Shown: positions 1-64,000 of the stretch, one piece after another
Layout: each line of letters opens with the position of its first letter
How positions within the stretch are numbered: position 1 is the first letter of the stretch
Source of the DNA: Bacteroidales bacterium
Lineage (GTDB): Bacteria > Bacteroidota > Bacteroidia > Bacteroidales > WCHB1-69
NCBI GenBank assembly: GCA_024400755.1
Contig: JAKSMG010000006.1
Coordinates: 17,361-81,360, forward strand
Length of the DNA stretch: 64,000 nt
Direction: 5' to 3'
Made by a program: the position numbers and the translations under genes
The notes under the pieces: generated by a model
Told to the model about the DNA's origin: nothing
The model's input: the letters and a program-made list of their open reading frames with translations, nothing else
The model's database searches: none

Positions 1-115
1 TCAAGGGAATCATAGCAAAGCCACCACCTAAAGTAAAAGAACCGATTTTGAAAAACACCCAGAAAAGTTCAAACAAACCAGCCATCAGACCTTTATCCTT
101 CTTTGAAAAATTCAT
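1..115 (-). CDS. chromate transporter (ChrA-type) family protein, N-terminal fragment; gene continues past window start
   Basis: Reverse-strand ATG at 115-113 gives MNFSKKDKGLMAGLFELFWVFFKIGSFTLGGGFAMIPL..., a ChrA-like FGGGxAMIP signature. The frame is open to the window edge. Confidence 0.55.
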   Translation of the reverse strand, partial: MNFSKKDKGLMAGLFELFWVFFKIGSFTLGGGFAMIPL

Positions 116-177
116 ATAATCAATGATGCAAAAATAAAAAAAATCATCAAAAACAGACGCATAAAAGAATTTTTATG

Positions 178-185
178 TAACTTTG
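178..185 (+). promoter_or_regulatory. Bacteroidota -7 promoter motif TAnnTTTG (TAACTTTG) upstream of pruA
   Basis: Exact match to the TAnnTTTG consensus, about 50 nt upstream of the ATG at 237. Confidence 0.45.
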
Positions 186-236
186 CAATCAGTTTTTTGA
201 AAAACATTACTATAATCATTTATAAAAAACACATTT

Positions 237-1874
237 ATGAATAACGCATCTTACATTTTCAGAGAGCCTAAAAACGAACCCGTTTTTGCTTACGCTCCTG
301 GTTCACCCGAACGCAAACTTTTAAGAGAAGAATTAGACAGACAATTCAATCAAGTGATTGAAATTCCTTTGATTATCGGAGGTAAGGAAGTCAAAACCGG
401 CAATATGGGCACTGTAGTAATGCCTACCAACCACAAACACGTGTTGGCAAAATACCACAAAGTAGGTAAAAAAGAAGTCCAGATGGCTATTGATGCCGCT
501 TTGGCAGCCAAAAAGCAATGGGAAGACACTCCTTGGATTGAAAGAGCTTCCATCATGATGCGCGTGGGCGAATTGCTGGCTAAGAAATACAGATATGTCA
601 TCAATGCCGCCACTATGCTGGGACAAGGCAAGAACCCAATGCAGGCCGAAATCGACAGCGCATGCGAAACTATCGACTTCCTGCGTTTCAACACTTATTT
701 TGCCTCTAAAATTTATACTCAACAGCCGATTTCTGACAACACCACTTTGAATCGTAACGAATTCAGAGCGATGGAAGGCTTTGTATATGCCATCACTCCG
801 TTCAACTTCACTTCTATCGCCCTCAACCTGAACATTTCCCCTGTTTTGATGGGCAATGTAACCATTTGGAAACCAGCCACTACCGCTATTTTGTCAAATT
901 ATTATTTGATGAAGATTTTCAAGGAAGCCGGTGTTCCTGACGGCGTTATCAATTTCTTGCCAGGCAGCGGCGAAACTATCAGCAGCGTGGCTTTCGCTTC
1001 TCCATATTTGGCAGGTATCCACTTCACTGGCAGTACCAGCACCTTCAAGGCATTCTGGAAGAAAATCGGTGACAATATCAATAATTACAGAACTTACCCT
1101 AAAATTGTGGGCGAAACTGGTGGAAAGGACTTCATCTTTGCTCATAAATCAGCAGATCCAAGAGAATTGGCAGTGGCTATCGTTCGTGGCGCTTTCGAGT
1201 TCCAGGGACAGAAATGTTCAGCCGCTTCCCGTGCATACATTCCTAAGTCATTATGGGATGAAACGCTGGCCCACGTGAAAGAAATGATGAAGACCGTCAA
1301 AGTGGGTGATGTGTTTGATTTCACCAACTTTGTAAATGCCGTCATCGACGAAAAGTCATTCGACAACATCGCCGGCTATATCGACAGAGCCAAAAAATCG
1401 AAAAAGGCGAAAATCGTTTTGGGTGGCAAATACGACAAGTCAGTGGGTTACTTCATCGATCCTACCATCATCGTCACCACCGATCCTCAGTACGAAGCCA
1501 TTAAAGAAGAAATGTTCGGTCCCGTTATCACTGTTTATGTTTATGATGATGAAAAATATACCGAAACACTGCACCTTTGCGACGAAACATCTCCATACGC
1601 TTTGACAGGTTCTATCTTTGCAAAATGCAGATATGCCATCCTCGAAGCTGAAGAAGTTCTTCGTCACGCGGCAGGCAACTTCTACATCAACGACAAGCCG
1701 ACAGGTGCTGTGGTTGGCAATCAGCCATTTGGTGGTGCAAGAGCTTCCGGCACCAACGACAAGGCCGGTAGCGAACTGAACCTCTACAGATGGATCAGCA
1801 CCCGTTCAATTAAGGAAACTTTCTGTCCTCCAACAGAATACGGTTATCCTTTCTTACTTCCTGACAAAAAATAA
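237..1874 (+). CDS. pruA: 1-pyrroline-5-carboxylate (L-glutamate gamma-semialdehyde) dehydrogenase
   Basis: 545-aa aldehyde dehydrogenase superfamily protein. Catalytic regions VGETGGKDF and EFQGQKCSAASR are present, and the N-terminal region is typical of the long P5CDH type. Confidence 0.9.
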   Translation: MNNASYIFREPKNEPVFAYAPGSPERKLLREELDRQFNQVIEIPLIIGGKEVKTGNMGTVVMPTNHKHVLAKYHKVGKKEVQMAIDAALAAKKQWEDTPWIERASIMMRVGELLAKKYRYVINAATMLGQGKNPMQAEIDSACETIDFLRFNTYFASKIYTQQPISDNTTLNRNEFRAMEGFVYAITPFNFTSIALNLNISPVLMGNVTIWKPATTAILSNYYLMKIFKEAGVPDGVINFLPGSGETISSVAFASPYLAGIHFTGSTSTFKAFWKKIGDNINNYRTYPKIVGETGGKDFIFAHKSADPRELAVAIVRGAFEFQGQKCSAASRAYIPKSLWDETLAHVKEMMKTVKVGDVFDFTNFVNAVIDEKSFDNIAGYIDRAKKSKKAKIVLGGKYDKSVGYFIDPTIIVTTDPQYEAIKEEMFGPVITVYVYDDEKYTETLHLCDETSPYALTGSIFAKCRYAILEAEEVLRHAAGNFYINDKPTGAVVGNQPFGGARASGTNDKAGSELNLYRWISTRSIKETFCPPTEYGYPFLLPDKK

Positions 1875-2635
1875 TGAATAAGTTATCAGCTGTCATTATC
1901 ACCTATAATGAAGAGCGAAATATCGCTCGCTGTTTAGAGAGTATCCACACCATCGCCGACGAGGTGGTGGTTGTGGATTCTTTTTCTACAGATGCCACTC
2001 CGCAGATTTGCCAGCAATATGGAGTTCGTTTCATTCAGCACGAATGGGAAGGTTATGTGAAGCAGAAAAACTATGCCAACACCCTCACATCCAACGATTT
2101 GATTCTTTCTTTGGATGCAGATGAAGCTTTGTCGGAAGAATTAAAGTCCTCCATTTTAGATTTGAAAGAACAAAATATTGAGAATCGGGTCTTTTCGATG
2201 AATCGATTGATGAATTATTGTGGAAAATGGATTCATCACGGGGGTTGGTATCCTGAAAATAAGATTCGTGTCTTTGACCGCCGCCATTCTTATTGGATTG
2301 GGCAGAAAGTTCACGAACTTTTATTTGTTCCCGATGATTTTCAAGTTATCAAGCTGAATGGTGATTTGCTTCATTATTCGTATTACACGATTGAAGAACA
2401 TCGGCGGCAATTTGACAAATTTTCCACTTTGTCATCCGAAGAAATTGTGGAAAATGGCAAAAAACCATCCCTTTTTAAAGCCTATATGCATGGATTTTGG
2501 CGTTTTGTGCGGGATTATTTCTTTAAATTAGGCTTTTTAGATGGTCGTTATGGTTGGATTATCGCCAAAATCAATGCCAATTATAACTTTATGAAATATA
2601 AAAAGGCTATCGATTTAATTAAAAATCGACATTAA
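1874..2635 (+). CDS. family 2 glycosyltransferase (LPS-core type)
   Basis: VIITYNEERNI N-terminus and an LDADE (DxD) motif. Its start overlaps the pruA stop by 1 nt (TAATG). Confidence 0.8.
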   Translation: MNKLSAVIITYNEERNIARCLESIHTIADEVVVVDSFSTDATPQICQQYGVRFIQHEWEGYVKQKNYANTLTSNDLILSLDADEALSEELKSSILDLKEQNIENRVFSMNRLMNYCGKWIHHGGWYPENKIRVFDRRHSYWIGQKVHELLFVPDDFQVIKLNGDLLHYSYYTIEEHRRQFDKFSTLSSEEIVENGKKPSLFKAYMHGFWRFVRDYFFKLGFLDGRYGWIIAKINANYNFMKYKKAIDLIKNRH

Positions 2636-2636
2636 A

Positions 2637-4523
2637 TTAGTTTAAGTCAAGATAATAATCGTAAATATTTTGGAGTTTTTCTGCTGATTCAGACAATCCT
2701 CCTTCGCGATTACGAACAATCCATAATTTTTTATGCCGTTCGATAAGGGGTTTTAATTCCGTGGCCAATTCTTGACGAATTTCCAAAGGAATATCTTTTG
2801 TGTTACGGCTTTCCACATTCAATCTTGCTATTCCAAAATGAATGCTGTGTTTGGCCAAATTTGCCGCTAAGGTCAATTCGTCGATAATAATTTTAGCGTC
2901 GCTACATTTGGGATGACCATAGCTTAGGATGGTCAGTGCGGAATCGATTGCCTTTTCGGCTTGTTGCAAAGGTTCGACTTTGAGTTCGCGAGTTTGGTAA
3001 TTTCCTTGGAAGGTCCATTGGTAACGGTGCAAAATCAAGTGAAAGGCGTTGGCGACGCCTTCGGGAATTTGGGCAACTTCGTGAGCTTGACCTAAAAGCA
3101 GGAGGGCTTTGGCGGTTTGTTCTGTTTCGTCTTTAAAAAGGTAGTGATTTAGTTGAAATTCGAGGGAATTTAGGGCTGTCGTGTCGAGGTTCCAGGCGTA
3201 ACTTGTCCCGATAAGTGTTGCGGGAAAACTAACGGACAAGGGCTGCCAATGTCCATAATCACCCCAGTCGGTTAGCAATAAACCTTTTGCCCCGTATTGT
3301 TTTCCGTAATAGGCGGCGTTGTAAATGTTGGCAAAAGCGATGCTGTTTCTGCCAATGAGGGAACGCCAGGTAGAAGTCCCCGGACAAACATAAAATTCGA
3401 GACCCGCCTTTTGAAAATTTGGAAGATTTTTGTTGAAATTGTAGGTTCGGTCATAGCCCCATACCATTGCGATCATATTTTGAGGGATTTGAGGTATCAA
3501 GTCTTTGTGATTAAGTATGATGTCACCCCAAAACATAGTGGTATGGCCTAATTCGTTGACTTCGTTATTGAGTTTGGTCAGATAGTCCAGATATACTTGA
3601 CCAATGCCGAGACTATCGCAGAGGGCCTTGGAATTTCCCAGTCCCAATTCCACCGTTTCATCGCAGCCGATATTGAAATACTGGCTGCTGAAATTGGGCA
3701 GCAGTTCGGCGTAGAGTTCCTGCATCAGTTCGAAAGACTTAGGGTTGGTAGGGTCTAAGCTGGAAAGTTTTCTTGTGCCCCAGATGGTGGCACAATCGTC
3801 GGGACATTCAGCCAAATCCTTGTAGCGGTCGTGGCGGAGCCAATTTTCCATGTGGCCGAACGAGTTCTGGTTTGGCACCAGGTCAATGAAGCGCTCTTTG
3901 CAATAATTGTCCAATTCGCGAATTTCAGCCGCAGTCATCGGGGAGCAGTTTTTCCACGCTTCGGGATGATTTTTGTAAGCGAAAGTATGTTCAGTATAGA
4001 GTTGGAACTCATTGACTTTCCAGCTGGCCAACAGGTCAACAATCTTGTATAAAGTACTCATTTTTGGCACTTTGTTTCTGCTGATGTCGAGCATATAGCC
4101 GCGGCGTTCAAAGTCGGGCGTGTCGTGAATGATAAGGCAGGGTAGGGAGGTTTTTTCGCTGAGACTATAGTCAATAATTTGCAGAAGCGTTTGTGACGCG
4201 TAGAAAAGTGCGGCTCGGTCGCCGCCGGAGATTTTGATTTTATCAGTATGGATACGCAAAATATAGGCCTGGGATTTGATGCTACTGTCAATTTCAAAGG
4301 AAAGAAATGGAAGCAGGTTTAGGTTTTCCACCTTTGAAAGTTTGTTTTTATGAAGAGACAGCAAATACTGCTGGCATCGGACCACCTGATCGTTGGAAAA
4401 AGTATTTTTTTCGCGGAGCATCGTGATGCTCTTGGGAATTGGAGTCAAATAATCCTTGAGGGGTCTGGCTTCCATTGTGACCATGGAAATCATCAAGAGG
4501 AACACGCAAAAAAATCTTTTCAT
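2637..4523 (-). CDS. GH20 beta-N-acetylhexosaminidase, secreted
   Basis: HDTPDFERRGYMLDISRN and the FNIGCDE catalytic region. A signal peptide follows the internal Met (MKRFFCVFLLMISMV), so the start is placed at 4523 rather than the ORF-track 4556. Confidence 0.85.
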   Translation of the reverse strand: MKRFFCVFLLMISMVTMEARPLKDYLTPIPKSITMLREKNTFSNDQVVRCQQYLLSLHKNKLSKVENLNLLPFLSFEIDSSIKSQAYILRIHTDKIKISGGDRAALFYASQTLLQIIDYSLSEKTSLPCLIIHDTPDFERRGYMLDISRNKVPKMSTLYKIVDLLASWKVNEFQLYTEHTFAYKNHPEAWKNCSPMTAAEIRELDNYCKERFIDLVPNQNSFGHMENWLRHDRYKDLAECPDDCATIWGTRKLSSLDPTNPKSFELMQELYAELLPNFSSQYFNIGCDETVELGLGNSKALCDSLGIGQVYLDYLTKLNNEVNELGHTTMFWGDIILNHKDLIPQIPQNMIAMVWGYDRTYNFNKNLPNFQKAGLEFYVCPGTSTWRSLIGRNSIAFANIYNAAYYGKQYGAKGLLLTDWGDYGHWQPLSVSFPATLIGTSYAWNLDTTALNSLEFQLNHYLFKDETEQTAKALLLLGQAHEVAQIPEGVANAFHLILHRYQWTFQGNYQTRELKVEPLQQAEKAIDSALTILSYGHPKCSDAKIIIDELTLAANLAKHSIHFGIARLNVESRNTKDIPLEIRQELATELKPLIERHKKLWIVRNREGGLSESAEKLQNIYDYYLDLN

Positions 4524-4891
4524 AATAATAAAGCTTAGACCTACAAAATTAGTCATTTTTTTGAAAGGGAACGGAGGTCATATCGACTTTTCACTCACTG
4601 TGCTTTGTTAATTTTTGAGGAAAGTTTACGATAGGTGTTTAATATATTGATTTATAAATAGTTGTTTTGTGTATCATAGTTGTTGGAAAAAATGTTTTGA
4701 CCATTGAAAAAACCTTGTGTGCGGATGTTAATAAGTTGTTGATATATGCCGAAAGTAGTGCCGATATTATCGGAAAAAAATTGGAATAGATAGAACAAAA
4801 TTTTTCATTAAACGGGTATGATAAAGAGAGAGAGGAAGTTAAGTGTAATTTTATTATATTAAATATTCTTTTTTCTTACGAATATTTTTTG

Positions 4892-4899
4892 TACTTTTG
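4892..4899 (+). promoter_or_regulatory. -7 promoter motif TACTTTTG for the hydrogenase operon
   Basis: TAnnTTTG match about 90 nt upstream of the ATG at 4989. Confidence 0.45.
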
Positions 4900-4988
4900 C
4901 AAAAGTTTTCAAAAAGTCATTATTGGACTTCATGTCTTTTTGAAAAAGTAGAGAAATACTGAAGTCCCACATTAACACCAAAATAAAC

Positions 4989-5330
4989 ATGGATAAAATT
5001 AAATCGTTTGCAGATTTAAAAAAGAAGAGAGAAGAACTTCAATCCAACCTGAAACTTCGCGAGAGTGGTGATAACGTTGAGAACATGATTCAGGTAAAGG
5101 TAGCCATGGGCACTTGCGGTATTGCTGCCGGCGCTAAAGCCACCATGGAAGCTATTATTAACGAATGTCAGAAGCAAAACTTGGATGTTGTAGTCACCCA
5201 AACCGGCTGTATGGGCAAATGCAATGCTGAACCCATGGTCGAGGTGAAGAAACCAGGACAAGATTCAGTGGTTTTTGAAAATCTGAAAGCAGACAAGGTT
5301 GCTGATTTTGTAGCAAAGAATCTCAAATAA
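4989..5330 (+). CDS. small thioredoxin-like [2Fe-2S] ferredoxin (HndB-like hydrogenase subunit)
   Basis: 113 aa with Cys motifs GTCGIAAGA and GCMGKCNAEP. It is the first gene of the hydrogenase operon. Confidence 0.7.
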   Translation: MDKIKSFADLKKKREELQSNLKLRESGDNVENMIQVKVAMGTCGIAAGAKATMEAIINECQKQNLDVVVTQTGCMGKCNAEPMVEVKKPGQDSVVFENLKADKVADFVAKNLK

Positions 5331-5363
5331 TCGAACAATAATCACAATTAAAAATAAAGAATA

Positions 5364-7157
5364 ATGGCTAATTACAAATACCATATCTTAATTTGCGGCG
5401 GTACGGGATGTCATGCTTCCCAAAGTGCCCAAATCAAAGAGAATTTCGTACAAATCCTCAAGGAGAAAAACTTAGAGAACGATGTTCAGATCGTAGGTAC
5501 CGGCTGCTTCGGCTTCTGCGAAAAAGGCCCTATCGTAAAAGTATTGCCAGATAATACTTTCTATGTACAGGTTAAACCAGAAGACGTAGAAGAAATCATT
5601 AACGAACATATCGTTAAAGGTAGAAAAGTAGAACGTTTGCTGTATGTTGATCCTAAAACTCAGGAACACAAGGAAGACTCCAAGCACATGGGCTTCTACA
5701 AAAAGCAAATGCGTATCGCTCTTCGTAACTGCGGTTTCATCAATCCAGAAAACATTGAAGAATACATTGCCCGTGACGGTTACAAGGCATTGGCAAGCGT
5801 ATTGGAACAAAACGATCCTGAAGCAACTATCGAATTGCTGAAGAAGTCAGGTCTTCGTGGTCGTGGTGGTGCAGGTTTCCCAACAGCTGTTAAGTGGAGC
5901 CTCTGCCGTCCAAACAAGGCTGATCAAAAATATATGATTTGTAATGCCGACGAAGGTGACCCAGGTGCATTTATGGATCGTTCAATCCTTGAAGGTGACC
6001 CACATTCAATCATTGAAGCTATGGCTATCGGTGGTTTCTGTATTGAAGCCACTAAGGGTTTGATTTATATCCGTGCTGAATATCCATTGGCTATTCATCG
6101 TTTGCAAGTGGCTATTTCACAAGCTCGTGAAATTGGTTTACTTGGTAAAAACATCCTCGGTTCGGGTTTCGACTTCGACATTGAATTGAGATACGGTGCC
6201 GGCGCATTTGTTTGCGGTGAAGAAACCGCTTTGATCCATTCTATGGAAGGCAAGCGTGGTGAACCTACATTCAAACCACCATTCCCAGCAGTTGCCGGTT
6301 ATATGAACAAACCATCTAACGTTAACAATGTTGAAACTTTGGCTAACATTCCTGTTATTATCAACAGAGGTTGGGAATGGTTCAGCTCAATTGGTACTGA
6401 AAAGTCAAAAGGTACGAAAGTATTCGCATTGGCAGGCCAAATCAACAACGTTGGTTTGATCGAAGTTCCTATGGGTATCACTCTTCGTGAAGTTATTTAC
6501 GAAATTGGTGGTGGTATTAAGGGTGGAAAGAAATTCAAAGCTGTTCAGACCGGTGGTCCTTCAGGCGGCTGCTTGACTGAAAAGTTCCTCGATACTCCTA
6601 TCGATTATGAAAACCTTGTTGCAGCCGGTTCAATGATGGGTTCTGGCGGTATGATCGTTATGGATGAAACATCATGTATGGTTTCAGTGGCTAAGTTCTA
6701 CTTGGACTTCACCGTTGAAGAATCATGCGGTAAATGTTCACCTTGCCGTATCGGTAACAAGAGATTATGCGAAATCTTGGGCAAGATCACCCAGGGTAAA
6801 GGTACAATGCAAGACCTTGAAGAACTTAAGAACTTGGCAGCAGTTATTAAAGACACTGCTCTTTGCGGCTTAGGTCAGACTTCTCCAAACCCGGTATTGT
6901 CAACTATCGACAACTTCTGGGATGAATATGTGGCACACGTTGTTGACAAGAAATGTCCTGCTGGTCAGTGCAAGGCCTTGAAACAATATGTCATCGATCC
7001 TGAAAAGTGTAAGGGTTGTACTGCTTGCGCAAGAAATTGCCCAGTCAATGCCATCCACGGCACAGTTAAGAATCCACACGAAATCGACCAGTCGGCTTGT
7101 ATCAAGTGCGGTACTTGCTATGAAAAATGTAAGTTTAACGCAATTAGTATTAAATAA
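5364..7157 (+). CDS. NuoF-like NADH-binding flavoprotein subunit of [FeFe]-hydrogenase (HydB/HndC)
   Basis: GLRGRGGAGFPT FMN/NADH site, an N-terminal 2Fe-2S domain, the ESCGKCSPCR cluster, and two C-terminal CxxCxxCxxxCP ferredoxin motifs. Confidence 0.9.
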   Translation: MANYKYHILICGGTGCHASQSAQIKENFVQILKEKNLENDVQIVGTGCFGFCEKGPIVKVLPDNTFYVQVKPEDVEEIINEHIVKGRKVERLLYVDPKTQEHKEDSKHMGFYKKQMRIALRNCGFINPENIEEYIARDGYKALASVLEQNDPEATIELLKKSGLRGRGGAGFPTAVKWSLCRPNKADQKYMICNADEGDPGAFMDRSILEGDPHSIIEAMAIGGFCIEATKGLIYIRAEYPLAIHRLQVAISQAREIGLLGKNILGSGFDFDIELRYGAGAFVCGEETALIHSMEGKRGEPTFKPPFPAVAGYMNKPSNVNNVETLANIPVIINRGWEWFSSIGTEKSKGTKVFALAGQINNVGLIEVPMGITLREVIYEIGGGIKGGKKFKAVQTGGPSGGCLTEKFLDTPIDYENLVAAGSMMGSGGMIVMDETSCMVSVAKFYLDFTVEESCGKCSPCRIGNKRLCEILGKITQGKGTMQDLEELKNLAAVIKDTALCGLGQTSPNPVLSTIDNFWDEYVAHVVDKKCPAGQCKALKQYVIDPEKCKGCTACARNCPVNAIHGTVKNPHEIDQSACIKCGTCYEKCKFNAISIK

Positions 7158-7172
7158 TAAAGCATATAATCA

Positions 7173-8963
7173 ATGGATACAGTAAAATTAACAATAGATA
7201 ATAGAGAAATTGAAGTGCCGAAAGGTACTACTATTCTTAAGGCTGCTCAAAGTATGGGTATTGATATCCCTACTCTCTGCCATTTTGAATTGAACGGATT
7301 AGGTGTTCATAACAGACCTGGTGGATGTCGTATCTGTGTTGTTGAAGTTGAAAAACGTAGAAACCTGGCACCAGCCTGTATTACAGAATGTATGGAAGGC
7401 ATGGTGGTTAGAACCAATTCTATCCGTGTTATCAACGCACGTAAAACCGTGTTGGAACTGATCCTCAGTGACCACCCGGCAGATTGTTTGCAATGTGCAA
7501 AGAGCGGCAACTGCGAATTGCAGGACCTCGCCGTTCGTTTCGGTATTCGCGAAAATCCTTATATCAGCGAATGTCACGAAATGTCACAATATCAGGTGGA
7601 AGTTTCTCCTTCTATCATTCGTGATATGAACAAGTGCGTGATGTGCCGTCGTTGCGAAACGATGTGTAACGAAATGCAAACCGTTGGTGCTTTGTCAGCT
7701 ATCGAACGTGGCTTCCCAGCTGTTGTTTCAACCGCTTTCAACCAACACCTCGAACAATCACCTTGTACTTTCTGCGGACAGTGCGTTGCAGTTTGCCCAG
7801 TTGGCGCATTGACAGAAGTTGACCATACTCCTAAGATTATCCGTGCTTTGGCCGATCCTACCAAGAAGACCGTTGTTCAGGTTGCTCCTGCCGTACGTGT
7901 TGCCCTTGGTGAAGAATTTGGTATGGAACCCGGTTCAATCGTTACCGGCAAGTTGACCGCTGCTTTGAAGGCTCTCGGTTTCGACTATGTATTTGATACT
8001 GATTGGAGTGCCGACTTAACCATTATGGAAGAAGGTACGGAATTGATTGGTCGTTTGACCAAATATCTGGGTGGCGACAAGAGCGTTCCACTTCCAATCC
8101 TGACTTCTTGCTGCCCTGCTTGGGTTAACTTCTTCGAACACCAGTTCCCAGAATTGAAGGATCTTCCTTCAACAGCAAAATCACCTCAGCAGATGTTCGG
8201 TGCCATTGCCAAGACTTATTTCGCAGATAAAATCAACTGCAAACGCGAAGATATGATCAGCGTTTCTGTAATGCCTTGCTTGGCTAAGAAATATGAATGC
8301 AGCCGCGACGAATTTAAGGTTAATGGCAACCCAGATGTTGACTATTCAATCTCTACTCGCGAATTGGCTCGCTTAATCAAGATGGCCAACATCGATTTTG
8401 CTTCTCTTCCAGAAGAAAAATTTGACAGTCCTCTTGGCGAATCAACGGGTGCCGCCGTTATCTTCGGTGCAACTGGTGGTGTTATCGAAGCTGCCGTTCG
8501 TACTGCTTACGAAGTTATCACGAAGAAACCTCTTCCAAAGATCGATTTCGAAGAACTCCGTGGTTTGGAAGGCGTTCGTTCAGCCACTATCGATGTTGAC
8601 GGCTTGAAGTTGAACATCGGTATTGCTCATGGTTTGCACAATGCCCGCAAATTGTTGGAAGACATCAAGGCTGGCAAGTGCCAATTCCACGCTATCGAAA
8701 TTATGGCTTGCCCAGGCGGTTGTATCGACGGTGCAGGACAACCATTACACCACGGCAACAGCGACGTTATCAAGGCTCGTTGGGAAGCTATTTACCGTGC
8801 AGATAGAGAAATGCCTATCCGTAAATCCCACGAAAACCCATCAATTCAGGCTATCTACAAAGAATTCTTGGGCGAACCTTGCGGTCACAAGTCTCACGAA
8901 TTACTGCATACCCATTATTTCGACAGACAGACAACCGTCGAAGTGGATTTAAACAAAAAGTAA
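7173..8963 (+). CDS. hydA: [FeFe]-hydrogenase catalytic subunit (HydA/HndD)
   Basis: H-cluster signatures TSCCPAW, MPCLAKKYE and EIMACPGGCIDGAGQP. N-terminal 2Fe-2S and 4Fe-4S ferredoxin domains are also present. Confidence 0.92.
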   Translation: MDTVKLTIDNREIEVPKGTTILKAAQSMGIDIPTLCHFELNGLGVHNRPGGCRICVVEVEKRRNLAPACITECMEGMVVRTNSIRVINARKTVLELILSDHPADCLQCAKSGNCELQDLAVRFGIRENPYISECHEMSQYQVEVSPSIIRDMNKCVMCRRCETMCNEMQTVGALSAIERGFPAVVSTAFNQHLEQSPCTFCGQCVAVCPVGALTEVDHTPKIIRALADPTKKTVVQVAPAVRVALGEEFGMEPGSIVTGKLTAALKALGFDYVFDTDWSADLTIMEEGTELIGRLTKYLGGDKSVPLPILTSCCPAWVNFFEHQFPELKDLPSTAKSPQQMFGAIAKTYFADKINCKREDMISVSVMPCLAKKYECSRDEFKVNGNPDVDYSISTRELARLIKMANIDFASLPEEKFDSPLGESTGAAVIFGATGGVIEAAVRTAYEVITKKPLPKIDFEELRGLEGVRSATIDVDGLKLNIGIAHGLHNARKLLEDIKAGKCQFHAIEIMACPGGCIDGAGQPLHHGNSDVIKARWEAIYRADREMPIRKSHENPSIQAIYKEFLGEPCGHKSHELLHTHYFDRQTTVEVDLNKK

Positions 8964-8988
8964 TTACTAATAAGAAAAAATCACTAAA

Positions 8989-9483
8989 ATGGATAAAATA
9001 ATCGTTAAATTGAAAAAAGAAGTCAGGGATAAGGTTGTTGACATTTGCAACCAATTTAATAACGAACCTGGCGAATTGATCAACGTTTTGCACCAAACGC
9101 AAGACTTTTTGGGTTATCTTCCAGCTGAAGTACAGGAACTGATTGCTGAATGTCTGCACATCCCAACCGCAAAGGTTTACGGTGTTGTTTCTTTCTACGC
9201 ATTCTTTTCTATGACTCCTAAGGGAAAATATCCAATTTCAGTATGCTTGGGAACAGCTTGCTATGTTCGTGGCGCTGAAAAAATCCTGGATGCCTTCAAG
9301 AAGGAATTGAACCTTGAAGTAGGTCAGACTTCAGAAGATGGTCTTTTCTCATTGAATTGCTTACGTTGCGTAGGTGCCTGTGGTTTGGCTCCAGTAGCAA
9401 TGGTTGGCAACAAGGTTTACGGCCGTTTGTCTCCTGCCGACGTTAAAGGTATTGTTGACGAATATCGCAATATGGAAAAATAG
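8989..9483 (+). CDS. NuoE-like [2Fe-2S] subunit of the hydrogenase (HydC/HndA)
   Basis: CLGTACYVRGA ... CLRCVGACGLAP cysteine pattern typical of the NuoE family. Confidence 0.85.
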   Translation: MDKIIVKLKKEVRDKVVDICNQFNNEPGELINVLHQTQDFLGYLPAEVQELIAECLHIPTAKVYGVVSFYAFFSMTPKGKYPISVCLGTACYVRGAEKILDAFKKELNLEVGQTSEDGLFSLNCLRCVGACGLAPVAMVGNKVYGRLSPADVKGIVDEYRNMEK

Positions 9484-9509
9484 TTTTCTAATATAGATAT
9501 CCGATGAAA

Positions 9510-9542
9510 GAGGGTGACTAAAAGTAGTCATCCTCTTTTTTT
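9510..9542 (+). terminator. intrinsic terminator of the hydrogenase operon
   Basis: Stem GAGGGTGACT / AGTCATCCTC (one G-T pair) followed by a T7 run. Confidence 0.7.
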
Positions 9543-9789
9543 ATTGTCATTAATCTGACTGTGTGGTGATGGTGCAGTTGCCAGCATATTTCCGAGATGC
9601 CACCAAAAGGAATATGCTAATGGATAGTGAACTTGCACTTGGGGTAATTGGAGCGTCCGTAGAATTTGCCGTACGTTCCGTTTCGCAGTATCAACGAGCC
9701 GCTGCATTTTTTTTACTTGAGAATGCTTTTCTTTTCAGTTACTTTCTTTATAACCCAAAGAAAGTAACCAAAGAAAGGTTTTCCGCTGA

Positions 9790-9925
9790 CTAAGCGATTG
9801 CTACAAATCGGGCAGTTGTCGGCTAAACGCTGAAACTCGCTGGCCTCGCACGCTTGGCCAGCTCAAACAGACAGCGTTCTTAACGCCGCCACCCGCCTCG
9901 ATTTGTCACGCAATCCGCTTAGAAG
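9790..9925. repeat. long imperfect inverted repeat in a GC-rich intergenic segment
   Basis: CTAAGCGATTGCTACAAATCGGGCAG... pairs with ...GCCTCGATTTGTCACGCAATCCGCTTAG across about 135 nt. Confidence 0.45.
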
Positions 9926-10049
9926 GCGGAGGATATAAAGTGCCGCGGGGAGGAACGCCGACATCCGGTGCGGCACGGGCTGTGTGGTGAGGTAAATAGT
10001 AAGCAGATATTATACCAACGAGTATAATTTGTATTATATACATCTAAAA

Positions 10050-10082
10050 AGGGGTAACTTAAAAATCGTTACCTCTTTTTTT
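10050..10082 (+). terminator. intrinsic terminator closing an unannotated roughly 0.5 kb intergenic unit
   Basis: Stem AGGGGTAAC / GTTACCTCT followed by a T7 run. Confidence 0.6.
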
Positions 10083-10135
10083 ATTATTAATATTATAGGA
10101 AATATCATTGTTTATCTCGTAATTAAATTTATTCG

Positions 10136-10143
10136 TAAATTTG
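10136..10143 (+). promoter_or_regulatory. -7 promoter motif TAAATTTG upstream of the MATE gene
   Basis: TAnnTTTG match 34 nt upstream of the ATG at 10177. Confidence 0.4.
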
Positions 10144-10176
10144 CAATTCAAATAATTGTACATAAAAAAAATTAAT

Positions 10177-11547
10177 ATGGCCTTTGATAATCGTGATAAT
10201 ATTGATTTTGGCAAGGAAAATATTCCCAAACTTTTCCGAAGTATCTTTATTCCTACTGTTTTGGGAATGCTTTTCAATGCCGTTTTTGTGTTAACCGACG
10301 GTGTCTTTATTGGGCATGGAGTTGGGGCGGCGGGCTTGGCCAGCGTCAACCTGGTGGCCCCGATTATGATGATTATCACCGGCTTGGGCATGATGTTCGG
10401 CTCGGGTTGCGCGGTGGTGGCGGCCATTCAACTGGCACAGTCGAAAGTCAAGGTGGCGAGAATCAATATCACGCAGTCGTTTATTGCCTGCCTGCTGTTG
10501 TCGTTGCTGTTGGTGCTGTTTTTCTATACTTGTCCGCAGTTGGTGTTTCGCATCTTGGGAGTCAGCGACAGTCTTCACGAATTGGCGATGGATTATTATT
10601 TATGGTTTTTACCCACTTGCGTGTTTTTGATGATACAGATTTGGGGAGAATTTGTCATTCGTTTGGACGGTTCGCCGCGTTATGTGATGTGTGCCAACAT
10701 CATTCCCGCGGTCATCAATATCATATTGGACTACACGTTTATCTTTCCTTGCAATTTAGGACTGAAGGGAGCGGCCTTGGCCACCGACATTGGTTGCGGC
10801 GTAGGTGCGGTGATGACTTTATTCTATATGTTTTTCCTGCGTAAGCAGTTGTCGTTTTATCCGCTTAAAATGACAAGGACAAGCAACCGTTTGGCGGTGC
10901 GTAACATTGGCTATATGATCAGATTAGGTTTTGCCGCCTTTTTGAGCGAATTGGCCATTTCGGTTATGATGTTGGCGGGCAATATCGCTTTTGCCAAGCA
11001 ATTGGGCGATGCCGGTGTTGCCGCGTACAGTGTGATTTGCTATCTGTTTCCGGTAGTCAATATGATATACATAGCCGTGGCACAATCTGCCCAGCCCATT
11101 ATCAGTTTCAATTACGGAGCGAAGCAGGAAAAGCGGGTGCACGACGCCTTTCGTTACAGTTTGATTGTGAGTTTGCTGATAGGTGCCTTGGCGACTTTGA
11201 TTTTCTTCCTTTTCACTTCAAGTATGGTGTCGGCATTCATAGAATCGACGGATCGGGCTCATATTTTGGCTGTGGGCGGTTTGCCGTGGTATTCCCTTAG
11301 TTTTGTGTTTATCGCGTTTAATGTCGCTGCTATCGGCTATTTTCAGTCTGTAGAAAAAATCACGATGGCCTCGTTGATGATGACCTTGCGTGGAATAGTG
11401 CTTCCGGTTGTGGCGTTTTTATTCTTGCCAATGATCATAGGTGAAATGGGATTATGGTTGGCGATACCGATGGCAGAAATGTTCACGACAATGGTAGAAC
11501 TTATATATTTTGTATTTTTGCGGCGAGAAATTGCTAAAAATGAGTGA
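10177..11547 (+). CDS. MATE family multidrug efflux transporter
   Basis: About 455-aa polytopic membrane protein with the MATE-type N-terminus (IPKLFRSIFIPTVLGMLFNAVFVLTDGVFIGHGVG). The ATG at 10177 is preferred over the TTG at 10156. Confidence 0.85.
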   Translation: MAFDNRDNIDFGKENIPKLFRSIFIPTVLGMLFNAVFVLTDGVFIGHGVGAAGLASVNLVAPIMMIITGLGMMFGSGCAVVAAIQLAQSKVKVARINITQSFIACLLLSLLLVLFFYTCPQLVFRILGVSDSLHELAMDYYLWFLPTCVFLMIQIWGEFVIRLDGSPRYVMCANIIPAVINIILDYTFIFPCNLGLKGAALATDIGCGVGAVMTLFYMFFLRKQLSFYPLKMTRTSNRLAVRNIGYMIRLGFAAFLSELAISVMMLAGNIAFAKQLGDAGVAAYSVICYLFPVVNMIYIAVAQSAQPIISFNYGAKQEKRVHDAFRYSLIVSLLIGALATLIFFLFTSSMVSAFIESTDRAHILAVGGLPWYSLSFVFIAFNVAAIGYFQSVEKITMASLMMTLRGIVLPVVAFLFLPMIIGEMGLWLAIPMAEMFTTMVELIYFVFLRREIAKNE

Positions 11548-12043
11548 CAAGATGACACTTGAGCAGCGGCGACGCTGTATGCAGGCGAATAAAAGTAAAA
11601 ACACCTCTATTGAGATATTATTGGGGCGTGCGTTGTGGGCACGTGGATTGCGATATCGCAAGCACTGTAAGGATGTGCCGGGTCGTCCCGACTTTTGTTT
11701 CAAGGGCAAAAGGCTTGCTGTCTTTTGTGACGGCGAGTTTTGGCATGGTCGCGACTGGGAGCAGAACAAGCAGCGTATTCACAGCCATCGGGAATTTTGG
11801 TACGACAAGATAGAGCGCAACCAGCGGCGGGATATGGCCGTGAACCAGCAGTTGCGGAGTGCGGGGTGGCAGGTGTTGCGTTTTTGGGAGACGGACATCC
11901 GCAAGCACTTGGATTCCTGTGTGCAGATGGTGGAGGCGGCTCTCAACGGTGCATCCGTACCCGACAGGGTGTTTTACGAGTACATCGAAACTTCCAATTT
12001 GTTGGTTGCCGAAGCCGAGATGGTGTACGGGAAAAAGGAGTAA
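11540..12043 (+). CDS. vsr: very-short-patch repair endonuclease
   Basis: TSIEILLGRALWARGLRYRK...PGRPDFCF...AVFCDGEFWHGRDW matches the Vsr catalytic core. The start overlaps the MATE stop (ATGAGTGA). Confidence 0.85.
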   Translation: MSDKMTLEQRRRCMQANKSKNTSIEILLGRALWARGLRYRKHCKDVPGRPDFCFKGKRLAVFCDGEFWHGRDWEQNKQRIHSHREFWYDKIERNQRRDMAVNQQLRSAGWQVLRFWETDIRKHLDSCVQMVEAALNGASVPDRVFYEYIETSNLLVAEAEMVYGKKE

Positions 12044-12115
12044 AGTGTCAACTACGCAAATGGTTTGCGTAGTAAAAAAACGGGGGGTGAGCCAGTCTGA
12101 TATTATATTTTTTGT

Positions 12116-12123
12116 TATTTTTG
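12116..12123 (+). promoter_or_regulatory. -7 promoter motif TATTTTTG upstream of the 115-aa ORF
   Basis: TAnnTTTG match 50 nt upstream of the ATG at 12173. Confidence 0.35.
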
Positions 12124-12172
12124 TTGATTGTTTAGAAAAATTCAGATAATTTAACAAGAAACATTATAAGAT

Positions 12173-12520
12173 ATGGAAGTGTCATTTAATGGTGACAAAG
12201 TTTTGTGCGTAAAGATAGACAACACCTTAAATAACAAAGATGTAAAGCATTTAGAAAGGCGTGAAAACATCTACGAATGTACAAGGAAATATTGGCATGT
12301 CAACAAAGAACGCGCCGAAAAAGCCGACTATGTGATGGGCATTGCCAATGGAATTGTACAAGTGGTTTACATTCCTCGAAAGTGGATACTAACAGCCAAC
12401 CCCAGATTTGCAGGACGCTATGAATTTGAAGGTGAAGAGGTGAAAGATTCTTCGTATATTGGAATGAATGTAGCGCAGCTTGTGAAAGGACAAAGCCCAA
12501 TTCGATATTTTAATATGTAA
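12173..12520 (+). CDS. hypothetical small protein (115 aa), first AT-rich gene of the island
   Basis: Intact ORF with its own promoter motif and a downstream terminator. I recognise no family for it. Confidence 0.5.
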   Translation: MEVSFNGDKVLCVKIDNTLNNKDVKHLERRENIYECTRKYWHVNKERAEKADYVMGIANGIVQVVYIPRKWILTANPRFAGRYEFEGEEVKDSSYIGMNVAQLVKGQSPIRYFNM

Positions 12521-12580
12521 ACAATTGCTGAATTGAGAAAAAGTTTTATTTTTGTACTTATTTGAATAATTGGACAAAAA

Positions 12581-12604
12581 AGCCAACAAGCTGCTGGCTT
12601 TTTA
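12581..12604 (+). terminator. intrinsic terminator after the 115-aa ORF
   Basis: AGCCA..CA / TG..TGGCT stem followed by TTTTT. Confidence 0.5.
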
Positions 12605-12740
12605 GAGATGCCTGAATCTTTTGGATTGGTGCCGTGAAAACCTCCAACTATATGTAAGCCATTTATTTAAATGGCAGTTGATGGCAAAAGTAAATATACC
12701 TGAGAACGGCACAACGGGGATGTAAAGATGGAAGAATGTA

Positions 12741-12773
12741 GTGGAGCGCATTTCTGCACTCCGCTTTTGTTTT
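12741..12773 (+). terminator. second hairpin plus T-run (possible terminator of a short untranslated unit)
   Basis: GTGGAGCGC-ATTTCT-GCACTCCGC followed by TTTTGTTTT. Confidence 0.4.
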
Positions 12774-12807
12774 ATCTTCCGTGCAATACTTTTTATGTGT
12801 GCACTAT

Positions 12808-12835
12808 AGTCCGTTGTTATTTTTTGCAACGGACT
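12808..12835 (+). promoter_or_regulatory. C-box-like palindromic operator candidate upstream of the controller gene
   Basis: Perfect 9-bp inverted repeat AGTCCGTTG-N10-CAACGGACT, 22 nt upstream of the ATG at 12858. The T-rich spacer resembles a -7 element. Confidence 0.4.
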
Positions 12836-12857
12836 GTAATTTTGTTAGTTTCCTTTT

Positions 12858-13094
12858 ATGAAGAGAAAAATGACTATGAATCTACTAAAAAATATTGGTA
12901 ATGAGATAATTAGCTTGCGAAAATCAAAAGGTCTATCGCAGGAAAAGTTGGCATTGAATGCCAACATTGACCGCCGCTATATGAGCGACATAGAAAACGG
13001 CCGCCGCAACATTTCCGTGGAGATGCTTTCCAAAATTGCGAAGGCCCTGGAAACTACTGGAAGTGAAATTTTGAAGGTGGCGGAAAAGGAATAG
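12858..13094 (+). CDS. XRE-family HTH protein, R-M controller (C-protein)-like
   Basis: 78 aa with an HTH_3 core: SLRKSKGLSQEKLALNANIDRRYMSDIENGRRNISVEMLSKIAKAL. It lies immediately upstream of an m5C methyltransferase. Confidence 0.75.
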   Translation: MKRKMTMNLLKNIGNEIISLRKSKGLSQEKLALNANIDRRYMSDIENGRRNISVEMLSKIAKALETTGSEILKVAEKE

Positions 13095-13103
13095 GAGGGG
13101 AGT

Positions 13104-14171
13104 ATGGTAAAGAGGAAATATACATCTTTAGACATTTTTGCAGGAGCTGGAGGCTTGAGCTTAGGAGCCTTACAAGCAGGCATAGATGTGTCAATCGCAG
13201 TTGAGATGGATAAATTCGCAGCTGAAACATATAAGTATAATCATCCCAATGCCCGAGTGCTATGCGATAACATTAGCAATATTTCAACAGAAACATTAAA
13301 GAAGAATTCTTTTTTCATTATTATGGGAGGACCGCCTTGCCAGGGATTTTCTTTGTCAAATACAAGAAGTCGTAATTTAGACAATCCTAAGAATTTCCTT
13401 TTTAAAGAGTTTGTTCGTTTCGTTAAAGATCTTCAGCCGAAATGGTTCCTTTTTGAGAATGTTGGCGGATTCCCTTTGTTTGAAAAAGGGCTGATTAGAG
13501 ATGAGGTTAAAAAGTCTTTTGAAGATCTCGGATATTCTGTCGCAGATTCTGTGTTATGGGCTTCTGATTATGGAGTTCCACAAAATAGAAATAGATTCTT
13601 CATGGTGGGGAACAATCAGGGAATAAATTTTGAATTCCCCCAACCATTTGATTATAAGGTTACTGTTGAAGAAGCTTTAGGAGACCTTCCTTTGCTTGAA
13701 AATGGCGATATGATAGAGCGTGCCGCCTATAGGGAAACGTTAAATCAAGCCAGCCATTATGCTAAACAAATGAGGATTGGCTCGGAAAACGCAACTCAAA
13801 ATTATGTTTCAAAAAATGCTGATTATGTGATTGAAAGGTACAAGTATATCCCTCAAGGTGGGAATTGGAGATCAATTCCGAATGAATTGATGGAAAACTA
13901 TGCAGACAAATCAAGATGCCATAGCGGAATATATCGTAGATTATGTGCTGACAAACCTTCAGTGGTAATCTCTAACTATCGAAAAAGCATGTTGATCCAT
14001 CCTTTTCAGAATAGAGGATTGTCTGTTCGAGAAGCTGCAAGACTTCAATCTTTCCCAGATACATTCATATTCAAAGGTTCGCTTATGCATATTCAACAAC
14101 AAATAGGTAATGCCGTCCCACCATTGTTGGCAAAAGCCGTCTTCGATAAAATTTTGAGCTATGAAGAATAA
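13104..14171 (+). CDS. DNA (cytosine-5)-methyltransferase (island MTase 1)
   Basis: Motifs I FAGAGG, IV GGPPCQGFS, VI ENV, VIII QNRNRFF and X GNAVPP. Confidence 0.92.
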   Translation: MVKRKYTSLDIFAGAGGLSLGALQAGIDVSIAVEMDKFAAETYKYNHPNARVLCDNISNISTETLKKNSFFIIMGGPPCQGFSLSNTRSRNLDNPKNFLFKEFVRFVKDLQPKWFLFENVGGFPLFEKGLIRDEVKKSFEDLGYSVADSVLWASDYGVPQNRNRFFMVGNNQGINFEFPQPFDYKVTVEEALGDLPLLENGDMIERAAYRETLNQASHYAKQMRIGSENATQNYVSKNADYVIERYKYIPQGGNWRSIPNELMENYADKSRCHSGIYRRLCADKPSVVISNYRKSMLIHPFQNRGLSVREAARLQSFPDTFIFKGSLMHIQQQIGNAVPPLLAKAVFDKILSYEE

Positions 14172-16308
14172 CAGTGAGAATATGCACTTCAAATTTGATG
14201 TCAGTACCTTCCGTCTTTTGGGACGGGAACTTATTACTGATAGGGTTACGGCATTATTCGAGTTGGTGAAGAACTGTTATGATGCCAATGCTGAGAATGT
14301 TGTCATCACATTTGAAAATGTCAATCCGATTTCAACAAATAGTAGAATCATCATTGAAGATGATGGAATAGGAATGTCTTACGAGGACATCCGCGACAAA
14401 TGGATGGTAATTGGGACAAGCAGCAAAAGAAGAAATAAAACTTCTCCATCGCCGTATAACAGAGCGGTTGTGGGTAAAAAAGGTGTTGGACGATTTGCTG
14501 TTGATAAATTAGGTTCCTGCTTAATTATGCGAACCAAAAAACTTGGTTCTAATGAGCTTCAATGTCTTGAAGTGGATTGGAGCAGGTATTCTGCAGAAGA
14601 AAGTAATCAGCTGAGTCTTGATTTTGAAGATTTTAATGAACAAAATCATCCTATGTTTACGGATATGGATAATCGGCATTGGATTGAGAACGGCATTGAG
14701 ACTCAGCATGGGACGATATTGGAAATATCTCAACTAAATGATATTTGGACTGAAAATGATATTCGTCGCGCTTACAAAGAATTGTCCAAATTAGTCAGAC
14801 CGACATTGGACATCAAATACCCTTTCAATATAAAAATAAGAGCATCTCAATATCAAGATTATCAAGATAAAAAAGTTGTCAGCAGTGCCCTGAATAAAGC
14901 TACATTGAACTATCATCTTTCTTTTCGGTATGATGAGATAACTAAAAAATATTTTCAAGAATACTTGAAAGAAGAGAAAGGGAACCTTGTCGTTAAAGAA
15001 AAAGAAGCAGAGATTTTCGGTCCCATAGCATTGTCTTTATATTACTATGATAAGAATGCTAAAAGAAATTTTGCAAAAGGAGATAGAATTGATGGGGTGA
15101 AAATATATCGAGATGGAATTATTGCAACCCCGTTCGCTGAATATAAAGAAGATAGAGATGAACAAAAAGATTTATTTGGGATAGATAAACGCCGTTGGTC
15201 TGGATTTTTTGAAAAACTAAGTACGAGAGATTTGCTTGGATGGATTGACATTTCTGAAGAATTGAATCCAAAAATCATAGACTCTACTAATCGGCAGGAT
15301 TTTGTTGATAATGGGGAATGGACGGCACTTAAGTCTTTTGTGATTAATCAAGTACATCAGATTGAGTTGCTATTGAAGCATCAAAAATCTCAGCAGAAAT
15401 CAGAAAATCATGAAAAACTGAAACAAGCAACAGAAGATGTTTCATCAATCAAAGCTAAAATTGAAAAGGTGAAAAAAAGTTCTGCTCTGCTCTCTCCTGA
15501 TGTTGAAAAGGATTTGGATGATATTACTTCAAAACTTGATACTATCAAATTGGCAGTTGACAGTTCTGCAGAGGATTTGACGCAAATGGAACAGAGCCAA
15601 AAGGCACAGGAAAATTTGTTTTTCAGTTTGGTGTCTCTGCAATCTTATGCAGCTCAAATGTCTCATATTTTCCGTACGTCAATTGGATACATAAAACGCT
15701 CTGCTGAATTTGTGGCCAAATGGGTGCCTATAGGAGAGAAACAGGATAAAGTGGTGAAACATGCCAAAATTGTTTTTGAAGACACCAATAATTTGTCTAA
15801 AGCAATGGACTTTATGTTGAGTTATGCTGAAGATGAATCGACTTTTGAATATTTTGACATCCGTCAGGCCGTTTACGAAATCTTTGATGAGCGTTATTCA
15901 TATTTGTTTGAAGAGGAATCCATTAAAGTTGAGCGAATTGTTGAAGATGATTTTGAATTGCTATACAATAAAAAAGCATTCCAGGATATGTTTGGAAATC
16001 TGATTGACAATTCTGCTAAAGCATTAAGAAATGTCAATGACAAAAGAATCAAGTGTAGCGCATCGCGTGAAAAAGATTCACTGGTAATAATGTTTTCAGA
16101 TAATGGCTGTGGCATTCCTAAGGAAAACTGGGATAAGATATTTGATGTGTTCTTTACAACAACCGCCGATTTTGGAGGTGCTGGGTTAGGACTATATATC
16201 ATAAAATCAAGATTGGAATCCATCAAAGGTTCTATTTCCTTGGAAGATAATGAATTCCTTCCCAACGGAGCCACATTTAAAATAACAATACCTTTAAAGC
16301 ATGAATAA
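14161..16308 (+). CDS. cytoplasmic histidine kinase with an extra N-terminal MORC/Hsp90-like GHKL ATPase domain
   Basis: N-terminal GHKL motifs are ELVKNCYDANA, IIEDDGIGMS and GKKGVGRFA. A coiled-coil-like middle region follows. The H-box is MSHIFRTSIGY (His502). The C-terminal CA domain has NLIDNSAKAL, SDNGCGI, FDVFFTT and GGAGLGLY. No TM segments are present. Confidence 0.75.
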   Translation: MKNNSENMHFKFDVSTFRLLGRELITDRVTALFELVKNCYDANAENVVITFENVNPISTNSRIIIEDDGIGMSYEDIRDKWMVIGTSSKRRNKTSPSPYNRAVVGKKGVGRFAVDKLGSCLIMRTKKLGSNELQCLEVDWSRYSAEESNQLSLDFEDFNEQNHPMFTDMDNRHWIENGIETQHGTILEISQLNDIWTENDIRRAYKELSKLVRPTLDIKYPFNIKIRASQYQDYQDKKVVSSALNKATLNYHLSFRYDEITKKYFQEYLKEEKGNLVVKEKEAEIFGPIALSLYYYDKNAKRNFAKGDRIDGVKIYRDGIIATPFAEYKEDRDEQKDLFGIDKRRWSGFFEKLSTRDLLGWIDISEELNPKIIDSTNRQDFVDNGEWTALKSFVINQVHQIELLLKHQKSQQKSENHEKLKQATEDVSSIKAKIEKVKKSSALLSPDVEKDLDDITSKLDTIKLAVDSSAEDLTQMEQSQKAQENLFFSLVSLQSYAAQMSHIFRTSIGYIKRSAEFVAKWVPIGEKQDKVVKHAKIVFEDTNNLSKAMDFMLSYAEDESTFEYFDIRQAVYEIFDERYSYLFEEESIKVERIVEDDFELLYNKKAFQDMFGNLIDNSAKALRNVNDKRIKCSASREKDSLVIMFSDNGCGIPKENWDKIFDVFFTTTADFGGAGLGLYIIKSRLESIKGSISLEDNEFLPNGATFKITIPLKHE

Positions 16309-16909
16309 TACAGAGAAAATGGATGTGGAAATCATCTATATTGATGATGTCTTAAGACCGGAAAAAAACGCCTTCCTTGACGATTTGGAAGGAACCATTA
16401 CGGATGCCAAACAGTTTGACAATCCATCGAAAGGACTTGATTACATCAAAGAAAATATCGATAAGAACATTATTGTTATTTTGGATTGGAGATTTGCTAA
16501 TTGTAGCCAGCAGGGAGCCGATATATTGAATTCAATATATGAAATGTCAGCTTTGGTCCCCGTTATTGTTTTTACAGGAGCCAATATTGATGTGACAGCT
16601 GCTTCAAATATGTTTAAAGGACATGCGTTCAGTTGTCTCTCGAAAGATGCGTCAACGCAAGAGATAACGGATGCAATTGAAGATGCATATCTGCGTATTC
16701 AAAACGACATCCGTTCTGTGATGAGCCGATGGATTCAAAACCTGCCATCTGACAAACGGGAAGCTCCGTATATGTCCTACAAGGACAAAACTTATTCCTT
16801 GAATGATCTTCTTGATTCTATTCGCAGACAGGATGAAATAGGCAAAGAATTGACACGGAATATTTTAGGCCTTGCTGCTGAAATGTTTACCAATAATTTG
16901 AAGAAATGA
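16301..16909 (+). CDS. receiver (REC) domain protein with an uncharacterised roughly 70-aa C-terminal tail
   Basis: Receiver landmarks are IYIDDV (acidic pair), VILDWRF (Asp62 acceptor), VFTGA (Thr) and LSKD (Lys). An 8-nt overlap with the kinase gene supports coupling. Confidence 0.65.
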   Translation: MNNTEKMDVEIIYIDDVLRPEKNAFLDDLEGTITDAKQFDNPSKGLDYIKENIDKNIIVILDWRFANCSQQGADILNSIYEMSALVPVIVFTGANIDVTAASNMFKGHAFSCLSKDASTQEITDAIEDAYLRIQNDIRSVMSRWIQNLPSDKREAPYMSYKDKTYSLNDLLDSIRRQDEIGKELTRNILGLAAEMFTNNLKK

Positions 16910-17553
16910 GACTGAATGCTGTGATTATTTGTGACGATTCAGAAAGCAATGATTTGAAACCTTTGTTTTCAAATCTGATGCGTGAAACATCCAATGCTCT
17001 CTGTGCATATAAAGATGCAAACAACATCGATTTGACACTTGAGAATCTTACACACGAGAGAGTTGATGTTCAGTCTCTTTCAGAGCGTCTTTCAAATGTA
17101 AATCAGAATGACTTTTTGTGCTATGTGTATTCGCATGGTGAGTGCGACAAGGTTCAGATGGATGGAGAAACCATTGTATCAACAACGACCAATCAATATT
17201 TGTTCAGCAATGCCTTGATTTATACATTTTCGTGCAGCAATGGTAGCGAGTTGGCAGATGTATTGATAGACAATGGTGCAAAATTATTTGTAGGATACAC
17301 GGATAACGCTTGGTTTACGATAGGTTGCGAAAATGAATATACCGAAAGAATTGCAATGACATTTGTAAATTCGTTTTTGAACGGTAACAATGCACAAAAA
17401 GCATTTGAAGATTTGAAAGAATCGTATAACAATGTGATATTTGACGATTCGTTGAAAGATCCGATATTGAAAGGAAATCTTCGCAAAAATCGAGACTGCT
17501 TGACACTCAAGGGTGATGGAAATTTAAGGATTTCAGATGTGAAACTGAATTAA
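16906..17553 (+). CDS. minimal caspase/gingipain-like (caspase-hemoglobinase fold) protein, putative protease effector
   Basis: Hydrophobic strand then His (LCYVYSHGE, His77) and hydrophobic strand then Cys (LIYTFSCSNG, Cys110), followed by LFVGYTD. This assignment rests on the motif pattern only. Confidence 0.45.
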   Translation: MRLNAVIICDDSESNDLKPLFSNLMRETSNALCAYKDANNIDLTLENLTHERVDVQSLSERLSNVNQNDFLCYVYSHGECDKVQMDGETIVSTTTNQYLFSNALIYTFSCSNGSELADVLIDNGAKLFVGYTDNAWFTIGCENEYTERIAMTFVNSFLNGNNAQKAFEDLKESYNNVIFDDSLKDPILKGNLRKNRDCLTLKGDGNLRISDVKLN

Positions 17554-17566
17554 TTGGAAGAATTTT

Positions 17567-18703
17567 ATGCCAAAGAAAAAACATACATTTATCGATTTGT
17601 TCGCAGGGTGCGGAGGCTTGAGTCTTGGCCTTGAGCAAGCTGGCTTTGCCCCTTGTTTTGTAAATGAAATTGTTGAAACTTTTTGTCAAACATACAAGGA
17701 AAATCATAATTTGTCAGAAGACAGGTATTACGTTGGAGACATTAATGAACTCAATCAAGAAATTGATAAATTTTCGCCATTATTTAAGGACGTCACTCTT
17801 GTATGTGGGGGGCCTCCCTGCCAAGGATTTTCAATGGCAAATCGTCAAAGAGTTATTGATGATCCAAGGAATCAACTGTATAAAGCGTTTCTTCAATTTC
17901 TTAGTAAAGTAAGACCTCAATTTTTCATCATGGAGAATGTAAAAGGCATGATGAATAAAATAGATGAAATAGAACAAAATTACAAAGATTTCTTGGGCGA
18001 TGAATATGCTTTTGCCTATGACGTGTTAAGAGCCCAAGATTTCGGCGTTCCTCAAAATAGAGAACGGTTGATTTTTATTGGGAACAGAGTTGGAGTTAAT
18101 CCAAAAATGATTTTTGAGGAAATCTACAAGCAAAAAAGAATATCCTTTGTGCTGCGCGATGCGTTGATTGGATTGCCTCATTTAGAATCAAAAACCGACA
18201 AAGGTCAGAAAGATATTGAAAATGATCTGTCTGGTTTTACAGTTCGAGATTTTGAGTATATACAAAATGATTTTTACCATTTTATTAATGGGGAAAAAGT
18301 ACTGACTAAATTGTTCAATCATAAGAATAGGTATAATAATCCGAGAGACATTGAAATATATAGGCGTTTGCCCCAAGGCGCAAATTCGCTTCATGAATCT
18401 ATCGTCGACATTATGCCGTACAAAAGCAGAAATGATATATTCAAAGATAAATATTTCAAACTTGATGAAAATCAAATTTGCAAAACTATAACTTCACACA
18501 TGAAGTACGATTGCAATATGTACATTCATCCATGGGAAGCTAGAGGATTAAGTCCTCGTGAGGCAGCTCGAATCCAGACATTTCCAGATGATTTTGTATT
18601 TACTGGAGCACAAAATCAGTGGTATGCGCAAATAGGAAATGCCGTGCCAGTAAAATTAGCAAAGGCAATAGGTGAAGGAATAATGAAATTTATAGAAAAA
18701 TGA
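17567..18703 (+). CDS. DNA (cytosine-5)-methyltransferase (island MTase 2)
   Basis: Motifs FAGCGG, GGPPCQGFS, ENV, QNRERLIF and GNAVPV. Confidence 0.92.
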   Translation: MPKKKHTFIDLFAGCGGLSLGLEQAGFAPCFVNEIVETFCQTYKENHNLSEDRYYVGDINELNQEIDKFSPLFKDVTLVCGGPPCQGFSMANRQRVIDDPRNQLYKAFLQFLSKVRPQFFIMENVKGMMNKIDEIEQNYKDFLGDEYAFAYDVLRAQDFGVPQNRERLIFIGNRVGVNPKMIFEEIYKQKRISFVLRDALIGLPHLESKTDKGQKDIENDLSGFTVRDFEYIQNDFYHFINGEKVLTKLFNHKNRYNNPRDIEIYRRLPQGANSLHESIVDIMPYKSRNDIFKDKYFKLDENQICKTITSHMKYDCNMYIHPWEARGLSPREAARIQTFPDDFVFTGAQNQWYAQIGNAVPVKLAKAIGEGIMKFIEK

Positions 18704-19779
18704 GACATTTAGAGTTATTTGCAGGTATAGGTGGTTTCAGAAGAGCAACGGATTTGCTCACTAAAGATAAAATAATGAATTTTAATTGCGTTGGATATTC
18801 GGAAATTGACAAAAATGCAATTTCTACCTATTGTGCTAATTTCAAGCCTAATAAGGATGAAATACCCATAGGAGATATTGTGACATTTACCGCACACCCG
18901 CAAAATATCCAATCGCTTCCCGATTTTGATTTGCTCACAGGAGGATTTCCGTGCCAGACATTTAGCATGATGGGGAAAATGGCTGGCTTTAATGAGGATA
19001 GAGGACAGATGTTTTTTCGAATCATGGATATTCTTAAATCGAAGCATCCACGTTATGTTTTACTTGAGAATGTCAAAAATCTTGTCAATCATGACAAAGG
19101 GAAAACTTTTTCAAGAATCAAACAAGAATTGGAAGATTTGGGTTATCATGTTTTTCCAAACATATATAATACAGCTGATTTCCATCTTCCTCAAACCCGT
19201 AATCGTCTTGTTGTGTTTGCAACAAAAGATGATTTAGATGAAAAATGGATGAAAAAAGCATTTACTCCAAGCTCTGTAAAAGAAACATTTGATAATGTTT
19301 ATAAAACATTAAGCACAAATCATTATTCTACAGTAATTGACGTTCTTTCTTCTAAGGCTGATAGTAAGTATTTCCTTTCTGAAAGGATCAAACCGACCAT
19401 ACTTGCCGATGGCTCAGCAAACTTCAAGTCAAAATCGGACATTAATATGAATATTGCTCGTCCTTTGACCGCTACAATGCACAAGATGCATCGTGCTTGC
19501 CAGGACAACTATTATAGTCAGGATTTCATTGAATCCCATGGCAAAATCAATCATGTGGAAGATTACACGAAGGAGCAATTGGCACAATTACCTATTAGAA
19601 AACTCACCCCGGAAGAAGCATTTATGTTGCAAGGTTTCCCAAAACAGTTTGCTACAAATGGTCGAAAAGCTGGAGTGTCAGATGGTGCGTTATACAAACA
19701 AGCAGGAAATGCTGTAAGCGTCAATGTTATTTATGCAATACTATATTTTTTGATTACTAATAATTTAATTGTTGAATAA
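18700..19779 (+). CDS. DNA (cytosine-5)-methyltransferase (island MTase 3)
   Basis: Motifs FAGIGG, GGFPCQTFS, ENV, QTRNRLVVF and GNAVSV. It overlaps MTase 2 by ATGA. Confidence 0.9.
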   Translation: MRHLELFAGIGGFRRATDLLTKDKIMNFNCVGYSEIDKNAISTYCANFKPNKDEIPIGDIVTFTAHPQNIQSLPDFDLLTGGFPCQTFSMMGKMAGFNEDRGQMFFRIMDILKSKHPRYVLLENVKNLVNHDKGKTFSRIKQELEDLGYHVFPNIYNTADFHLPQTRNRLVVFATKDDLDEKWMKKAFTPSSVKETFDNVYKTLSTNHYSTVIDVLSSKADSKYFLSERIKPTILADGSANFKSKSDINMNIARPLTATMHKMHRACQDNYYSQDFIESHGKINHVEDYTKEQLAQLPIRKLTPEEAFMLQGFPKQFATNGRKAGVSDGALYKQAGNAVSVNVIYAILYFLITNNLIVE

Positions 19780-19781
19780 TC

Positions 19782-20831
19782 ATGTTTTTTTTCTTCTTTA
19801 ATAACGAAAACAGGATTGGATTTAAGAAACTGACTGGAGCAGATTTGGGAATTTCTGAAACGAGCCATCAATCTCATATTGGTTTATACGAAGGTGTTCT
19901 GGAGTTTTTAGACGATTCTGATGTTGTAAGATCGGCTATGTTAATCTATGGAGACTACTGCAATGTGTTGGATTGTTCGTTCGACAGAATAAAAAATCCA
20001 GATGGTTCTTACAGAAGCCCTAAAATACGAATAGGCCAAGATTCAGACAATTCAGTTGTTTCAAAGATCAGAGGGTTTGCAAGAGAATATCCAAATGACG
20101 ATTGGTATCTGGCTTGGATGGGATTAGAGAGTAAAGAACTGGTGTTTTGGCTTGTCAAAAGTAGTACGACGGACTACGATACTGCAAGGAATTTTTTTCC
20201 GAAAGATAAAATTGTATTACAGGAAGATTCACCGACCTATAATGCTGCAAAAGATTATCTTTTGAATCGAATAAACTTTCTAAGCGTTGATGTCCAAAAG
20301 GATATTGAGGTCAAAAGTTTGATTGGTGATTCGAGGAGAAAATATAAGGTAAGAGACCTCGAAAATGCAGAACGGCAATTCAAGCTGACAGGGAAAGAAG
20401 GTGAAGAGTTGGTTGCACAATTTTTAGAACGAGAGAAATTGGCGAAACGAGTAGAGTCCTTCGTGTGGGAAAACAAATCTTATGAATCTGGATTGCCGTA
20501 TGATTTTATTGTCAATGGAAAAATTTTTGTTGATGTAAAATCTACAAGATTTGATTTTGAACAATTTTTGTTTTATAGCAATCAAGAGATAGATTTTGCC
20601 GCTGCCCAAAACAATTTGACCTACGCTGTATATAGAGTGTTTGATATGAATATGGAGCAAAGAAAATTGTCCATTTGTAATAACTGTCAGCCGTATATGA
20701 AATCTATACAACAGCCGATTGTTGATTTAAAAAATGCCGTAAGAACACAACATGCTCTTATGCAAAGCATAAAATTGGGATTAAAACCATCTATTTGTTT
20801 CAATGAAATAAGCAACCCTATTTTATTATAA
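19782..20831 (+). CDS. putative restriction endonuclease subunit with a C-terminal DUF3883-like PD-(D/E)xK domain
   Basis: The C-terminal pattern GKEGEELVAQFL...LPYDFIV...IFVDVKST...FLFYSNQEIDFA resembles the DUF3883/NO VEIN-C nuclease fold. The N-terminal FKKLTGADLG... region may bind DNA. Confidence 0.5.
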   Translation: MFFFFFNNENRIGFKKLTGADLGISETSHQSHIGLYEGVLEFLDDSDVVRSAMLIYGDYCNVLDCSFDRIKNPDGSYRSPKIRIGQDSDNSVVSKIRGFAREYPNDDWYLAWMGLESKELVFWLVKSSTTDYDTARNFFPKDKIVLQEDSPTYNAAKDYLLNRINFLSVDVQKDIEVKSLIGDSRRKYKVRDLENAERQFKLTGKEGEELVAQFLEREKLAKRVESFVWENKSYESGLPYDFIVNGKIFVDVKSTRFDFEQFLFYSNQEIDFAAAQNNLTYAVYRVFDMNMEQRKLSICNNCQPYMKSIQQPIVDLKNAVRTQHALMQSIKLGLKPSICFNEISNPILL

Positions 20832-20834
20832 ACT

Positions 20835-22820
20835 ATGGAAGAAATAGTCAAACACATAAACGATACCAATGCTAGTTTTCGCACCCCGAATGCTGGTGAT
20901 GCAAAAAATACGGATTTATTTTTGGATAACGAACAATATGACTTATTTAAAGATGAAGGGGAACAAATTACCGTCCGTTATAACAAAGAAAATCTTTCAA
21001 AAGCCATTCTTTTCATAGCGTCCATACTTCCAAGAAAATATGATAATTCTGGAATGCATAAATCTATCACTTATTCTTCGGAATTTGTATATGACCAACT
21101 GGCTTTTCTGGATTATTTCTTCAAAGAAAGTGGTGTTTCTGTAGATAAGAAAACTCAAAAATGGAATGTTCGTAAGAATGTGCCAAAGAAAAATGGAGAA
21201 ATAGATAATCGATTCTATTTTAATGGGCTTCTGGATGATGTTGAATATGTTAATGTCAAAAAAGAGAGGGTTTCCTCGAAATTCACTATACGCAATTATC
21301 TTGCTGGTGGATATTCTGACCTCCACATAAAAAGGGCTAATGATGGCATCTTTGATGTATGGGTGACAAATGTCCAACAACCATATTTTGATGATAAAGA
21401 AGAATTAGAAATTGAGGATAAGTCGTCACATAATAATCTCCCTCTCCAAACCATCTTCTACGGTGCCCCTGGCACAGGGAAATCACACAAGGTGAAGGAA
21501 GTGACAGAGACCCTGCCAAAGAGCGATGTTTTCCGCACTACGTTTCATCCGGATTCTGATTATTCAACTTTTGTGGGTTGTTACAAGCCCAAGATGGTGA
21601 AAGCGCCTATTAGAGATGGCAGCGGACACGAAATAACCTCGGCATGTGAAGATGAGAAGAAGCGCATTGCATACGAGTATGAACCGCAGGCATTCCTGAA
21701 AGCCTACGTCCGTGCCTACGAAACCAACGATCCTGTTTTCCTTGTCATCGAGGAAATCAACCGCGGTAACTGCGCCCAGATTTTCGGCGATATGTTCCAA
21801 TTGCTGGACAGAAATGAAAACGGCGAATCGGATTACGCCATCAAACCCGAAACGGCCATCCAGGAATTTCTCAACGAAAAGCTGGAAGATTGTGACATTG
21901 CGGATGAAACCATCAAATCGGGAGAAGAGATGCGTCTGCCTGCAAACCTCCATATCTGGGCTACGATGAACACCTCCGACCAAAGCCTGTTCCCGATAGA
22001 CTCCGCCTTCAAGAGAAGATGGGATTGGAAATATATGCCAATCGACACACGAAAAGAATCATGGGGCATCAAGGTAAACGGGACTGAGTACAGTTGGAGC
22101 AGTTTCTTGGAGAAAATCAACGAGGAGATAGGTTCTATTACTAATAGTGAAGACAAAAAACTCGGCTTTTATTTCTGTAAAGCAGAAAATGGCATCATCA
22201 GTGCTGAGAAGTTTGTGAGCAAAGTGCTGTTCTATATCTATAATGATGTGTTCAAGGATTACGGCTTTGAAAGCAGCAAGAACAAAGATCTTTTCAAAGA
22301 TGGTGACAACAAGCTGGCTTTCGGGACATTCTATTCTGATAATGGGAATATTCGAGAAGAAAAGGTTGATCTGTTTTTGAAGAATCTTGGAGTAGAAGAT
22401 GCCAAAAGAAACAACATGATTTCCAATGATGAAGAAGATGAGGACGGGAATAGCTCAACCACCGAAAGCTCAAGTCGTAACTACGATAAATTCTCCATCA
22501 ATGGTTCTGGTAGATATGCAAAAAATAATCTTGCAGCAGAATGTGTGAAGAAGTATATCGAACTAAACTCCGATATCACTGTTGAAGAAGTTCTTCATAA
22601 TTGGAGTGATTTCAAGAACTTAGTACCTCATTTCATGGAATCAAAAGACGAGTTTGATGCTAGGACAGATAACAGCAAACGTTCTCATGAAATTCCGTGT
22701 AATGGATCAGTATTGTACGTGGCACACAATGGCTATGGTAGCAATGGCAAGGCTCAAATATTGATGGACAGCGTGAATCAAAAAGGCTGGGGATTGACAA
22801 TCGAAAGACATAATGCATAA
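20835..22820 (+). CDS. McrB-like AAA+ (GTPase-type) restriction subunit
   Basis: Walker A FYGAPGTGKSH. The McrB signature FLVIEEINRGNCAQIFGDMFQLLDR and HIWATMNTSDQSLFPIDSAFKRRW are both present. N- and C-terminal domains are uncharacterised. Confidence 0.85.
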   Translation: MEEIVKHINDTNASFRTPNAGDAKNTDLFLDNEQYDLFKDEGEQITVRYNKENLSKAILFIASILPRKYDNSGMHKSITYSSEFVYDQLAFLDYFFKESGVSVDKKTQKWNVRKNVPKKNGEIDNRFYFNGLLDDVEYVNVKKERVSSKFTIRNYLAGGYSDLHIKRANDGIFDVWVTNVQQPYFDDKEELEIEDKSSHNNLPLQTIFYGAPGTGKSHKVKEVTETLPKSDVFRTTFHPDSDYSTFVGCYKPKMVKAPIRDGSGHEITSACEDEKKRIAYEYEPQAFLKAYVRAYETNDPVFLVIEEINRGNCAQIFGDMFQLLDRNENGESDYAIKPETAIQEFLNEKLEDCDIADETIKSGEEMRLPANLHIWATMNTSDQSLFPIDSAFKRRWDWKYMPIDTRKESWGIKVNGTEYSWSSFLEKINEEIGSITNSEDKKLGFYFCKAENGIISAEKFVSKVLFYIYNDVFKDYGFESSKNKDLFKDGDNKLAFGTFYSDNGNIREEKVDLFLKNLGVEDAKRNNMISNDEEDEDGNSSTTESSSRNYDKFSINGSGRYAKNNLAAECVKKYIELNSDITVEEVLHNWSDFKNLVPHFMESKDEFDARTDNSKRSHEIPCNGSVLYVAHNGYGSNGKAQILMDSVNQKGWGLTIERHNA

Positions 22821-22842
22821 GAATTAGCATTGAAGAATAAAT

Positions 22843-24423
22843 ATGGCATTTCACATCAACATAGAAGACCTGTTGAACGGCAAGGCGGTGGAAAACAATC
22901 GCCTTGACTATAAAGAAGGATGGAATCCCGATGCCATCTATCGTACCATCTGTGCCTTTGCCAATGATTTTGAAGATACCGGCGGTGGCTACATTGTGGT
23001 GGGCGTGAAGGAAGAAAACGGTCGTGCCGTGCGTCCGGTGATGGGTGTTAATCCGCAGCAGATTGAGACAATTGAGAAGGAAATGGTGGGTTACAACAAC
23101 CTCATACAGCCATACTATCAGCCGCGGTTGTTTATTGAGGAAGCCGACGGCAAAAACATCCTCATCATCAAGGTTATTGCTGGCGAACGCCGCCCTTACA
23201 AAGTGCCTGATTTTATTACAGCCAAGCAGAAAAACTGGAATTACTATATCCGCTATAATAGCAGCTGCATCGTTCCCAAGAACGAGTACGAGGAAGAGTT
23301 GCGAGGGCTTGCCAACCGCGTGCCGTTCGATGATCGTGGCAATGCTGACATCAAGATAACCGATATTTCAACCTCTATTTTACGTGACCATCTCGTGTCG
23401 GTGAAGAGTGCCCTTGCTAACGAGGACATGAGCGGCGAGCGTCTGTGGACAATACTTGATCAAATGGACTTAACGGAACAGACACCCGACGGACCTGTCA
23501 TCCGCAATGTGGCAGCCATGATGTTCTCTGAGCATCCCGACAAGTTCTTCAAGTACTCTCAAGTGGAGATTGTCATCTTTCCTGAAGGACGTGAGCACAA
23601 TCCAAACAACATGATTGAGTTGCCCGTCATCAAAGGACCTGTGCCCTACATGATACGCGACACAATGAATGCCCTGAAGGTGAACGTCATCCGCAAGAGC
23701 ATCCGCAAACAGAAGTTCGACGAGCATTCCATACCCACCTATAATTACCCTTATCAGGCATTAGAGGAGGCGGTGGTCAACTCGCTCTATCATCGCGATT
23801 ATCAAGATCGCGAACCCGTAGAGATAACCATGGAACCAAACAAGATCAGCATTCTTAGTTTTTCCGGCCCTAACCACACCATTAGCATGGATGCCATCCA
23901 TGAGGCCAAACTTCTCCGTTCGCGCAGATATCGTAATCGCCGCTTGGGAGAGTTCCTTAAGGAACTTGATTTGACGGAGGGTCGAAGTACGGGCATTCCT
24001 ACCATTCAAGAAGAACTTGCCAACAATGGTTCACCAGCCGCCACCATAGAAACCGATGACGCTCGCTCGTATTTCATTATTGACATCCCGTGCCATAAAG
24101 ACTTTGTGGGTGATGTTTTGGTGCTGAATGAAGGAGAAAATGCCATAAAGGATGTTGCGAAAAAATTAACTGACAGACAAATGGTTATCTATGAAATCAT
24201 AGCACATGGCACATTGGATGAAACCATAAATGTCCCTGTAAATGTCCCTGTAAATGTCCCTGTAAATGTCCCTGTAAATATTTCTATAAATGTAACAACC
24301 CTTGCATCGTGGCTTATGGTGACGGAGAAGACCATTAAACGCGACCTTTCTGCTATGCAAGCTGCGGGTGTTATCAAGCGAGTAGGTAGCGATAAGACAG
24401 GTTATTGGGAAGTAATTCAATAA
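22843..24423 (+). CDS. AlbA_2 (Schlafen-like) / HATPase_c_4 / wHTH protein (RecG-like putative DNA-binding family)
   Basis: N-terminal RLDYKEGWNP...ICAFANDFEDTGGGYIVVGV. Central VNSLYHRDYQ...RNRRLGEFLKELDLTEGRSTGIPTI. A C-terminal winged-helix domain follows. Confidence 0.75.
   Translation: MAFHINIEDLLNGKAVENNRLDYKEGWNPDAIYRTICAFANDFEDTGGGYIVVGVKEENGRAVRPVMGVNPQQIETIEKEMVGYNNLIQPYYQPRLFIEEADGKNILIIKVIAGERRPYKVPDFITAKQKNWNYYIRYNSSCIVPKNEYEEELRGLANRVPFDDRGNADIKITDISTSILRDHLVSVKSALANEDMSGERLWTILDQMDLTEQTPDGPVIRNVAAMMFSEHPDKFFKYSQVEIVIFPEGREHNPNNMIELPVIKGPVPYMIRDTMNALKVNVIRKSIRKQKFDEHSIPTYNYPYQALEEAVVNSLYHRDYQDREPVEITMEPNKISILSFSGPNHTISMDAIHEAKLLRSRRYRNRRLGEFLKELDLTEGRSTGIPTIQEELANNGSPAATIETDDARSYFIIDIPCHKDFVGDVLVLNEGENAIKDVAKKLTDRQMVIYEIIAHGTLDETINVPVNVPVNVPVNVPVNISINVTTLASWLMVTEKTIKRDLSAMQAAGVIKRVGSDKTGYWEVIQ
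24227..24295 (+). repeat. in-frame 12-bp tandem repeat (TAAATGTCCCTG x4 perfect plus 2 degenerate)
   Basis: Read directly from the sequence. It encodes (VNVP)4 followed by NISINV inside the C-terminal wHTH region of the AlbA_2 protein. Confidence 0.9.
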
Positions 24424-24433
24424 AAAGACAACT

Positions 24434-26674
24434 ATGCGCCTCATCATAGAAGAACACCGGTATCCCGTTGACAAGGTCAAAGATGTCCTTGACGGCATCT
24501 CCACATTGCGTGATGTGGATGGGCTGGTCAGCGTCAATTATGTGGGCTATTACTACAATCCCACATTGAAGGATTGTGTGTTTATTCTTCCCAAAGTGTT
24601 GCTTGATGAGAGTGAAAAGGTGTTCGGGCATTGCTCTCCGGAAGATATCATTGATCTTGAAAATCAAGATTGCCTTACACAAGAAGAACACGACTTCATA
24701 TATGAATTGTCCGTTTGGATTTATCGCGCTATCGTGGTTTATCAGGATAGCAAGCCGCAGAACAATATCGTACTGAAACAGAATGTCCAGCAAATGGCCA
24801 AAGGCCGGTTGCGTCAGTGCAATACGTTTTTGGACATCCTTTTGGCTATGCTGAAGTTCAACCGCGAGAACCAGGATTTCTTCTTCTTTATTTTGCGGAA
24901 TATCCATTCCGGATACAACAAAATCAATTGGACACGGACCATCAGCCACACATCAGCCATTGTACAGGACAACTCTCCGGTGTATCTGAATCCTGTCAAC
25001 AAGAAACGACAAATCAACTTTGATGAAGAATTGCTGATTATCTTTTTTTCCATCCTGAACTACATCAATGAACAATATGGCTTTCCTGTGCAGATTAATG
25101 TGAATTTTCCTTTGATCAAGGGTGAAATGTTTGAGCATTATCGCAAGGAAATGGGCAAGGCAAAGCTGATGCAAATCAAATACAAGTATTTCTCCGATAA
25201 AGCTCTTTATCTATGGGAACTTTGCTATGCTTTCTTTGACCAGAGCAAGAAGATCAATGTGGAGACGGACGACAAAGAATATCTGTTGGTAAAGAATTTC
25301 AACATTGTATTTGAAGCCATTATTGACGAATTGATAGGAGCGCCTGAATCCGAGACACCAAGTGGATTGAAAGACCAGGGAGATGGAAAACGCGTTGACC
25401 ACATTTACCAGTACAAAGACTTGATTCACAACGAAGAGGACAAGCCCGTTTATTATATCGGCGATTCCAAATATTATAAGCGGGGTGCTCCTATTGGAGA
25501 AAATTCCGTTTATAAACAATTCACGTACGCCCGCAATGTGATTCAGTGGAATCTGGATCTCTTCAATGATTCGCAAGTAACGGAACTCAACGGACATATC
25601 AAGTTGCGTGACGATGTTACCGAAGGTTACAATGTGATTCCTAATTTCTTTATTTCTGCCCAGCAGAATACATTGGGACGCTCTTTCGATATCCAACAGA
25701 CGACGAATGAACAGAAATACTACCAGTCCAAGCAATTCGATAACCGATTGTTTGACAGGGATACTTTCCTTATTGCGCATTACGATGTGAATTTCTTATT
25801 TGTGGTCGCTCTGTACGGACGGAACAATAAAGGTGAAAAGTCAGCTTGGAAAGAGAAAGTGCGTGGAATGTTCCGCCGCGAAATACAGGCTATGTTGGAG
25901 CAGAACTTTAACTTCTACGCCATTACCGCCAAAGAGGGTGTCAATGCGGCCGCCTATATAGATGATCATTTTCAGGAATTATTGGGAAAGATTTTCACTC
26001 CGTATCCGGACAGGGAAGGACAGAAGTATTTTTCTGTTGCATTGGATAACCGAGAAAATTTTTCTGAAGCTAACGAGACCTTATTGAATCAACTAAAGGA
26101 AAACTTTTATGTTGAGCAATGTGAACATATATCTGATGATCCTAAAGCATTGCTTCCAGAAGTCGCACCATTTGTTCAACAGATGGCCGTACCTTCCAAT
26201 TTCCTTACATATCATTATCTGGAAAAATATGCCGATAAATTGATTCTCATTGGTTGCTATCACAACCAGGCACATTTGAATTGGATTTTAGGCAACAACG
26301 ACAAAGGAACGCTTATCTATAATGTCCGCTTGGATAAGAGTCGCCCAGGTGCACAGAAAATAACACAGTTGTCAAACAATGTCGCTTGTTTTGTCATTCT
26401 TTACGAACAAGCTCATGAGCACGAAAACAAATACCGTGTATTCCACGTTCACCATCATGCCACGATGACGGAAGAAAGAATGCGCAAGGCGCGTTATCCA
26501 GAGCCACAAGGCAAGTACTTCTGTTATGTTTTCGACGAGGAGGTAACATTGGGAAATCTTGACATAGCAGCATTGATTGCCAATGAGCAAAGAACAAATA
26601 CGGATTTTATTCAGGGTTCCCCAATTTTCAAGACTGGCAAAGAATTGATTAAATATAGAAAACACAACACTTGA
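24434..26674 (+). CDS. McrC / LlaJI-R2-like restriction endonuclease subunit with a long C-terminal extension
   Basis: McrC-like N-terminus (VNYVGYYYNP...CVFILPKVLL). PD-(D/E)xK core RVDHIY ... YYIGDSKYYK. It is paired in the operon with a McrB-like gene and two m5C MTases. Confidence 0.65.
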   Translation: MRLIIEEHRYPVDKVKDVLDGISTLRDVDGLVSVNYVGYYYNPTLKDCVFILPKVLLDESEKVFGHCSPEDIIDLENQDCLTQEEHDFIYELSVWIYRAIVVYQDSKPQNNIVLKQNVQQMAKGRLRQCNTFLDILLAMLKFNRENQDFFFFILRNIHSGYNKINWTRTISHTSAIVQDNSPVYLNPVNKKRQINFDEELLIIFFSILNYINEQYGFPVQINVNFPLIKGEMFEHYRKEMGKAKLMQIKYKYFSDKALYLWELCYAFFDQSKKINVETDDKEYLLVKNFNIVFEAIIDELIGAPESETPSGLKDQGDGKRVDHIYQYKDLIHNEEDKPVYYIGDSKYYKRGAPIGENSVYKQFTYARNVIQWNLDLFNDSQVTELNGHIKLRDDVTEGYNVIPNFFISAQQNTLGRSFDIQQTTNEQKYYQSKQFDNRLFDRDTFLIAHYDVNFLFVVALYGRNNKGEKSAWKEKVRGMFRREIQAMLEQNFNFYAITAKEGVNAAAYIDDHFQELLGKIFTPYPDREGQKYFSVALDNRENFSEANETLLNQLKENFYVEQCEHISDDPKALLPEVAPFVQQMAVPSNFLTYHYLEKYADKLILIGCYHNQAHLNWILGNNDKGTLIYNVRLDKSRPGAQKITQLSNNVACFVILYEQAHEHENKYRVFHVHHHATMTEERMRKARYPEPQGKYFCYVFDEEVTLGNLDIAALIANEQRTNTDFIQGSPIFKTGKELIKYRKHNT

Positions 26675-26769
26675 TAACAAGCTTGTTGTCAAATTCAGCA
26701 GAGGATAATGTCTGTTTGGAAGCCTTATTAACACTATAAACAACTCAAAACATAATCCATACCCCTTCT

Positions 26770-26994
26770 ATGTCTCACACCCTAACCCTCACGTGCCCGC
26801 ATTGCGGACATACGTTTGAAAGAACCTACGGCGTGAATGTCGTGGGGCAGGCAACCCTCTACTGCAACAAATGCGGAAAATCCCATTTCGTTGACCTTAG
26901 TCTGGGATGGGAACCGCTGCCCGACTGCGAATGCGGCGGATCCTTCGATGCCGACGCTAAAGGCCGCTGCCCGAAATGCGATAATATTTTGTGA
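26770..26994 (+). CDS. small zinc-ribbon protein (four CxxC-type pairs)
   Basis: CPHC, CNKC, CEC and CPKC spacing in 74 aa. The gene is GC-rich relative to the island. Confidence 0.5.
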   Translation: MSHTLTLTCPHCGHTFERTYGVNVVGQATLYCNKCGKSHFVDLSLGWEPLPDCECGGSFDADAKGRCPKCDNIL

Positions 26995-27046
26995 CGATTT
27001 CTACACCGAGCGCTGGGCCACCAGCCACGCAGAACTCAAGAACTGA
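26993..27046 (+). pseudogene. 17-codon remnant or frameshifted tail homologous to the C-terminus of the 28403-28819 gene
   Basis: The shifted frame reads DDFYTERWATSHAELKN*, compared with YYDFYTERWANRHAGLK* at 28766-28819. Confidence 0.4.
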
Positions 27047-27195
27047 CATGGACTGGATATTTCAGCCGAGAGGCGCTCTTTTTTGTTGTGTTCGTAAGCA
27101 ATTTATTGCTTTTTTTGAGTAAATTTGCGACCTTGAAAATTTCGTTTCAAGATATACTTTTTACTTGAAATTAAGAAACTTATCAATTATTAACC

Positions 27196-27330
27196 ATGAC
27201 GAAAAAACAAGAAATCCAACTTTTTGAAGAGAAAAAAGTTCGCACCGTTTGGGATTCTGAGACCGAACAATGGTACTTATGTGTGGTAGATATCGTATCG
27301 GTTTTGACGAAGCAGCAAGATGTTCTATAA
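27196..27330 (+). pseudogene. truncated 44-codon ORF (N-terminal fragment of a larger conserved protein)
   Basis: MTKKQEIQLFEEKKVRTVWDSETEQWYLCVVDIVSVLTKQQDVL*. A TAAATTTG promoter motif lies at about 27122, and the ORF ends abruptly before the RhuM gene. Confidence 0.35.
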
Positions 27331-27384
27331 GACCAGTCTAGCGCATGTTTTTAGAAGAATATCAATAAAAACAAAATTGTGATT

Positions 27385-28377
27385 ATGGACAATGATATTG
27401 TAATTTATCAATCTGAGGATGGTCAAACCAAGATCGACGTAAGGTTTGAGAATGAAACCGTTTGGCTCACGCAGCAACAGATGGCCGAACTCTTTCAAAC
27501 TTCAAGAACTAATGTGGTGGAACATATCCAACATATTTATGAAGAAGGTGAGCTAGAGCAAAGTTCAACCTGTCGGAATTTCCGACAGGTTCGTCAGGAA
27601 GGGAACCGTAGAGTGGAACGTGATATGGTTGCCTATAATTTGGATATGATTATTTCTCTGGGATACCGAGTAAAATCCATTATTGCAACACATTTCAGAC
27701 GCTGGGCAACTGAGCACCTCAAAGAATATCTTGTGAAAGGTTTTACGATGGATGATGAGCGGCTGAAGAACATTGGTGGCGGCGGTTACTGGAAAGAACT
27801 GTTGGACCGTATTCGCGACATCCGCTCTTCTGAAAAAGTCCTATATCGACAAGTGCTTGATTTATATGCTACCAGTGTGGATTATAATCCCCATAGCAGT
27901 ACTTCGATAGAATTCTTCAAAATTGTACAAAATAAGTTGCATTATGCCGCACATGGACATACCGCAGCAGAAGTTATTTACAAACGTGCCGATGCCCAAA
28001 AACCATTTATGGGATTGACCTCTTTTGCTGGTGAAATACCAACTAAAAAGGATATTGGAATTGCCAAGAATTATTTGAATGAAAAAGAACTCAAAATACT
28101 GAACAATTTGGTTTCCGGTTACTTTGATTTTGCGGAAATTCAAGCTATTGAGCACAAACCAATGTATATGAGTGACTATATTCTCCAATTGGACAATATT
28201 CTTTCATCAGGAAATAGAAAGTTATTGGTTGATTCTGGATTCGTTAGTCATCAGGAAGCATTAGAAAAAGCTGAAACTGAATATCGCAAATATCAGCAAC
28301 AGACTCTATCGCCTGTTGAAAAAGCATATTTGGAAACCATTAAGCAATTGGCTGAAAAAAGTTTAGACAAAAAATAA
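27385..28377 (+). CDS. RhuM-family protein
   Basis: N-terminus IVIYQSEDGQTKIDVRFENETVWLTQQQMAELFQTSRTNVVEHIQHIYEEGEL is characteristic of the RhuM family. The ATG at 27385 is preferred over the GTG at 27379. Confidence 0.8.
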   Translation: MDNDIVIYQSEDGQTKIDVRFENETVWLTQQQMAELFQTSRTNVVEHIQHIYEEGELEQSSTCRNFRQVRQEGNRRVERDMVAYNLDMIISLGYRVKSIIATHFRRWATEHLKEYLVKGFTMDDERLKNIGGGGYWKELLDRIRDIRSSEKVLYRQVLDLYATSVDYNPHSSTSIEFFKIVQNKLHYAAHGHTAAEVIYKRADAQKPFMGLTSFAGEIPTKKDIGIAKNYLNEKELKILNNLVSGYFDFAEIQAIEHKPMYMSDYILQLDNILSSGNRKLLVDSGFVSHQEALEKAETEYRKYQQQTLSPVEKAYLETIKQLAEKSLDKK

Positions 28378-28402
28378 CCGTTATGATTCTCATCTTTGAA
28401 GA

Positions 28403-28819
28403 ATGTTATTAATGCTGAAACGAATCTCCTACCTTCTCTTCCCCCTCACTTTCCTTTGGCAGCTGCCGCAAAATCTGGTGGCGCTGGGGGTGCTGCTGTG
28501 CTCGAAGAATGTCCGCAAGATTGACTTTCGGCACGGGTGCTTCGTGCTGTCTGCTAACTTGCCTAAGGGTGCGGGTGGCCTCTCGCTCGGCAACTTCGCC
28601 TTCGTGTGTCCAGAACTTGTTCACGATGAACATACCATCCGCCACGAGGCCGACGGCCATACCGTCGATTCCCTCATCTTCGGACCGCTTTACCTGCTCG
28701 TTATCGGCTTGCCCTCCGTGCTGCACCTGCTCTGGTACAACCGCAAACGTCCCGCCGGCAAATCGTACTACGACTTCTACACCGAACGTTGGGCGAATCG
28801 ACACGCGGGCTTGAAATAA
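28403..28819 (+). CDS. hypothetical small membrane protein
   Basis: 138 aa with 2-3 hydrophobic segments. It is GC-rich, and I recognise no family for it. Confidence 0.45.
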   Translation: MLLMLKRISYLLFPLTFLWQLPQNLVALGVLLCSKNVRKIDFRHGCFVLSANLPKGAGGLSLGNFAFVCPELVHDEHTIRHEADGHTVDSLIFGPLYLLVIGLPSVLHLLWYNRKRPAGKSYYDFYTERWANRHAGLK

Positions 28820-28825
28820 TCCACG

Positions 28826-29671
28826 CTACTTTTCAGGAAATTTCCTCATCACGCCGTTGTGCGGTAAGTGCATACCCGCTACAGTGAGTTGCTGCTCTTG
28901 AATATACTGATAAACGTTTTGCCGTGTTTTAATGGCTTGATCTTTGTCTTGGTCATATCTGGCGCAAAATTCGGGGTGCGGAATCTGCAGTGCTGCGGCG
29001 TGAATCACGTCACCGATAATCAGTATTTTGCCGATTTGATACATACTGTGGCCCGGGGTGTGGCCTGGTGCCGGAATGGTCACGATGCCGTCCAAAATAA
29101 CGGCATTGTCGGCAAAGGCGTGTGTGTGATTCTGATAAGCTTCTACGATGGATTGGACATTTTCATCATCCTTAAATGCCGATAATTCCTTGGCAGAACA
29201 ATAAATTTCCGCATTTGGGAAGGTGGGCTGCCCATTCGTCAATAGACCGCCAATGTGGTCAAAATGGAAATGGGTGAGGCAGACTGCCTTGATGTCGCTT
29301 TCGTTGACGTCGATTTCGTGTAATTTTTCAATCATCGCACCTCCATTATCGGCTCCAACGCCTGCGTCAAAAAGGATGTATTGCCCGTTTTGCTTCACCA
29401 AAAAGGCATTGATGGCGGCATCGGCTTCACCCGTGGGTACCAAATCCTTGACAACAGCGGGGTCGGCATCGGCAAATAAGTCCATTGACATCGTGTTGAC
29501 TTTGTCCTGCAACGTCCAAAGTTCAACATCATCAAATTGAAAATGATATTCATCATTGACGTTTGTGCTGTCAATGGCTGCTTCTGCATTGTCGTCCTTG
29601 TTGTCAGTTTTGGGTTGGCAGGCCGTAAGACTGATGATAATCGCGAAAATAATAAGATTTAATTTTTTCAT
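28826..29671 (-). CDS. MBL-fold metallo-hydrolase lipoprotein
   Basis: HFHFDHIGG zinc motif. Lipoprotein signal (IISLTAC). Confidence 0.85.
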   Translation of the reverse strand: MKKLNLIIFAIIISLTACQPKTDNKDDNAEAAIDSTNVNDEYHFQFDDVELWTLQDKVNTMSMDLFADADPAVVKDLVPTGEADAAINAFLVKQNGQYILFDAGVGADNGGAMIEKLHEIDVNESDIKAVCLTHFHFDHIGGLLTNGQPTFPNAEIYCSAKELSAFKDDENVQSIVEAYQNHTHAFADNAVILDGIVTIPAPGHTPGHSMYQIGKILIIGDVIHAAALQIPHPEFCARYDQDKDQAIKTRQNVYQYIQEQQLTVAGMHLPHNGVMRKFPEK

Positions 29672-29708
29672 ACCTCATAAATTTGATGCAAAAATACATT
29701 TAATTTCT

Positions 29709-29928
29709 GGATTATCCCGTTTAATTTTGTTGAGATTCCGATGTTCCCTCCTTACGTCGGAAACATCGGAATGGCGACATACATTGTGGACGTGATGGCG
29801 GCGGCACAAAATAGGAAGTTAATGCACGTATGGGATGCCGCCGCCACTTCTTGCCCAACGACTCATCGCCATTCCGACGGAGCATAGCGAAGTCGGAATC
29901 TCTATACAAGACTAAAAGGGATAATTCC
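29709..29928. mobile_element. MITE-like structured intergenic repeat, copy A
   Basis: Imperfect terminal inverted repeats GGATTATCCCGTTTAATTTTGTTGAGATTCCGA / TCGGAATCTCTATACAAGACTAAAAGGGATAATTCC. There are three internal perfect hairpins of 10, 11 and 8 bp. About 80 nt are shared with 38728-38889. Confidence 0.55.
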
Positions 29929-29936
29929 GTTTAATT

Positions 29937-30368
29937 TTACAAAACAATGCAGGCAATCATCCATCTTTCCGGCAATCCGTCAAAATACCACAATTTTTCA
30001 CCCCATTGGTCTTTTTGGCGAATGTAGTTGCCGTCAATGTAAAACAAAACGGTTCCCCACTGGTCCTTTTGCCTAATTTTGTTGCCGTCGAAATACAGCA
30101 GTTTCTCGCCCCACTGGTCTTTCAATCTGACGGTGTTGCCGTCCATATACAGGAGTTTTTCGCCCCACTGGTCTTTGTGCCGGATGGTTTTCCCATCAAA
30201 ATAAACCAATTTTTGCCCCCATTGGTCTTTCTGTCTAATTATTTGATTGTCAATATAATATAATTTTGTTCCCCATTGATCTTTTTGGCGAACGGTAATT
30301 TGTGCCGTCAGAGGGAATAATGTTGTTGCGAAAATAAGCAGAATGAAAATTTGTTTGATTGTTTTCAT
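29937..30368 (-). CDS. secreted protein with six tandem 18-aa KDQWG repeats
   Basis: A signal peptide is followed by six copies of (I/V)RxKDQWGxKLxYxDGxx. Confidence 0.7.
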   Translation of the reverse strand: MKTIKQIFILLIFATTLFPLTAQITVRQKDQWGTKLYYIDNQIIRQKDQWGQKLVYFDGKTIRHKDQWGEKLLYMDGNTVRLKDQWGEKLLYFDGNKIRQKDQWGTVLFYIDGNYIRQKDQWGEKLWYFDGLPERWMIACIVL

Positions 30369-30388
30369 AGGATGAATATTTTGTTGGA

Positions 30389-31273
30389 TTATTTTCTTGG
30401 GTGAAACTCGGCAATGACGCTTTTGATGTATTCGCGGTCGAGATGGGTGTAAATTTCGGTGGTGGTGATGCTTTCGTGACCGAGCATTTCCTGTACGGCG
30501 CGCAGGTCGGCACCGCCTTCCACTAAATGCGTGGCGAACGAGTGCCTAAAGGTATGCGGACTGATGGTTTTGGTGACGCCGGCCTCTTCCGCTGCTTTTT
30601 TAATCATCATAAAGATCATTTCCCTGGTAAGTCGTGCGCCGCGGCGGTTGAGGAAAACGAAGTCCTCTTCGCCCTTTTTGATTTTCAGTTGCTGCCGCTG
30701 CCCTTCCACGTATAAAGTGATGGCATGTTGGGCGGTTTGTCCAATGGGAACCAAGCGCTCTTTGTCGCCTTTCCCAATGATGCGGATATAGTTGTCTCTA
30801 AAATAAAGATTTGATAATCTGAGATTTACCACCTCGCTGACTCGCAATCCGCAACCATACATCACTTCGATGATGGCTTTGTTGCGGTGTCCTTCCGTAG
30901 TGCTGAGGTCAATGGTGTTGATGATGGCTTCTATTTCGGGCAGCGACAATACTTCGGGCAGGTGGCGGCCTATTTTGGGAGCGTCCAACAATTCTGTCGG
31001 GTCGTGCGTGATATGATGTTCGAAAAGTAGAAAATGGTAGAATGATTTCAGTCCGGAGATGATGCGTGCCTGGCTTCGCGCCGACATCTTATCATCATAT
31101 AATGAAGCCATAAAATCTTGTAAATCTTCTAATTGTACTTCTTCAAGTTTTTTTCTTCCTGCCAAAAAATCGTTTAATTTTTCAATGTCATGCAGGTATG
31201 CCTCCACTGTTTTGGGCGACAACGACCGCTCTAACTTGATGTATTGTTTGTATAGAAGAATACAGCTTTCCAT
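30389..31273 (-). CDS. xerD: site-specific tyrosine recombinase XerD
   Basis: Phage-integrase SAM-like N domain. Catalytic region with HTFRHSFATHL and LGHESITTTEIYTH. The internal Met (MESCILLYKQY) is taken as the start. Confidence 0.85.
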   Translation of the reverse strand: MESCILLYKQYIKLERSLSPKTVEAYLHDIEKLNDFLAGRKKLEEVQLEDLQDFMASLYDDKMSARSQARIISGLKSFYHFLLFEHHITHDPTELLDAPKIGRHLPEVLSLPEIEAIINTIDLSTTEGHRNKAIIEVMYGCGLRVSEVVNLRLSNLYFRDNYIRIIGKGDKERLVPIGQTAQHAITLYVEGQRQQLKIKKGEEDFVFLNRRGARLTREMIFMMIKKAAEEAGVTKTISPHTFRHSFATHLVEGGADLRAVQEMLGHESITTTEIYTHLDREYIKSVIAEFHPRK

Positions 31274-31277
31274 AGTG

Positions 31278-31799
31278 TTACCAGATGCAGGCGTCGGCTT
31301 CAAACCAGCGGCCTTGTGCTTTCAGCGTTTGTTCAATCACGTCGCGTGCCGCTCCTTGTCCACCGTTTTGGAAAGAAATGTAGTCCACGATGTCCTTGAT
31401 TTCCTGTGATGCGTCGGCAGGGCAGCACTTGATGGCGCAGCGGCGCATGATTTCGTAGTCCGGAATATCGTCACCCATCATCAGAATTTCCTTTTCCGTG
31501 ATGCCGTGCTTGGCCATATATTCCTCAAAAACCTTCGTTTTGTCGTGCACGCTGAGGTAGATTTCCATACCAGGGAAGTTTTTGTATCGCAGCCGCATGG
31601 ATTCAGAAATTCCACCTGAAATGATGGCCACACGATAGCCTTTTTTAAGGGCGTACTGTAAGGCGTAACCATCCTTGACGCCCGTGGCCCTGATTTGTTC
31701 GCCATCAGGCAAAACCCATATTTTCCCGTCCGAAAGCACCCCGTCAAAATCAAAGATGAAGGTGGTGATATCTTTTAGTTTTTCACGAAAATTTTTCAT
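31278..31799 (-). CDS. kdsC: KDO 8-phosphate phosphatase (HAD, YrbI family)
   Basis: FDFDGVLSDG HAD motif I. Size and the GDDIPD motif also fit. Confidence 0.8.
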   Translation of the reverse strand: MKNFREKLKDITTFIFDFDGVLSDGKIWVLPDGEQIRATGVKDGYALQYALKKGYRVAIISGGISESMRLRYKNFPGMEIYLSVHDKTKVFEEYMAKHGITEKEILMMGDDIPDYEIMRRCAIKCCPADASQEIKDIVDYISFQNGGQGAARDVIEQTLKAQGRWFEADACIW

Positions 31800-31808
31800 A
31801 TTGACTGA

Positions 31809-33434
31809 TTAATTTTTCTTGTTGATGGATAATGCTTTCAAGATGGCTTTGTCATTGCTGTTGATGACGGGATAAAAGGCCTCGTCTTGATAGACATCCC
31901 TGCCGATAAGGGCTTTGAGCCATATCTTGAGTTCCTTGATGGATTCGTTGTTGAGGTTCTGCACCTTTTGGCCATTTTTTTGGGTATAGAAATTCAGCAG
32001 TTGTTTCAGCAGTTCGTTGCTGACGGTCATGCCTTTTACGTAGGCTTGGGCCGTAGGGTACTGCTTCAGCAGTTGGTCTTTGTGTTCAGTGGCGTAGTTG
32101 AAGGCAAATTGAATGATGGCGGAAGAGTTGAGCACTTGGTAGTAGGCATTGAGGGTGCTGTCTTCATCCAAAGGTATGAAATAATCTGGCATAATGCCGC
32201 CGCCGCCATAGACGATCCGGCCTTTTTTCGTTTTGAATTTCTGGTTTTCATCAAACTTGATGCTGTCGGCGTGGCTCATTTCACCACGGTAGAAGCGGTC
32301 GATGAAGTCTTCGTAATAAGCTTCGGTGCCGTTGCCGTACTGGCGTTGGATGCAGCGGCCGGAAGGAGTGTGGTAGCGGGCAACGGTCAGGCGGATGCTG
32401 GACTTGTCGGACAAGTCGATTTGGCGTTGGACAAGTCCCTTGCCGAAGGAACGGCGGCCGATGACGACACCGCGGTCGTTGTCTTGAATGGCACCTGCTA
32501 CGATTTCGCTGGCCGACGCACTGAAGTCGTCAATGAGCACGACTACTTCGCCAGTTTCAAAATTGCCATAGCGGGTAGCGTAAATTTTGTCCGTGGGAAC
32601 ACGTAAACCTTCGGTATAGACAATCATCTCGCCTTTCGGCAAAAATTCGTCGCAGACTTGGATGGCGGCGTCTAAAAAGCCTCCCGAATTGCTCCGAAGG
32701 TCCAAAATCATCTTCGTCATTCCTTTCTTTTTCAACTTGCTGATGGCTTCACTGAACTCTTTGCCCGTCGTGGCGCCAAACTGGTTGATTTTGATGTAGC
32801 CCGTGTGGTCTTCCACCATATAGGCGATGTCCAAAGTATAAGTCGGAATGACGTCGCGTGTGACGATATAATCGTAAATCTGATTAAATCCTTGTCGCAT
32901 AATGCCGATTTTGACGGTCGTTTTTTTCTTTCCGCGCAGCATTTTCATCACATCTTCGTTCTGAATGCCGATGCCTGCCACCACTTTTCCATCCACCTTG
33001 ACAATGCGGTCGCCGGCACGAATGCCCTGTTTCTCTGAAGGACCGCCGCTTACTGTGGAAACAACCATGATCGTGTCGTTCATGATGCTGAATTGAATGC
33101 CGACTCCCTCAAAGGCGCCTTCAAGCGATTCCATCATCGATTTGTTGTCAGCGGCATTGGCGTAGGTGGAGTGGGGGTCCAGCCCCGCTAACATAGAGGT
33201 GATAGCGCTTTCAAACAATTTGTCGGTATTGACCGTATCGACATAATAGGCATTGACATATTTGATGACTTCATCCAATTTATTGGTTTGCGAATGCGAT
33301 AGTCCTTTTTGCTTGGAGGGAAGAAAATATACAGCCACGGTCATTCCCACTAAAAATGAAATCAAAATAGTGAAAAAGATACGGATGTGTTCTCCGTGCG
33401 AGCTTCTCTCTTCGGTGAAATTAGGTTCACTCAT
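31809..33434 (-). CDS. S41 family carboxy-terminal processing protease
   Basis: PDZ region followed by RSNSGG...DDFSASASE and GRRSFGKG catalytic motifs. Confidence 0.9.
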   Translation of the reverse strand: MSEPNFTEERSSHGEHIRIFFTILISFLVGMTVAVYFLPSKQKGLSHSQTNKLDEVIKYVNAYYVDTVNTDKLFESAITSMLAGLDPHSTYANAADNKSMMESLEGAFEGVGIQFSIMNDTIMVVSTVSGGPSEKQGIRAGDRIVKVDGKVVAGIGIQNEDVMKMLRGKKKTTVKIGIMRQGFNQIYDYIVTRDVIPTYTLDIAYMVEDHTGYIKINQFGATTGKEFSEAISKLKKKGMTKMILDLRSNSGGFLDAAIQVCDEFLPKGEMIVYTEGLRVPTDKIYATRYGNFETGEVVVLIDDFSASASEIVAGAIQDNDRGVVIGRRSFGKGLVQRQIDLSDKSSIRLTVARYHTPSGRCIQRQYGNGTEAYYEDFIDRFYRGEMSHADSIKFDENQKFKTKKGRIVYGGGGIMPDYFIPLDEDSTLNAYYQVLNSSAIIQFAFNYATEHKDQLLKQYPTAQAYVKGMTVSNELLKQLLNFYTQKNGQKVQNLNNESIKELKIWLKALIGRDVYQDEAFYPVINSNDKAILKALSINKKN

Positions 33435-33436
33435 AA

Positions 33437-34474
33437 TTATTTTCTTTGACGTTTGATGGAAGACTGATGTAATAATTCTAAAAAGTTATTGATAAAATCT
33501 TGATAATCATTATCTTGTAATGATTCTTTGAGATAAAGGTCCACCACTTTCTTCCATTGTTCTGGTTGTACGACGGGAAGATTGTGCTCTTGCTTGATTT
33601 TGGCAATGAGATCAACAACCTCCATTCGTTTTCTTAATAAAACGCTCAATTGAGTGTCGATATTGTTGATTTGTGTTCGTTGTTTTCGTAATTCGTTTTC
33701 TGCCGGGGAGGTGACGTTGTCCTTAAAATTGAGGCTGAGCAGCAAATTGACAAAGTCGTCGGGAGTAAGTTGTTGTGCGGCATCGCTCAGGGCGTTTTCC
33801 GGTTGATGGTGCGTTTCAATCATCAAGCCGTCAAAACCGTAATCCAAAGCCAGTTGAGACAATTGTCCGATATAGTTTCTGTTTCCGGCTATATGTGATG
33901 GGTCGCAGAGTATGGGCATTTCGGGGAAATGGATTTTCAGGTCGATGGCAATTTCCCAACCGGGACGATTGCGATAGACGCTTTCGCCACTGTCGGCAAA
34001 ACCGCGATGAATGGCCATTATTTGCTTGACACCAGCCTTCCTAAAGCGTTCGATGTTGCCAATCCAGAGTTTGAGGTCGGCAATCATAGGATTTTTGACC
34101 ATCACGGTAAAGTCACGACCTTGAATCGCGGATGCAATTTCTTGAATGTCAAAAGGATTAACGCCAGTTCTCGAGCCAATCCAAATCGTTTTAATATGGT
34201 GTTTTTCGCAAAGGTCCAATTGTTCGGGTGCATTGACTTCCACGCAGACAGGAAAGCCGTATTGCTCTTGGATGTCTTGCAGCCACGGCAGTGCCTTTTC
34301 GCCGCAACCGGCAAATGCGTCTGGTTGGCTGCGGGGTTTCCACACACCTGCCCGAAAATAGTCCAGTTGCCGTTTTTGGGCAGCCAACGCGTCTGATAGT
34401 CCCTTGGCGGTAAGGGATAGCTGCTCGTAGGATTCGGCAGCGCAAGGGCCTGCGACAATGATGGTGTTGGACAT
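33437..34474 (-). CDS. bifunctional DAHP synthase / chorismate mutase
   Basis: The N-terminal domain is a KDSA/DAHP synthase-like TIM barrel (GPCAAES, CDPSH). The C-terminal domain is chorismate mutase type II (LRKQRTQINNIDTQLSVLLRKRMEVV). Confidence 0.85.
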   Translation of the reverse strand: MSNTIIVAGPCAAESYEQLSLTAKGLSDALAAQKRQLDYFRAGVWKPRSQPDAFAGCGEKALPWLQDIQEQYGFPVCVEVNAPEQLDLCEKHHIKTIWIGSRTGVNPFDIQEIASAIQGRDFTVMVKNPMIADLKLWIGNIERFRKAGVKQIMAIHRGFADSGESVYRNRPGWEIAIDLKIHFPEMPILCDPSHIAGNRNYIGQLSQLALDYGFDGLMIETHHQPENALSDAAQQLTPDDFVNLLLSLNFKDNVTSPAENELRKQRTQINNIDTQLSVLLRKRMEVVDLIAKIKQEHNLPVVQPEQWKKVVDLYLKESLQDNDYQDFINNFLELLHQSSIKRQRK

Positions 34475-34475
34475 T

Positions 34476-35432
34476 TTATTGTTGGTTGAAAGTCAAAATA
34501 TTAAGAGAATTGGGCAGCATTTCTATTTCATAACGCCCTTGAGCCAAAAGTTCGCCTTCCATTTCGCTTAAAATGTAGGGAGAAGAGTCGATGACTAATT
34601 TGTTGGTACGGAAAAATTGCACTCCTTCAATCATTTTGAGATGTTCTCCCGTGAAAATATATTTAATTTTTCTGATCACGGTCATTTTGCTGATTTTAGG
34701 AATGATAATCACGTCAAAAAGTCCGTCATCGTATTGGGCCTGAGGTGCTTGACGCATTCCACCGCCATTGTATTGGCAAACCGCCACCACCATCATAAAG
34801 GGCATTCCTTCATATTGGAATTCTTCGGATTGAATGGTAGTCTTTTTGAATTTGAACTTGAACAAAGTGGTGATAGCCCGCAAAAGATAGACGGAAATCT
34901 TTTTGAAGAGGGGCTTGTTATAGATGGTTTCGTAAATGACGTCGGCGGAGTAGCAATAACTGTTGATGTTAAGAAAATAGCGTTTTTCCAGCATATCTCC
35001 TTCTTGAAAGACCTTTGTCAAGCCGATATCGTGTGTTGTGAAATGTCCTTGAAGAAATCCATCAATGGTATCTAATTGATTTTTAGGGAAGTGGTGGGTT
35101 CGTGCCCAGTCGTTGCCGCGACCGTGGGGAATGACGGCCAAAAAAACCTCGTTGGTGTTCACGCGGGAACCGAAAATGCCGTTGACCACTTCGTTGATGG
35201 TGCCGTCGCCGCCCACGACAATAAAATACCGATAGCCGTCGCGGCACAGGTTTTTGGTAATCTTGATGCCGGCGTGGCTGCCGTCGGAATAGTGTATTTT
35301 ATATTGAATATGATGTTGCTCCAATTTGGCAATAATATCAGGCCATTCATCAAAATTCTTCCGCTCGCAGGCGTTGGGATTCATGATAATCTGCCATTCA
35401 AAATCAGCAACATTGATAGTATTTAGAGCCAT
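34476..35432 (-). CDS. diacylglycerol kinase-family lipid kinase (YegS/BmrU type)
   Basis: VVGGDGTINEVVNG motif and GRGNDWAR. Confidence 0.8.
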   Translation of the reverse strand: MALNTINVADFEWQIIMNPNACERKNFDEWPDIIAKLEQHHIQYKIHYSDGSHAGIKITKNLCRDGYRYFIVVGGDGTINEVVNGIFGSRVNTNEVFLAVIPHGRGNDWARTHHFPKNQLDTIDGFLQGHFTTHDIGLTKVFQEGDMLEKRYFLNINSYCYSADVIYETIYNKPLFKKISVYLLRAITTLFKFKFKKTTIQSEEFQYEGMPFMMVVAVCQYNGGGMRQAPQAQYDDGLFDVIIIPKISKMTVIRKIKYIFTGEHLKMIEGVQFFRTNKLVIDSSPYILSEMEGELLAQGRYEIEMLPNSLNILTFNQQ

Positions 35433-35536
35433 ACAATAAATTTTGGCAAAGATAACATTTTTATCTATACCATATTAATAAAAACCAAAAAGGCCTCCAT
35501 AAAGGAAGCCTTTTTTAGTGATTTATGGATTGATTT

Positions 35537-37177
35537 TTATTTAGCCACTCTTTCAAGCCATTTAAGCATTCCGAACATAACACCCATAGCCACAATGCAG
35601 ACGATAAAGAATATCAACCAGCAAAGCCACAAGTTGGGTAATTTGTTATAGAAGATGGGGCCGAGGAGGATTAACAAGTTACCGATAGCCGTAGCACTCA
35701 ACCACAGACCTTGGCAGATACCTTGGATATGTTTCGGAGCGATTTTAGAAACGAAACTCAATCCAAGTGGAGAGATGAATAATTCGGCAACAGTAAGGAA
35801 GAAATAAACGACCAACATAACCCAAGCACCTGCTTTCATACCGGTTTGAGTTTCGATATCGAGTGCACGATAAGCGTCACCGGAAGGATAACCGTTAACG
35901 CTGCTCAATATGGTCAAGAACAGATAAGCACAAGCCGTAATACCCATACCAAGGGCAATCTTGCGAGGTGTAGAGATTTTGCGACCCCATTTTGTGCTAA
36001 AAACTAACATAATGATAGGGGTGAGCAAAATAACCAAACATGGATTCACGCATTGCCAAATTTCAGGGGCGATAGAAGAAGTGTTGACGAAGTCGCGGGC
36101 AAAGAAAGAGAGTGATTCCCCATTTTGGTGGAAAGACATCCAGAAAAATACACAAACACCCAATACGGCATACAAACCAGCCATACGTTGTTTGATTTCT
36201 TTAGCCATAGCGGCTTTTTCTTCAGCTGTATAGACAACAGCTTCTTCTTCAGTTACATCAGCCGTTTTCTTAACAGGATCCGGCATACCTTTCTTTGTGC
36301 AGACAAAGATGATGAAGGAGATAAGCATTGCACAAACAGAGGCGATGAAGGAGAAGTGAACACCCGTGTTGAAAGTGGTCAGATAATCAGTACATGCTTG
36401 AGCGATATTGGCTACACCGTCAGGATTGCATTGAGTCATCAAAGTATTCAGGTTATCCATTGAGTTCGCATCCATTGTGCCATTGTTAAATTGGTGGCAT
36501 AAAGCGGGAAGGCTGGCGTTGTAGGTCATACCTTTGACGCCCAACCACCATTGACGCAATACAGGAGCGATAAATGGAGCTACGACACCGCCGATATTGA
36601 TAAATACGTAAAAGATTTGGAAACCTGGGTCACGTTTGGATTGAGCTTCTTTCAAAGCTTCAGGGCCTTCCTTGGCTGCTTCAGCTTCAAAATTGTCATA
36701 CATCTGGCCAACAATAGCCTGTAAGTTCCCTTTGAACAAGCCATTACCAAATGCGATAACCAGAAGAGCGAAACAAGTAAGGGCCAAAACAAGACCTTTA
36801 CTTGATGGTGTTGCCATAATTGGAATAGAAAGAATAATATAACCACAAGCCATCGTTAACAAACCGGCTTGAATGGTGCCTTTGTAATTCTGCAATTTAT
36901 CGGCAATAATACCGCCTGGCAAACTCAATACATAAATTGAAAAATAGAAAATACTGTAAATGATACCTGCAATATGATCTGGAATACCAAACTTAGAGCA
37001 GATGAACAATACTAATACGGCGTTCATAATATAATAGCCGAAACGTTCACCCATATTGCTCAATGCAGCAGCGATCAATCCCTTGGGATGTCCTTTCTTT
37101 GCCTCACGAACGTAAAGAATTACAGCAACAATTACAATAATTGCTACTGTCAGGATTACATAACCTAATGTTGACAT
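35537..37177 (-). CDS. proton-dependent oligopeptide transporter (POT/PTR2 family)
   Basis: GERFGYYIMNAVLVLF and GGIIADK motifs in a polytopic MFS fold. Confidence 0.85.
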   Translation of the reverse strand: MSTLGYVILTVAIIVIVAVILYVREAKKGHPKGLIAAALSNMGERFGYYIMNAVLVLFICSKFGIPDHIAGIIYSIFYFSIYVLSLPGGIIADKLQNYKGTIQAGLLTMACGYIILSIPIMATPSSKGLVLALTCFALLVIAFGNGLFKGNLQAIVGQMYDNFEAEAAKEGPEALKEAQSKRDPGFQIFYVFINIGGVVAPFIAPVLRQWWLGVKGMTYNASLPALCHQFNNGTMDANSMDNLNTLMTQCNPDGVANIAQACTDYLTTFNTGVHFSFIASVCAMLISFIIFVCTKKGMPDPVKKTADVTEEEAVVYTAEEKAAMAKEIKQRMAGLYAVLGVCVFFWMSFHQNGESLSFFARDFVNTSSIAPEIWQCVNPCLVILLTPIIMLVFSTKWGRKISTPRKIALGMGITACAYLFLTILSSVNGYPSGDAYRALDIETQTGMKAGAWVMLVVYFFLTVAELFISPLGLSFVSKIAPKHIQGICQGLWLSATAIGNLLILLGPIFYNKLPNLWLCWLIFFIVCIVAMGVMFGMLKWLERVAK

Positions 37178-37213
37178 AAACTGATATTTTTAGTTAATAA
37201 ATAAATTGTCTGA

Positions 37214-37528
37214 TTACAAAAGGGCGTCAATTTTAGCGGTGAGTTCGCTTTTTTTCAAAGTGCCCACATTCACATCTTTTACTTCACCGCCTTTTAGGAA
37301 GACGATCATAGGAATGTTGCGTACACCGAATTGCATGGCGATGTCGTTGTTGTCATCTACATTGCATTTTCCCACGATGGCCTTGCCTTCGTATTCGGCA
37401 GCCACTTCTTCGATGGTTGGACCCAGGGCCTTGCAAGGACCGCACCAGGGAGCCCAGAAATCGATTACTACTAACTTATCGCCATTGGCGAGAGATTCAA
37501 AATTGCTGGAATTAATTTCTAATGCCAT
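37214..37528 (-). CDS. trxA: thioredoxin
   Basis: WAPWCGPCK active site in 104 aa. Confidence 0.92.
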   Translation of the reverse strand: MALEINSSNFESLANGDKLVVIDFWAPWCGPCKALGPTIEEVAAEYEGKAIVGKCNVDDNNDIAMQFGVRNIPMIVFLKGGEVKDVNVGTLKKSELTAKIDALL

Positions 37529-37563
37529 ATCTTTGTGTTTTTAATGATTAATAATATTTCTTT

Positions 37564-38649
37564 TTATTGAACTTCAACGGCTTCTTTTAATCTTTCCGCG
37601 TTTTCCGCCACTTGCAGGGCCTCGATGGTTTCCTGAATGTCACCATCCATAAATCCGACCAAATTGTACATCGTAAGATTGATGCGGTGGTCGGTAACGC
37701 GGTTTTGAGGATAGTTGTAGGTGCGAATCTTGGCCGAGCGGTCGCCGGTAGATACCATCGTTTTACGCTTGGAGGCCACTTCGTCAAGATATTTTTTGTA
37801 TTCACGCTCGAAAAGACGAGTTCTCAACACGCTCATTGCCTTGTCGAGGTTCTTTAGCTGGGATTTTTCATCCTGAATGGCCACCACGATACCCGTTGGA
37901 ATGTGGGTCAAACGAACGGCGGAGTAAGTGGTGTTCACGGATTGGCCGCCGGGACCTGAAGAACAGTAGGTGTCCTTACGAATGTCGCTCATCTTCAGTT
38001 CAACGTCAAATTCGTCGGCTTCGGGCAGAACAACCACGGAGGCAGCCGAGGTGTGGACGCGTCCTTGCGCTTCGGTTTGCGGCACACGTTGCACGCGGTG
38101 AACGCCAGACTCATATTTCATCAGGCCGTAAACGCCGTCACCGCTGATGGTGAAGACGATTTCCTTGAAACCGCCCACGGTGCCTTCGGTCATTGAAACC
38201 ACTTCGTATTTCCAACCTCTTTTGTCGCAGTAATGCTGGTACATACGGAACAAATCTCCGGCAAAAATGCTGGCTTCGTCGCCACCGGTGCCGGCACGGA
38301 TTTCCACCTGCGCGTTTTTGCTGTCCTGAGGATCAGAAGGCAGAAGCAACAATCGGATGTCGTCTTCCATTTGGTCTTTTTCTTTTAGGAAATTGTCCAG
38401 TTCTTCTTTCGCCATTTCACGAAAATCCTCATCCTTTTCCGTGGCAATCACCTCCTTGGAATTGGCAATGTTTTCAACAATGTTTTTGTATTTCTTGTAA
38501 GCCTCCACTACGGCTTGCAGATCCTTGTAGTCCTTGCTCAACTTGATGAATTTCTTCATATCGGCAATGATTTCGGGCTTGGTGATTTCCTCCCCGATTT
38601 CAAGCCATCTTTGATGAATAATCGCAAGTTTGTCTAATAAATCATTCAT
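37564..38649 (-). CDS. prfA: peptide chain release factor 1
   Basis: GGQSVN (GGQ) motif and the RF1-type RVQRVPQTEAQGRVHTS tripeptide region. Confidence 0.95.
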   Translation of the reverse strand: MNDLLDKLAIIHQRWLEIGEEITKPEIIADMKKFIKLSKDYKDLQAVVEAYKKYKNIVENIANSKEVIATEKDEDFREMAKEELDNFLKEKDQMEDDIRLLLLPSDPQDSKNAQVEIRAGTGGDEASIFAGDLFRMYQHYCDKRGWKYEVVSMTEGTVGGFKEIVFTISGDGVYGLMKYESGVHRVQRVPQTEAQGRVHTSAASVVVLPEADEFDVELKMSDIRKDTYCSSGPGGQSVNTTYSAVRLTHIPTGIVVAIQDEKSQLKNLDKAMSVLRTRLFEREYKKYLDEVASKRKTMVSTGDRSAKIRTYNYPQNRVTDHRINLTMYNLVGFMDGDIQETIEALQVAENAERLKEAVEVQ

Positions 38650-38727
38650 TATTTCTCCAATGTATTAATGAGGGTGCAAACTTACAAAAATTTTTGGATT
38701 TTTAGCACCCTAAGTCAAATTTTAACT

Positions 38728-38889
38728 GAATTATTCCCTTTAATCTTGTTGAGATGTTTGCGGCGACACCGTGTCCGAACTATACGCAGTTATATTCCGT
38801 CGCCGCTACTTTTTGCCCAATGACTCATCGCCATTCCGACGAAGCAAAGCGAAGTCGGAATCTCTTTACAAGATAGAAAGGGATAATTT
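38728..38889. mobile_element. MITE-like structured intergenic repeat, copy B (shorter)
   Basis: It shares TTGCCCAAyGACTCATCGCCATTCCGACGrAGCAwAGCGAAGTCGGAATCTCTwTACAAGA..AAGGGATAATT with copy A. Terminal inverted repeats are GAATTATTCCCTTT / AAAGGGATAATT. Confidence 0.55.
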
Positions 38890-38983
38890 CAAATTTTAAA
38901 ACCACGATAAATATTGTCGTAAAATTAACTTATTGATGTTCAAAAATTATTGGTGACAGAAAAAATGTCGCTCTCGTTTTTAG

Positions 38984-38991
38984 TATTTTTG
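38984..38991 (+). promoter_or_regulatory. -7 promoter motif TATTTTTG upstream of ddl
   Basis: TAnnTTTG match 24 nt upstream of the ATG at 39015. Confidence 0.45.
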
Positions 38992-39014
38992 CAAGATTAC
39001 ATAATAATATAGAA

Positions 39015-39995
39015 ATGAAAAACGTAGCTATTTTGGCCGGTGGCAATTCCGGTGAATATGAAGTCTCTCTCAAAACCGGTGAGAATATAATGAATCAGAT
39101 GGATAGAAAGTTGTTCAATCCATATTTTATTCACGTTAAGGGAACAGAATGGAGTTATTGCGACGAACAAAACAATAAGTATTTTATCGATAAGAATAAT
39201 TTTTCGTTGACACTTAAAGGTCAGAAAATTATTTTTGACGTGGTGTTCATCGCCATTCACGGAAACCCGGGAGAAAACGGAAAGTTCCAGGGCTATTTCG
39301 ATATGCTCGACATTCCTTATACCGGTTGTGATTGTTTCTGCTCGGCTTTGACTTTCAACAAATATTTCTGCAATGCGGCCGTGCGTGAAATTGGCGTGCC
39401 CGTTTCACCTTCCCTTCATTTTTATCGCAATGATGTGATTGACGAGGCCGAAGTGGAAAGCGTTTGCGGTTTTCCTTGCTTTGTCAAACCCTGCAATTCG
39501 GGTTCCAGCGTCGGCGTGACCAAGGTGCATAACCTTGAGCAAATGAAGGCTGCCGTTGCCGAGGCATTTAAGTATGATGACCAACTGATGATAGAGAAAC
39601 TGATTTCAGGTCAGGAACTGGCTTGCGGCGTGGCTACCGTGGATGGTCAATTGCGTGCTTTGGCCGTGACGGAAATTACCAGTAAGAACGAATTTTACGA
39701 TTACCAGTCCAAATACACCGACGGTTTGCACGATTTGATTACTCCCGCACGCCTGTCGAAGGAAAATTACGAATTGGTGATGAAATATTCCGAAAAAGTT
39801 TATCATCATTTAAACTGTAAGGGGGTTGTGCGTGTCGATTTTATTATAACGCCGGAAGGAACGCCCTATTTCTTGGAAATCAATACGATTCCAGGACAAA
39901 CCGCTATGAGTATCATTCCTAATCAAGTGAAATACAATAAAATAGATTTAAAAGATTTTTACACAGGCGTCGTTTTAGATGCACTCAACAAATAA
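39015..39995 (+). CDS. ddl: D-alanine--D-alanine ligase
   Basis: ATP-grasp protein with an HGNPGENGKFQG motif and an EINTIPGQT C-terminal motif. Confidence 0.9.
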   Translation: MKNVAILAGGNSGEYEVSLKTGENIMNQMDRKLFNPYFIHVKGTEWSYCDEQNNKYFIDKNNFSLTLKGQKIIFDVVFIAIHGNPGENGKFQGYFDMLDIPYTGCDCFCSALTFNKYFCNAAVREIGVPVSPSLHFYRNDVIDEAEVESVCGFPCFVKPCNSGSSVGVTKVHNLEQMKAAVAEAFKYDDQLMIEKLISGQELACGVATVDGQLRALAVTEITSKNEFYDYQSKYTDGLHDLITPARLSKENYELVMKYSEKVYHHLNCKGVVRVDFIITPEGTPYFLEINTIPGQTAMSIIPNQVKYNKIDLKDFYTGVVLDALNK

Positions 39996-40000
39996 TTTGA

Positions 40001-41077
40001 ATGAAGACACGTATCACAATTTTAGTTTTATTATTCGCTTGTCTGCGATTATCGGCACAATATACGGATCAGGATATTGTAAATTACTTGGATCAGTATA
40101 AGGACTTAGCGATTCAAAAGATGTATCAATACAAAATTCCGGCCAGCATTACTTTGGCACAAGGCGTATTTGAAAGTGCTTGCGGAACCAGCCGCCTGGC
40201 TCGTGAAGGCAACAATCATTTTGGTATCAAGTGCCATAACACCTGGACCGGTGACACTTTGCGAATTGATGATGATGAGTTGCAGGAATGCTTTAGAAAG
40301 TACGCCACCCCCGAAGAATCCTATAATGACCATTCCCTGTTTTTGACTTCGCGTTCCCGTTATGCCAATTTGTTTGACTTGGACGTAATGGATTATGAAG
40401 CGTGGGCAAGGGGTTTGAAGGCCGACGGCTATGCGACGAATCCGAAATATGCCGACCGTTTGATCGATTTGATTAAGCGCTTCAATATTGCCCAATATGA
40501 TACTTTGTATCAACAGCGTCTGGCCAGTAACTGGTTTACGGACGAAAATGTGAGAAAACAAGACGAGGTGGCTCAAAAAGAAGTGAAAAACCCCCAATCC
40601 CCAAAGTTTGTTGCCATTAAGAAGGATAGTGTGTATGCACCCAAGCAAAATCTGGACAAGCTTAAGCCCGAAACTTCCAAATGTCTTGTGTTTACGGCAA
40701 CTCCCACGGATTTCCCGAAAGTGAAATATCCGTTTACCGATAGGGATGTGTTTGCCAATAATAAGACCTATTTTGTCATTGCGGTGGAAAATGATACTTA
40801 CGCCTCCATTGCCAAAGATGTTCAGGATACTGAAAAAAATCTTCGGAAATACAACGATGTTACAGATTCTAAACAACAATTGGTGCCGGGCGAAGTGGTT
40901 TATCTTGGCGTTAAAGGCAAGACCGCCACAGAAAAAAATCATTTGGTTCAAGCTGGCGAAACCTTGCGCTACATTTCCCAAAAATATGGCATAAGATTGA
41001 ATTTTATCTTTAAATACAATAATTTGAATGAAAATTCAGTTATTCATCCAAACGATATCATTATATTGAAACATTAA
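40001..41077 (+). CDS. glucosaminidase (GH73-like) plus LysM cell-wall hydrolase
   Basis: PASITLAQGVFESACGTSRLAREGNNHFGIKC and GYATNPKYADRLI. The C-terminal region has LysM-like repeats. Confidence 0.75.
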   Translation: MKTRITILVLLFACLRLSAQYTDQDIVNYLDQYKDLAIQKMYQYKIPASITLAQGVFESACGTSRLAREGNNHFGIKCHNTWTGDTLRIDDDELQECFRKYATPEESYNDHSLFLTSRSRYANLFDLDVMDYEAWARGLKADGYATNPKYADRLIDLIKRFNIAQYDTLYQQRLASNWFTDENVRKQDEVAQKEVKNPQSPKFVAIKKDSVYAPKQNLDKLKPETSKCLVFTATPTDFPKVKYPFTDRDVFANNKTYFVIAVENDTYASIAKDVQDTEKNLRKYNDVTDSKQQLVPGEVVYLGVKGKTATEKNHLVQAGETLRYISQKYGIRLNFIFKYNNLNENSVIHPNDIIILKH

Positions 41078-41081
41078 GACT

Positions 41082-42320
41082 ATGAAAAGAATATTTTTAT
41101 TAATTGCTTGTTTTTCAACTTTTTTTGCCTATTCTCAATATGCGGAAGAAGATGTTTTATCCTATATTGACAAATATTCTTCCCTGGCGGTGCAGTCAAT
41201 GAAGACGTATCATATTCCCGCCAGCGTGAAGTTGGCTCAGGCCATCTATTCTTCCAATGCGGGACAAAGTAAGGTGGCAAAGGAGGCTTTTAATCATTTT
41301 GGCCTTTTGTGCAATAATGAATACAAGGGCGAAACTTATTATGAAACTTCCGATAGAAGTGGAAATTGCTACCGCTTATATAATAATGCGGAAGAATCAT
41401 TTCAAGATCATAATTTGTTCTTGACGACGCGCCCACGCTATGCGGCTTTGTTTGAGCTTCCTATCGATGATTACAGATCTTGGGCCAATGGCTTGCAGAC
41501 CTGCGGCTATTCAATTAACCCAGAGTATGCGCAGCGTTTAATCAATCTTATTGAAAAATACAATTTGACTCGTTTTGATAGAACTTCCGAAAAGCCAGTT
41601 CAGCCGGTAGAAGTAGAAAAAACAGCAGAGCCCGAAGTGGCTGAACAAGTGACTGTTCCTGCTACCGTTTCCGTGACTTCAGCAACCGTGGCTGAACCAC
41701 AGCAAGCTCCGGCCGAACCTAAAACCGTAGTTCAGCCGGTGGCAGACAGAATTGAAAGTCCAGCTTCTCTTCCCGAAAAGAAAGAAAATACCAAAATTGA
41801 AGATCATCAGACGGTAAAGCCGGATACGGTGATTGAGGGAATTGAAATCTATATTAATCGTGCCAAAGCGAAAAAGCCGGCCAAAGTTTCCAATAGTAAT
41901 GCGGCGGAATCGAAACCCATTATTAATATGAATGTTTTCACGGCTAAGGATAATGAATATAGGGTGAGTTATTTTCCATATACGCAGCGTGACGTATATG
42001 AAAACAACAAAATTAAGTTCGTTATTGCACGCAAGGGCGACACTTACGCAAAATTGGCATACGAAACCCAGTTGATGGAATCGGATTTGCGTACGTACAA
42101 TGATGTAACCGGTGATTATGAACCTGTTGAAGGCGAAGTCGTATATTTGCAATTGAAAAACACTAAGTCTGATGTGAGCTACCATAAGTTGGATTATGGT
42201 GATTCGTTCAGATATTTATCACAAAAATATGCTATTCAATTAAAATTGTTACTGAAACGCAACAAGCAACCGGATAACGGATTTGTCGCGGGTTCGTTAA
42301 TTTGTATTGATTGCAAGTAA
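41082..42320 (+). CDS. paralogous glucosaminidase plus LysM cell-wall hydrolase
   Basis: Same motif set as the upstream gene (PASVKLAQAIYSSNAGQSKVAKEAFNHFGL, GYSINPEYAQRLI). An extra Pro/Ala/Glu-rich linker is present. Confidence 0.75.
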   Translation: MKRIFLLIACFSTFFAYSQYAEEDVLSYIDKYSSLAVQSMKTYHIPASVKLAQAIYSSNAGQSKVAKEAFNHFGLLCNNEYKGETYYETSDRSGNCYRLYNNAEESFQDHNLFLTTRPRYAALFELPIDDYRSWANGLQTCGYSINPEYAQRLINLIEKYNLTRFDRTSEKPVQPVEVEKTAEPEVAEQVTVPATVSVTSATVAEPQQAPAEPKTVVQPVADRIESPASLPEKKENTKIEDHQTVKPDTVIEGIEIYINRAKAKKPAKVSNSNAAESKPIINMNVFTAKDNEYRVSYFPYTQRDVYENNKIKFVIARKGDTYAKLAYETQLMESDLRTYNDVTGDYEPVEGEVVYLQLKNTKSDVSYHKLDYGDSFRYLSQKYAIQLKLLLKRNKQPDNGFVAGSLICIDCK

Positions 42321-42329
42321 GCGGAAAAA

Positions 42330-43289
42330 ATGGCCAAAACCTTTTATCATTTTAATACGAAAACCCTTTCGTTTGAAAAGGTTAAGTTGAGCGTAAAAGA
42401 CATCGTCAAGCGTGTGCTGTGGATCTTTGCCAGTGCCTTGACTTTTGCGGCCATTTTTATTTGGATTGCATTTTATTTGATTGATTCTCCAAAGGAAAAG
42501 ATGCTTCAACAGGAGAACGAAAAACTGAAAGCTCAAATCAAAAGTCTGGACAAACGCCTGGATGTGATGTCGGACGCCTTGGCGGATATTGAAAATCGTG
42601 ATGACAATATTTATCGTGTCATTTTTGAAACCAATCCGCTGCCGGCCGAGCAGCGTTATCCCCAACTGTATGCGCAAAAAAACGCTCATTTGGACAACGG
42701 AGACGCTTTTGAATTGATGAAGGGCGTTTCTGATAAGGCTGATCGACTTATTGTGCAGTTGTCGGCCCAATCGCGTTCTTTCGATACGATTGCTTACGTG
42801 GCCCAGCGAAAATCCGATATGCTGATGTCCATTCCGGCTATTCGTCCTATGAAGAACATCCATTCTGTCACTTCCGGTTTTGGTCGCCGTTATCATCCTA
42901 TTTTGAAAACGATGAGAATGCACACGGGCGTAGATATTGCCGCACCTAAGGGTACGCCTATCTATGCGACTGCCGACGGCCGTGTCAGCAGTCAAACGGG
43001 TGGCAGCGGATATGGTATTACGGTGGTTATCAATCACGGTTATTCCTACCAGTCGTTGTATGCGCATTTGTCTAAAAAGACGGTAAAACCTGGAGAAAAG
43101 GTTAAACGTGGACAATTGATTGGCTATGTGGGAAATACGGGCTTGTCATTTGGTCCCCATCTTCATTATGAAGTCATCAAGGGCGGCGTGAAAGTAAACC
43201 CCGTTCACTATTTCTTTGACGATATCACTCCTCAGGAATACGATGCCATTCTTGAATCTTCTAAAATTGTTAACCAAGCGTTGTCTTAA
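42330..43289 (+). CDS. M23 family metallopeptidase
   Basis: HTGVDIAA ... GNTGLSFGPHLHYEV zinc-binding motifs. An N-terminal TM anchor is present. Confidence 0.85.
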   Translation: MAKTFYHFNTKTLSFEKVKLSVKDIVKRVLWIFASALTFAAIFIWIAFYLIDSPKEKMLQQENEKLKAQIKSLDKRLDVMSDALADIENRDDNIYRVIFETNPLPAEQRYPQLYAQKNAHLDNGDAFELMKGVSDKADRLIVQLSAQSRSFDTIAYVAQRKSDMLMSIPAIRPMKNIHSVTSGFGRRYHPILKTMRMHTGVDIAAPKGTPIYATADGRVSSQTGGSGYGITVVINHGYSYQSLYAHLSKKTVKPGEKVKRGQLIGYVGNTGLSFGPHLHYEVIKGGVKVNPVHYFFDDITPQEYDAILESSKIVNQALS

Positions 43290-43301
43290 AAATCTGCGGA
43301 T

Positions 43302-44225
43302 ATGGAATTCAAAAGTTTTTATAGAAAAATCAAGCAGCTTTTTAAGGATATTTCTGCCAATTGGAAAACGCATTATCGTTTGACGATTAAGACGGAGGAA
43401 AATCATGCGGAGAAGTTTTCGCTGATCTTGACCCCGCAACGAATTTTTGTCATCGTGGGTTCTGCGGCGGTTTTCCTCATTGCACTTACCGCTTTGATTA
43501 TCAGCGTTACGCCTTTGAAATACTACATTCCGGGCTATACGACCTTGGAAGAACACAAGTTATACTTGAATGTATCGGCTCAGGTGGATTCTATGTCTCT
43601 TTTGGCACAACAAAATCAGCAGTATTTAGACAACTTGTATAATATCTTGAATGATCAAATTGAGGAAGATGAAAATAGTATGGACGGTGAGGGTTCTCAA
43701 ACTGCCAGCCACGATTTGACAGAGCGGGACAATGCACAGAAAGAGGCGATGGAAGAAGTCGATAATCAGGCCAATATGCTGTTGTCAAATAATGTGAGGA
43801 CGGAAGAGGACAATAGCAAAATTCCTGTAACACATCGGGCGAATATCAGTAATATTACGCTTTATACTCCTACAACCGGAATGATTGTGAAGAATTTTGA
43901 TATGGCCAGCAATCATTATGGCATTGATATTCAGAATAAAAAGCATACGATCATTACTTGTGTGGCCGACGGCATTGTTATTTATTCAGGATTTGATCCT
44001 ATTAGTGGAAATACCTTGGTCGTGCAGCATCCCGGCAATATCATTTCCATTTATATGCATGCGGATGTGTTGCTTAAGTCGGTGGGTACGAAGGTAACTA
44101 TGGGTGAAGCCATTGCCAAGATGGGAATGAGTGGCAATGATGATATAAAAGGTCCTCATTTGCATTTTGAATTATGGTACAACGGATTTCCTGTTAATCC
44201 GTTGGATTATATCGTTATTAAATAA
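43302..44225 (+). CDS. M23 family metallopeptidase (paralog)
   Basis: HYGIDIQ ... GMSGNDDIKGPHLHFELW motifs. Confidence 0.8.
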   Translation: MEFKSFYRKIKQLFKDISANWKTHYRLTIKTEENHAEKFSLILTPQRIFVIVGSAAVFLIALTALIISVTPLKYYIPGYTTLEEHKLYLNVSAQVDSMSLLAQQNQQYLDNLYNILNDQIEEDENSMDGEGSQTASHDLTERDNAQKEAMEEVDNQANMLLSNNVRTEEDNSKIPVTHRANISNITLYTPTTGMIVKNFDMASNHYGIDIQNKKHTIITCVADGIVIYSGFDPISGNTLVVQHPGNIISIYMHADVLLKSVGTKVTMGEAIAKMGMSGNDDIKGPHLHFELWYNGFPVNPLDYIVIK

Positions 44226-44235
44226 ATTATCCATT

Positions 44236-45222
44236 ATGGAAAATAATATTACGCTTGATCCGGCCAATGTGATAGGCATATACGGACAAAACAATTCCAA
44301 TATAGATTTGCTTCGCAATATTTATCCTAAAATAAAAATCACCGCACGGGGAAATGAGGTAAAGGTGACGGGAGAAGATAGTGAAGTGGAGCTTTTTGTC
44401 ACTCGTTTTGAATTGTTGCTAAAACATTATGAACAATTTGGCAAAATTGATGAAAATGACATTTTGAACATTACCGCTTCCGAAGATGATAGTTTTTATA
44501 GGATGGACAGTAGCGGCATTGTAGATAATATTATTTTGCACGGACGCGAAGGTCGTGTTATCAAGGCCATTACGCCAAATCAGCGGAAAATGGTGGAAAG
44601 TGCAGCAAAAAATGATATGGTATTTGCCATTGGACCCGCGGGAACCGGAAAAACCTATACGGCGGTGGCTTTGGCGGTGCGTGCCTTGAAAAACAAACAG
44701 ATACGTCGTGTCATCTTAACTCGTCCCGCTGTGGAAGCAGGCGAGAATTTAGGTTTCCTGCCCGGCGATTTGCGTGATAAATTAGATCCGTATTTGCAAC
44801 CACTTTATGATGCCTTATGGGATATGATGCCGATGCAGAAGCTGATTTCATATATGGATGACAAAACCATTGAAATTGCTCCTTTGGCTTTTATGCGTGG
44901 GCGTACCTTGGACAATGCCTACGTGATTTTGGACGAGGCACAAAATGCTACCGAAAGCCAAATCAAGATGTTCTTGACCCGTATGGGACGTAATGCCAAA
45001 TTCTTTATCACTGGTGATATTACCCAAATTGATTTGCCTAAGCATCAAAAATCGGGTTTGGTGAACGCCGGCCGCGTGTTGAAAGGGGTGAAGGGCATCG
45101 ATTTTATTTATATGGATAATGGGGATGTCGTTAGACATCAATTGGTTACGAAGATTATCCAAAGGTATGAGCAGTGGGAGGAAGCAAAAAGCAAGGAGGT
45201 GGATGCCGGTGAAGACAAGTAG
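44236..45222 (+). CDS. phoH: PhoH-like ATPase
   Basis: GPAGTGKTY Walker A and ILDEAQN Walker B. The start is moved to MENNITLD at 44236. Confidence 0.9.
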   Translation: MENNITLDPANVIGIYGQNNSNIDLLRNIYPKIKITARGNEVKVTGEDSEVELFVTRFELLLKHYEQFGKIDENDILNITASEDDSFYRMDSSGIVDNIILHGREGRVIKAITPNQRKMVESAAKNDMVFAIGPAGTGKTYTAVALAVRALKNKQIRRVILTRPAVEAGENLGFLPGDLRDKLDPYLQPLYDALWDMMPMQKLISYMDDKTIEIAPLAFMRGRTLDNAYVILDEAQNATESQIKMFLTRMGRNAKFFITGDITQIDLPKHQKSGLVNAGRVLKGVKGIDFIYMDNGDVVRHQLVTKIIQRYEQWEEAKSKEVDAGEDK

Positions 45223-46264
45223 GTATTTGCTTTTTCCAATTGCCTGGATTTATGGGGCGGTGGCGGCATTGCGGCGCTGGTCCTATCGTCGCGGATTGCT
45301 CATATCGTTTGTTTCTCCCGTGACGACCATTGCGGTGGGCAATTTGTCCGTGGGCGGAACCGGAAAAACCCCTCATGTGGAATACCTGATTAGACTTTTG
45401 TCTGATAAATTTGACATTGCAACCTTGAGTCGAGGGTACAAGCGCAAAACCAAGGGCTTTGTCTTGGCAAATGACATTGACGATGCTGCCCTGTCGGTCG
45501 AAACTATTGGTGATGAGCCGTTGCAGTTTTATACGAAGTTTCCAAGGATTAAAGTGTCTGTGGCGGAACAGCGAAAAGTAGGACTGCAACAATTGCATTC
45601 GAGATTTCCCCAACTGCAATGCGTCATTTTGGATGACTGTTACCAACATTTGCAGGTGGAGCCAAAATGTAGAATTTTGCTCACGGAATTTCATCAACCA
45701 TATTGCGATGATTTTCCCGTGCCGATGGGAAGACTTCGTGAATTTAAGTCCGCAGCTCGTTGGGCAGATATGGTCATCGTGACCAAGTCACCGACAGAAT
45801 TGCCGCTTGATCAAAAGGAAGTTTGGCGAAAACGATTGGACTTGAAAAAAAATCAACAGTTGTTTTTTACTACGATGAAATATGGCGAATGGCATCCATT
45901 AACCGACATTGCTCATAAAAAGCAAGTCGATTCCACAACGGAAGTGGTTTTGTTGACCGCCATTGCCCATCCGGAACCTTTATTGGATTTCTTGAAACCA
46001 AAATATAGGATTATCAAGCATTTTCAATTTTCTGATCATCATTATTTTTCAAAAAATGAAATAGAAAATATTTATAATCAATATTTTGCAAATCATTCTG
46101 AAAATCGAATTTTGTTAACGACCGAAAAAGACAGTATGCGTTTGCTATATCAAGAATTAGGAGAATTTGTTGGTCGGATGCCTTTGTTTTCCATTCCCAT
46201 CGAAGTAGAATTTTTATTTGCTGAAAAGGATAAGTTTGATCAAATAATTATAAGTAATTTGTAA
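45203..46264 (+). CDS. lpxK: tetraacyldisaccharide 4'-kinase
   Basis: GNLSVGGTGKTP P-loop typical of LpxK. The start is set at the internal Met (MPVKTSRYLLFP). Confidence 0.85.
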   Translation: MPVKTSRYLLFPIAWIYGAVAALRRWSYRRGLLISFVSPVTTIAVGNLSVGGTGKTPHVEYLIRLLSDKFDIATLSRGYKRKTKGFVLANDIDDAALSVETIGDEPLQFYTKFPRIKVSVAEQRKVGLQQLHSRFPQLQCVILDDCYQHLQVEPKCRILLTEFHQPYCDDFPVPMGRLREFKSAARWADMVIVTKSPTELPLDQKEVWRKRLDLKKNQQLFFTTMKYGEWHPLTDIAHKKQVDSTTEVVLLTAIAHPEPLLDFLKPKYRIIKHFQFSDHHYFSKNEIENIYNQYFANHSENRILLTTEKDSMRLLYQELGEFVGRMPLFSIPIEVEFLFAEKDKFDQIIISNL

Positions 46265-46362
46265 TCAACATTTTAAGCATATTTTGTTTATTTGTTGTTT
46301 TAATATTTAGGTTGATTGCATAGAAATTAGTTGAAATAGAAATTTATATTGAACTTTTTATT

Positions 46363-46370
46363 AATTTTGC
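46363..46370 (+). promoter_or_regulatory. -7 promoter motif TAATTTTG upstream of the PNP gene
   Basis: TAnnTTTG match 19 nt upstream of the ATG at 46389. Confidence 0.4.
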
Positions 46371-46388
46371 GAAATAAATAGAATTGTC

Positions 46389-47201
46389 ATGATAGATAAA
46401 ATCAAAGAAACAGTAGCTTTTTTGAAAAATAGTTTTTCAGGTTATCCTCGTATTGCCATCGTTTTGGGTTCGGGTTTAGGCGGCTTGGTGGATTGTTTGA
46501 AGATAGAGAAGGAGATCCCTTATTCGGAAATCCCCAATTTTCCTATTTCCACGGTGCGTGGCCATAAGGGTTCTTTGATTTATGGAACCTTGAATGGAGT
46601 TGAGGTGATGGTCCAAAACGGACGTTTTCATCATTATGAAGGTTATGATCTGAAAACGGTGACTTTCCCTATTCGCGTGTTTAAGGAACTTGGTGTTAGC
46701 ATTGTCATTTTGTCCAATGCGGCGGGAGGAATGAATCCGTCATTTAAGATTGGGGAAATGATGCTGATTCGTGACCATATCAATTTATTTGGCGACAATC
46801 CTTTGATTGGCAAGAATTACGATGAGTGGGGACCACGTTTTTTGGATATGAGCGAAGCTTATTCCAAAAGAATTCGAAATATTGCTTTTGAAACGGCTAA
46901 GAAGTTGAATATTCATATGCAGGAAGGCGTATATGTCGGCGTGACTGGTCCGTGTTTTGAAACGCCATCCGAATACCGAATGTACCACGCTATGGGTGGC
47001 GACGCGGTGGGAATGTCAACCGTTCCCGAAACCATCGTGGCTCGTCATTGTGGAATGGAAGTCTTTGCTTTGTCCATCATCACCGACTTGGGCATTGTGG
47101 GAGTGGTAGAGCGTGCTTCACACGATGAGGTTTTGAAAGCCGCCGCCGCTGCCGGACCTCACATGGTGCAGTTGGTTTACGAGATGATGCCTCAATTGTA
47201 A
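46389..47201 (+). CDS. purine nucleoside phosphorylase (PNP/MTAP trimeric family)
   Basis: GSGLGG, GRFHHYEG and SNAAGG motifs. Confidence 0.9.
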   Translation: MIDKIKETVAFLKNSFSGYPRIAIVLGSGLGGLVDCLKIEKEIPYSEIPNFPISTVRGHKGSLIYGTLNGVEVMVQNGRFHHYEGYDLKTVTFPIRVFKELGVSIVILSNAAGGMNPSFKIGEMMLIRDHINLFGDNPLIGKNYDEWGPRFLDMSEAYSKRIRNIAFETAKKLNIHMQEGVYVGVTGPCFETPSEYRMYHAMGGDAVGMSTVPETIVARHCGMEVFALSIITDLGIVGVVERASHDEVLKAAAAAGPHMVQLVYEMMPQL

Positions 47202-47611
47202 ACCAATAGGGCAACGCCGTCGTAACGACATTTGTAGTGTTTTAAGGATAAAGAGGTGGGGCCATCAACGGGACTGCCATCCAAAATGCTGAATTTTGCG
47301 CCGCAATGGTCGTCAACGATGAGCAATCCGCCTGGATCAACCCAAAGCCAGGAATCTTTGTCTTCCCAATCGTAGGGACAGGCACGGTCGTAGGCAAAAA
47401 ATGTTGATTCATCCAAACGGTACACAATGACACCGGCAACACCACCGGTAAAATATTGATATCCTCCGTAATGATTTAGTTCAGAATAAGTTACACTATT
47501 TGGATAAATGGTGAATCGTAAATCCACGTTGGGAATGGTACTATGCTCATATCTTCCGTTACACGAAGCAAGTAGTAATCCGATAAATAATAATCCTAAT
47601 ATTTTTTTCAT
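47192..47611 (-). CDS. hypothetical lipoprotein
   Basis: Lipobox LLASCNG. No confident family assignment. Confidence 0.5.
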   Translation of the reverse strand: MKKILGLLFIGLLLASCNGRYEHSTIPNVDLRFTIYPNSVTYSELNHYGGYQYFTGGVAGVIVYRLDESTFFAYDRACPYDWEDKDSWLWVDPGGLLIVDDHCGAKFSILDGSPVDGPTSLSLKHYKCRYDGVALLVYN

Positions 47612-47717
47612 TTTAGTATAAATCTAAATGCAAAAGTACAATTTTTTTCGCAATCCAAAAAAATTTGTATTTTTGCAAATTATATACATTGGAATAAAAT
47701 TTAAAATATTTTCAATC

Positions 47718-49541
47718 ATGGAACAAGAAAATGTTATTAAACCTAAGAAAAAAGAGACGAATGCACGAAAATTCTGGCGTATTGTTTTTGGAACAATGGT
47801 CGGTTTTATTTTTATGTCCATTATTACTTCATTTTTGTCTTTGTTGATGTTTGTCGCGATGATTGCGTCAATGGGCAAGACCGAAACGGTAGTGCTTCAG
47901 GACAATTCTATTTTGAAGTTGGATTTGCAGAAGCCGATTGTGGAACAGGCCGAGGACAATCCTTTCGATATGTTTGGCGATGAATTTTCTAAATATTATC
48001 AGTCAACGATAGGTTTGGATGATGTGTTGGCCTGTATTCATTCGGCAGCCATCGATCCAAAAATCAAAGGTATCTACATTAGTTCTCCGGGAGTGGGAGC
48101 TTCTCCAGCCACGTTGAAGGAAATTCGTGATGCTTTGGTGGCATTCAAGAAATCGGGTAAATTTATTTACGCCTACGCCGATAATTATACACAAGGCGGA
48201 TATTATTTGTCTTCAGTGGCCGACAAGGTGACAATGAGCACTACGGGCATTATGCAATTCAAGGGAATGGCTATGCAGGTGATGTTTTACAAGGGACTTC
48301 TGGATAAATTGGATATTGAGGTTCAAGTTATTCGTCACGGAAAATTCAAGAGTGCCGTCGAACCTTATTTGATGGATAAGATGAGTGAAGCCAATCGTGA
48401 ACAAATGACTCTGTTAGCCAATACGTTGTGGGAAACGATGGTCAATGATGTGGCCGCTTCAAGAAAAATTTCCAAAGAAGATTTGAATTTAGCGGCAGAT
48501 GAACTGTTTTTTGGAACAGCCAGCAAGGCATTGGATAAAAAATTGATTGACAAAACCTGCTATAAATCAGATGTTACAACAGATTTGATGAAGTTGGTTA
48601 GCGCTGCCGATGCTAAAGATTTGCGTTTAGTCAATATTCCAGAATATACCAAGTGTCTGAAAAAAGAATCTTCTTCTTCAAATAATGAGATTGCCTTGAT
48701 TTATGCCGCCGGACAAATTATGGATGGTGAATCTGGCAAGGATATTATGGGCTCCGAAACGATGGTGGAATTGATTCGTGAAGCTTACCAAAATGAAAAC
48801 GTGAAAGCGATTGTTTTGCGTGTCAATTCTCCTGGTGGTGATGGAACCGCTTCCGACATCATCTGGCATGAAATCGAATTGGCCAAGGCAGCCGGAAAGG
48901 TGGTTGTGACATCAATGGGCGATTATGCCGCTTCTGGTGGTTATTATATTTCCTGTAATTCTGATTTTATTGTGGCTCAACCCAATACGCTGACCGGTTC
49001 CATTGGCGTTTTCGGTATGGCACCTTCTTTTGAAAAAGCTCTGAAAAACAAATTGGGAGTTACCATCGATGTGGTAAAAACCAATAAACACGCCGACGGG
49101 GCTTCCGGTTTCCGTGCGTTGGACGAGGAAGAGTTGGCTATTTGGCAAGGTTTTGTTGATGAGTTCTACGGCATTTTCACCAAGCGTGTGGCAGATGGTC
49201 GTGGAATGACACAAAGTGCGGTGGATTCAATTGGTCAAGGTCGTGTTTGGGCTGGTGCCGATGCCTTGAAAATTGGTTTGGTTGACCAATTGGGCAACAT
49301 TAACGATGCTATTGCCAAGGCTGCGGAATTGGCTAAAATCAAAGATTATAAGGTTATCTATTATCCTGAAAAGAAAGATTTTTGGGCTAAATTGCTGGAA
49401 AAGGGTAGTGATGACAATAAGGTTCAGGCAGCCATAAGAAGCGAATTGGGAGACCAATACTATATTTATGAAGGTCTTAATCAGATCAAGAGAGCCAAGG
49501 GTATTCAGGCCTTGATGCCTATGCAAATACAGTTTGAATAA
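47718..49541 (+). CDS. sppA: signal peptide peptidase SppA, 67K type
   Basis: Two ClpP/crotonase-like halves, with MGDYAASGGYYIS and GSIGV motifs. The start is set at MEQENV, with a TATTTTTG promoter motif at 47668-47675. Confidence 0.85.
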   Translation: MEQENVIKPKKKETNARKFWRIVFGTMVGFIFMSIITSFLSLLMFVAMIASMGKTETVVLQDNSILKLDLQKPIVEQAEDNPFDMFGDEFSKYYQSTIGLDDVLACIHSAAIDPKIKGIYISSPGVGASPATLKEIRDALVAFKKSGKFIYAYADNYTQGGYYLSSVADKVTMSTTGIMQFKGMAMQVMFYKGLLDKLDIEVQVIRHGKFKSAVEPYLMDKMSEANREQMTLLANTLWETMVNDVAASRKISKEDLNLAADELFFGTASKALDKKLIDKTCYKSDVTTDLMKLVSAADAKDLRLVNIPEYTKCLKKESSSSNNEIALIYAAGQIMDGESGKDIMGSETMVELIREAYQNENVKAIVLRVNSPGGDGTASDIIWHEIELAKAAGKVVVTSMGDYAASGGYYISCNSDFIVAQPNTLTGSIGVFGMAPSFEKALKNKLGVTIDVVKTNKHADGASGFRALDEEELAIWQGFVDEFYGIFTKRVADGRGMTQSAVDSIGQGRVWAGADALKIGLVDQLGNINDAIAKAAELAKIKDYKVIYYPEKKDFWAKLLEKGSDDNKVQAAIRSELGDQYYIYEGLNQIKRAKGIQALMPMQIQFE

Positions 49542-50365
49542 TGAATGCAGAGTTTTTGTCCAATGCCTTTCATATTTACCTTTGGGTAATGATAGGTATG
49601 GCGGTGATCGTTTTTGTGGCATTGCAGTTTTTCAATGCCGGTTATGGTATGATGTATGCTAAAAACACCAAAAATACCGTAAAACTAGGACCGCCAATCA
49701 ATAATAAAGTCGCTTGGTTCTTTATGGAAGTGCCCGTTTTTTTGGTGATGATAGTCCTTTGGCTTTGTTCACCCCACAAATTTGAAACGGTTCCTTTTAT
49801 ATTTTTCCTGATTTTTGAACTGCATTATTTTCAGCGTTCACTCATCTTTCCCTGGTTGATGAAAGGCAAGAGCAAAATGCCTATCAGCATTATGATTATG
49901 GGAATCTGCTTTAATATTCTCAATGCGTTGATGCAGGGCTATTGGATTTTCTACGAATCTTTTTACGAAAACTATGCTGTGGGAGGTTTGCATTATACCG
50001 ATTTGGCTTGGTTGTATTCTCCCCAATTCATCATTGGAACGTTCATTTTTTTCATTGGATTTGTCATCAATCTTCATTCTGATTATATCATTCGTCATTT
50101 GAGGAAGGATGATAATGACACCAAGCATTATCTTCCGAAGGGTGGAATGTTTAAATACGTCACTTCTGCCAATTATTTGGGCGAGTTGACCGAATGGCTG
50201 GGCTTTGCCATTCTGACCTGGTCGATGGCGGGTTTGGTGTTCTTTATTTGGACATTTGCCAATTTGGTACCCCGTACGAGAAGCATTTATCAACATTACC
50301 AGGAAGAATTCGCAGAAGAAATGAAAGAAAGGAAGCTGAAAAAGGTATTTCCGTTTGTGTATTAG
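49541..50365 (+). CDS. steroid 5-alpha-reductase-like membrane oxidoreductase
   Basis: C-terminal PKGGMFKYVTSANYLGELTEWLGFA motif. Confidence 0.7.
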   Translation: MNAEFLSNAFHIYLWVMIGMAVIVFVALQFFNAGYGMMYAKNTKNTVKLGPPINNKVAWFFMEVPVFLVMIVLWLCSPHKFETVPFIFFLIFELHYFQRSLIFPWLMKGKSKMPISIMIMGICFNILNALMQGYWIFYESFYENYAVGGLHYTDLAWLYSPQFIIGTFIFFIGFVINLHSDYIIRHLRKDDNDTKHYLPKGGMFKYVTSANYLGELTEWLGFAILTWSMAGLVFFIWTFANLVPRTRSIYQHYQEEFAEEMKERKLKKVFPFVY

Positions 50366-50401
50366 TATAATCTACCAGAATTTCTAAACCTACTCGTTAT
50401 A

Positions 50402-51430
50402 ATGGATGATATTCGATATGTTTCTTTTGAGGAATTGCAGCAATTTGTCGTGTTGGCGGGCGAAAAGCCATTCCGTGCCAAGCAAATTAACGAATGGCTC
50501 TGGAAGAAAGGGGTGGGATCGTTTGAGGAAATGACCAATGTTTCCCAAATCCTTAGAGAAAAGTTGTCTAATTCCTTTTCTTTTCGGCGTGCGGTCATCG
50601 AAGTAGAAGCCAAAAGCAGCGATACCACCGTCAAGTTTGGTTTTCGTCTGTTTGATGGAAAAATGATAGAAGGGGTGCTGATTCCTGCTGGTGATCGTGT
50701 TACTGCCTGTGTCTCTACCCAGGTGGGCTGTGCTATGCACTGCGCGTTTTGTGCCACGGGGCAGATGGGATTTATCCGAAATCTTCATTTTTCTGAAATC
50801 TTCGACCAGTTTATCTTAATGAATGCCAAGGCATTGGAGTATTATGGACATCCCATTTCCAATATCGTCTATATGGGAATGGGCGAGCCGCTGCTTAATT
50901 TTATGAATGTGATGAAGTCTATTGATTTGCTGACTTCCAAGGAGGGTCAAGGTTTGTCGCCGCAGCGGATTACCTTATCTACAGCGGGAATAACGGAAGG
51001 CATTCGCAAGTTGGCGGATATGGATTTCAAGCCCGGTTTGGCGGTGTCGCTGCACAGTGCCGATCCCAAAAAACGTATCCACCTGATGCCTGTCACGGAG
51101 CATAATCCTTTGGATGAGCTTCAGGACGCATTGAAATACTATCATCAAAAAACTGGTGAGCGGGTCACATTTGAATATCTCCTCTTGAATGGAATCAACG
51201 ACAGTCAGCGTGATGCGGAGGTGCTGGCGGCATATTGTAGGGCTTTCCCCGTGAAAATCAATTTGATAGAGTTTAATGCGACGGATTCACCGTTCCAAAA
51301 AAGTGAGCCGGAAAACGTTCGACGTTTTATTCAGTTCCTGGAATCAAGAAATATGGTGGTCAATCTTCGCCACAGCCGGGGCAAGGATATTGATGCGGCT
51401 TGTGGTCAGTTGATTAAAAAAAATATGTAA
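50402..51430 (+). CDS. rlmN: 23S rRNA/tRNA (adenine-C2)-methyltransferase, radical SAM
   Basis: FRAKQINEWLW N-terminus and the CAMHCAFCATG radical-SAM cluster. Confidence 0.9.
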   Translation: MDDIRYVSFEELQQFVVLAGEKPFRAKQINEWLWKKGVGSFEEMTNVSQILREKLSNSFSFRRAVIEVEAKSSDTTVKFGFRLFDGKMIEGVLIPAGDRVTACVSTQVGCAMHCAFCATGQMGFIRNLHFSEIFDQFILMNAKALEYYGHPISNIVYMGMGEPLLNFMNVMKSIDLLTSKEGQGLSPQRITLSTAGITEGIRKLADMDFKPGLAVSLHSADPKKRIHLMPVTEHNPLDELQDALKYYHQKTGERVTFEYLLLNGINDSQRDAEVLAAYCRAFPVKINLIEFNATDSPFQKSEPENVRRFIQFLESRNMVVNLRHSRGKDIDAACGQLIKKNM

Positions 51431-51462
51431 TTTTGCATTTTAAATCTTTAAAATAAATAGAA

Positions 51463-53514
51463 ATGGATTCAAATAAGAAAAGATACACGATTACTTCCGC
51501 ACTTCCCTATACCAACGGACCTGTTCACATTGGACATTTGGCAGGCGTTTATGTCCCTGCCGATATTTATGCTCGCTATTTGCGTTCAAATGGAAAGGAA
51601 GTGTTGTTTATTGGCGGTTCTGATGAACACGGTGTGCCTATTACCCTGAAGGCGAAGAAGGAAAACACCACCCCTCAGGCTATCGTGGATCGTTATCATA
51701 ATATCATCAAAAAGTCTTTTGAAGAATTAGGTATTTCTTTTGATATTTATTCCAGAACTTCCGGAGCTGAACACCACAAGACCGCTTCAGAATATTTTAC
51801 CAAATTATATAATGAAGGAAAACTGATAGAGCAGACCTCTCAACAATATTACGATGAAGTGGCGCAACAGTTTTTGGCCGATAGGTATATTACGGGAACT
51901 TGCCCCCACTGCGGTAACGAAAAGGCCTACGGTGACCAGTGCGAGGCGTGCGGTACCAGCTTGAATGCCACGGACTTGATTAACCCGAAATCTGTATTGA
52001 GTGGTAAAGCCCCGGTGATGAAGGAAACCAAGCATTGGTATCTGCCGTTGAACGAATACGAACCTTGGCTGAAAGAATGGATTCTTCAAGGCCATAAGGA
52101 AGACTGGAGAAGCAATGTTTATGGACAGTGCAAATCCTGGATTGAAGCCGGTTTGCAGCCGCGTGCCGTTACTCGCGACTTGGACTGGGGCGTGAAAGTG
52201 CCATTGACCGAAGCCGAAGGAAAGGTGCTTTATGTTTGGTTTGATGCTCCCATCGGTTATATTTCATTCACGAAAGAATGGGCGGCTGCTCACAATGACG
52301 ATTGGGAAAAATGGTGGAAAGACAAGGATACGCAATTGGTGCATTTTATCGGCAAGGACAATATCGTTTTCCATTGCATTATCTTCCCTTGTATGTTGAA
52401 AGCCGACGGAAGTTACATCCTTCCGGATAATGTTCCCGCCAATGAATTTTTGAATCTCGAAGGAGATAAAATCTCAACTTCCAAAAACTGGGCAGTATGG
52501 TTGCACGAGTATCTTGAAGATTTTCCGGGAAAGCAGGATGTGTTGCGTTATACGCTGACTTCCATTGCTCCTGAAACGAAAGATGCCGATTTCACCTGGG
52601 CTGATTTTCAGGCCAAGAACAACAATGAATTATTGGCTATTTTTGGAAATCTGGTCAATAGAACCGTCGTTTTGACGCATAAGTATTATGGTGGTGTGAT
52701 TCCGGAAATGGGCACGTTAACCGATTATGAGAAGGAAGTGATTGAAAAGATGAAGGAATTTCCAGCATTGATTGGAAATTCTATTGAAAAATATCGTTTC
52801 CGTGAAGCTCAGGCCGAATTGATGAACTTGGCACGTTTGGGAAATAAGTATTTGACGGATATGGAACCCTGGAAGAAGCAAAAGGAAGATCCGGAAAGCG
52901 TAAAGACGGTGATGCATCTGTCATTGCAGATTTGTGCCAACTTGTCGGTTTTGTGCGAACCTTTCCTGCCTTTCACAGCTAAAAAATTGCAGCAAATGCT
53001 GAATATCGATGTTCACGAGTGGAATAAGGGTGGTGCTTGCGATTTGTTAAAAGCTGGCGACAAAATCAATCCTGCGGAATATCTGTTTGTTAAGATTGAA
53101 GATGACGCCGTTGCTGCACAAGTGAAGAAGTTGGAGGATGCGAAAAAGGCCAATATGATGAATAACGCACCCGCCAAAGAAGCCAAAGCAGACATTACTT
53201 ATGATGATTTTCAGAAGATGGATTTGAGAATATGCACGGTATTGGCAGCCGAAAAGGTGGCAAAGACCAAGAAATTGTTGAAACTCAAGGTGAACACGGG
53301 TGTTGATGAACGAGAAATAGTTTCTGGCATTGCAGAATATTACGAGCCGGAATCGTTGGTGGGCAAGCAGGTTCTGATGTTGATAAACTTGGCGCCGAAG
53401 GAAATCAAGGGCGTTGCTTCGCACGGAATGGTCTTGATGGCAGAGAATGCCAATGGCGAATTGTCCCTGATACAGCCAGCCAAAGATTTAAAAGCCGGAA
53501 GTACGGTGCAGTAG
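51463..53514 (+). CDS. metG: methionine--tRNA ligase
   Basis: HIGH-type PVHIGHLAG, a zinc knuckle CPHCG...CEACG, a KISTSK (KMSKS) motif, and a C-terminal tRNA-binding domain. Confidence 0.95.
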
Positions 53515-53529
53515 AATCAAAATTTTTTG

Positions 53530-53537
53530 TATTTTTG
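53530..53537 (+). promoter_or_regulatory. -7 promoter motif TATTTTTG for tRNA-Leu
   Basis: TAnnTTTG match 18 nt upstream of the tRNA 5' end. Confidence 0.5.
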
Positions 53538-53554
53538 CACTCTCAAAAATGAAA

Positions 53555-53636
53555 GCGGATGTGGCGTAATTGGTAGCCGCGCTAGACTTAGGATCTAGTG
53601 GTGTAAGCCGTGGGGGTTCGAGTCCCCCCATCCGCA
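53555..53636 (+). tRNA. tRNA-Leu (anticodon TAG), class II long variable arm
   Basis: Hand fold: acceptor GCGGATG/CATCCGC, anticodon stem CTAGA/TCTAG with loop CTTAGGA, T arm GGGGG-TTCGAGT-CCCCC. CCA is not encoded. Confidence 0.9.
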
Positions 53637-53701
53637 CGAGGGGACTAACGAGGGTTTTGGGCTCTCGTTTTTTGTTTGATATCTGACAAAAACCATTTTT
53701 A

Positions 53702-54394
53702 ATGAACATCGCAGTGATTTTGGCAGCCGGTAGCGGAAAACGACTTGGAGGAGATACCCCCAAGCAGTTTGTTACCGTTGGTCCTAAAATGGTAATCGAA
53801 TACTCTATTGAGCAGTTTCAACAGCATCCTGATATTGATGAAATTGCCGTGGTGACTTCCGCCGATTTTATGGATATTGTTAATGGCATTAAAGCCAATC
53901 CCGCCTATTCCAAATTGAAGACCGTGTTGTTGGGCGGAGCTGAACGCTATCAGTCTTCCTTGGCGGCTATTCGTCATTATGCCTGCCAACCTGAAGCGGT
54001 CTTGCTGATTCACGATGCGGCGCGGCCTTTGGTTTCCCGTCAAATTATCAATGATGTCTTGGCGATGATGAAAACGCATAATGCGGCGGTCGTGGCGATT
54101 CCAGCCACCGATACCGTTTTGTGTTCGCAAGACCATCGCTGCGTAACGGAAATCCCGCTTCGCTCCCAAATGTATTATGCTCAAACGCCTCAGGCTTTTC
54201 GCCAGAAAACGATACAGCAGGCTTTTGAAATTGGTTTGAAAGACGATCAGTTTAATCCCACGGATGATGGCGGCGTGGTGCTTCGATATTTGCCTAACGA
54301 GCCCATTGCCATCGTCAAAGGTGAATCGGTCAATAAAAAAATCACCTATCAGGACGATTTGTCGTGGTTTTCTTCACAAATTAAAAATGATTGA
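53702..54394 (+). CDS. ispD: 2-C-methyl-D-erythritol 4-phosphate cytidylyltransferase family protein
   Basis: N-terminal VILAAGSGKRLGGDTPKQF and a central IHDAARP motif. Confidence 0.75.
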   Translation: MNIAVILAAGSGKRLGGDTPKQFVTVGPKMVIEYSIEQFQQHPDIDEIAVVTSADFMDIVNGIKANPAYSKLKTVLLGGAERYQSSLAAIRHYACQPEAVLLIHDAARPLVSRQIINDVLAMMKTHNAAVVAIPATDTVLCSQDHRCVTEIPLRSQMYYAQTPQAFRQKTIQQAFEIGLKDDQFNPTDDGGVVLRYLPNEPIAIVKGESVNKKITYQDDLSWFSSQIKND

Positions 54395-55467
54395 TGATGA
54401 AAGTGGTCTCTATTGTGGGTGCGCGTCCGCAGTTCGTGAAAGCTGCCGTCATTAGTCGCCAGTGGAAAAATTGTCCTGGAGTGGAGGAGGTGTTGATTCA
54501 TACGGGACAGCATTTCGATGACAATATGTCTGAATTGTTTTTCAGGGAGATGTCCATTCCTCAGCCCAAATACAATCTTGGAATTCACACGATGGCGAAT
54601 CAGGATATGGTCAACTTGATGATGGAGCGATTGGAGCCGGTGCTGCGTGCGGAAGCTCCCGATTGGGTGGTCGTCTTCGGAGATACGAATTCTACTTTGG
54701 CAGGTGCGAAAACGGCGAAAAAGTTGGGAATTAAGTTGGCTCACGTGGAAGCGGGATTGCGTTCCTTCAACCATTTAATGCCAGAAGAATACAATAGAAT
54801 CCATACCGATCGGCTTAGCGACGTGTTGTTTTGTCCTACGCAAACCGCTGTGGATAATTTGAAAAGGGAACATCTTGATACTTCAAAGCAGAAAATAATC
54901 CTTTGCGGCGATGTGATGTACGATGCCGCTTTGTTTTACGCTTCCTCGGCACGAAAACCGCAAGTTAATTTGACTTCCGATTTTGTATTGGCAACCATCC
55001 ATCGGGGTGAAAGTGTTGATAATCCAAATATTTTACAATCTATTTTTGATGCTTTGGAGCAAATTGCGCTCCATCGGCAAGTAATTATTCCGCTTCATCC
55101 TCGCACCAAGGCAAAATTGTTGGAGATGAACTATCCATTTCAGACTTCCAAAATCACGTTTGTCAATCCTGTCGGCTATTTTGAAATGTTGTATTTGCTG
55201 CAACATTGTTCGTTGGTATTGACGGACAGTGGCGGTTTGCAAAAAGAGGCCTATTTCTTTGAAAAGAAGTGCGTGACTTTGCGCAACGAGACCGAATGGG
55301 TTGAATTGGTGGAGAATAAAGTAAACTTGCTGGCAGGAACCGAGACGGAGCAGATTTTGCGTTGTGTGCGGGAAATGTCCTCGTTGACTACAACTTTTCC
55401 AAAATCATTGTATGGAGATGGGCGTACGGCTTGTCGAATTACGGCCGCGTTACAAGAGATGATTTAG
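54391..55467 (+). CDS. wecB: UDP-N-acetylglucosamine 2-epimerase (non-hydrolysing)
   Basis: VGARPQFVK, GDTNSTLAGA, HVEAGLRS and TDSGGLQKEA motifs. Confidence 0.85.
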   Translation: MMMKVVSIVGARPQFVKAAVISRQWKNCPGVEEVLIHTGQHFDDNMSELFFREMSIPQPKYNLGIHTMANQDMVNLMMERLEPVLRAEAPDWVVVFGDTNSTLAGAKTAKKLGIKLAHVEAGLRSFNHLMPEEYNRIHTDRLSDVLFCPTQTAVDNLKREHLDTSKQKIILCGDVMYDAALFYASSARKPQVNLTSDFVLATIHRGESVDNPNILQSIFDALEQIALHRQVIIPLHPRTKAKLLEMNYPFQTSKITFVNPVGYFEMLYLLQHCSLVLTDSGGLQKEAYFFEKKCVTLRNETEWVELVENKVNLLAGTETEQILRCVREMSSLTTTFPKSLYGDGRTACRITAALQEMI

Positions 55468-55469
55468 TT

Positions 55470-56057
55470 TTATTTCCATTGTAAGGTGTTGACCAATTTT
55501 AAAAGGTCGTTGTGTAGAAAGTCAATCACCGGTTGGATGGAATCGTTGTTGGGTGGAAAGTTGAAATACAACGATCCTCTCAAAAAATGATGCGTGCTAT
55601 CGCTAACCCAAAACTGGAACGGCGTGGCCACGTCGGCACCTTTGATGTCGTAAATTTGGCCGAACATCCTGCTGTCGGGGTCGCTGATAATGGAATATTC
55701 CACGTCATCGGCCTTGACATAGTGAAATTCCACCATTTCTCGTTCTTGAATCATCCTTTCTCGAAGATTTTGATGAATCGGGAAATAGGTCATCTTCAGT
55801 TCCGCGGCAAATTTGGGATAATTAAGGTCAATCCATATTTTTCCTGAATCCTTGGGGGTAATGATTGCTTCCGCATATTGTGAAATGGCCATAGTGAATG
55901 GCAATGTGGTGTCCAAAGTGCGGTAGGTTTGTTCAGGAAGGTCAATTCGAAAATAACCCTTTGGCTTAGGGGCAATGTTTTTATTTTTCTTTTCGCAAGC
56001 TCCTAATACAAAGATTCCGATTAATAAAAAGTATAAGAAGATATTTCGATTCATCAT
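55470..56057 (-). CDS. GldD-like lipoprotein
   Basis: Lipobox VLGAC, KPKGYFRIDLP near the N-terminus, and DSTHHFLRGSLYF...TLQWK at the C-terminus. These resemble gliding-motility GldD as I recall it. Confidence 0.5.
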   Translation of the reverse strand: MMNRNIFLYFLLIGIFVLGACEKKNKNIAPKPKGYFRIDLPEQTYRTLDTTLPFTMAISQYAEAIITPKDSGKIWIDLNYPKFAAELKMTYFPIHQNLRERMIQEREMVEFHYVKADDVEYSIISDPDSRMFGQIYDIKGADVATPFQFWVSDSTHHFLRGSLYFNFPPNNDSIQPVIDFLHNDLLKLVNTLQWK

Positions 56058-56069
56058 AAATGATTTTAA

Positions 56070-58523
56070 TTATAAAGATACGACGGTGATGCCGCTGCCT
56101 CCAAGTTCCAGGGCTTCGTCGTTAAATGATTTTACTTCTTTTCGCTTAGCCAAATATTGACGAATGACGTGTCGTAAAATGCCGTTGCCTTTGCCGTGTA
56201 ATAATTTAACCTGATGAATACTCAATAATACGGCTTCGTCCAAATAGGGTTCGAGGGCTTGAATGGCCTCGTCGGCACGCATACCGCGCATATCCATCGT
56301 GCTGTCAAACTGGGCAACTTTCTTGTTCATTGCGTCGGCTAACGAACCGCCGTCTAATTTGATGCCGTTGCGTTGAACCGTGCGGGCTTCGCGTTTGCTT
56401 ATCTTGGTAACTTTACTCTTAGTTGTTCTGAAAGATACGGAATTAAAGGAAATGGTAATGTCGTCGCCGTTGAGTTGCGTAACCTCGCCCACGATTTGCG
56501 TTTCAGCCATAAAAACGGAATCTCCCACGTGCAAAGTGTTGTCTTCTTGAGTTTCCTGTTTCTTGGCTTGTGGCTTGGGTTTATGAATGGGAACTATCGG
56601 TTTGAGTGCCGGTTCATTTTCAATGGATTCTATTTCCTTGGAAAATTCTTCTTTTAGTTTAGAAATATTTTGGCGTGCTTGCTTGGTCTTATTGGGATCG
56701 GCTTTGTGTTCCTTGATTTCGCGAATGGTTTTTTCGATAACCTTGTTGGCACTTTCAATAATGCTGTTGGCTTGGTTTTTGGCTTTCTGAATGATGTCTG
56801 TGCGGTGTTTTTCCAATTCGGAAAATTTTTCGCCGTATTCGGTAATCATCTGGGCCAGTTGGTCGTCTGCGGAATTGACCAGTCGCAGCATTTTGTCGAT
56901 TTCCATTTTCTCGTTGTCGATTTGCTCCAACTTTTTCTCGTAATCGATTTGTGCCGTGCCGGTTTTGTTGACAGCTTGGTCAATGATTTCTTGTGGCAGG
57001 CCGATGGCTCTGGCAATTTCGTAGGTGAAGGAACTGCCGGGTTTCCCCATTTTTAATTTGAACAGGGGTTTCATCGCCGTCATATCAAACATCATTGCGC
57101 CGTTGACCGCCTGCTTGTGCGTGTCGGGAAAGAGTTTCAGATTGCCGTAGTGCGTGGTGATGACGCCGAAAGCACCTTTGTCGTACATAGCTTCCAAAAG
57201 GGCCTCGGCCATCGCTCCGCCGGGAAGCGGGTCGGTGCCGGAACCAAATTCATCGATTAAAAACAGCGACTTTTCGTCTAAATTTTCTACCATCGCTTTG
57301 GCATTGGTCAGGTGCGAACTATAGGTGCTCAGGTCGTTTTCTATGGATTGTTCATCGCCCATATCGATGAAAAAATGTTGAAAAATACCCATATCAGAGG
57401 TGTCTGCCATAGAGACCAACAATCCGCATTGCAGCATATATTGCAGTAAACCAATGCTTTTCAAACATACGGATTTGCCACCGGCATTGGGACCAGAGAT
57501 GATTAAAATACGTTCATCGTCCGATAATTTGATGTCTAATGCCTGTACTTTTTTCCCGCTTCCCTTGAAATTTAAAAATAAAAGCGGATGAATGGCGTTG
57601 TGCCAGTTGATTGTGCAATGGTCGAAAATGTGCGGTAAGTTGGCGTCGATGTCAATGGCAAACAGTGCCTTGGCACGAATGAAGTCGATATGGCCGATAA
57701 ATTGATGTCCCCATAAAAGATTGTCGATAGAAGGTCTGATGAAATTGGTGATTTCTGTCAGGATTCGGATGATTTCCCTGTGTTGGGCGTTGAGCAAGTC
57801 CTTGATTTCATTGTTGGCGTCAAAAACTTCCGCGGGTTCAATAAATACCGTTTGTCCCGTGGCCGATTCATCGTGGACAAATCCCTTGAGTCGGCGTTTG
57901 AATTGGGCGGAAACCGGAATGCAGAGGCGGCCGTTTCGGACGGTCATTTCCGCGTCTTCCTTGGCAATGCCGTCCTGTTTTGCGGCATTGAGCAGTTTGC
58001 GAATGCGCCGGTCCGCTTCCCCTGAAATGCGGTTGATTTCGCTTTTGATGCGCCGAAGTTCGTCTGAAGCATTGTCGCGCAGCTGCCCTTTGGGGTCAAG
58101 AATTTTATTGATGGCCTCCACGATGCCTTTCTCGGGCATAATGTCTTGGCAGATGGTCCAAAGTCTCGGAAATTTGTTGTCTTCCTTTCTGATTTTAAAA
58201 TAAACAAAAATCTGAATGATCGCATTGATGAAAGCTCGTAATGCGGCCAATTCATCCAACTCAATAAAGGTGCCTTCAATCCGGATGCGTGACAAAACTT
58301 CACGAAGATCGTAATAGTCTTGTGCGGGAAATGGGTCTTCAAATGATAATACCTGCTTGAATTCATTGGTTTCTTGGAGCCATCGTTCAATTTCGTCAAA
58401 AGAGGATGAATAGGAAAGCTCATCTACCATTTCTTTTCCCATATCGCTGATACAATGAGATTTAATGTATTGCCGAATATGGTCGAAGCCGATTTTTTCT
58501 TCAAATGTCGCAGGATAAATCAT
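56070..58523 (-). CDS. mutS2: endonuclease MutS2 (MutS domain V plus Smr)
   Basis: GPNAGGKS Walker A and DEFGSGTDP. The C-terminal Smr domain has LHGKGNGILR. The start is set at the internal Met (MIYPATFEEK). Confidence 0.9.
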   Translation of the reverse strand: MIYPATFEEKIGFDHIRQYIKSHCISDMGKEMVDELSYSSSFDEIERWLQETNEFKQVLSFEDPFPAQDYYDLREVLSRIRIEGTFIELDELAALRAFINAIIQIFVYFKIRKEDNKFPRLWTICQDIMPEKGIVEAINKILDPKGQLRDNASDELRRIKSEINRISGEADRRIRKLLNAAKQDGIAKEDAEMTVRNGRLCIPVSAQFKRRLKGFVHDESATGQTVFIEPAEVFDANNEIKDLLNAQHREIIRILTEITNFIRPSIDNLLWGHQFIGHIDFIRAKALFAIDIDANLPHIFDHCTINWHNAIHPLLFLNFKGSGKKVQALDIKLSDDERILIISGPNAGGKSVCLKSIGLLQYMLQCGLLVSMADTSDMGIFQHFFIDMGDEQSIENDLSTYSSHLTNAKAMVENLDEKSLFLIDEFGSGTDPLPGGAMAEALLEAMYDKGAFGVITTHYGNLKLFPDTHKQAVNGAMMFDMTAMKPLFKLKMGKPGSSFTYEIARAIGLPQEIIDQAVNKTGTAQIDYEKKLEQIDNEKMEIDKMLRLVNSADDQLAQMITEYGEKFSELEKHRTDIIQKAKNQANSIIESANKVIEKTIREIKEHKADPNKTKQARQNISKLKEEFSKEIESIENEPALKPIVPIHKPKPQAKKQETQEDNTLHVGDSVFMAETQIVGEVTQLNGDDITISFNSVSFRTTKSKVTKISKREARTVQRNGIKLDGGSLADAMNKKVAQFDSTMDMRGMRADEAIQALEPYLDEAVLLSIHQVKLLHGKGNGILRHVIRQYLAKRKEVKSFNDEALELGGSGITVVSL

Positions 58524-58597
58524 TAATTGAAAATTAGAATGCAAAATTACAAATAAAAGTGTAACAACAGCGATTTGTCACGTTATAGTGACTTTTC

Positions 58598-59551
58598 CTA
58601 TTGCCGCTGTTTGACCCATTCAAAAATACTACTACTCAAATGGCAATAGCCATTGGGGTTTTTGTCCAAATAGTCCTGATGGTATTCTTCAGCAGTATAA
58701 AAACATTGAAGTGGAAGGAGTTCGACCAACAATTTTGTCCCTAATGAGCGTTCTTCTTGTTCAAAAATAGTTTTAATGATGGACAGATCCTTGTCGTTTT
58801 TATAGTAAACGCCTGTTCTATAGCGAGTTCCTTTGTCTTCGCCTTGCTGGTTTAAACTCAATGGGTCGATAATCTTAAAGTATAGTTGGGTGAGTTCTGC
58901 CAACGAAACCACTTTTGGCAGGTAGCGTACGTGCACACATTCGGCATGACCTGTGGTGTCGGTATAGACTTCTTTGTAAGTGGGATTTTCGGTGTTTCCA
59001 TTGACAAATCCGACTTCTGTAAAAATGACGCCTTTTACCAATTTGAAAAATTTCTGCGCTCCCCAAAAGCAGCCAGCGGCAAACCAAATGTCTTGTTCTT
59101 CAGGGTACAAAAAGCTGACGATTTGCTCTAGGTATTTTTCGTCGATGGCGTCGAAGGTGTTGAGTTCGCGGCTGTCGATGTCCAAAACGGCGACAATTTC
59201 ATTATTTCTCCATACGGGAACCACGATTTCGCTACGTGATTCGGAAGAGCATGCAATGTGGCCGGGAAATTGTTCGACATCAGGCACGATGATGGTGTGT
59301 GCCGCTGCCCAAGCCGTGCCGCAAACGCCTTTGCCGTGGGCAATGCGCGTGCAGGCAATGGGTCCCTGAAACGGTCCTAATACCAACTGCCTATCCATCA
59401 CACGATAAAACCCCGTCCACCAAAAGCCAAATTCCTGTTGCAGAATGGCTGACAGGTTGGCCATTTGGGCGATTTCGTCAGTTTCGTCTTCCAATAACGA
59501 TTGAATGATCGGAAGTAAGGCTTTGTATTTTTCTTCTTTGCTGATAGACAT
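58598..59551 (-). CDS. msrA: fusion of a GAF-domain free-Met-R-sulfoxide reductase-like domain with peptide methionine-S-sulfoxide reductase MsrA
   Basis: N-terminal GAF (YebR-like) domain. The C-terminal MsrA domain has the GCFWG active site. Confidence 0.85.
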   Translation of the reverse strand: MSISKEEKYKALLPIIQSLLEDETDEIAQMANLSAILQQEFGFWWTGFYRVMDRQLVLGPFQGPIACTRIAHGKGVCGTAWAAAHTIIVPDVEQFPGHIACSSESRSEIVVPVWRNNEIVAVLDIDSRELNTFDAIDEKYLEQIVSFLYPEEQDIWFAAGCFWGAQKFFKLVKGVIFTEVGFVNGNTENPTYKEVYTDTTGHAECVHVRYLPKVVSLAELTQLYFKIIDPLSLNQQGEDKGTRYRTGVYYKNDKDLSIIKTIFEQEERSLGTKLLVELLPLQCFYTAEEYHQDYLDKNPNGYCHLSSSIFEWVKQRQ

Positions 59552-59577
59552 AAAATTAGATCTTTGAATTTTTGAAA

Positions 59578-61305
59578 TTATTTTACCAAAGTGTAGTCAA
59601 TAAACCAATTTTCGATGTGAATCTGGTCGTCTTCTACATTAAGATACCAAGAAGAAAAGACAATGCAGGTGCTGTCTGTTGTGTAAATGAGCAATTCTTC
59701 GGCATGACAATCGCACCAGGCTTCGGTAATGGGAGTCCCCGGTACGTATCCGCATTTCTTTAATTGGGTTTCCAAGATTTGATCCAGAATCTGATTAGTT
59801 TTCATATCCTTGAATTGCTCAATGTGAGCAAAACTCGGTCCATAATCATTACTTGTGATAAGGTACTGATAATCTTCGATGGGTAATTTATAGTCTTTGG
59901 AGGGCAAATGTACCCAAAATTTTGTCTGGTCTTCTTCTTCATTGATGGCAGGTTCGGAATATTGGGTTGCATAGGCCACGGTCTTTGGACTGAGATTCTT
60001 CAAATAATCATCAGCGGACCGAATATTGAAGAATTTACCCAGGGATTTTTCACTTTCAAAGTCCGCTTCATCTTCAATATACCTTAATGATTGATAGATA
60101 GTTCGATGTTCTTTGAGATGCAGTGTGTCGTCAGCTGTTTTCAGGTCTGTTCGCAGCATTTTGTGGTCATCCAACATGCCAATCTGTTTGGCGGTATTTC
60201 GAACGCGTTCCACTTGCGAGTAAAGGGCAATTTGTTTGGCGGAAATAGGAGGAATGCAGATGCTGAGCAAAAAGAGGATGGCAGCGCTCAGGGTGAGGAT
60301 AAAATATCCTTTTTTATTCTTAAATAAGAATAGAATAAAGTATAATGTCATGAGTAAACCACAGACTATGAGATAAAAACGCCATGTGGTGAGTCCGTAA
60401 TCGGAAATTCGCCTGGCAGTGCCTATCCAGAACATTACCAGAAGTGGCAGTGCAAACCAGCTGAAATTCCGGTAGAACCAATGAAATGGCTTTTTGTCGC
60501 AGAAATGCTGCATCATCTGGCCAAACATTGCCACCAGGCCGAAGATGAATATCATAATGGATATCATTCCTTTGGGTAAAGTCCATGTTACCAATATCTT
60601 GACGGCGTAAACGTATAAAATGATAGTATAGATAAGCAGGGCAGGGGTGAGCACCCAATTCAGGATGGCTTTCAGAAACCTGCTCATTTGAAATGTTTTG
60701 GCGCTATCTTCCATAGTGAAAAACAGCATCGGCATAATCAATACAAAGACAATATAGGCCATGTTGATTGACATGGTATATTCTTTATTTCCGGGTAAAT
60801 CAAAAATAAAAATGAAAGAATTAATGATTAAGAAGTAGAGCAGATAAATGACCCCTGCGCAAAAAGCAGCCAAAACGGCGGAACGTGCCATGACGGCATT
60901 GCGCTCGATAAAGTCCTCATTGTGAGACAAAAAAGCTCGAATAAACATCCAAAGAAAGAAGACAATCAGCAGAATGTAGTAGGTATAACTATCGACAAAC
61001 TCAGGAAGTTGGGGAAATAGTAGGCAAAGAGTGCAAAGAGGGATCGGCAAGAGGTAAAGCAGAAAAAAAAGTCGATTTCTTTTCTGATAAAAGCTGAGCG
61101 AGTAGGCGGTGATGACTAAAAATGGAATGAGGGGCATTGGATAGTAAAAGCATCCTCCCTCGTGATCAATTGTCACGCCCAAAATGAATACGATGGTTGC
61201 ATAGAGCAGTAAAACAAATTCAACCGGATGTTTGGTGACGGACAGCAGCAGATTTTTGCCTATTTCTTTGATTTTACCGATAAAAATGGAAGCTTTATTG
61301 TTCAT
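59578..61305 (-). CDS. large polytopic membrane protein (DUF4153-like)
   Basis: About 10 TM helices followed by a soluble C-terminal domain. The family assignment is tentative. Confidence 0.55.
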   Translation of the reverse strand: MNNKASIFIGKIKEIGKNLLLSVTKHPVEFVLLLYATIVFILGVTIDHEGGCFYYPMPLIPFLVITAYSLSFYQKRNRLFFLLYLLPIPLCTLCLLFPQLPEFVDSYTYYILLIVFFLWMFIRAFLSHNEDFIERNAVMARSAVLAAFCAGVIYLLYFLIINSFIFIFDLPGNKEYTMSINMAYIVFVLIMPMLFFTMEDSAKTFQMSRFLKAILNWVLTPALLIYTIILYVYAVKILVTWTLPKGMISIMIFIFGLVAMFGQMMQHFCDKKPFHWFYRNFSWFALPLLVMFWIGTARRISDYGLTTWRFYLIVCGLLMTLYFILFLFKNKKGYFILTLSAAILFLLSICIPPISAKQIALYSQVERVRNTAKQIGMLDDHKMLRTDLKTADDTLHLKEHRTIYQSLRYIEDEADFESEKSLGKFFNIRSADDYLKNLSPKTVAYATQYSEPAINEEEDQTKFWVHLPSKDYKLPIEDYQYLITSNDYGPSFAHIEQFKDMKTNQILDQILETQLKKCGYVPGTPITEAWCDCHAEELLIYTTDSTCIVFSSWYLNVEDDQIHIENWFIDYTLVK

Positions 61306-61454
61306 TTCTAATTATTTTTTGATTGAAAACGCAAAGATAACATAAAAATTGTATGGTGAGGTGTTTTGAATCTAAAATTTCGTTAGTTCTTTTGAAAAGA
61401 AAATCTTGAAAATGGAGAAATGGTGATTCTGTTTTTTTATACAAACAAAAGATG

Positions 61455-61462
61455 TATTTTTG
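61455..61462 (+). promoter_or_regulatory. -7 promoter motif TATTTTTG upstream of the 61518 gene
   Basis: TAnnTTTG match 56 nt upstream of the start codon. Confidence 0.4.
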
Positions 61463-61517
61463 CAAAAGCTTAAATTTTCACATTGACTCATTGTCGTAAA
61501 CAAAACGAGGCGTTTTT

Positions 61518-62969
61518 ATGGAGCAATTTTTTCAACGACATCGCAAAATCATTTTTATCACTGTCTTAGTGGTTTTTGCCGTGTTGTTTTCATTGCTTTC
61601 CATTACGAATTATTTTACTTTTCGAACATACGGACTGGATCTCGGCATTTATACAAAAGCCCTGTACGACTATGCGCATTTTAGAATGTGCGACAGCAGC
61701 TTTTTCCAAGAGGTGCCTATGGTTTTGTTAGGAGATCATTTTGATTTGTATTTACTGATTTTTTCCCCCTTGGTGTGGTTGTTTGGTCCGTTGACGCTAC
61801 TCATCGTGCAAATTTTGGCGGTTCTGTTTGGAGCCGTGGGCATTTATAAATTGATTCATCTTTATAGCGATACCGAAAGCATACCATTTGCCGCGATGCT
61901 CTCGTTTCTGTCCTTTTTTGGAATTTGGCACGCCTTGTCTTTCGACTACCATTCCAATGTTGTGGCGACTATGTTTTTGCCGTGGTTGTTGTATTTTTTC
62001 AAATCTCGTTGCTACGGGAAATCATCACTTATGCTGCTATTGATGGTTATTGCCAAAGAAACCATACCATTGTGGCTTTGCTTCGTCTTTATCGCCTTAC
62101 TTTGGGATTACCGCAATGACAAAAAGGCAATGGCGTGGTTGGGGGCATACACTGTTTTCTGTTTCATCTATTTGTCGGTTGTGACTTTGTGGGTGATGCC
62201 TCATTTTAATCAAGGAAGTAGTCCTGGTTTTTGGCGTTACGAGTATATGGGTTCTAATTTTAAGGAAATTGCCCTATGGATTTTATCTCATCCGATAGAA
62301 ACAATGCAAAATTTGTTCGGAATTGGCAATAATGGAAGTCTTAAAGTTGAATTTTACATTTGTGCATTGGCTTCTGGTTTGCTGCTCACCTGTTTCAAGC
62401 CAAACTACCTGATTATGCTGGTGCCCTTGATGGCGCAGAAAATGTTGTCCAGCGACCTGTTGTTTTGGGGTGTTGTACTTCAATATGGAGTGGAATTTGC
62501 CCCTGTTTTGGTTATTGCCAGTTTTATTGTCATTGCACGCATCCATCAAGAAAAGTGGCAAACCGCCCTTGTCGTTGCGACGGTACTGCTGAGTATAGGT
62601 ACGACTATATATACTGTCGATACGCCCGTTGCTCCAATTTTTCGGGAGCGATTAAGAATATATTCGGCTTCCCATTACCAACAGAATGAATTTGATATGA
62701 AGGTGGCTCGCAGAATGCTGCAACAAATTCCGAATGGTGCTTCGGTATGTGCCACGACATTCTTCACTCCCCATTTGGCCTTGCGTGACAGTATTTATAT
62801 GTTTCCGTATGGTCTTCATCATAATGCCGAATATTTCTTGGTGAAAAAAGAACATTGGTGTTATACTGAAGGCGATATGGAAATAATAGCGATGATGATT
62901 AGCGACACTTCGCGGTATGAAATTCTGGATACGGACGGGGATTTATACTTGTTGCGAAAAAAAAGATAA
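61518..62969 (+). CDS. polytopic membrane protein (DUF2079-like, glycosyltransferase-C-like topology)
   Basis: Multiple TM helices. The family assignment is tentative. Confidence 0.55.
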   Translation: MEQFFQRHRKIIFITVLVVFAVLFSLLSITNYFTFRTYGLDLGIYTKALYDYAHFRMCDSSFFQEVPMVLLGDHFDLYLLIFSPLVWLFGPLTLLIVQILAVLFGAVGIYKLIHLYSDTESIPFAAMLSFLSFFGIWHALSFDYHSNVVATMFLPWLLYFFKSRCYGKSSLMLLLMVIAKETIPLWLCFVFIALLWDYRNDKKAMAWLGAYTVFCFIYLSVVTLWVMPHFNQGSSPGFWRYEYMGSNFKEIALWILSHPIETMQNLFGIGNNGSLKVEFYICALASGLLLTCFKPNYLIMLVPLMAQKMLSSDLLFWGVVLQYGVEFAPVLVIASFIVIARIHQEKWQTALVVATVLLSIGTTIYTVDTPVAPIFRERLRIYSASHYQQNEFDMKVARRMLQQIPNGASVCATTFFTPHLALRDSIYMFPYGLHHNAEYFLVKKEHWCYTEGDMEIIAMMISDTSRYEILDTDGDLYLLRKKR

Positions 62970-63039
62970 GAAAACAAGCCGCATTTTTCTGTGGCTCGTT
63001 GGAAAAAATTTATCATTGATTGTTTTTGGAATTGATTAA

Positions 63040-63489
63040 TTACAGGAAAAAACAAGAAATGATAAGGGGAATGAAGTACATTGACGTATTGATAATTTCA
63101 CTTCGTTCTTTCTTACAAAGAACTAAGATAAAATAGGTCAATAAGGATACCGTTGCCCATATTAATGTCATTGGCAATATTATTGATGAAAATTGAATTT
63201 TGTTAAAAGCAAAAAGCCATGATAGCATTAGTGCACCAGCGTATGTTTTGACATACACGGAAAAGATGAACATTCCAATGGAAATTTTACCTTTCTTATT
63301 CAAAATGGGGTATTCCCAAAAATGTTTAATGAGGTGAATAATCAGAAATATGTAATAAATGTAGAAGATAGCAGCTGCCACAGGCCACATTATAATCATA
63401 TCAGCGATGACAACGAGAACGATGGTCGCAATTAATGCTATAAATTCAACTATGTCCTTTTTTTGAATGTATTGACGTAAATTATTCAT
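63040..63489 (-). CDS. hypothetical small membrane protein
   Basis: Four hydrophobic segments. The start is placed at the internal Met (MNNLRQY). Confidence 0.45.
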   Translation of the reverse strand: MNNLRQYIQKKDIVEFIALIATIVLVVIADMIIMWPVAAAIFYIYYIFLIIHLIKHFWEYPILNKKGKISIGMFIFSVYVKTYAGALMLSWLFAFNKIQFSSIILPMTLIWATVSLLTYFILVLCKKERSEIINTSMYFIPLIISCFFL

Positions 63490-63648
63490 AATGATTTGGA
63501 TATTAAAATGATGAGGCAAAGTTACAAAGATATTTTTTAAAAGTCAAGAAAAAAAGAAGATTTTTTTGCGAAAAAATAGCTATGATGATCAGCGAGTTTC
63601 AGCGTTTAGCCGGCAACGGAAAAGAGATACATTCCTTCGGCAAACAAT

Positions 63649-63681
63649 AAAAAAAGGACTTGCCAAAATATAACAAATCCT
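63649..63681 (-). terminator. hairpin terminator downstream of the minus-strand tRNA (T-runs on both strands)
   Basis: AGGACTTG / CAAATCCT stem (one mismatch), flanked by an A7 run upstream and a T5 run downstream on the plus strand. Confidence 0.4.
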
Positions 63682-63706
63682 TTTTCCCCACAAAAATATG
63701 AAAAGT

Positions 63707-63784
63707 TGGTGGGACGTATAGGATTTGAACCTATGACCTCTGCCGTGTGGAGGCAGCGCTCTAAACCAACTGGGCTAACGTCCC
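63707..63784 (-). tRNA. tRNA, most likely tRNA-Val (anticodon CAC); CCA encoded
   Basis: Hand fold of the reverse complement: acceptor GGGACGT/ACGTCCC, anticodon stem CTGCC/GGCAG with loop TCCACAC, T arm ATAGG-TTCAAAT-CCTAT, then A-CCA. A TATTTTTG promoter motif lies on the minus strand at 63796-63803. Confidence 0.75.
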
Positions 63785-63845
63785 ATTTGCGGCTGCAAAA
63801 ATACGAAAAAATTTTGTACTTTTGCAAGTTATTTTGAAAAAATAG

Positions 63846-64000
63846 ATGAAAGAAAAAAATCAACCACAGGAAAAACTTTGGAATTCCAACTATCTCAAGG
63901 TGTGGGTTGCCAATTTTATGATTTTTTTTTCCTTTATGCTGTTGACACCTTTACTGCCACTTTATTTGAAGGAAACTTTTGATGCCAACAAGCAAATGAT
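63846..64000 (+). CDS. MFS transporter, N-terminal fragment (runs off the window end)
   Basis: MKEKNQPQEKLWNSNYLKVWVANFMIFFSFMLLTPLLPLYLKETF.... A TACTTTTG promoter motif lies at 63817-63824. Confidence 0.5.
   Translation, partial: MKEKNQPQEKLWNSNYLKVWVANFMIFFSFMLLTPLLPLYLKETFDANKQM

Follow-up and report, generated by a model that had tools for sequence, protein, structure and literature searches.

An uncultured MAG of a gut or rumen Bacteroidales carries, within the 64,000-nucleotide stretch of DNA analysed here (the window), 11 intact genes that follow one another on the plus strand from 12858 to 26674 (ORF list; Table 1). The locus raises the question whether these genes constitute one defence unit transcribed under a control (C) protein or whether several independent cassettes adjoin each other. 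We consider it reasonably probable that the array consists of two methylation-based defence cassettes (modules A and B) arranged head to tail with a lineage-specific C gene in front, most likely forming largely one polycistronic unit.

Table 1. Features of the array and its flanks (positions in the window).
Feature	Position	Strand	Evidence
vsr, very-short-patch repair endonuclease	11510–12043	+	PF03852 E=1e-29; TIGR00632 148 bits
Palindrome AGTCCGTTG-N10-CAACGGACT	12805–12838	no strand	13-pair hairpin, −19.7 kcal/mol, z = −5.2
TAATTTTG, Bacteroides −7-type promoter box (TAnnTTTG match)	12837–12844	+	14 nt before C start codon
C, 78-aa Xre-type HTH, control (C) protein-like	12858–13094	+	PF01381 E=2e-15; PADLOC Control_protein E=5e-18
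M1, m5C DNA methyltransferase	13104–14171	+	PF00145 E=1e-69
GHKL-HK, MutL/MORC-type GHKL ATPase, middle region, histidine kinase (DHp + CA)	14161–16308	+	HATPase_c_3, HATPase_c
RR, receiver-domain protein, C-terminal extension of ~60 aa	16301–16909	+	PF00072 30.9 bits
orf215, 215 aa, caspase-fold (clan CD-like) predicted cysteine protease	16906–17553	+	AF2 and Foldseek
M2, first m5C methyltransferase of module B	17567–18703	+	PF00145 E=2e-70
M3, second m5C methyltransferase of module B	18700–19779	+	PF00145 E=1.5e-77
NOV_C-domain protein (restriction-endonuclease-like), guest gene	19782–20831	+	PF13020 E=5e-9, aa 209–293
McrB-like AAA+ GTPase (LlaJI R1-like)	20835–22820	+	PF07728; PADLOC REase_II E=4e-46; PDB McrB 6ut3, 6hz4
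AlbA_2/Schlafen + HATPase_c_4 + winged HTH, guest gene in McrB–McrC slot	22843–24423	+	PF04326, PF13749, HTH matches
LlaJI-R2/McrC-like endonuclease subunit, 746 aa	24434–26674	+	PF09563 RE_LlaJI E=2.4e-4, below curated cutoff
74-aa zinc-ribbon ORF	26770–26994	+	weak zinc-ribbon matches

From C to the McrC-like gene, consecutive genes are separated by +9, −11, −8, −4, +13, −4, +2, +3, +22 and +10 nt, exactly the distances given in the first-pass annotation. The start codons of C and RR are ambiguous: an alternative gene caller places them at 12876 and 16319, which turns the 8-nt overlap between GHKL-HK and RR into a gap of 10 nt and still leaves all junctions at 22 nt or less. Another run of the same genome (39015–46264) is packed as tightly as the array, and because tight operon spacing is normal in this genome, the packing points to an operon rather than to an anomaly. 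A terminator scan of 10000–29900 returned 10 terminator-like sites (17.0 ± 4.5 expected) and, in line with the earlier claim that internal terminators are lacking, none convincing within the array, where the sole plus-strand site, at 14209–14228 within the reading frame of GHKL-HK, is a weak hairpin followed by a poor T tail. The first T-tract hairpins 3′ of the array lie at ~27068–27115; since the zinc-ribbon ORF precedes them, the unit may hold 12 genes, this ORF being a possible twelfth. As had been described, no integrase, transposase or tRNA is found within or adjoining the array. The tyrosine recombinase at 30389–31303 (minus strand) is XerD (TIGR02225, 357 bits, cutoff 330), a housekeeping gene, and was rejected as a mobility gene of the array.

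Module A (13104–17553) is a self-contained cassette of four genes, M1, GHKL-HK, RR and orf215, which is widespread, barely described and pairs two-component signalling with a caspase-like protease. The GHKL-HK profile search yields over 1,883 matching protein clusters. In the 80 genome loci compared, which were retrieved with this profile and come mostly from Bacteroidota, the methyltransferase, GHKL-HK and RR genes keep the same order and strand wherever the contig allows, the gene directly 5′ of GHKL-HK encodes an m5C methyltransferase whenever the contig reaches far enough, and orf215 is present in nearly all. The GHKL-HK protein combines HATPase_c_3 (aa 30–152) with HATPase_c (aa 605–713); its N-terminus matches NF050001 (BbrUII/HgiDII REase; aa 10–209) and, weakly, PMS1 and MORC2, and aa 495–711 match histidine kinases in the PDB. 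Its N-terminal Bergerat motifs (E34, N38, D67xGxG, G105xxGxG), H502 of the H-box and the N/G1/G2 boxes are invariant in the family and the middle region is conserved; the AF2 model is poor (pLDDT 54). D16 and D62 of RR are invariant in 80/80 homologs, and W144, R175, G181 and the C-terminal extension are conserved, with no known output domain recognised in the protein. Since no nuclease or DNA-binding domain is recognisable in the module A proteins and DNA sensing is suggested by the MutL/MORC-type, HgiDII/BbrUII-like N-terminus of GHKL-HK, this role is a guess.

The novelty of the array sits chiefly in the caspase-like effector of module A. orf215 matches no Pfam, PADLOC or NCBIfam model and has no significant sequence similarity to known caspase-like effector families. 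Its AF2 model (pLDDT 91.8) finds SAVED-CHAT 8tl0 as best Foldseek match (E=2.6e-6, TM 0.65), with caspase-7 and gingipain R also at the top (probability 1.00). All homologs (79/79) share H77, G78, C110 and G130, and the His-Gly/Cys dyad occupies the positions expected for the caspase fold. orf215 is the predicted effector of module A, with H77 and C110 as putative catalytic residues. Almost all of its homologs (478 representatives at 50% clustering) are stand-alone proteins of 200–217 aa, and among these representatives none is a REC–protease fusion that would link RR to orf215.

Module B (17567–26674) is an LlaJI-type restriction-modification (R-M) system into which NOV_C and AlbA_2/Schlafen-HTH have entered as guest genes. 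Its core comprises two m5C methyltransferases, which overlap by ATGA, the McrB-like GTPase and the LlaJI-R2/McrC-like nuclease. With M1, three genes of the array match PF00145 (E 1e-69 to 1e-77), bearing out the three m5C methyltransferases proposed at first; the at least three different effector types are likewise found, namely the caspase-like protease, the NOV_C nuclease-like protein and the McrB/McrC-like pair. RE_LlaJI is matched by 6/11 orthologs of the LlaJI-R2/McrC-like protein (best E=5e-6), which carries an invariant motif of the PD-(D/E)xK type (D317..D322-H..I-G-D344-S-K346-Y-Y), has no sequence match in the PDB, profile search included, and is always encoded 3′ of the McrB-like gene in the loci compared. 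The guest genes occupy variable positions. NOV_C stands within module B only in this lineage; it is absent from L003 and L013, where the methyltransferase is directly followed by McrB, and a homolog (30%) lies immediately 3′ of orf215 in L022. The McrB–McrC slot holds homologs of AlbA_2/Schlafen-HTH in L009 (60%) and L004 (24%); in L083/L084 a YhcG/DUF1016 nuclease takes their place, and in L003 and L012 the slot is empty.

The compositional mosaic that had been reported is real by per-gene GC and GC3. M1 through NOV_C have 35–38% GC (GC3 0.29–0.37), the GTPase part of McrB 43%, the Schlafen-type gene 47%, McrC 41% and vsr 52%, and the remaining genes of the window have a GC3 of 0.39–0.61. The sharpest break, at ~21435, falls within the McrB-like gene rather than at a gene boundary and separates the N-terminal domain (20835–21434; GC3 0.275) from the GTPase part (21435–22820; GC3 0.487). 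M2 is 77–89% identical in L003, L085, L087 and L088; the McrB-like protein of L003 is 65% identical in the N-domain and 42% identical in the GTPase part. With their common low GC and co-varying identity, M2, M3 and the McrB N-domain are compositionally and phylogenetically tied.

Comparison with relatives, as the first-pass annotation had proposed, supports its claim that separable defence modules were fused: module A stands alone in most of the 80 loci, and the four core genes of module B form a locus by themselves on the Pedobacter plasmid NZ_MN657144. The junction between the modules is kept at 11–14 nt while the flanking content is swapped. L089 is 97.5% identical over 12870–17607 (C and module A) and diverges 40 nt into M2, beyond which it has a different methyltransferase and a different McrB N-domain until homology resumes at 21435. 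Contigs with an identical orf215 protein carry either M2–M3 or a 24-codon remnant of M2, as in L083/L084, followed by another McrB–YhcG–McrC set. Modules have thus been exchanged by recombination at gene and domain junctions, with tight spacing retained. The description of the layout as unusual goes too far: the common arrangement in Bacteroidales of the rumen and gut is module A with a McrB/McrC-like module immediately behind it, found in 9/11 informative loci of the closest clade.

A single C-controlled transcript for the whole array is plausible. TAnnTTTG is the Bacteroides −7 promoter consensus, and apart from the box 5′ of C the plus strand of the array contains two matches (15987, 20917), none near a gene start, in a scan for six consensus bases that is compatible with internal promoters of other sequence; together with the four overlapping stop/start junctions, this speaks for one unit. 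The palindrome in front of C, which overlaps the box, could be a C-box-like putative operator, but it may also serve as a read-through terminator or simply terminate upstream transcription. L089 and L090 keep its left-arm motif TATAGTCCGTTGT 5′ of their homologous C genes, TTAGTCCGTTGT is the corresponding operator-like motif in L035, and in L036 the C homolog is preceded by an analogous palindrome whose 9-bp arms are 9 nt apart. Against a C switch as the defining feature, however, stands the distribution of the C gene. It occurs in L001, L089 and L090, and L035 and L036 have homologs of it. Neither L085/L086, relatives at 80% identity, nor any of the 13 loci in the closest genome clade (L002–L014) carries it; these loci have their own promoter-like boxes before M1. 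The C gene is lineage-specific, and in most lineages the cassette can do without it. Its position directly 5′ of a methyltransferase gene is atypical for classical C-controlled R-M systems. The vsr gene, upstream of the array here, usually lies downstream of the cassette in relatives.

The separate existence of both modules, the differing composition of the parts and the boxes before M1 in the closest C-less relatives would also fit an ordinary defence island, in which modules A and B, perhaps along with the guest genes, are abutting independent cassettes with their own promoters inside the preceding coding sequence, C controlling at most itself and module A. Some relatives have inter-module spacers of at least 200 nt, and the 235-nt spacer of L012 holds a TATTTTTG promoter-like box 60 nt before McrB; in Lactococcus, LlaJI is expressed from a promoter of its own, which one of its methylases regulates. 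We nevertheless regard this reading as possible but rather unlikely: the gap between orf215 and M2 is 13 nt here and the corresponding gap 10–13 nt in L002, L003, L010 and L013, the 1.5 kb 5′ of M2 contain no plus-strand TAnnTTTG, no terminator-like hairpin follows orf215, and the junctions stay tight also where another module has taken the downstream place.

A functional meaning of the adjacency itself, with the kinase–receiver–protease pathway regulating or licensing the McrB/McrC-like nuclease (e.g. by proteolytic activation or a shared methylation read-out) in one integrated multi-effector system, is improbable. Most loci with downstream room have module A without a McrB/McrC-like gene, the module B core stands alone on its plasmid, and defence genes form islands anyway. 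The frequent adjacency in the closest clade favours integration all the same, and it recurs in the distant clades L042, L062, L072 and L078 with McrB/McrC only ~30% identical, which suggests repeated independent joining. Several relatives also retain McrB/McrC with only N-terminal remnants of the module B methyltransferases, a state that a cell would survive only if M1 or module A took over from these or the nuclease were checked in another way; the McrB gene split into two ORFs in L006, however, fits decay after methyltransferase loss. Least probable of all is that module A is an epigenetic signalling circuit rather than an immune effector, a cytoplasmic two-component system reading DNA methylation or damage state and adjusting physiology by regulated proteolysis, for although it has no nuclease, its receiver has no toxic output domain, and related HEF_HK/Response_reg_2 pairs were described from genes induced in plant infection and stress (PMC8011034), the cassette is patchily distributed and horizontally transferred in Bacteroidota with methyltransferases swapped between HK clades, its neighbours are vsr, RhuM/PDC-S05, McrBC-like and other defence genes, and caspase-fold proteases, with SAVED-CHAT as the best structural match, are established CRISPR- and CBASS-linked effectors.

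For the two tandem defence cassettes that we favour, we infer the following mechanism. M1 would mark host DNA with 5-methylcytosine, and the soluble GHKL-HK would detect the state of DNA through its MutL/MORC-type ATPase and middle region, the likely signal being unmethylated incoming DNA. Autophosphorylation on H502 would be followed by phosphate transfer to D62 of RR, and phosphorylated RR would activate orf215, which may cut cellular or phage proteins in an abortive-infection or arrest type of response. In module B, M2 and M3 would between them methylate both strands of an asymmetric site. In its unmethylated state this site would be read by the N-terminal domain of the McrB-like protein, and the LlaJI-R2/McrC-like subunit would cleave the DNA, with NOV_C and AlbA_2/Schlafen-HTH as presumed accessory genes in variable slots. 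Vsr would repair T:G mismatches arising from the three m5C methyltransferases, and the C protein, bound to the promoter-overlapping palindrome, would set timing and level of expression.

Parts of the array resemble known systems. As in C-regulated type II R-M systems of the PvuII, Esp1396I and AhdI type, a small Xre-HTH protein matching the PADLOC Control_protein models is preceded by a palindromic putative operator overlapping the promoter ~20 nt 5′ of a near-leaderless start, and the operator motif TATAGTCCGT..., conserved across four loci, resembles the classical GACTnnnAGTC-type C-box. Unlike in those systems, what follows the C gene is a methyltransferase and a multi-gene array instead of a restriction gene; the C gene can be dispensed with in most lineages, and it has a single 9-N10-9 palindrome instead of two tandem boxes. 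Module B shares with LlaJI of Lactococcus lactis the order M-M-R1-R2, two PF00145 methyltransferases, an AAA_5/McrB-type GTPase and a second subunit of the RE_LlaJI family. It differs in two inserted genes, NOV_C separating M3 from R1 and AlbA_2/Schlafen-HTH separating R1 from R2, in an R2-like protein of double length (746 aa) and weak similarity, and, because it starts 13 nt after module A, in having no separate upstream region. orf215 agrees with CHAT and other clan CD effectors (SAVED-CHAT, Craspase/Csx29) in its structural matches and the placement of its His-Gly/Cys dyad, but it is a minimal stand-alone domain without SAVED, TPR or another sensor, and its association is with a phosphorelay and a DNA methyltransferase instead of cyclic-nucleotide or CRISPR signalling.

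Detocs is a two-component system experimentally established as a direct anti-phage system (Rousset et al., 10.1101/2023.01.24.525353), in which a cytoplasmic histidine kinase-to-receiver phosphorelay serves as immune switch for a cell-harming effector, as we propose for module A. PADLOC matched module A to no Detocs-type two-component defence system. Detocs combines a TPR sensor with a buffer receiver (DtcB) and a receiver–effector fusion (DtcC) whose modular effector is usually PNP, and it lacks a methyltransferase; module A has a GHKL ATPase sensor, one receiver, a separate caspase-like effector and an obligatory m5C methyltransferase. Similar in architecture are the HEF_HK/Response_reg_2 elements that accompany R-M systems and paraMORC ATPases (Bellieny-Rabelo et al, 2021, PMC8011034), where two-component-like GHKL-HK/RR pairs adjoining C5-methyltransferases and Vsr were predicted computationally. 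Both have a soluble kinase with HATPase_c_3, a DHp with conserved His and HATPase_c, an adjoining receiver-type protein without known output domain, a C5-methyltransferase directly upstream, Vsr often close by and a patchy distribution that includes Bacteroidetes. Neither the proteins of the window nor five divergent family members match PF19191 or PF19192, even at E 1–10, and unlike Response_reg_2 the receiver of module A matches the canonical PF00072. Finally, whereas no protease is reported for those elements (PMC8011034), module A carries a caspase-fold protein as its fourth gene in nearly all of the 80 loci.

Eleven + strand ORFs between 12858 and 26674 were recovered in the ORF list, with junctions of +9, -11, -8, -4, +13, -4, +2, +3, +22 and +10 nt that agree in every value with the first-pass annotation. 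At four junctions stop and start codons overlap (ATGAAGAATAA, ATGAATAA and, twice, ATGA). A second gene caller shifted the start of C to 12876 and that of RR to 16319, leaving all junctions at 22 nt or less. Full-length, size-matched homologs were found for all 11 ORFs, and therefore none looks like a pseudogene. The three m5C methyltransferases (MTases) reported for the array are borne out by PF00145 matches (E 1e-69 to 1e-77). Because tight operon spacing is normal elsewhere in this genome, the packing signals operon organisation rather than an anomaly. In the following, M1, GHKL-HK, RR and orf215 are referred to as module A or the cassette, and the genes from M2 onwards as module B, in which the NOV_C gene and the AlbA_2/Schlafen gene (Slfn) are guest genes. 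The window comes from an uncultured member of the Bacteroidales; the NCBI annotation of a MAG includes a protein identical to orf215, and Logan contains an identical contig of 14.3 kb.

Table. Genes of the array and the upstream vsr gene
Feature	Position	Strand	Description
vsr	11510-12043	+	upstream of array
C	12858-13094	+	78-aa Xre HTH matching PADLOC control-protein models
M1	13104-14171	+	m5C MTase
GHKL-HK	14161-16308	+	715 aa; HATPase_c_3 aa 30-152, histidine kinase aa 495-711
RR	16301-16909	+	receiver domain and conserved ~60-aa extension
orf215	16906-17553	+	caspase-fold protein (predicted)
M2, M3	17567-19779	+	m5C MTases
gene 8	19782-20831	+	NOV_C domain
gene 9	20835-22820	+	McrB-type AAA+ GTPase
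gene 10	22843-24423	+	AlbA_2/Schlafen, HATPase_c_4 and HTH
gene 11	24434-26674	+	LlaJI-R2/McrC-like

The spacing, the overlapping stop/start codons, the lack of an internal terminator and the tight junctions kept after module swaps are in favour of a single transcript, as judged from the sequence. That no terminator hairpin interrupts the array, as had been proposed, was upheld: the sole + strand candidate (14209-14228) lies within coding sequence and has a poor tail, and hairpin/T-tract sites over 10-29.9 kb are fewer than expected (10 observed versus 17.0 ± 4.5 in shuffles). A sigma-70 promoter scan (64 sites versus 53 ± 8 expected) was uninformative, sigma-70 being the wrong model for Bacteroidota, and was therefore replaced by a scan for TAnnTTTG, the -7 promoter consensus of Bacteroides. 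Inside the array this gave two + strand matches, at 15987 and 20917, both of them away from gene starts, although a six-base consensus scan cannot exclude internal promoters. Counting against a single transcript, the related locus L012 has a promoter-like box within the spacer between modules A and B. Past the end of the array, T-tract hairpins first occur at ~27068-27115, beyond a 74-aa zinc-ribbon ORF, and are weak.

This zinc-ribbon ORF (26770-26994, 54% GC) carries four CxxC-type pairs, sits between the McrC-like gene and these hairpins, and could belong to the unit as its 12th gene; the related locus L083 has a partial homolog of it downstream of its own McrC-like gene. Further downstream, a promoter-like box (TAAATTTG at 27120) precedes a RhuM-family gene (27379-28377; PF13310, E=2e-108; PADLOC candidate system PDC-S05, E=5e-158), homologs of which adjoin the cassette in six related loci (L003, L008, L018, L039, L051 and L059). 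A 138-aa ORF at 28403-28819 (56% GC, GC3 0.72) has no family match, overlaps an antisense ORF about as long as itself, and is of uncertain status as a gene. As noted before, the array neither contains nor adjoins an integrase or transposase gene, and no tRNA lies nearer than 53.5 kb; two distant tRNAs were the sole matches in an Rfam scan of the window and the related contig L085. The tyrosine recombinase encoded on the - strand at 30389-31303, 3.7 kb downstream of the array, was rejected as an island integrase because it is the housekeeping XerD (TIGR02225, 357 bits).

The compositional mosaic that had been read from spot counts is supported by the GC and GC3 values of whole genes. M1 to the NOV_C gene have 35-38% GC (GC3 0.29-0.37), the distal array genes 40-47% and vsr 52%, and the other genes of the window have GC3 values of 0.39-0.61. 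Within the array, composition breaks most sharply at ~21435, in the McrB-like gene, where GC3 changes from 0.275 (residues 1-200, resembling M2, M3 and NOV_C) to 0.487 (GTPase part). A second GC3 break is found inside the McrC-like gene near 25.5 kb (0.53 for residues 1-355, 0.29 for residues 356-746). Several relatives align to the McrC-like protein only up to residues 540-610, and the alignments suggest that its C-terminal domain is variable.

The break at ~21435 coincides both with the resumption of homology to the related contig L089 and with a split in identity to L003, a locus of the clade of closest genomes (L002-L014, from rumen and gut Bacteroidales). Over 12870-17607, from codon 5 of C to 40 nt into M2, L089 and the window share 97.5% identity; beyond this point L089 encodes a different 365-aa MTase and then a McrB-like gene whose match to the window is confined to 21435-21482. 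In L003, M2, M3 and McrB residues 1-271 are 77, 60 and 65% identical to the window, compared with 42% for the GTPase and 47% for McrC. From the L089 breakpoint, the GC3 break and the L003 split it follows that the two MTases and the McrB N-terminal domain move together as one specificity cassette, on a McrB-GTPase/McrC chassis that accepts guest genes. L090 is 94% identical over 12798-17601. In L085 to L088, identity of ~80% begins at 13127, 23 nt into M1, and continues through M3. Both contigs of the latter group that reach upstream of M1 (L085 and L086) are without a C gene; in its place L085 has, at 1826-2089, a promoter-like box, TATATTTG, ~255 nt upstream of M1 and a long leader of ~250 nt with no Rfam match. 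L083 and L084 encode the same orf215 protein as L085, followed by a 24-codon remnant of M2, another McrB, a YhcG/DUF1016 nuclease and another McrC.

Within the closest clade the McrB-like gene directly follows module A in nine of the 11 informative loci, with 0, 1 or 2 MTases between them, and the slot between McrB and McrC may hold a guest gene. The spacer between modules A and B measures 10-13 nt in L002, L003, L010 and L013 and 59-235 nt elsewhere. Five loci retain the first codons of an m5C MTase (MAKKKYT.IDLFAG.GG) in this spacer (L012, 13401-13637; L008, 13387-13596; L011, 13384-13507; L006, 8257-8334; L083, 2951-3022), as remnants of deleted module B MTases. These loci keep their McrB- and McrC-like genes, McrB being split into two ORFs in L006. 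Among more distant loci, McrB- or McrC-like genes follow the cassette in four (L042, L062, L072 and L078). The claim that the layout is unusual is overstated: the composite operon is new in detail, but its architecture is recurrent in this clade and not a one-off. The proposal of separable modules is sustained by the relatives, since module A mostly stands alone and the core of module B occurs alone on a Pedobacter plasmid (L082).

On this plasmid an isolated four-gene unit (MTase, MTase, AAA ATPase, McrC-like) has the gene order of LlaJI. Module B keeps the same M-M-R1-R2 order, interrupted by the NOV_C and Slfn genes; the order is uninterrupted in L003, L013 and the plasmid. M2 and M3, whose coding sequences overlap by ATGA, match PF00145 with E=2e-70 and E=1.5e-77, respectively. 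Gene 9 matches PF07728 (AAA_5), NF008457 (McrB) and the McrB GTPases 6ut3 (E=9e-12) and 6hz4 in PDB. The McrC-like protein itself scores 20.8 bits against RE_LlaJI, below the cutoff of 23.6, and six of 11 orthologs match at E<0.01 (best 5e-6). A motif D317..D322..G-D344-S-K346-Y-Y is invariant; no match was obtained in NCBIfam or, for the protein alone or as an 11-sequence profile, in PDB.

Module A forms a conserved unit. A GHKL-HK profile identified 208 confirmed genome loci, the best 80 of which were examined and are mostly from Bacteroidota. Wherever the contig reaches, MTase, GHKL-HK and RR occur in the same order and on the same strand in all 80, at 69% down to 39% identity, and orf215 is present in nearly all. 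Where sequence downstream of the cassette is available, most loci have either vsr or nothing related there. The type of MTase does not track the kinase clade, M1-like MTases (64-68% identity) being found with kinases of either 67% or 42% identity. In three loci (L023, L059 and L070) the four genes are on short contigs binned as Thermoplasmatota archaeon, Spirochaetes bacterium and Lachnospira sp., reflecting either horizontal transfer outside Bacteroidota or mis-binning.

The GHKL-HK N-terminus resembles the BbrUII/HgiDII restriction enzymes and weakly PMS1/MutL and MORC2; a PDB sequence search with it gave marginal PMS1 and MORC2 matches only. In GHKL-HK, both the H-box residue H502 and the two sets of Bergerat-fold ATP-binding motifs are invariant, as are D16 and D62 of RR in 80 of 80 homologs. 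The AF2 model of GHKL-HK (10-sequence alignment) was poor (pLDDT 54, middle domain not resolved) and was therefore not used for a fold search.

For orf215, sequence searches gave no match in Pfam (even at E<=10), PADLOC or NCBIfam and chance-level matches only to PDB sequences; one homolog carries a precomputed PF01364 match. Its AF2 model is confident (pLDDT 91.8, pTM 0.90) and retrieved 61 PDB structures with E<=1e-3; those listed are without exception caspases, CHAT or gingipain, led by a SAVED-CHAT filament, caspases 3, 7 and 8 and gingipain R. H77-G78 is placed at strand 77-79 and C110 directly after strand 103-108, and H77, G78 and C110 are invariant in 79 of 79 homologs. The confident model, the fold matches and the invariant residues together make orf215 a predicted clan CD-type cysteine protease. 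Searching 1.84 billion representatives with the orf215 profile, we found stand-alone proteins of ~200-217 aa or fragments, and no fusion of a receiver domain to the protease, among the top 150 matches listed.

The C protein matches the PADLOC model Control_protein PDLC03665 (E=4.8e-18, positions 9-71 of 77). Upstream of its gene, a 9-bp inverted repeat with a 10-nt spacer (AGTCCGTTG-N10-CAACGGACT, 12808-12835) forms a palindrome that, folded as RNA over 12805-12838, reaches -19.7 kcal/mol (z = -5.2). It overlaps the promoter-like TAATTTTG at 12837-12844, a TAnnTTTG match 14 nt before the ATG of C. L089, L090 and L035 share the left-arm motif TAGTCCGTTGT ahead of their homologous C genes, and L036 has an analogous palindrome. 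These features fit an operator for an autoregulating HTH dimer; alternatively, the hairpin could stop read-through from orf115. The latter ORF (115 aa, 12173-12520), between vsr and C, has a partial PADLOC PD-T4-3 match (E=2e-11, residues 24-90) and no Pfam match; a weak hairpin resembling a terminator follows it at ~12577-12603. Homologous C genes directly precede the cassette in the window, L089, L090, L035 and L036; none of the other loci has one in this position, although L012 carries a small unrelated HTH there. The C switch does not define the cassette but is accessory to it.

From the domains, the conserved residues and the modularity observed, we infer how the two modules might work. 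M1 would mark self DNA, and GHKL-HK would sense the DNA state through its MutL/MORC-like ATPase and highly conserved middle region, the likely signal being unmethylated DNA. The kinase would then phosphorylate H502 and pass the phosphate to D62 of RR, and phosphorylated RR would activate the predicted caspase-like protease orf215. Detocs is a precedent for a kinase-receiver relay that can act as an anti-phage switch (10.1101/2023.01.24.525353), and SAVED-CHAT for caspase-fold proteases as immune effectors. Module B would work like LlaJI, cutting unmethylated asymmetric sites with two MTases protecting, and the NOV_C and AlbA_2/Schlafen-HTH proteins would be accessory to it. It is possible, if rather unlikely in our estimation, that module A is a distinct, widespread form of methylation-gated Bacteroidota immunity, in which a phosphorelay leads to a minimal caspase-like protease instead of a nuclease, and that it is functionally coupled in one operon to exchangeable LlaJI/McrBC specificity cassettes. 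On that tentative reading, the repeated tight fusion would mean that an abortive arm acting by proteolysis and an arm that cuts DNA are functionally coupled. If the phosphorelay-to-protease idea is true, it would link R-M-style self-marking to caspase-like effectors and provide a system that is open to experimental test and common among Bacteroidales of the gut and rumen. The locus is also a nucleotide-resolution example of how a defence operon is assembled, by recombination at the borders between genes and even at one between domains, with tight spacing kept and the MTases travelling with the predicted DNA-reading N-domain of the McrB-like GTPase.

Among known systems, MADS is rejected as the identity of the cassette, being an eight-gene system with an N6-MTase and a specificity subunit. 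Module B departs from type IV McrBC systems, which are methylation-dependent and without a cognate MTase, in having two m5C MTases immediately upstream that co-vary with its McrB N-domain; its two adjacent m5C MTases and McrB-like AAA+ GTPase (R1) liken it to LlaJI-type R-M. With C-protein-controlled R-M the window shares a controller-family small HTH and a conserved upstream palindrome. In those systems C activates and is co-transcribed with the restriction gene while the MTase is independent, whereas here C is followed after 9 nt by M1 and no separate MTase promoter is evident. Module A differs in domain content from Detocs (DtcA TPR-kinase, DtcB buffer receiver, DtcC receiver-effector fusion), with no PADLOC match. 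It resembles the MORC/paraMORC GHKL ATPases (PMC2292703) in its N-terminal GHKL domain, intact ATP-binding motifs and R-M context; regarding an S5-fold transducer after the GHKL domain, AF2 is poor over residues 211-406, a region without profile match. Neither the paraMORC paper nor the paper on NTP-dependent conflict systems, both from the Aravind group, describes the GHKL-HK fusion architecture. The HEF_HK/Response_reg_2 elements (Bellieny-Rabelo et al, PMC8011034) are similar in combining HATPase_c_3, DHp and HATPase_c in a soluble protein, and in context, with a C5-MTase upstream and Vsr nearby. PF19191 (HEF_HK) matched neither GHKL-HK of the window (E<=10) nor five divergent homologs (E<=1), the presence of the model in our library copy being unconfirmed; PF19192 (Response_reg_2) did not match RR or five divergent homologs, PF00072 alone being matched. 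These elements were predicted computationally, with no output proposed and no protease mentioned (PMC8011034), and the caspase-fold protease is a candidate output for this Bacteroidota family of TCS-like R-M-associated systems. Compared with clan CD (caspase/CHAT/gingipain), orf215 has no C14, CHAT or C25 profile match but does have the predicted caspase-hemoglobinase fold and the His-Gly/Cys residues, and this predicted caspase-fold fourth gene of a widespread, uncharacterised cassette is the most novel element of the locus.

Follow-up and report, generated by a model that had tools for sequence, protein, structure and literature searches.

A methylase-linked kinase, receiver and caspase-like protein form a sister operon of the Ambrosia system in a Bacteroidales bacterium

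What does a restriction-modification (R-M)-like operon do when the slot of the restriction endonuclease (REase) is taken by a histidine kinase, a receiver protein and a caspase-like protein? The question is raised by 12.8-17.55 kb of the window, by which we mean the whole stretch of 64,000 nucleotides of Bacteroidales DNA that was analysed. The following features were assigned in this region.

12805-12838, no strand: inverted repeat TATAGTCCGTTG-N10-CAACGGACTGTA, candidate C-box operator (repeat search)
12858-13094, plus strand: C-protein-like XRE/HTH_3 regulator, 78 aa (Pfam HTH_3, E 2e-15; PADLOC Control_protein, E 5e-18)
13104-14171, plus strand: C-5 cytosine DNA methyltransferase M1, 355 aa, MCQ2270364.1 (Pfam DNA_methylase, E 1e-69; PADLOC MTase_II, E 7e-123)
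14161-16308, plus strand: ORF1, soluble paraMORC-histidine kinase, 715 aa, MCQ2270365.1 (Pfam, NCBIfam, BLASTP, profile, AF2 model, Foldseek)
14272-14274, plus strand: codon of Asn38, Mg2+/ATP-binding Asn of the N-terminal GHKL domain of ORF1
15664-15666, plus strand: codon of His502, predicted phospho-accepting histidine of ORF1
16301-16909, plus strand: ORF2, 202 aa, MCQ2270366.1, with a receiver domain at residues 5-136
16484-16486, plus strand: codon of Asp62, predicted phospho-acceptor of ORF2
16906-17553, plus strand: ORF3, minimal clan-CD (caspase/gingipain/CHAT-like) putative cysteine protease, presumed effector, 215 aa, MCQ2270367.1
17134-17136, plus strand: codon of His77 of ORF3
17233-17235, plus strand: codon of Cys110 of ORF3

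M1, ORF1, ORF2 and ORF3 overlap successively by 11, 8 and 4 nt, and 9 nt lie between the regulator gene and the methylase start. These positions and overlaps had been given in a first-pass annotation of the sequence and were all re-found. The inverted repeat (12-nt arms, 92% complementary) sits about 20 nt 5′ of the regulator gene, and its right arm touches a TAATTTTG motif (TAnnTTTG-like, 12837-12844). Because AGTC/GACT-type palindromes are known operators of C proteins, we consider this repeat a candidate operator. The earlier description of a C-protein-headed operon thus holds for the window, given the HTH_3 and Control_protein matches and the upstream palindrome. It does not hold in general, since only a subset of the related loci has a C protein; similar HTH_3 genes were found directly 5′ of the methylase in loci L018, L034, L043, L044, L073 and L074.

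Synteny was compared across 87 loci with kinase identities of 38-88%; 80 of these loci represent species-level genomes. In 84 of the 87 the kinase gene is preceded by the methylase gene, and in 83 it is followed by a receiver gene. In 81 loci the caspase-like gene comes next, right behind the receiver gene, and the gaps from kinase to receiver to caspase-like gene range from -55 to +21 nt. Of the remaining six, two are cut off at a contig end and the other four carry a caspase-like gene too. Misses were mostly caused by contig ends or the ORF caller, and a second search with BLASTP recovered all four genes as far as the available sequence extended. Essentially all of the 80 species-level Bacteroidota loci share the gene order methylase, kinase, receiver, caspase-like, and a Stenotrophomonas plasmid carries the same four genes with a kinase identity of 28%. 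Most copies of the cassette are chromosomal, and few occur in viral contigs (4 loci). M1 itself has intact motifs (FAGAGG, PPCQ with Cys79, ENV, QNRNR and GNAVP), and two methylase types exist, each tracking kinase clades. No nuclease or second methylase was found as a constant partner downstream of the cassette in 67 loci, a further methylase being present in only 14 of them. The proposed co-occurrence of the three genes beside an m5C methylase was thus borne out, and the lack of a constant nuclease agrees with the idea that they fill the REase slot.

The first-pass annotation had recognised an H-box and a catalytic domain in ORF1 but overlooked its N-terminal paraMORC-type GHKL ATPase. Pfam detected this second GHKL domain as HATPase_c_3 at residues 30-152 (E 8e-25), in addition to HATPase_c at residues 605-713 (E 1e-25). 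In the AF2 model (pLDDT 62) the N-terminal GHKL ATPase spans about residues 6-210, followed by a beta-rich, S5-like region at about 223-384, a coiled coil and DHp domain at 385-556 and a CA domain at 563-713; the S5-like assignment is weak because the model is poor. Foldseek matched the model to kinase cytoplasmic domains. A family profile of ORF1 aligned residues 496-709 with HK853 (E 5e-13) and placed His502 in 'QISHILR' on the phospho-accepting H-box histidine in 'ISHELRTPL'. His502 is invariant in 82 of 82 homologues. Asn38 in 'ELVKNCYDA' is kept in 81 of 82 (one gap), and both ATP sites are invariant among the homologues.

Automated tools would probably report M1 and ORF1 as a type II R-M pair, which would make ORF1 an ordinary REase and ORF2 and ORF3 accessory proteins. 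PADLOC REase_II does match ORF1 (E 6e-14 and 2e-9), as does the NCBIfam BbrUII/HgiDII family NF050001 (residues 10-209, E 1e-20), and DefenseFinder labels the kinase AbrB of the Ambrosia system a type II REase (10.1101/2025.09.30.679545, Table S1). However, the REase-family matches are confined to the N-terminal ATPase (residues 6-209), and the NCBIfam score of 73.5 bits is far below the family cut-off of 550. The remainder of ORF1 consists of coiled coil, DHp and CA domains, and no nuclease family match was found there in Pfam or NCBIfam. We therefore regard a REase function of ORF1 as scarcely credible.

ORF2 was confirmed as a receiver protein, with a Pfam Response_reg score of 30.9 bits, just over the cut-off, and a profile match to solved receivers in the PDB (E 1e-10). 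The receiver landmarks noted before are retained: all 84 sequences have Asp16 and Asp62 as well as a Thr or Ser at position 92, and 67 of them have Lys or Arg at position 115. Behind the receiver lies a C-terminal domain of 65 aa with conserved Glu142, Trp144, Leu171, Arg175 and Gly181, a conservation that reaches the Stenotrophomonas homologue. No detectable relative or recognisable fold was found for this domain.

ORF3 had no match in Pfam, NCBIfam or PADLOC, and its sequence profile found no relative among solved structures. Its AF2 model (pLDDT 92.5, pTM 0.90) was matched by Foldseek to SAVED-CHAT 8tl0 (E 3e-6), caspase-7 and gingipain R 1cvr in the PDB, and to metacaspase, caspase and clostripain proteins in BFVD; the caspase-like call is one of fold match rather than of residue-by-residue superposition on a solved caspase. 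Clan-CD proteases are characterised by a hydrophobic strand followed by His-Gly and a later strand followed by Ser/Ala-Cys. The strand-His/strand-Cys pattern described earlier for ORF3 agrees with this signature, as His77 lies in an 'SHG' motif after strand 70-75 and Cys110 in an 'FSC' motif after strand 103-108. Their spacing of 33 residues equals the His211/Cys244 spacing of gingipain R.

Could ORF3 be a caspase-fold scaffold or pseudo-enzyme, with the output of the relay elsewhere? The window protein has no sequence match to any peptidase family, and a precomputed Peptidase_C25 match exists in only one homologue. On the other hand, among 84 homologues of only 17-46% identity almost the sole conserved residues are His77 (84/84), Gly78 (84/84) and Cys110 (83/84, one gap), which is the pattern expected of a working dyad, and the motif context is that of clan CD. 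An inactive ORF3 is thus very improbable.

The closest experimentally studied relative is Ambrosia, an anti-phage system of Pseudomonas aeruginosa validated in a 2025 preprint and composed of AbrR-AbrA-AbrB-AbrC-AbrD (XRE regulator, N6 methylase, kinase, receiver and HNH nuclease; bioRxiv 10.1101/2025.09.30.679545). ORF1 (residues 20-383) matched AbrB residues 1-399 by BLASTP with an E of 1e-30 and 27% identity; AbrB has the same HATPase_c_3 and HATPase_c make-up, and Asn38 is the equivalent of AbrB Asn40, aligned to 'ELVKNAYDA'. With hhalign, ORF2 was aligned to AbrC-like receivers over the receiver core only (92% probability), and Asp62 fell on AbrC Asp60 in 'IILDEQL'. Both operons combine an XRE/C-type regulator, the 78-aa protein being the positional counterpart of AbrR, with a methylase, a soluble HATPase_c_3/HATPase_c kinase, a receiver of about 205 aa and an effector of about 210 aa. 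They differ in the methylase (C5-cytosine here, N6-adenine in Ambrosia), the effector (caspase-like protease versus HNH nuclease), the unrelated C-terminal domain of the receiver and the hosts (Bacteroidota and a few Proteobacteria versus mainly Pseudomonadales), and the kinases form separate clades of about 25-28% identity. Moreover, the kinase clades map one-to-one to the effector type: HNH, metallo-β-lactamase, caspase-like or receiver-fused. We regard the operon as a protease-armed sister of Ambrosia rather than as an entirely novel type of system.

On balance we favour the reading that the five genes form an Ambrosia-type defence system in which a caspase-like protease replaces the nuclease as output; we infer the defence role from homology to one preprint system and from genomic context. 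The C protein would bind the upstream palindrome and determine when and how strongly the operon is expressed, while M1 would methylate cytosines of the host DNA. Sensing is most likely the task of the paraMORC GHKL module at the N-terminus of ORF1, which with the S5-like region would perceive a probably DNA- or methylation-linked cue, probably by ATP-driven dimerisation. This would switch on the C-terminal kinase, and after autophosphorylation at His502 the phosphoryl group would pass to Asp62 of ORF2. Phosphorylated ORF2 may then activate ORF3 through its subtype-specific C-terminal domain, for example by dimerisation, and the His77/Cys110 dyad would cleave host or phage proteins and so stop the infection. 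A homologous receiver core with different C-terminal domains in the caspase and HNH subtypes fits an effector-specific adaptor. Genes for a gasdermin or another evident substrate are absent. Ambrosia depends on each of its genes, and its defence is lost with the substitutions N40A in the N-terminal ATPase of the kinase and D60A in the receiver (10.1101/2025.09.30.679545).

Methylation-status sensing and an abortive-infection output, both suggested by the first-pass annotation, may apply here. Phage propagated in a host that expressed the methylase was still sensitive to Ambrosia, and host toxicity was not seen (10.1101/2025.09.30.679545), which argues against simple unmethylated-DNA sensing and abortive infection, at least for that subtype. 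The same data bear on a selfish role in addiction or genome surveillance, in which loss of the methylase would let ORF1 sense unmethylated chromosomal sites and the protease would kill or arrest the cell, as in post-segregational killing by type II R-M systems. Consistent with such a role, the methylase is strictly linked to the kinase and co-evolves with it, a C protein is present, relatives occur on plasmids, and the G+C content of the cassette region is low (35-39% versus 42-49% in the flanks), suggesting horizontal acquisition. However, Ambrosia protects against phage without host toxicity (10.1101/2025.09.30.679545) and the cassette is mostly chromosomal across the 80 species-level genomes. 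Addiction is also compatible with defence and so not an exclusive alternative; as the explanation of the operon we find it improbable.

A different course of signalling would be transcriptional: on infection ORF1 phosphorylates ORF2, which as a transcription factor induces the operon, and ORF3 acts by concentration with no contact to the receiver. Caspases are activated by proximity as their concentration rises, which fits this model. Reporters replacing abrA or abrD were barely on at rest and strongly induced by infection, and the authors of the Ambrosia study prefer a model in which the receiver AbrC, said to carry a winged helix, controls transcription (10.1101/2025.09.30.679545). The conserved 65 aa of ORF2 are small enough for a DNA-binding domain and, having no recognisable fold, could still be one. 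Nevertheless, no DNA-binding family match was found for ORF2 (Pfam, NCBIfam, PADLOC, PDB profile) or for AbrC. In addition, translational coupling of ORF3 to ORF2 and ORF1 (4- and 8-nt overlaps) implies that the effector is produced whenever the sensors are, and a receiver C-terminal domain that varies with effector type is expected of an adaptor, not of a promoter binder. We therefore judge the transcriptional model unlikely and prefer direct activation of ORF3 by ORF2.

The cassette had been proposed as an undescribed module. This was not upheld overall, because Ambrosia has been validated and paraMORC-type kinases with receiver-like proteins had been tied computationally to C5 methylases (Bellieny-Rabelo et al. 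2021, PMC8011034). These HEF_HK/Response_reg_2 elements likewise have a soluble HATPase_c_3, DHp and HATPase_c kinase of paraMORC ATPase origin beside a receiver-like gene, a C5 methylase upstream and often Vsr nearby. Yet even at E 10 neither PF19191 nor PF19192 was matched by ORF1 or ORF2, the family found for ORF2 being the classical PF00072, and the purely computational study mentions neither a third gene nor a peptidase. The family it describes would probably be the branch in which a regulator of about 390 aa is fused to the receiver. Within the searchable literature, only the caspase-like effector branch seems undescribed.

The BbrUII/HgiDII enzymes and paraMORC3 share the homologous N-terminal GHKL ATPase and m5C methylase and Vsr partners (Iyer, Abhiman, Aravind 2008, PMC2292703), the C-terminus being a nuclease in BbrUII/HgiDII and a histidine-kinase transmitter in ORF1. 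ORF3 resembles clan CD immune proteases (SAVED-CHAT of type III CRISPR, its best structural match, and gasdermin-activating and TIR-activated caspase-like proteins) in fold and His/Cys order, and its presumed role is likened to theirs as the output of an immune signalling pathway. Those immune proteases are triggered by cyclic nucleotides or other small molecules through fused sensor domains, whereas ORF3 is a bare 215-aa protease domain with a phosphorylatable receiver protein as upstream partner. Detocs (TPR-kinase DtcA, receiver buffer DtcB, receiver-PNP DtcC) also couples a His-Asp phosphorelay to an enzymatic effector in phage defence. We rejected identity with Detocs: the cassette has no TPR sensor and no second 'buffer' receiver, while Detocs has no methylase partner and its ATP-degrading effector is fused to its own receiver. 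No PADLOC model other than REase_II (on ORF1) matched ORF1-3.

A complete LlaJI/BsuMI-like R-M system lies directly 3′ of the cassette, indicating that the operon region does not stop at ORF3.

The ORF listing bore out the layout described in the first-pass annotation, in which ORFs of 715, 202 and 215 aa follow an m5C methylase (M1) in a chain of overlaps of 11 nt (M1/ORF1), 8 nt (ORF1/ORF2) and 4 nt (ORF2/ORF3). The motifs quoted there and their codons (His502, 15664-15666; Asp62, 16484-16486) were correct, and a C-protein-like HTH gene does head the operon. The elements of the operon are the following.

12577-12603: terminator-like hairpin closing the preceding gene (sequence and repeat search)
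12805-12838: 12-nt inverted repeat TATAGTCCGTTG-N10-CAACGGACTGTA, 20 nt upstream of the HTH gene (repeat search)
12858-13094, + strand: HTH gene, 78 aa (ORF listing; HTH_3, E 2e-15; PADLOC Control_protein, E 5e-18)
13104-14171, + strand: M1, C-5 cytosine methylase, 355 aa (ORF listing; family match, E 1e-69)
14161-16308, + strand: ORF1, kinase, 715 aa (ORF listing)
16301-16909, + strand: ORF2, receiver, 202 aa (ORF listing)
16906-17553, + strand: ORF3, caspase-like protein, 215 aa (ORF listing)

The inverted repeat was the single palindrome found upstream of the C gene and is a candidate C-box operator; together with the hairpin it places the start of the operon at about 12.8 kb. M1 and ORF1-3 correspond to MCQ2270364.1 to MCQ2270367.1 from a Bacteroidales MAG, which are annotated as methyltransferase, ATP-binding protein, response regulator and hypothetical protein, and nothing more. 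Searches of ORF1-3 with Pfam, NCBIfam and PADLOC, and of ORF3 with Foldseek, found no nuclease domain. In agreement with the first-pass annotation, the slot after the methylase thus holds no restriction endonuclease. An ordinary type II restriction-modification (R-M) reading was rejected on domain content; the operon lacks a cognate restriction endonuclease. Nuclease genes are found further downstream, as parts of a separate LlaJI-like system that has two methylases of its own.

The first-pass annotation had described ORF1 as a histidine kinase with an H-box and a full N/G1/F/G2 domain. This holds for the transmitter half, whereas an N-terminal GHKL domain (HATPase_c_3, residues 30-152, Pfam E 8e-25) had been overlooked. 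The second GHKL domain (HATPase_c) lies at residues 605-713 (Pfam E 1e-25). A family profile aligned residues 496-709 with HK853 (E 5e-13) and placed His502 on the H-box His, and in the homologue alignment Asn613, Asp647, Gly649/651 and Gly673/675/677 of the CA domain are invariant. Judged by these motifs, the C-terminal half is a genuine HisKA-type transmitter, with a DHp H-box followed by a CA domain carrying N, G1, F and G2 boxes. The AlphaFold model of ORF1 is of low confidence (pLDDT 62) and was used for domain boundaries only; it suggests the order GHKL, beta-rich middle, coiled coil with His502, second DHp helix and CA. Foldseek matched only the kinase half of this model, to kinase cytoplasmic domains such as those of ZraS and HK853.

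The N-terminal ATP site (Asn38, Asp67, Gly69, Gly71, Gly105/108/110) is kept in 81 of 82 homologues. The NCBIfam BbrUII/HgiDII model (NF050001) aligned with ORF1 residues 10-209 (E 1e-20) at 73.5 bits against a cut-off of 550 and over profile positions 3-184 of 659 only, so that ORF1 differs from these enzymes in having no full-length match above the cut-off. PADLOC REase_II models match the same N-terminal stretch. Because restriction endonuclease models match the ATPase domain of ORF1, automated annotation is likely to call M1 and ORF1 a plain type II R-M pair. Domain searches and AlphaFold/Foldseek detected no nuclease domain in ORF1. ParaMORC proteins have been defined as GHKL plus S5 ATPases (Iyer et al. 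2008, PMC2292703), and we read ORF1 as a paraMORC-type ATPase in which a kinase replaces the C-terminal nuclease of related restriction enzymes.

ORF2 passes the Response_reg (PF00072) threshold narrowly, and a family profile aligned its residues 5-136 with solved receivers in the PDB (E 1e-10). The receiver landmarks reported earlier are found at CheY-like positions: the acidic pair Asp15/Asp16, the phospho-acceptor position Asp62, Thr92 and Lys115. Within the family, Asp16 and Asp62 are present in 84/84 sequences, Thr/Ser92 likewise in 84/84 and Lys/Arg115 in 67/84. Conservation extends to a second domain at residues 137-202 (Glu142, Trp144, Leu171, Arg175, Gly181), and for these C-terminal 65 aa neither a profile search of the PDB nor the family libraries returned a solved relative or a family match.

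Pfam, NCBIfam and PADLOC searches gave no family match for ORF3. An AlphaFold2 model built from an alignment of 39 homologues reached pLDDT 92.5 and pTM 0.90, and its best PDB match in Foldseek was the CHAT protease of the SAVED-CHAT filament (8tl0, E 3e-6), with caspase-7, gingipain R (1cvr), caspase-8 and caspase-3 among the others; for 8tl0, caspase-7 and 1cvr, E ranged from 3e-6 to 1e-4 and TM from 0.5 to 0.65. In a viral structure library the model matched metacaspase, caspase and clostripain proteins. The predicted fold is thus the caspase-hemoglobinase fold of clan CD (caspase/gingipain/CHAT). The strand-His/strand-Cys pattern seen on first reading reappears in the model, where strand 70-75 is followed by His77-Gly78 and strand 103-108 by Cys110. 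Across 84 family sequences, which share 17-46% identity with the window protein save for one close relative at 72%, only His77, Gly78, Cys110 and Gly130 reach a conservation of at least 95%. A functional clan-CD dyad would be expected to leave such a trace, and such a dyad is predicted; the spacing of 33 residues between His77 and Cys110 equals the one between His211 and Cys244 of gingipain R. The ORF3-family sequence profile gave chance matches only against the PDB (E at least 0.16), and the caspase assignment rests on fold and motif.

Detocs, which had been given as the one named two-component-like phage defence, consists of a TPR-kinase, a separate buffer receiver and a receiver-fused PNP effector. 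The system described here is different, as had been argued: Pfam finds no TPR or PNP domains and there is a single receiver gene.

Next to these single-protein results stands the conservation of the whole cassette. A one-genome-per-species scan returned 180 relatives, of which the best 80 were analysed. These 80 span Bacteroidales, Marinilabiliales, Flavobacteriales, Cytophagales, Chitinophagales and Sphingobacteriales, with a few short contigs binned to other phyla. In 87 loci, which include these 80, HMM searches of each protein placed a receiver gene after the kinase in 83/87 and a caspase-like gene after the receiver in 81/87, with intergenic gaps of -55 to +21 nt. Where a gene seemed to be missing, a contig end or an ORF-caller offset was the cause, and BLASTP recovered all four proteins at every locus for which there was sequence to search. 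The proposed co-occurrence of kinase, receiver and caspase-like protein beside an m5C methylase is thereby established; the feature is genuine, conserved and widely distributed. The kinase is the most similar to its counterpart in the window (38-88% identity), followed by the receiver (24-83%) and then the caspase-like protein (22-72%).

Close homologues have the order methylase (355 aa), kinase (713), receiver (201) and ORF3-like protein (213/215), after which the neighbours differ, with a methylase plus McrB-like system downstream of one cassette and a methylase plus HpaII enzyme downstream of another. A further methylase follows the cassette in only 14/67 loci, and Vsr is present at 24/67. 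Several clades also have a small HTH_3 gene immediately before the methylase, although it is not universal. Two unrelated types of m5C methylase occur, each restricted to particular kinase clades. Swapping of methylases between clades was rejected, since kinase clusters are homogeneous in methylase type; the methylase is co-inherited with the kinase. The system is common in gut, rumen and marine Bacteroidota. In IMG/VR, only four viral-collection contigs (L175-L178) carry a kinase relative, one of which (L176) shows the full four-gene order by ORF sizes (350, 710, 203 and 209 aa). With four viral-contig loci only, we rejected the cassette as typical phage cargo.

The claim that the module is undescribed stands, within the literature searched, for the caspase branch and falls for the superfamily. 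The latter was first noted computationally in 2021, and one member has been experimentally validated. The 2021 account, by Bellieny-Rabelo et al. (PMC8011034), is wholly computational and does not mention a peptidase; its subject is HATPase_c_3 + HEF_HK + HATPase_c proteins, derived there from paraMORCs, that lie beside 'Response_reg_2' genes and C5 methylases. The window likewise has a HATPase_c_3 + DHp + HATPase_c kinase beside a C5 methylase. PF19191 (HEF_HK) did not match ORF1 at E up to 10, nor 48 distant kinase relatives; PF19192 (Response_reg_2) did not match ORF2, which is recognised by PF00072 only, and neither model matched the receiver of the validated system (AbrC) or other receiver-like partners. 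The paraMORC-kinases and receiver-like partners tested are thus missed by PF19191/PF19192 despite having the architecture for which those models were built; the models may be narrow, or these proteins may represent other branches.

The validated member is Ambrosia of Pseudomonas aeruginosa, made up of AbrR (XRE), AbrA (N6 methylase), AbrB (kinase/HSP90-like ATPase), AbrC (receiver) and AbrD (HNH) (2025 preprint, 10.1101/2025.09.30.679545). The same study reports that Ambrosia shields its host from two phage groups, that every gene is needed for defence, that AbrB N40A and AbrC D60A each abolish it, that infection induces expression, that phage grown in an AbrA-expressing host is still sensitive and that no host toxicity was seen. 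According to its Table S1, AbrB (747 aa) carries HATPase_c, HATPase_c_3 and HATPase_c_5 and is labelled a type II REase by DefenseFinder. ORF1 and AbrB share an N-terminal HATPase_c_3 and a C-terminal HATPase_c; BLASTP aligned AbrB residues 1-399 with ORF1 residues 20-383 (E 1e-30), matching 'ELVKNAYDA' (Asn40) with 'ELVKNCYDA' (Asn38). An XRE-type regulator heads both clusters (the HTH_3/Control_protein gene 12858-13094 here, AbrR there). AbrC and ORF2 gave no significant match by BLASTP or in a small HMM search; hhalign of AbrC-type and ORF2 receivers reached 92% probability over the core only, with Asp62 on Asp60. In contrast, the C-terminal domains of the receivers are unrelated between the subtypes, the methylase is C-5 cytosine (M1) instead of N6-adenine (AbrA), and the effector has a predicted caspase-like fold (ORF3) where Ambrosia has an HNH endonuclease (AbrD). 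AbrB clusters with HNH-type kinases, and HNH-type loci form a kinase clade apart from the caspase type. Our literature searches turned up only PMC8011034 and 10.1101/2025.09.30.679545, and no report of a kinase-receiver-caspase defence system. The system is an undescribed caspase-effector branch of this superfamily, and not categorically new.

More distant relatives reveal a modular superfamily. A tblastn search of plasmids returned full-length kinases at 24-28% identity, in these settings.

Stenotrophomonas plasmid: m5C methylase, kinase, 212-aa receiver-like protein, 226-aa protein with 'ISHGS' and 'AISCGT'
Hymenobacter and Pseudanabaena plasmids: kinase, receiver-like protein (about 226 aa), hydrolase of metallo-β-lactamase fold; Hymenobacter, unlike Pseudanabaena, has an N6 methylase ahead of the kinase
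Bacillus plasmid: kinase, 215-aa protein, HNH nuclease, N6 methylase
Acaryochloris, Bacillus and Campylobacter plasmids: kinase, then a 340-390-aa receiver with a fused domain

The Stenotrophomonas locus shows that a gammaproteobacterium has the same system. When 48 distant kinases were used to scan metagenomes, 80 loci were added and classified by type: 13 HNH, 6 caspase, 4-7 metallo-β-lactamase, about 15 fused-receiver (all with m5C methylases) and about 17 three-gene loci that include an Eco57I-like methylase. Kinase clustering reproduces these effector classes almost perfectly, and the caspase-type kinases fall into one large clade (26/26) and a small second one. In the second clade (L103 4905-5777; matching ORF in L105) the effectors are longer, at 281-291 aa, and have an additional region at the C-terminus, and the m5C methylase is found downstream rather than upstream. 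In a recurrent branch (L109, L115, L125-L127, L133, L135, L136, L142, L161, L165, L168), the paraMORC-kinase is followed by three genes, for proteins of about 370 and 250 aa that have no Pfam match and, last, for an Eco57I-like N6 methylase of about 620 aa. Among the other partners, at L112, L114 and L164, are a 1090-aa protein carrying a helicase C-terminal domain and a protein of GmrSD_N + HNH_4 composition.

The evidence best supports an Ambrosia-like system with a sensor, a relay and a caspase-like effector. The paraMORC ATPase of ORF1 would be the sensor, a relay from His502 to Asp62 the transmitter and caspase-like ORF3, a putative protease, the effector. We favour a receiver that controls the effector directly, because the effector gene always immediately follows and overlaps the receiver gene, because the extra domain of the receiver changes with effector type and because other branches fuse the receiver to a partner domain. 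We consider the transcriptional model put forward for Ambrosia by its authors to be less likely. With a protease as effector, the methylase cannot prepare or protect the effector's substrate, which would place it on the sensing side.

Our tentative proposal is that this is the first His-Asp phosphorelay directly activating a caspase-type protease, and that across the Ambrosia-like superfamily the methylase serves sensing, by supplying a mark or bait read by the MORC-like ATPase. If true, the methylase would serve neither to shield DNA from a nuclease nor to prime DNA for one, and a MORC-type ATPase would answer a DNA or epigenetic cue with a phosphorylation signal, which bears on eukaryotic MORC biology. 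Ambrosia-type systems are newly validated, and the kinase's cue and the need for a methylase are their puzzles. The protease-effector variant cannot act by cutting methylated or unmethylated DNA; if its effector is a protease, the role of the methylase is separable from that of the effector and the sensing question becomes directly testable. The variant would also extend two-component signalling to protease activation, and ORF3 adds to bacterial immunity a new minimal caspase-like family without a Pfam, NCBIfam or PADLOC model.

Between about 12000 and 23000, G+C is 35-39%, compared with 42-49% in most of the flanking sequence, and this lower value points to a defence island gained by horizontal transfer. 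A short way upstream of the operon lie a Vsr mismatch endonuclease gene (11510-12043; TIGR00632, E 1e-43) and a 115-aa ORF (12173-12520) with only a partial PADLOC PD-T4-3 match (positions 142-208 of 256), which may be a fragment or small relative. The LlaJI/BsuMI-like R-M system (17567-26674) starts 13 nt after ORF3 and is arranged as follows.

17567-18703 and 18700-19779: m5C methylases
19782-20831: NOV_C-domain protein, 349 aa
20835-22820: McrB-like AAA_5 protein
22843-24423: Schlafen/AlbA_2 + HATPase_c_4 + HTH gene, between the McrB-like and RE_LlaJI-matching genes
24434-26674: weak RE_LlaJI match

The AlbA_2 gene contains a perfect 12-bp tandem repeat, TAAATGTCCCTG, in 4.4 copies (24227-24279) that encode (NVPV)n, and its reading frame would survive gain or loss of units. 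Further downstream are a RhuM-family gene (27379-28377) and, on the - strand, a 143-aa ORF (29937-30368) with a signal-peptide-like start, in which a unit of about 17 aa, 'IRQKDQWGxKLxYxDGxx', is repeated in tandem six times.

Follow-up and report, generated by a model that had tools for sequence, protein, structure and literature searches.

Gene content of the locus

The kinase gene studied here (positions 14161–16308) lies in a stretch of 64,000 nucleotides from a Bacteroidales bacterium, hereafter the window, within an island whose GC content is 0.37 compared to 0.42 for the window. A gene for a Vsr very-short-patch repair endonuclease (11510–12043; PF03852, E 1e-29), the usual companion of C5-methylases, lies at the left edge of this island. 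Further downstream, and like Vsr on the plus strand, a cassette of five genes was found, encoding an XRE/Cro-type HTH protein of 78 aa (12858–13094; Pfam HTH_3, E 2.3e-15), a Dcm-type C5-cytosine DNA methyltransferase of 355 aa (13104–14171; PF00145, E 1e-69; TIGR00675 dcm, E 3e-61), the intact kinase of 715 aa, a response regulator of 202 aa (16301–16909; PF00072, E 3.4e-7) and a caspase/CHAT/gingipain-like (clan CD) protein of 215 aa (16906–17553). The methylase start codon follows the end of the XRE gene by 9 nt, and the remaining junctions are translationally coupled through overlapping start and stop codons: the methylase gene, stop codon included, runs 11 nt into the kinase gene, the kinase and response regulator genes share 8 nt, and the response regulator and caspase-like genes share 4 nt (ATGA). 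A LlaJI-like restriction-modification (R-M) module is encoded directly after the cassette.

The XRE protein is a candidate controller of the cassette, resembling the C-proteins. About 20 nt upstream of its gene, a terminator-like inverted repeat with 13-bp arms and an 8-nt loop was predicted (12805–12838), which could be either the XRE operator or the terminator of the preceding gene. The repeat is followed at about 12838–12845 by a TAATTTTG motif, which we take to resemble the Bacteroidetes -7 promoter element.

A soluble kinase with two GHKL ATPase domains

A preliminary description of the kinase had placed two GHKL ATPase domains in one polypeptide, and both were matched in Pfam: HATPase_c_3 (PF13589) at residues 30–152 (E 8.3e-25) and HATPase_c (PF02518) at residues 605–713 (E 1.1e-25). 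The usual Kyte-Doolittle threshold for a transmembrane helix is about 1.6, and as the best 19-residue window of the kinase scored 1.28, no such helix is expected, as had also been proposed. The protein is a soluble histidine kinase with a MORC/Hsp90-type ATPase as its input.

The N-terminal GHKL ATPase domain (residues 1–215; 14161–14805) has a Bergerat fold of the MutL/Hsp90/MORC type. The three motifs read earlier were located at residues 34–44 (ELVKNCYDANA), 64–73 (IIEDDGIGMS) and 105–113 (GKKGVGRFA), and the possibility raised at the time, that their Asn, Asp and Gly residues would be lost upon alignment, can be set aside, since Glu34, Asn38, Asp41, Asp67, Gly69, Gly71, Gly105, Lys107, Gly108 and Gly110 were invariant in an alignment of 64 kinase sequences sharing 25–60% identity. 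Putative roles can be assigned to Glu34 (catalytic), Asn38 (Mg-binding), Asp67 (adenine-binding) and G105-x-K-G-x-G110 (lid). PDB sequence matches of this domain to PMS1, Hsp90 and MORC2 were weak. It is followed by a beta-rich, S5/transducer-like middle domain (residues 216–384; 14806–15312), in which Asp337 and Arg378 were invariant among the relatives; by analogy with the Lys of MutL, GyrB and MORC proteins and the Arg of Hsp90, Arg378 is a possible gamma-phosphate sensor. An AlphaFold model covering residues 1–470 (pLDDT 87.9) was compared to known structures using Foldseek, giving E values of 2.6e-14 to 1e-11 to SMCHD1, MORC2-DNA, MORC3, GRP94/Hsp90/TRAP1, the MutL N-terminal domain, GyrB43 and TopoVI, with about 415–590 aligned columns to GHKL+S5 ATPases among the matches listed. 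Together, the Pfam and Foldseek results support a GHKL domain followed by an S5/transducer-like one, in agreement with the earlier assignment to the MutL/Hsp90/MORC type rather than the kinase type.

The ATPase module is joined to the kinase core by a helical linker rich in Lys, Glu, Gln and Ser (residues 385–485; 15313–15615). Its earlier reading as Lys/Glu/Gln-rich is borne out by the composition of residues 385–490 (K 14%, L 12%, S 12%, E 9%, Q 9%), and the AlphaFold model contains long helices at residues 385–440 and 446–469; the linker is a probable coiled coil or helical hairpin. The preliminary description had also cast the N-terminal domain as a possible DNA-facing sensor. A sensory role is supported by the fold type, the position of the module where an input domain is expected, the helices leading to the DHp domain and the methylase gene directly upstream; that it faces DNA or reads methylation is inferred.

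The C-terminal part comprises a DHp domain (residues 486–565; 15616–15855), delineated by alignment to HK853, SrrB and KinB, and a CA domain (residues 566–715; 15856–16308), with CA matches in the PDB. As anticipated for a DHp-CA kinase, residues 495–711 aligned to solved kinases (SrrB 6paj, HK853 2c2a/3dge, KinB 3d36 and WalK/YycG 3sl2) with E values of 2e-10 to 1e-8. His502 (nt 15664–15666), in the H-box SHIFRTSI, aligned with the phospho-accepting histidine and is kept in 62 of the 64 sequences. The N, G1, F and G2 boxes were found at residues 613–621, 647–653, 660–667 and 672–679, respectively; Asn617, Gly649, Gly675 and Gly677 were invariant in the same alignment, and Asn613, Asp647, Gly651 and Gly673 conserved in at least 90% of the sequences. 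His502 is followed by Ile, in place of the acidic general-base residue (Glu/Asp) typical of HisKA, a change that may leave the kinase with different or weak chemistry; in 34/64 relatives the corresponding residue is Glu.

Response regulator and caspase-like protein

The response regulator matched PF00072 barely above the threshold (30.9 bits vs 30.2), and its REC residues could be identified as Asp15/Asp16, the phospho-acceptor Asp62 (nt 16484–16486), Thr92 and Lys115, with Asp16 and Asp62 invariant. A profile search against the PDB returned REC domains only (3jte, 7.6e-12). Beyond the REC domain, the last 65 aa or so form a conserved helical extension, and no HTH or other DNA-binding domain was detectable in the protein in Pfam, NCBIfam or PDB profile searches, although the extension could be a small DNA-binding domain that these searches did not detect.

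The AlphaFold model of the 215-aa protein (pLDDT 93.1) was structurally most similar to SAVED-CHAT (8tl0, 3e-6), with further Foldseek matches to caspase-7/-3/-8, gingipain R and C11. The dyad consists of His77-Gly78 (nt 17134–17139) and Cys110 (nt 17233–17235), and all three residues were invariant among homologues, distant ones included. Profile matches to caspase-6/-8 were weak but aligned the SHG motif, and PF01364 (Peptidase_C25) was found in one homologue. The protein is predicted to be the effector of the cassette; no substrate for it is encoded nearby.

Conservation of the cassette

A census of 80 metagenome loci showed the response regulator and caspase-like genes to be kept in 23/23 loci where kinase identity reached 35% or more and the downstream sequence was long enough; a further 11 loci with such a kinase were cut by contig ends and left uncounted. 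The same cassette was found at 49%, 38% and 36% kinase identity (loci L012, L013 and L016, respectively) and, at 28%, on a Stenotrophomonas plasmid, whose response regulator has the same extension (hhalign E 1.6e-6, 184 columns). This record weighs heavily against the view that the kinase is a non-signalling remnant, in which a decayed GHKL-type restriction subunit carries kinase-like sequence, the His/Asp chemistry is unused and a defence island merely carries the adjacent genes along as unrelated passengers. The missing acidic residue after the histidine and the marginal PF00072 score of the response regulator would fit such decay, but the conservation of His502, of the CA boxes and of Asp16 and Asp62 of the regulator, together with a four-gene order that recurs in all informative loci and across phyla, makes it very improbable.

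The genes after the cassette differ between loci (LlaJI-like, HpaII-like, AbiH, an ABC-type ATPase, or nothing), and the cassette thus travels as a unit. Vsr recurred close to related kinases, whereas an XRE gene was found upstream of the kinase in some related loci only (L053, L078, L081 and L095). In 11/20 distant kinase relatives, an HNH nuclease gene follows the REC gene, and the caspase-like effector is thus exchanged for HNH. The response regulator of one HNH-type locus lacked the C-terminal extension, which in the sample examined was confined to caspase-linked loci.

The Dcm gene is located directly upstream of the kinase gene in nearly all related loci with upstream sequence.

Proposed function

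The cassette looks like an undescribed variant of a two-component anti-phage system, and the catalytic motifs of all four proteins, from methylase to caspase-like protein, are intact. We assign a probability of about 0.5 to the reading that XRE, C5-methylase, GHKL/S5-kinase, REC adaptor and caspase-like effector, with XRE optional, constitute a self-contained, horizontally mobile, methylation-linked two-component defence module. The GHKL+S5 module would bind and hydrolyze ATP and dimerize as other GHKL clamps do, and an infection cue, most plausibly DNA without the mark of the co-encoded methylase, would lead to clamp closure.

A different input to the same signalling chain is also conceivable, although on balance unlikely: the module could report the ATP/NTP state or take a phage protein as an Hsp90-like client, with the methylase having another role, such as protecting against a partner nuclease encoded elsewhere or serving in addiction. 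NTP sensing has been put forward as a speculation in published work (PMC8011034), the Foldseek comparison placed Hsp90, GRP94 and TRAP1 as close as the MORCs, and some relatives carry the same coiled-coil-DHp-CA output fused to a sacsin-type (Hsp90-like) N-terminus, while an adjacent methylase is missing in some distant ones. Within this kinase clade, however, the methylase gene nearly always immediately precedes the kinase gene and is translationally coupled to it, the N-terminal domain has its closest named relatives by sequence in the GHKL parts of type II restriction enzymes, and MORC2 and SMCHD1 are chromatin- or DNA-associated ATPases, the former solved with DNA (9cdj).

In the preferred, methylation-linked reading, the helical linker would relay the conformational change to the DHp domain, upon which the separate C-terminal CA domain would phosphorylate His502, from which Asp62 in the small REC protein would receive the phosphoryl group. 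The clade-specific helical extension of the REC protein would then turn on the caspase-like protease, which may cleave host or phage proteins and so abort infection.

Along lines suggested both for Ambrosia and in the 2021 study of Bellieny-Rabelo et al., the kinase might sense infection and the phosphorylated regulator might instead be a transcription factor that, with XRE, switches on the cassette, the adjacent R-M genes or both, making the caspase-like protein one induced effector without direct activation by the regulator. The reporter genes within the Ambrosia cluster are induced on infection and its AbrC carries a wHTH (bioRxiv 10.1101/2025.09.30.679545), and at the present locus the XRE gene and palindrome upstream and the second R-M module directly downstream are compatible with such control. 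We nevertheless regard it as rather improbable: no DNA-binding domain was detectable in the regulator, the caspase-like gene is constant whereas the downstream R-M module is variable or absent, few related loci have XRE, and the stop/start overlaps suggest joint production of four genes rather than separate induction.

Comparison with known systems

The architecture of the kinase is already known, as HATPase_c_3 + HEF_HK + HATPase_c kinase-like proteins with Response_reg_2 partners were described computationally by Bellieny-Rabelo, Pretorius & Moleleki (2021, Genome Biol Evol 13:evab024; PMC8011034). There, 174/222 sequences had HATPase_c_3, a DHp-like region and HATPase_c, and 91.6% were linked to an RR-like gene; a C5-methylase lay upstream and Vsr nearby in R-M-rich surroundings. 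HNH_2 and Vsr were the common nucleases and several neighbour groups were unannotated. The authors suggested the N-terminal HATPase_c_3 as sensor, favouring NTP sensing, and a paraMORC origin (PMC8011034). The kinase of the window is likewise soluble, with N-terminal HATPase_c_3, a DHp-like region with the conserved His and C-terminal HATPase_c, and its locus shares the adjacent small RR-like gene, the C5-methylase directly upstream, the nearby Vsr and surroundings rich in R-M genes. It differs in having Ile after the His where the described family has Glu/Asp. PF19191 was not matched by the window kinase, its 63 aligned relatives or 12 further family members, and PF19192 was not matched by the window response regulator but by one of 38 distant ones. 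No caspase-like partner was identified in the 2021 paper, and what is new here is the genomic context, with the REC and caspase-like partners making the locus distinctive.

Prokaryotic paraMORC/MORC GHKL+S5 ATPases of R-M operons were reported by Iyer, Abhiman & Aravind (2008; PMC2292703). Like these and the GHKL-type restriction enzymes of the BbrUII/HgiDII family, the window kinase has an N-terminal GHKL domain with intact ATP motifs, then an S5-like domain, and is linked to a C5-methylase and Vsr. Where paraMORCs have a C-terminal nuclease, TIR or other extension, however, it has the coiled-coil-DHp-CA part, and the cassette encodes no nuclease. Its residues 10–209 matched the GHKL part of BbrUII/HgiDII (NF050001; E 1.3e-20) at 73.5 bits, far under the family cutoff of 550, and this type of match, also obtained with the PADLOC REase_II models, is the sole sequence tie of the module to R-M enzymes.

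The gene order matches that of Ambrosia, an anti-phage system validated in Pseudomonas aeruginosa in a 2025 preprint (bioRxiv 10.1101/2025.09.30.679545) and comprising AbrR (XRE), AbrA (N6-methylase), AbrB (histidine-kinase/Hsp90-like HATPase), AbrC (REC-wHTH) and AbrD (HNH). Defence was lost in the response regulator D60A mutant, which lacks the phospho-acceptor Asp, and in mutants of every predicted domain, and the authors favour transcriptional control. The window cassette shares the five-gene order of XRE, methylase, HATPase/kinase, REC and effector, with AbrB likened by description rather than sequence, and distant relatives of the window kinase share REC and HNH downstream. In contrast, the Bacteroidales cassette has a C5-methylase instead of an N6-methylase, a caspase-like protein instead of HNH and a regulator in which, unlike AbrC, no wHTH was detectable, and Ambrosia is gammaproteobacterial.

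Detocs, consisting of the kinase DtcA, the buffer REC protein DtcB and the REC-PNP protein DtcC, employs two-component phosphotransfer directly as a switch against phage (Rousset et al., bioRxiv 10.1101/2023.01.24.525353). The switch turns on a toxic effector post-translationally, and the effectors are swappable. It is a precedent for two-component post-translational effector activation, but the input of its kinase is of the TPR type, without a GHKL/S5 module, REC and effector are fused in one protein and a methylase is lacking. None of the PADLOC Detocs models was matched by the window proteins, and PADLOC has no model for the window response regulator or caspase-like protein. The 215-aa protein shares with SAVED-CHAT of type III CRISPR/CBASS (8tl0) a His-Gly/Cys dyad placed after equivalent strands, but it stands alone as a minimal domain (about 200–215 aa) and lacks SAVED, TPR or any other sensor. 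Control is predicted to be exerted by a His-Asp phosphorelay, as opposed to the cyclic nucleotide of the SAVED-CHAT type.

Locus organization

The gene for the GHKL kinase lies in a low-GC island (0.35–0.38 against 0.42–0.45) whose left edge is formed by a Vsr endonuclease gene (11510–12043, + strand), which has a TTG start and overlaps the end of a MatE transporter gene. A 115-aa ORF with no family match (12173–12520) stands between Vsr and the first gene of a cassette, which encodes an XRE HTH protein of 78 aa (12858–13094, +). This gene is followed by those for a C5-methylase (Dcm; PF00145; 13104–14171, +), the 715-aa kinase (14161–16308, +), a 202-aa REC protein (here RR; 16301–16909, +), and a 215-aa caspase-like protein (16906–17553, +). 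The five genes are all found on the plus strand and are tightly packed, with stop/start overlaps of 11 nt between Dcm and kinase, 8 nt between kinase and RR, and 4 nt between RR and the gene for the 215-aa protein. A palindrome with 13-bp arms, TAGTCCGTTG...CAACGGACTG, precedes the XRE gene by about 20 nt and is followed directly by TAATTTTG (12805–12845 in all). As a string, TAATTTTG resembles the Bacteroidetes -7 element, and the palindrome may be a C-box-like operator overlapping a promoter, or merely the terminator of the upstream gene. A sigma-70 promoter scan is uninformative for a Bacteroidetes genome.

Domain architecture of the kinase

The kinase ORF is intact, and its product was found to contain two GHKL domains in one polypeptide, identified by Pfam as HATPase_c_3 (PF13589, aa 30–152, E 8.3e-25) and HATPase_c (PF02518, aa 605–713, E 1.1e-25). 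The three N-terminal Bergerat motifs read in the preliminary description were all recovered, and in an alignment of 64 sequences the ATP-binding motifs ExxxN, DxGxG and GxxGxG are intact, with E34, N38, D41, D67, G69, G71, G105, K107, G108 and G110 invariant (64 relatives, 25–60% identity). The C-terminal 220 aa, described as a DHp-CA kinase, align with SrrB, HK853, KinB and WalK and have complete N, G1, F and G2 boxes. The middle segment, described as K/E/Q-rich and probably coiled coil, is rich in K, E, Q, S and L and forms long helices in the structural model. The kinase also lacks the transmembrane helix that the description had found absent, as no 19-residue window exceeds a Kyte-Doolittle mean of 1.28. 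What had been observed on the kinase is thus confirmed in every respect. Combining a MutL/MORC-type ATPase with a kinase CA domain, the protein therefore has two chemically different ATP sites.

In the alignment of aa 495–711 with HK853 and SrrB, His502 falls on the phospho-accepting His. Features of the classical HisKA type are present, namely the H-box His together with the four boxes, and a cognate REC protein with acidic pocket, Asp, Thr and Lys. In HisKA kinases, the acidic residue that follows the phospho-accepting His serves as general base and phosphatase motif. The window kinase has Ile503 at this position, not the Glu/Asp of ordinary HisKA, and Glu is found there in 34 of the 64 relatives. 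A reading of the protein as a non-signalling remnant is much less likely than the other explanations weighed here.

The N-terminal GHKL+S5 module

When compared to the PDB by sequence, aa 1–400 of the kinase gave only weak, marginal matches to MutL/PMS1, Hsp90 and MORC2, and the S5 assignment of the middle domain therefore rests on structure comparison. An AlphaFold model of aa 1–470 (70 sequences, pLDDT 87.9) comprises a GHKL domain, a beta-rich middle domain and two long helices (aa 385–440 and 446–469) that lie between the kinase halves, the model ending at aa 470. Foldseek matches of this model in the PDB included SMCHD1 (6mw7), MORC2 (9cdj, DNA complex included), MORC3 (5ix1/6o1e) and MORC4, and further GRP94/Hsp90/TRAP1, the MutL N-terminal domain (9n2k), GyrB-43K (4prx) and topo VI. 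The alignments extend over about 415–590 columns (E 2.6e-14 to 1.6e-11), and the structural match thus spans both the GHKL and the S5/transducer domains. An input other than DNA, such as NTP level or a phage protein, is a tentative alternative to the DNA cue that we prefer.

Two residues of the middle domain, D337 and R378, are likewise invariant. Together with Glu34, which we take to be the catalytic Glu by analogy with other GHKL ATPases, they give a pattern that fits a hydrolysing GHKL ATPase, in which R378 might contact the gamma-phosphate. A MORC-specific signature motif separates true MORCs from paraMORCs, modules of this type being expected to dimerise in an ATP-dependent way and to clamp DNA, and the window module is provisionally named paraMORC-like rather than MORC.

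The N-terminal half of the kinase also matches the GHKL part of NF050001 (BbrUII/HgiDII restriction enzymes; E 1.3e-20), with 73.5 bits against a cutoff of 550 and over profile positions 3–184 of 659, and it resembles PADLOC REase_II models as well. With no full-length match and a score far under the family cutoff, identification of the kinase as a BbrUII/HgiDII restriction enzyme was rejected.

The response regulator and the caspase-like protein

The 202-aa RR has an acidic pair (D15/D16), the acceptor D62, T92 and K115, of which D16 and D62 are invariant, and it matches PF00072 marginally (30.9 bits). At its C-terminus it carries a conserved helical extension of about 65 aa, placed at aa 135–202, which matched no DNA-binding family, no HTH and no solved structure. 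Transcriptional control by the RR, in the manner of the Ambrosia defence system, for which the authors favour transcriptional induction (bioRxiv 10.1101/2025.09.30.679545), is a less likely alternative to the role that we prefer for the extension, in activating the neighbouring caspase-like protein.

The 215-aa protein has no family match in Pfam, NCBIfam or PADLOC. Its AlphaFold model (pLDDT 93.1) gave as best Foldseek matches the CHAT protein of SAVED-CHAT (8tl0, E 3e-6), caspase-7/-3/-8, gingipain R (1cvr) and a C11 peptidase (6mzo). His77-Gly78 and then Cys110 come after successive core strands in the fashion of caspases, and H77, G78 and C110 do not vary among 49 close homologues or among 4 distant ones. 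With a profile built from the family, caspase-6/-8 large subunits come up as weak matches, aligned at the SHG motif, and Pfam Peptidase_C25 was found on one homologue. The model thus points to a clan CD (caspase/CHAT/gingipain) fold and a predicted peptidase. Assignment as Vsr or another nuclease was rejected, given the lack of matches in the three libraries and the caspase-like fold. The cassette itself encodes no nuclease, and the output of the caspase-linked clade is probably proteolysis.

Conservation of the cassette

Clustered at 50% identity and with E up to 1e-30, the kinase family falls into 678 groups, of which many are full length. Matches were found in 119 plasmid records, 41 of which cover at least 80% of the query, with hosts including Stenotrophomonas, Hymenobacter, Bacillus, cyanobacteria and Campylobacter (conjugative). 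A search of phage genomes retrieved near full-length kinase relatives on two unannotated faecal contigs only, with no sign in that search that the system is typically phage-borne. As a scan of genome contigs with the kinase protein gave one true relative only, from the Bacteroidales UBA1756, a census was drawn from metagenome contigs. It covered 80 loci, picked by the motif EL[VI]KN[SAC]YD and scored with HMMs from our own alignments (kinase, RR and caspase-like protein) and with the Dcm, XRE and Vsr of the window.

The cassette turns up often in Bacteroidales metagenomes from gut and rumen. Both the RR and the caspase-like gene were present in all 23 census loci whose kinase is 35% or more identical and whose contig reaches far enough downstream, each protein having about 200–215 aa; the remaining 11 loci in this identity range are cut by contig ends. 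In census loci having upstream sequence, Dcm lies directly upstream of the kinase with few exceptions. These four genes recur at 49%, 38% and 36% kinase identity, and also on a Stenotrophomonas rhizophila plasmid with a kinase 28% identical. On this plasmid, the RR-like protein has the C-terminal extension of the window RR (hhalign E 1.6e-6), and the fourth protein (226 aa) keeps the ISHG and ISCG motifs. The comparison of the 226-aa protein with the first caspase-like profile was not significant (hhalign E 0.36), and a convincing alignment was obtained only once distant members had joined the profile; a score of 2e-42 against the model derived from alignment A5 is circular and carries no weight, as the protein is itself a row of that alignment. 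A clade at 26–27% kinase identity encodes kinase, RR, a longer caspase-like protein (281–291 aa; hhalign E 8e-9) and then Dcm.

Directly downstream of the cassette lies an LlaJI-like restriction module (17567–26674, +), so that, with the Vsr gene on the other side and two more Dcm genes in the module, the setting is rich in R-M and Vsr genes. The module encodes two C5-methylases (17567–18703 and 18700–19779, +), a NOV_C/DUF3883 protein (19782–20831, +), a McrB-like AAA_5 protein (20835–22820, +) and a weakly matching RE_LlaJI-like protein (24434–26674, +; E 2.4e-4). Between the McrB-like and LlaJI-R2-like genes is a gene for a 526-aa protein with Schlafen/AlbA_2, HATPase_c_4 and DeoR-like HTH domains (22843–24423, +), which looks like a separate insertion because its local GC is higher (0.44–0.46). 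It weakly matches PADLOC pAgo-associated models, and contains a perfect 12-nt tandem repeat, TAAATGTCCCTG, in 4.4 copies (24227–24279), which encodes (VNVP)n and is possibly a slippage-prone tract. Just past the restriction genes, a RhuM-family virulence/phage-related protein is encoded (27379–28377, E 1.9e-108), which would fit a mobile element or a defence island.

Related loci have either a reduced module, made up of one Dcm, AAA_5 and a 718-aa protein, or Dcm and RE_HpaII in its place. Depending on the locus, the cassette is followed by LlaJI-like, HpaII-like, AbiH or ABC-type ATPase genes, or by nothing. This variation indicates that the cassette is transferred as a whole and that it is more than the regulator of a single R-M system; the view of it as a mere regulator of the LlaJI-like module was rejected, since related loci lack that module or have other genes in its place.

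In the more distant relatives, the kinase gene is without exception followed by a REC-like gene, with an invariant Asp in 38 of 38, and the effector is swapped, the gene after REC encoding an HNH nuclease in 11 of 20. The RR of one HNH-type locus shares the REC part with the window RR but not the C-terminal extension. The input can also differ. In three proteins of about 1160–1210 aa (P0177, P0191 and P0232), a sacsin-type (SACS, Hsp90-like) N-terminus replaces HATPase_c_3, and their coiled-coil-DHp-CA half is 35–37% identical to aa 421–714 of the kinase; here the same output half is joined to a GHKL-like input of another kind. A second HATPase_c_3 protein is encoded beside the cassette in four related loci (L013, 5185–7062; L010, 5341–7074; L015, 1785–3944; L035, 2–1303), and in L015 it is a second full GHKL kinase adjoining a helicase. 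GHKL proteins may thus work in pairs in some variants.

Other loci with distant family kinases have unusual outputs (L055, 2952–3959; L057, 7176–10445; L060, 4853–8122), one being a REC fused to a PEP-utilising mobile domain and the others 1090-aa proteins with Helicase_C. Full-length kinase relatives (24% identity) are encoded by the Campylobacter armoricus plasmid pCA639-1 (L018) and in about 40 Campylobacter plasmid records, where, on conjugative plasmids, their partner is a 340-aa REC protein and a C5-methylase gene lies next to them; some records annotate them as 'HAMP domain-containing sensor histidine kinase'.

Proposed mechanism

We propose that the GHKL+S5 module would act as an ATP-driven dimerising switch, closure of which would depend on an infection cue, most plausibly DNA that the co-encoded methylase has not marked. 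Via the long helices the change would reach the DHp domain, the CA domain would phosphorylate His502, and the phosphate would pass to Asp62 of the REC protein, whose clade-specific C-terminal extension would then activate the caspase-like protease, leading to abortive infection or growth arrest. This scheme builds on the folds, motifs, gene order, coupling and effector exchange described above, whereas the cue, both phosphoryl steps, the contact of RR and protease, proteolysis and the phenotype are predictions. Switch, phosphorelay and protease activation taken as a whole have about even odds. The most specific form, in which a MORC-like clamp-kinase detects DNA left unmarked by the cassette's C5-methylase and signals to a REC adaptor that uses its C-terminal helix bundle to bind the 215-aa clan CD peptidase and switch it on, is given a probability of roughly 0.3.

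If true, the cassette would be a nuclease-free, R-M-like abortive-infection system and the first link of two-component signalling to caspase-type proteolysis, as well as a tractable bacterial model for how a MORC/SMCHD1-type ATPase turns DNA or epigenetic state into an output. Being small and soluble, the system would, if confirmed, make prokaryotic MORC-like sensing and clamp-closure readout addressable by a simple phosphorylation assay.

Comparison with known systems

Prokaryotic MORCs and paraMORCs were defined by Iyer, Abhiman and Aravind in 2008 as GHKL+S5 ATPases of R-M operons (PMC2292703). The kinase architecture was described by Bellieny-Rabelo, Pretorius and Moleleki in 2021, the starting point being a Pectobacterium protein in which PF02518 and PF13589 occur together, and the same paper defined the DHp-like HEF_HK (PF19191) and its partner Response_reg_2 (PF19192) (PMC8011034). 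HATPase_c_3, HEF_HK and HATPase_c were combined in 174 of 222 sequences, linkage to an RR-like gene was 91.6%, and the neighbourhood had C5-methylases upstream, with Vsr and HNH_2 frequent (PMC8011034). The authors also proposed that HATPase_c_3 is the sensing domain and that the soluble kinase containing it arose from paraMORCs (PMC8011034). Both the double-GHKL observation of the preliminary description and its sensor idea, which is reasonable, were thus already published in 2021, the DNA-facing role being a prediction, and the window kinase adds a member rather than a concept.

Like members of the 2021 family, the window kinase is soluble, has an N-terminal HATPase_c_3 and a C-terminal HATPase_c in one polypeptide, and is encoded after a C5-methylase, Dcm overlapping the kinase start, in a neighbourhood rich in Vsr and R-M genes. 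Unlike HEF_HK, in which the His is followed by Glu/Asp, His502 is followed by Ile. No match to PF19191 was found in the window kinase at E up to 10, nor in 63 aligned relatives or 12 further members, more than 85 family kinases having been scanned with a model set in which the presence of PF19191 is unconfirmed. The window RR has no match to PF19192, the adjacent REC gene matching PF00072 instead, and PF19192 matched 1 of 38 RRs beside distant relatives. As PF19192 is among the models searched and picked up a single distant RR, the published models are narrow, and the window proteins form a sister branch within one superfamily with the 2021 family.

Ambrosia was shown by experiment, in a 2025 preprint, to protect Pseudomonas aeruginosa from phages, and comprises an XRE protein, an N6-methylase, a histidine-kinase/Hsp90-like HATPase, a REC-wHTH protein and an HNH nuclease; its defence depends on the receiver Asp as well as on each of the predicted domains (bioRxiv 10.1101/2025.09.30.679545). 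Zenodo carries the Abr sequences and HMMs (10.5281/zenodo.17223413). Compared by gene content, the window similarly clusters XRE, methylase, HK/Hsp90-like HATPase, REC and a fifth gene. Unlike in Ambrosia, the methylase is C5 instead of N6-adenine, no HTH was found in the RR to correspond to the wHTH, and the fifth gene is caspase-like where Ambrosia has an HNH, type IV-like nuclease; on these three differences, the cassette was rejected as Ambrosia in the strict sense. Detocs provides a precedent for direct activation of a toxic effector by a two-component pair (bioRxiv 10.1101/2023.01.24.525353). No Detocs model was returned in a PADLOC scan of the kinase, RR and 215-aa protein, and this assignment was rejected as well. 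A search of the accessible literature did not find a paper tying the double-GHKL kinase family to a caspase-like protein.

The value of the locus lies in the conserved cassette, not in the double-GHKL headline. The comparison suggests that a single type of MORC-like sensor kinase, with its REC partner, is connected to more than one effector, caspase-like here and HNH elsewhere, and if this is confirmed, two-component defence as known from Detocs and Ambrosia gains a protease arm. The most apt description of the locus is that of a new, caspase-linked form of the known methylase-associated GHKL-kinase/REC module.
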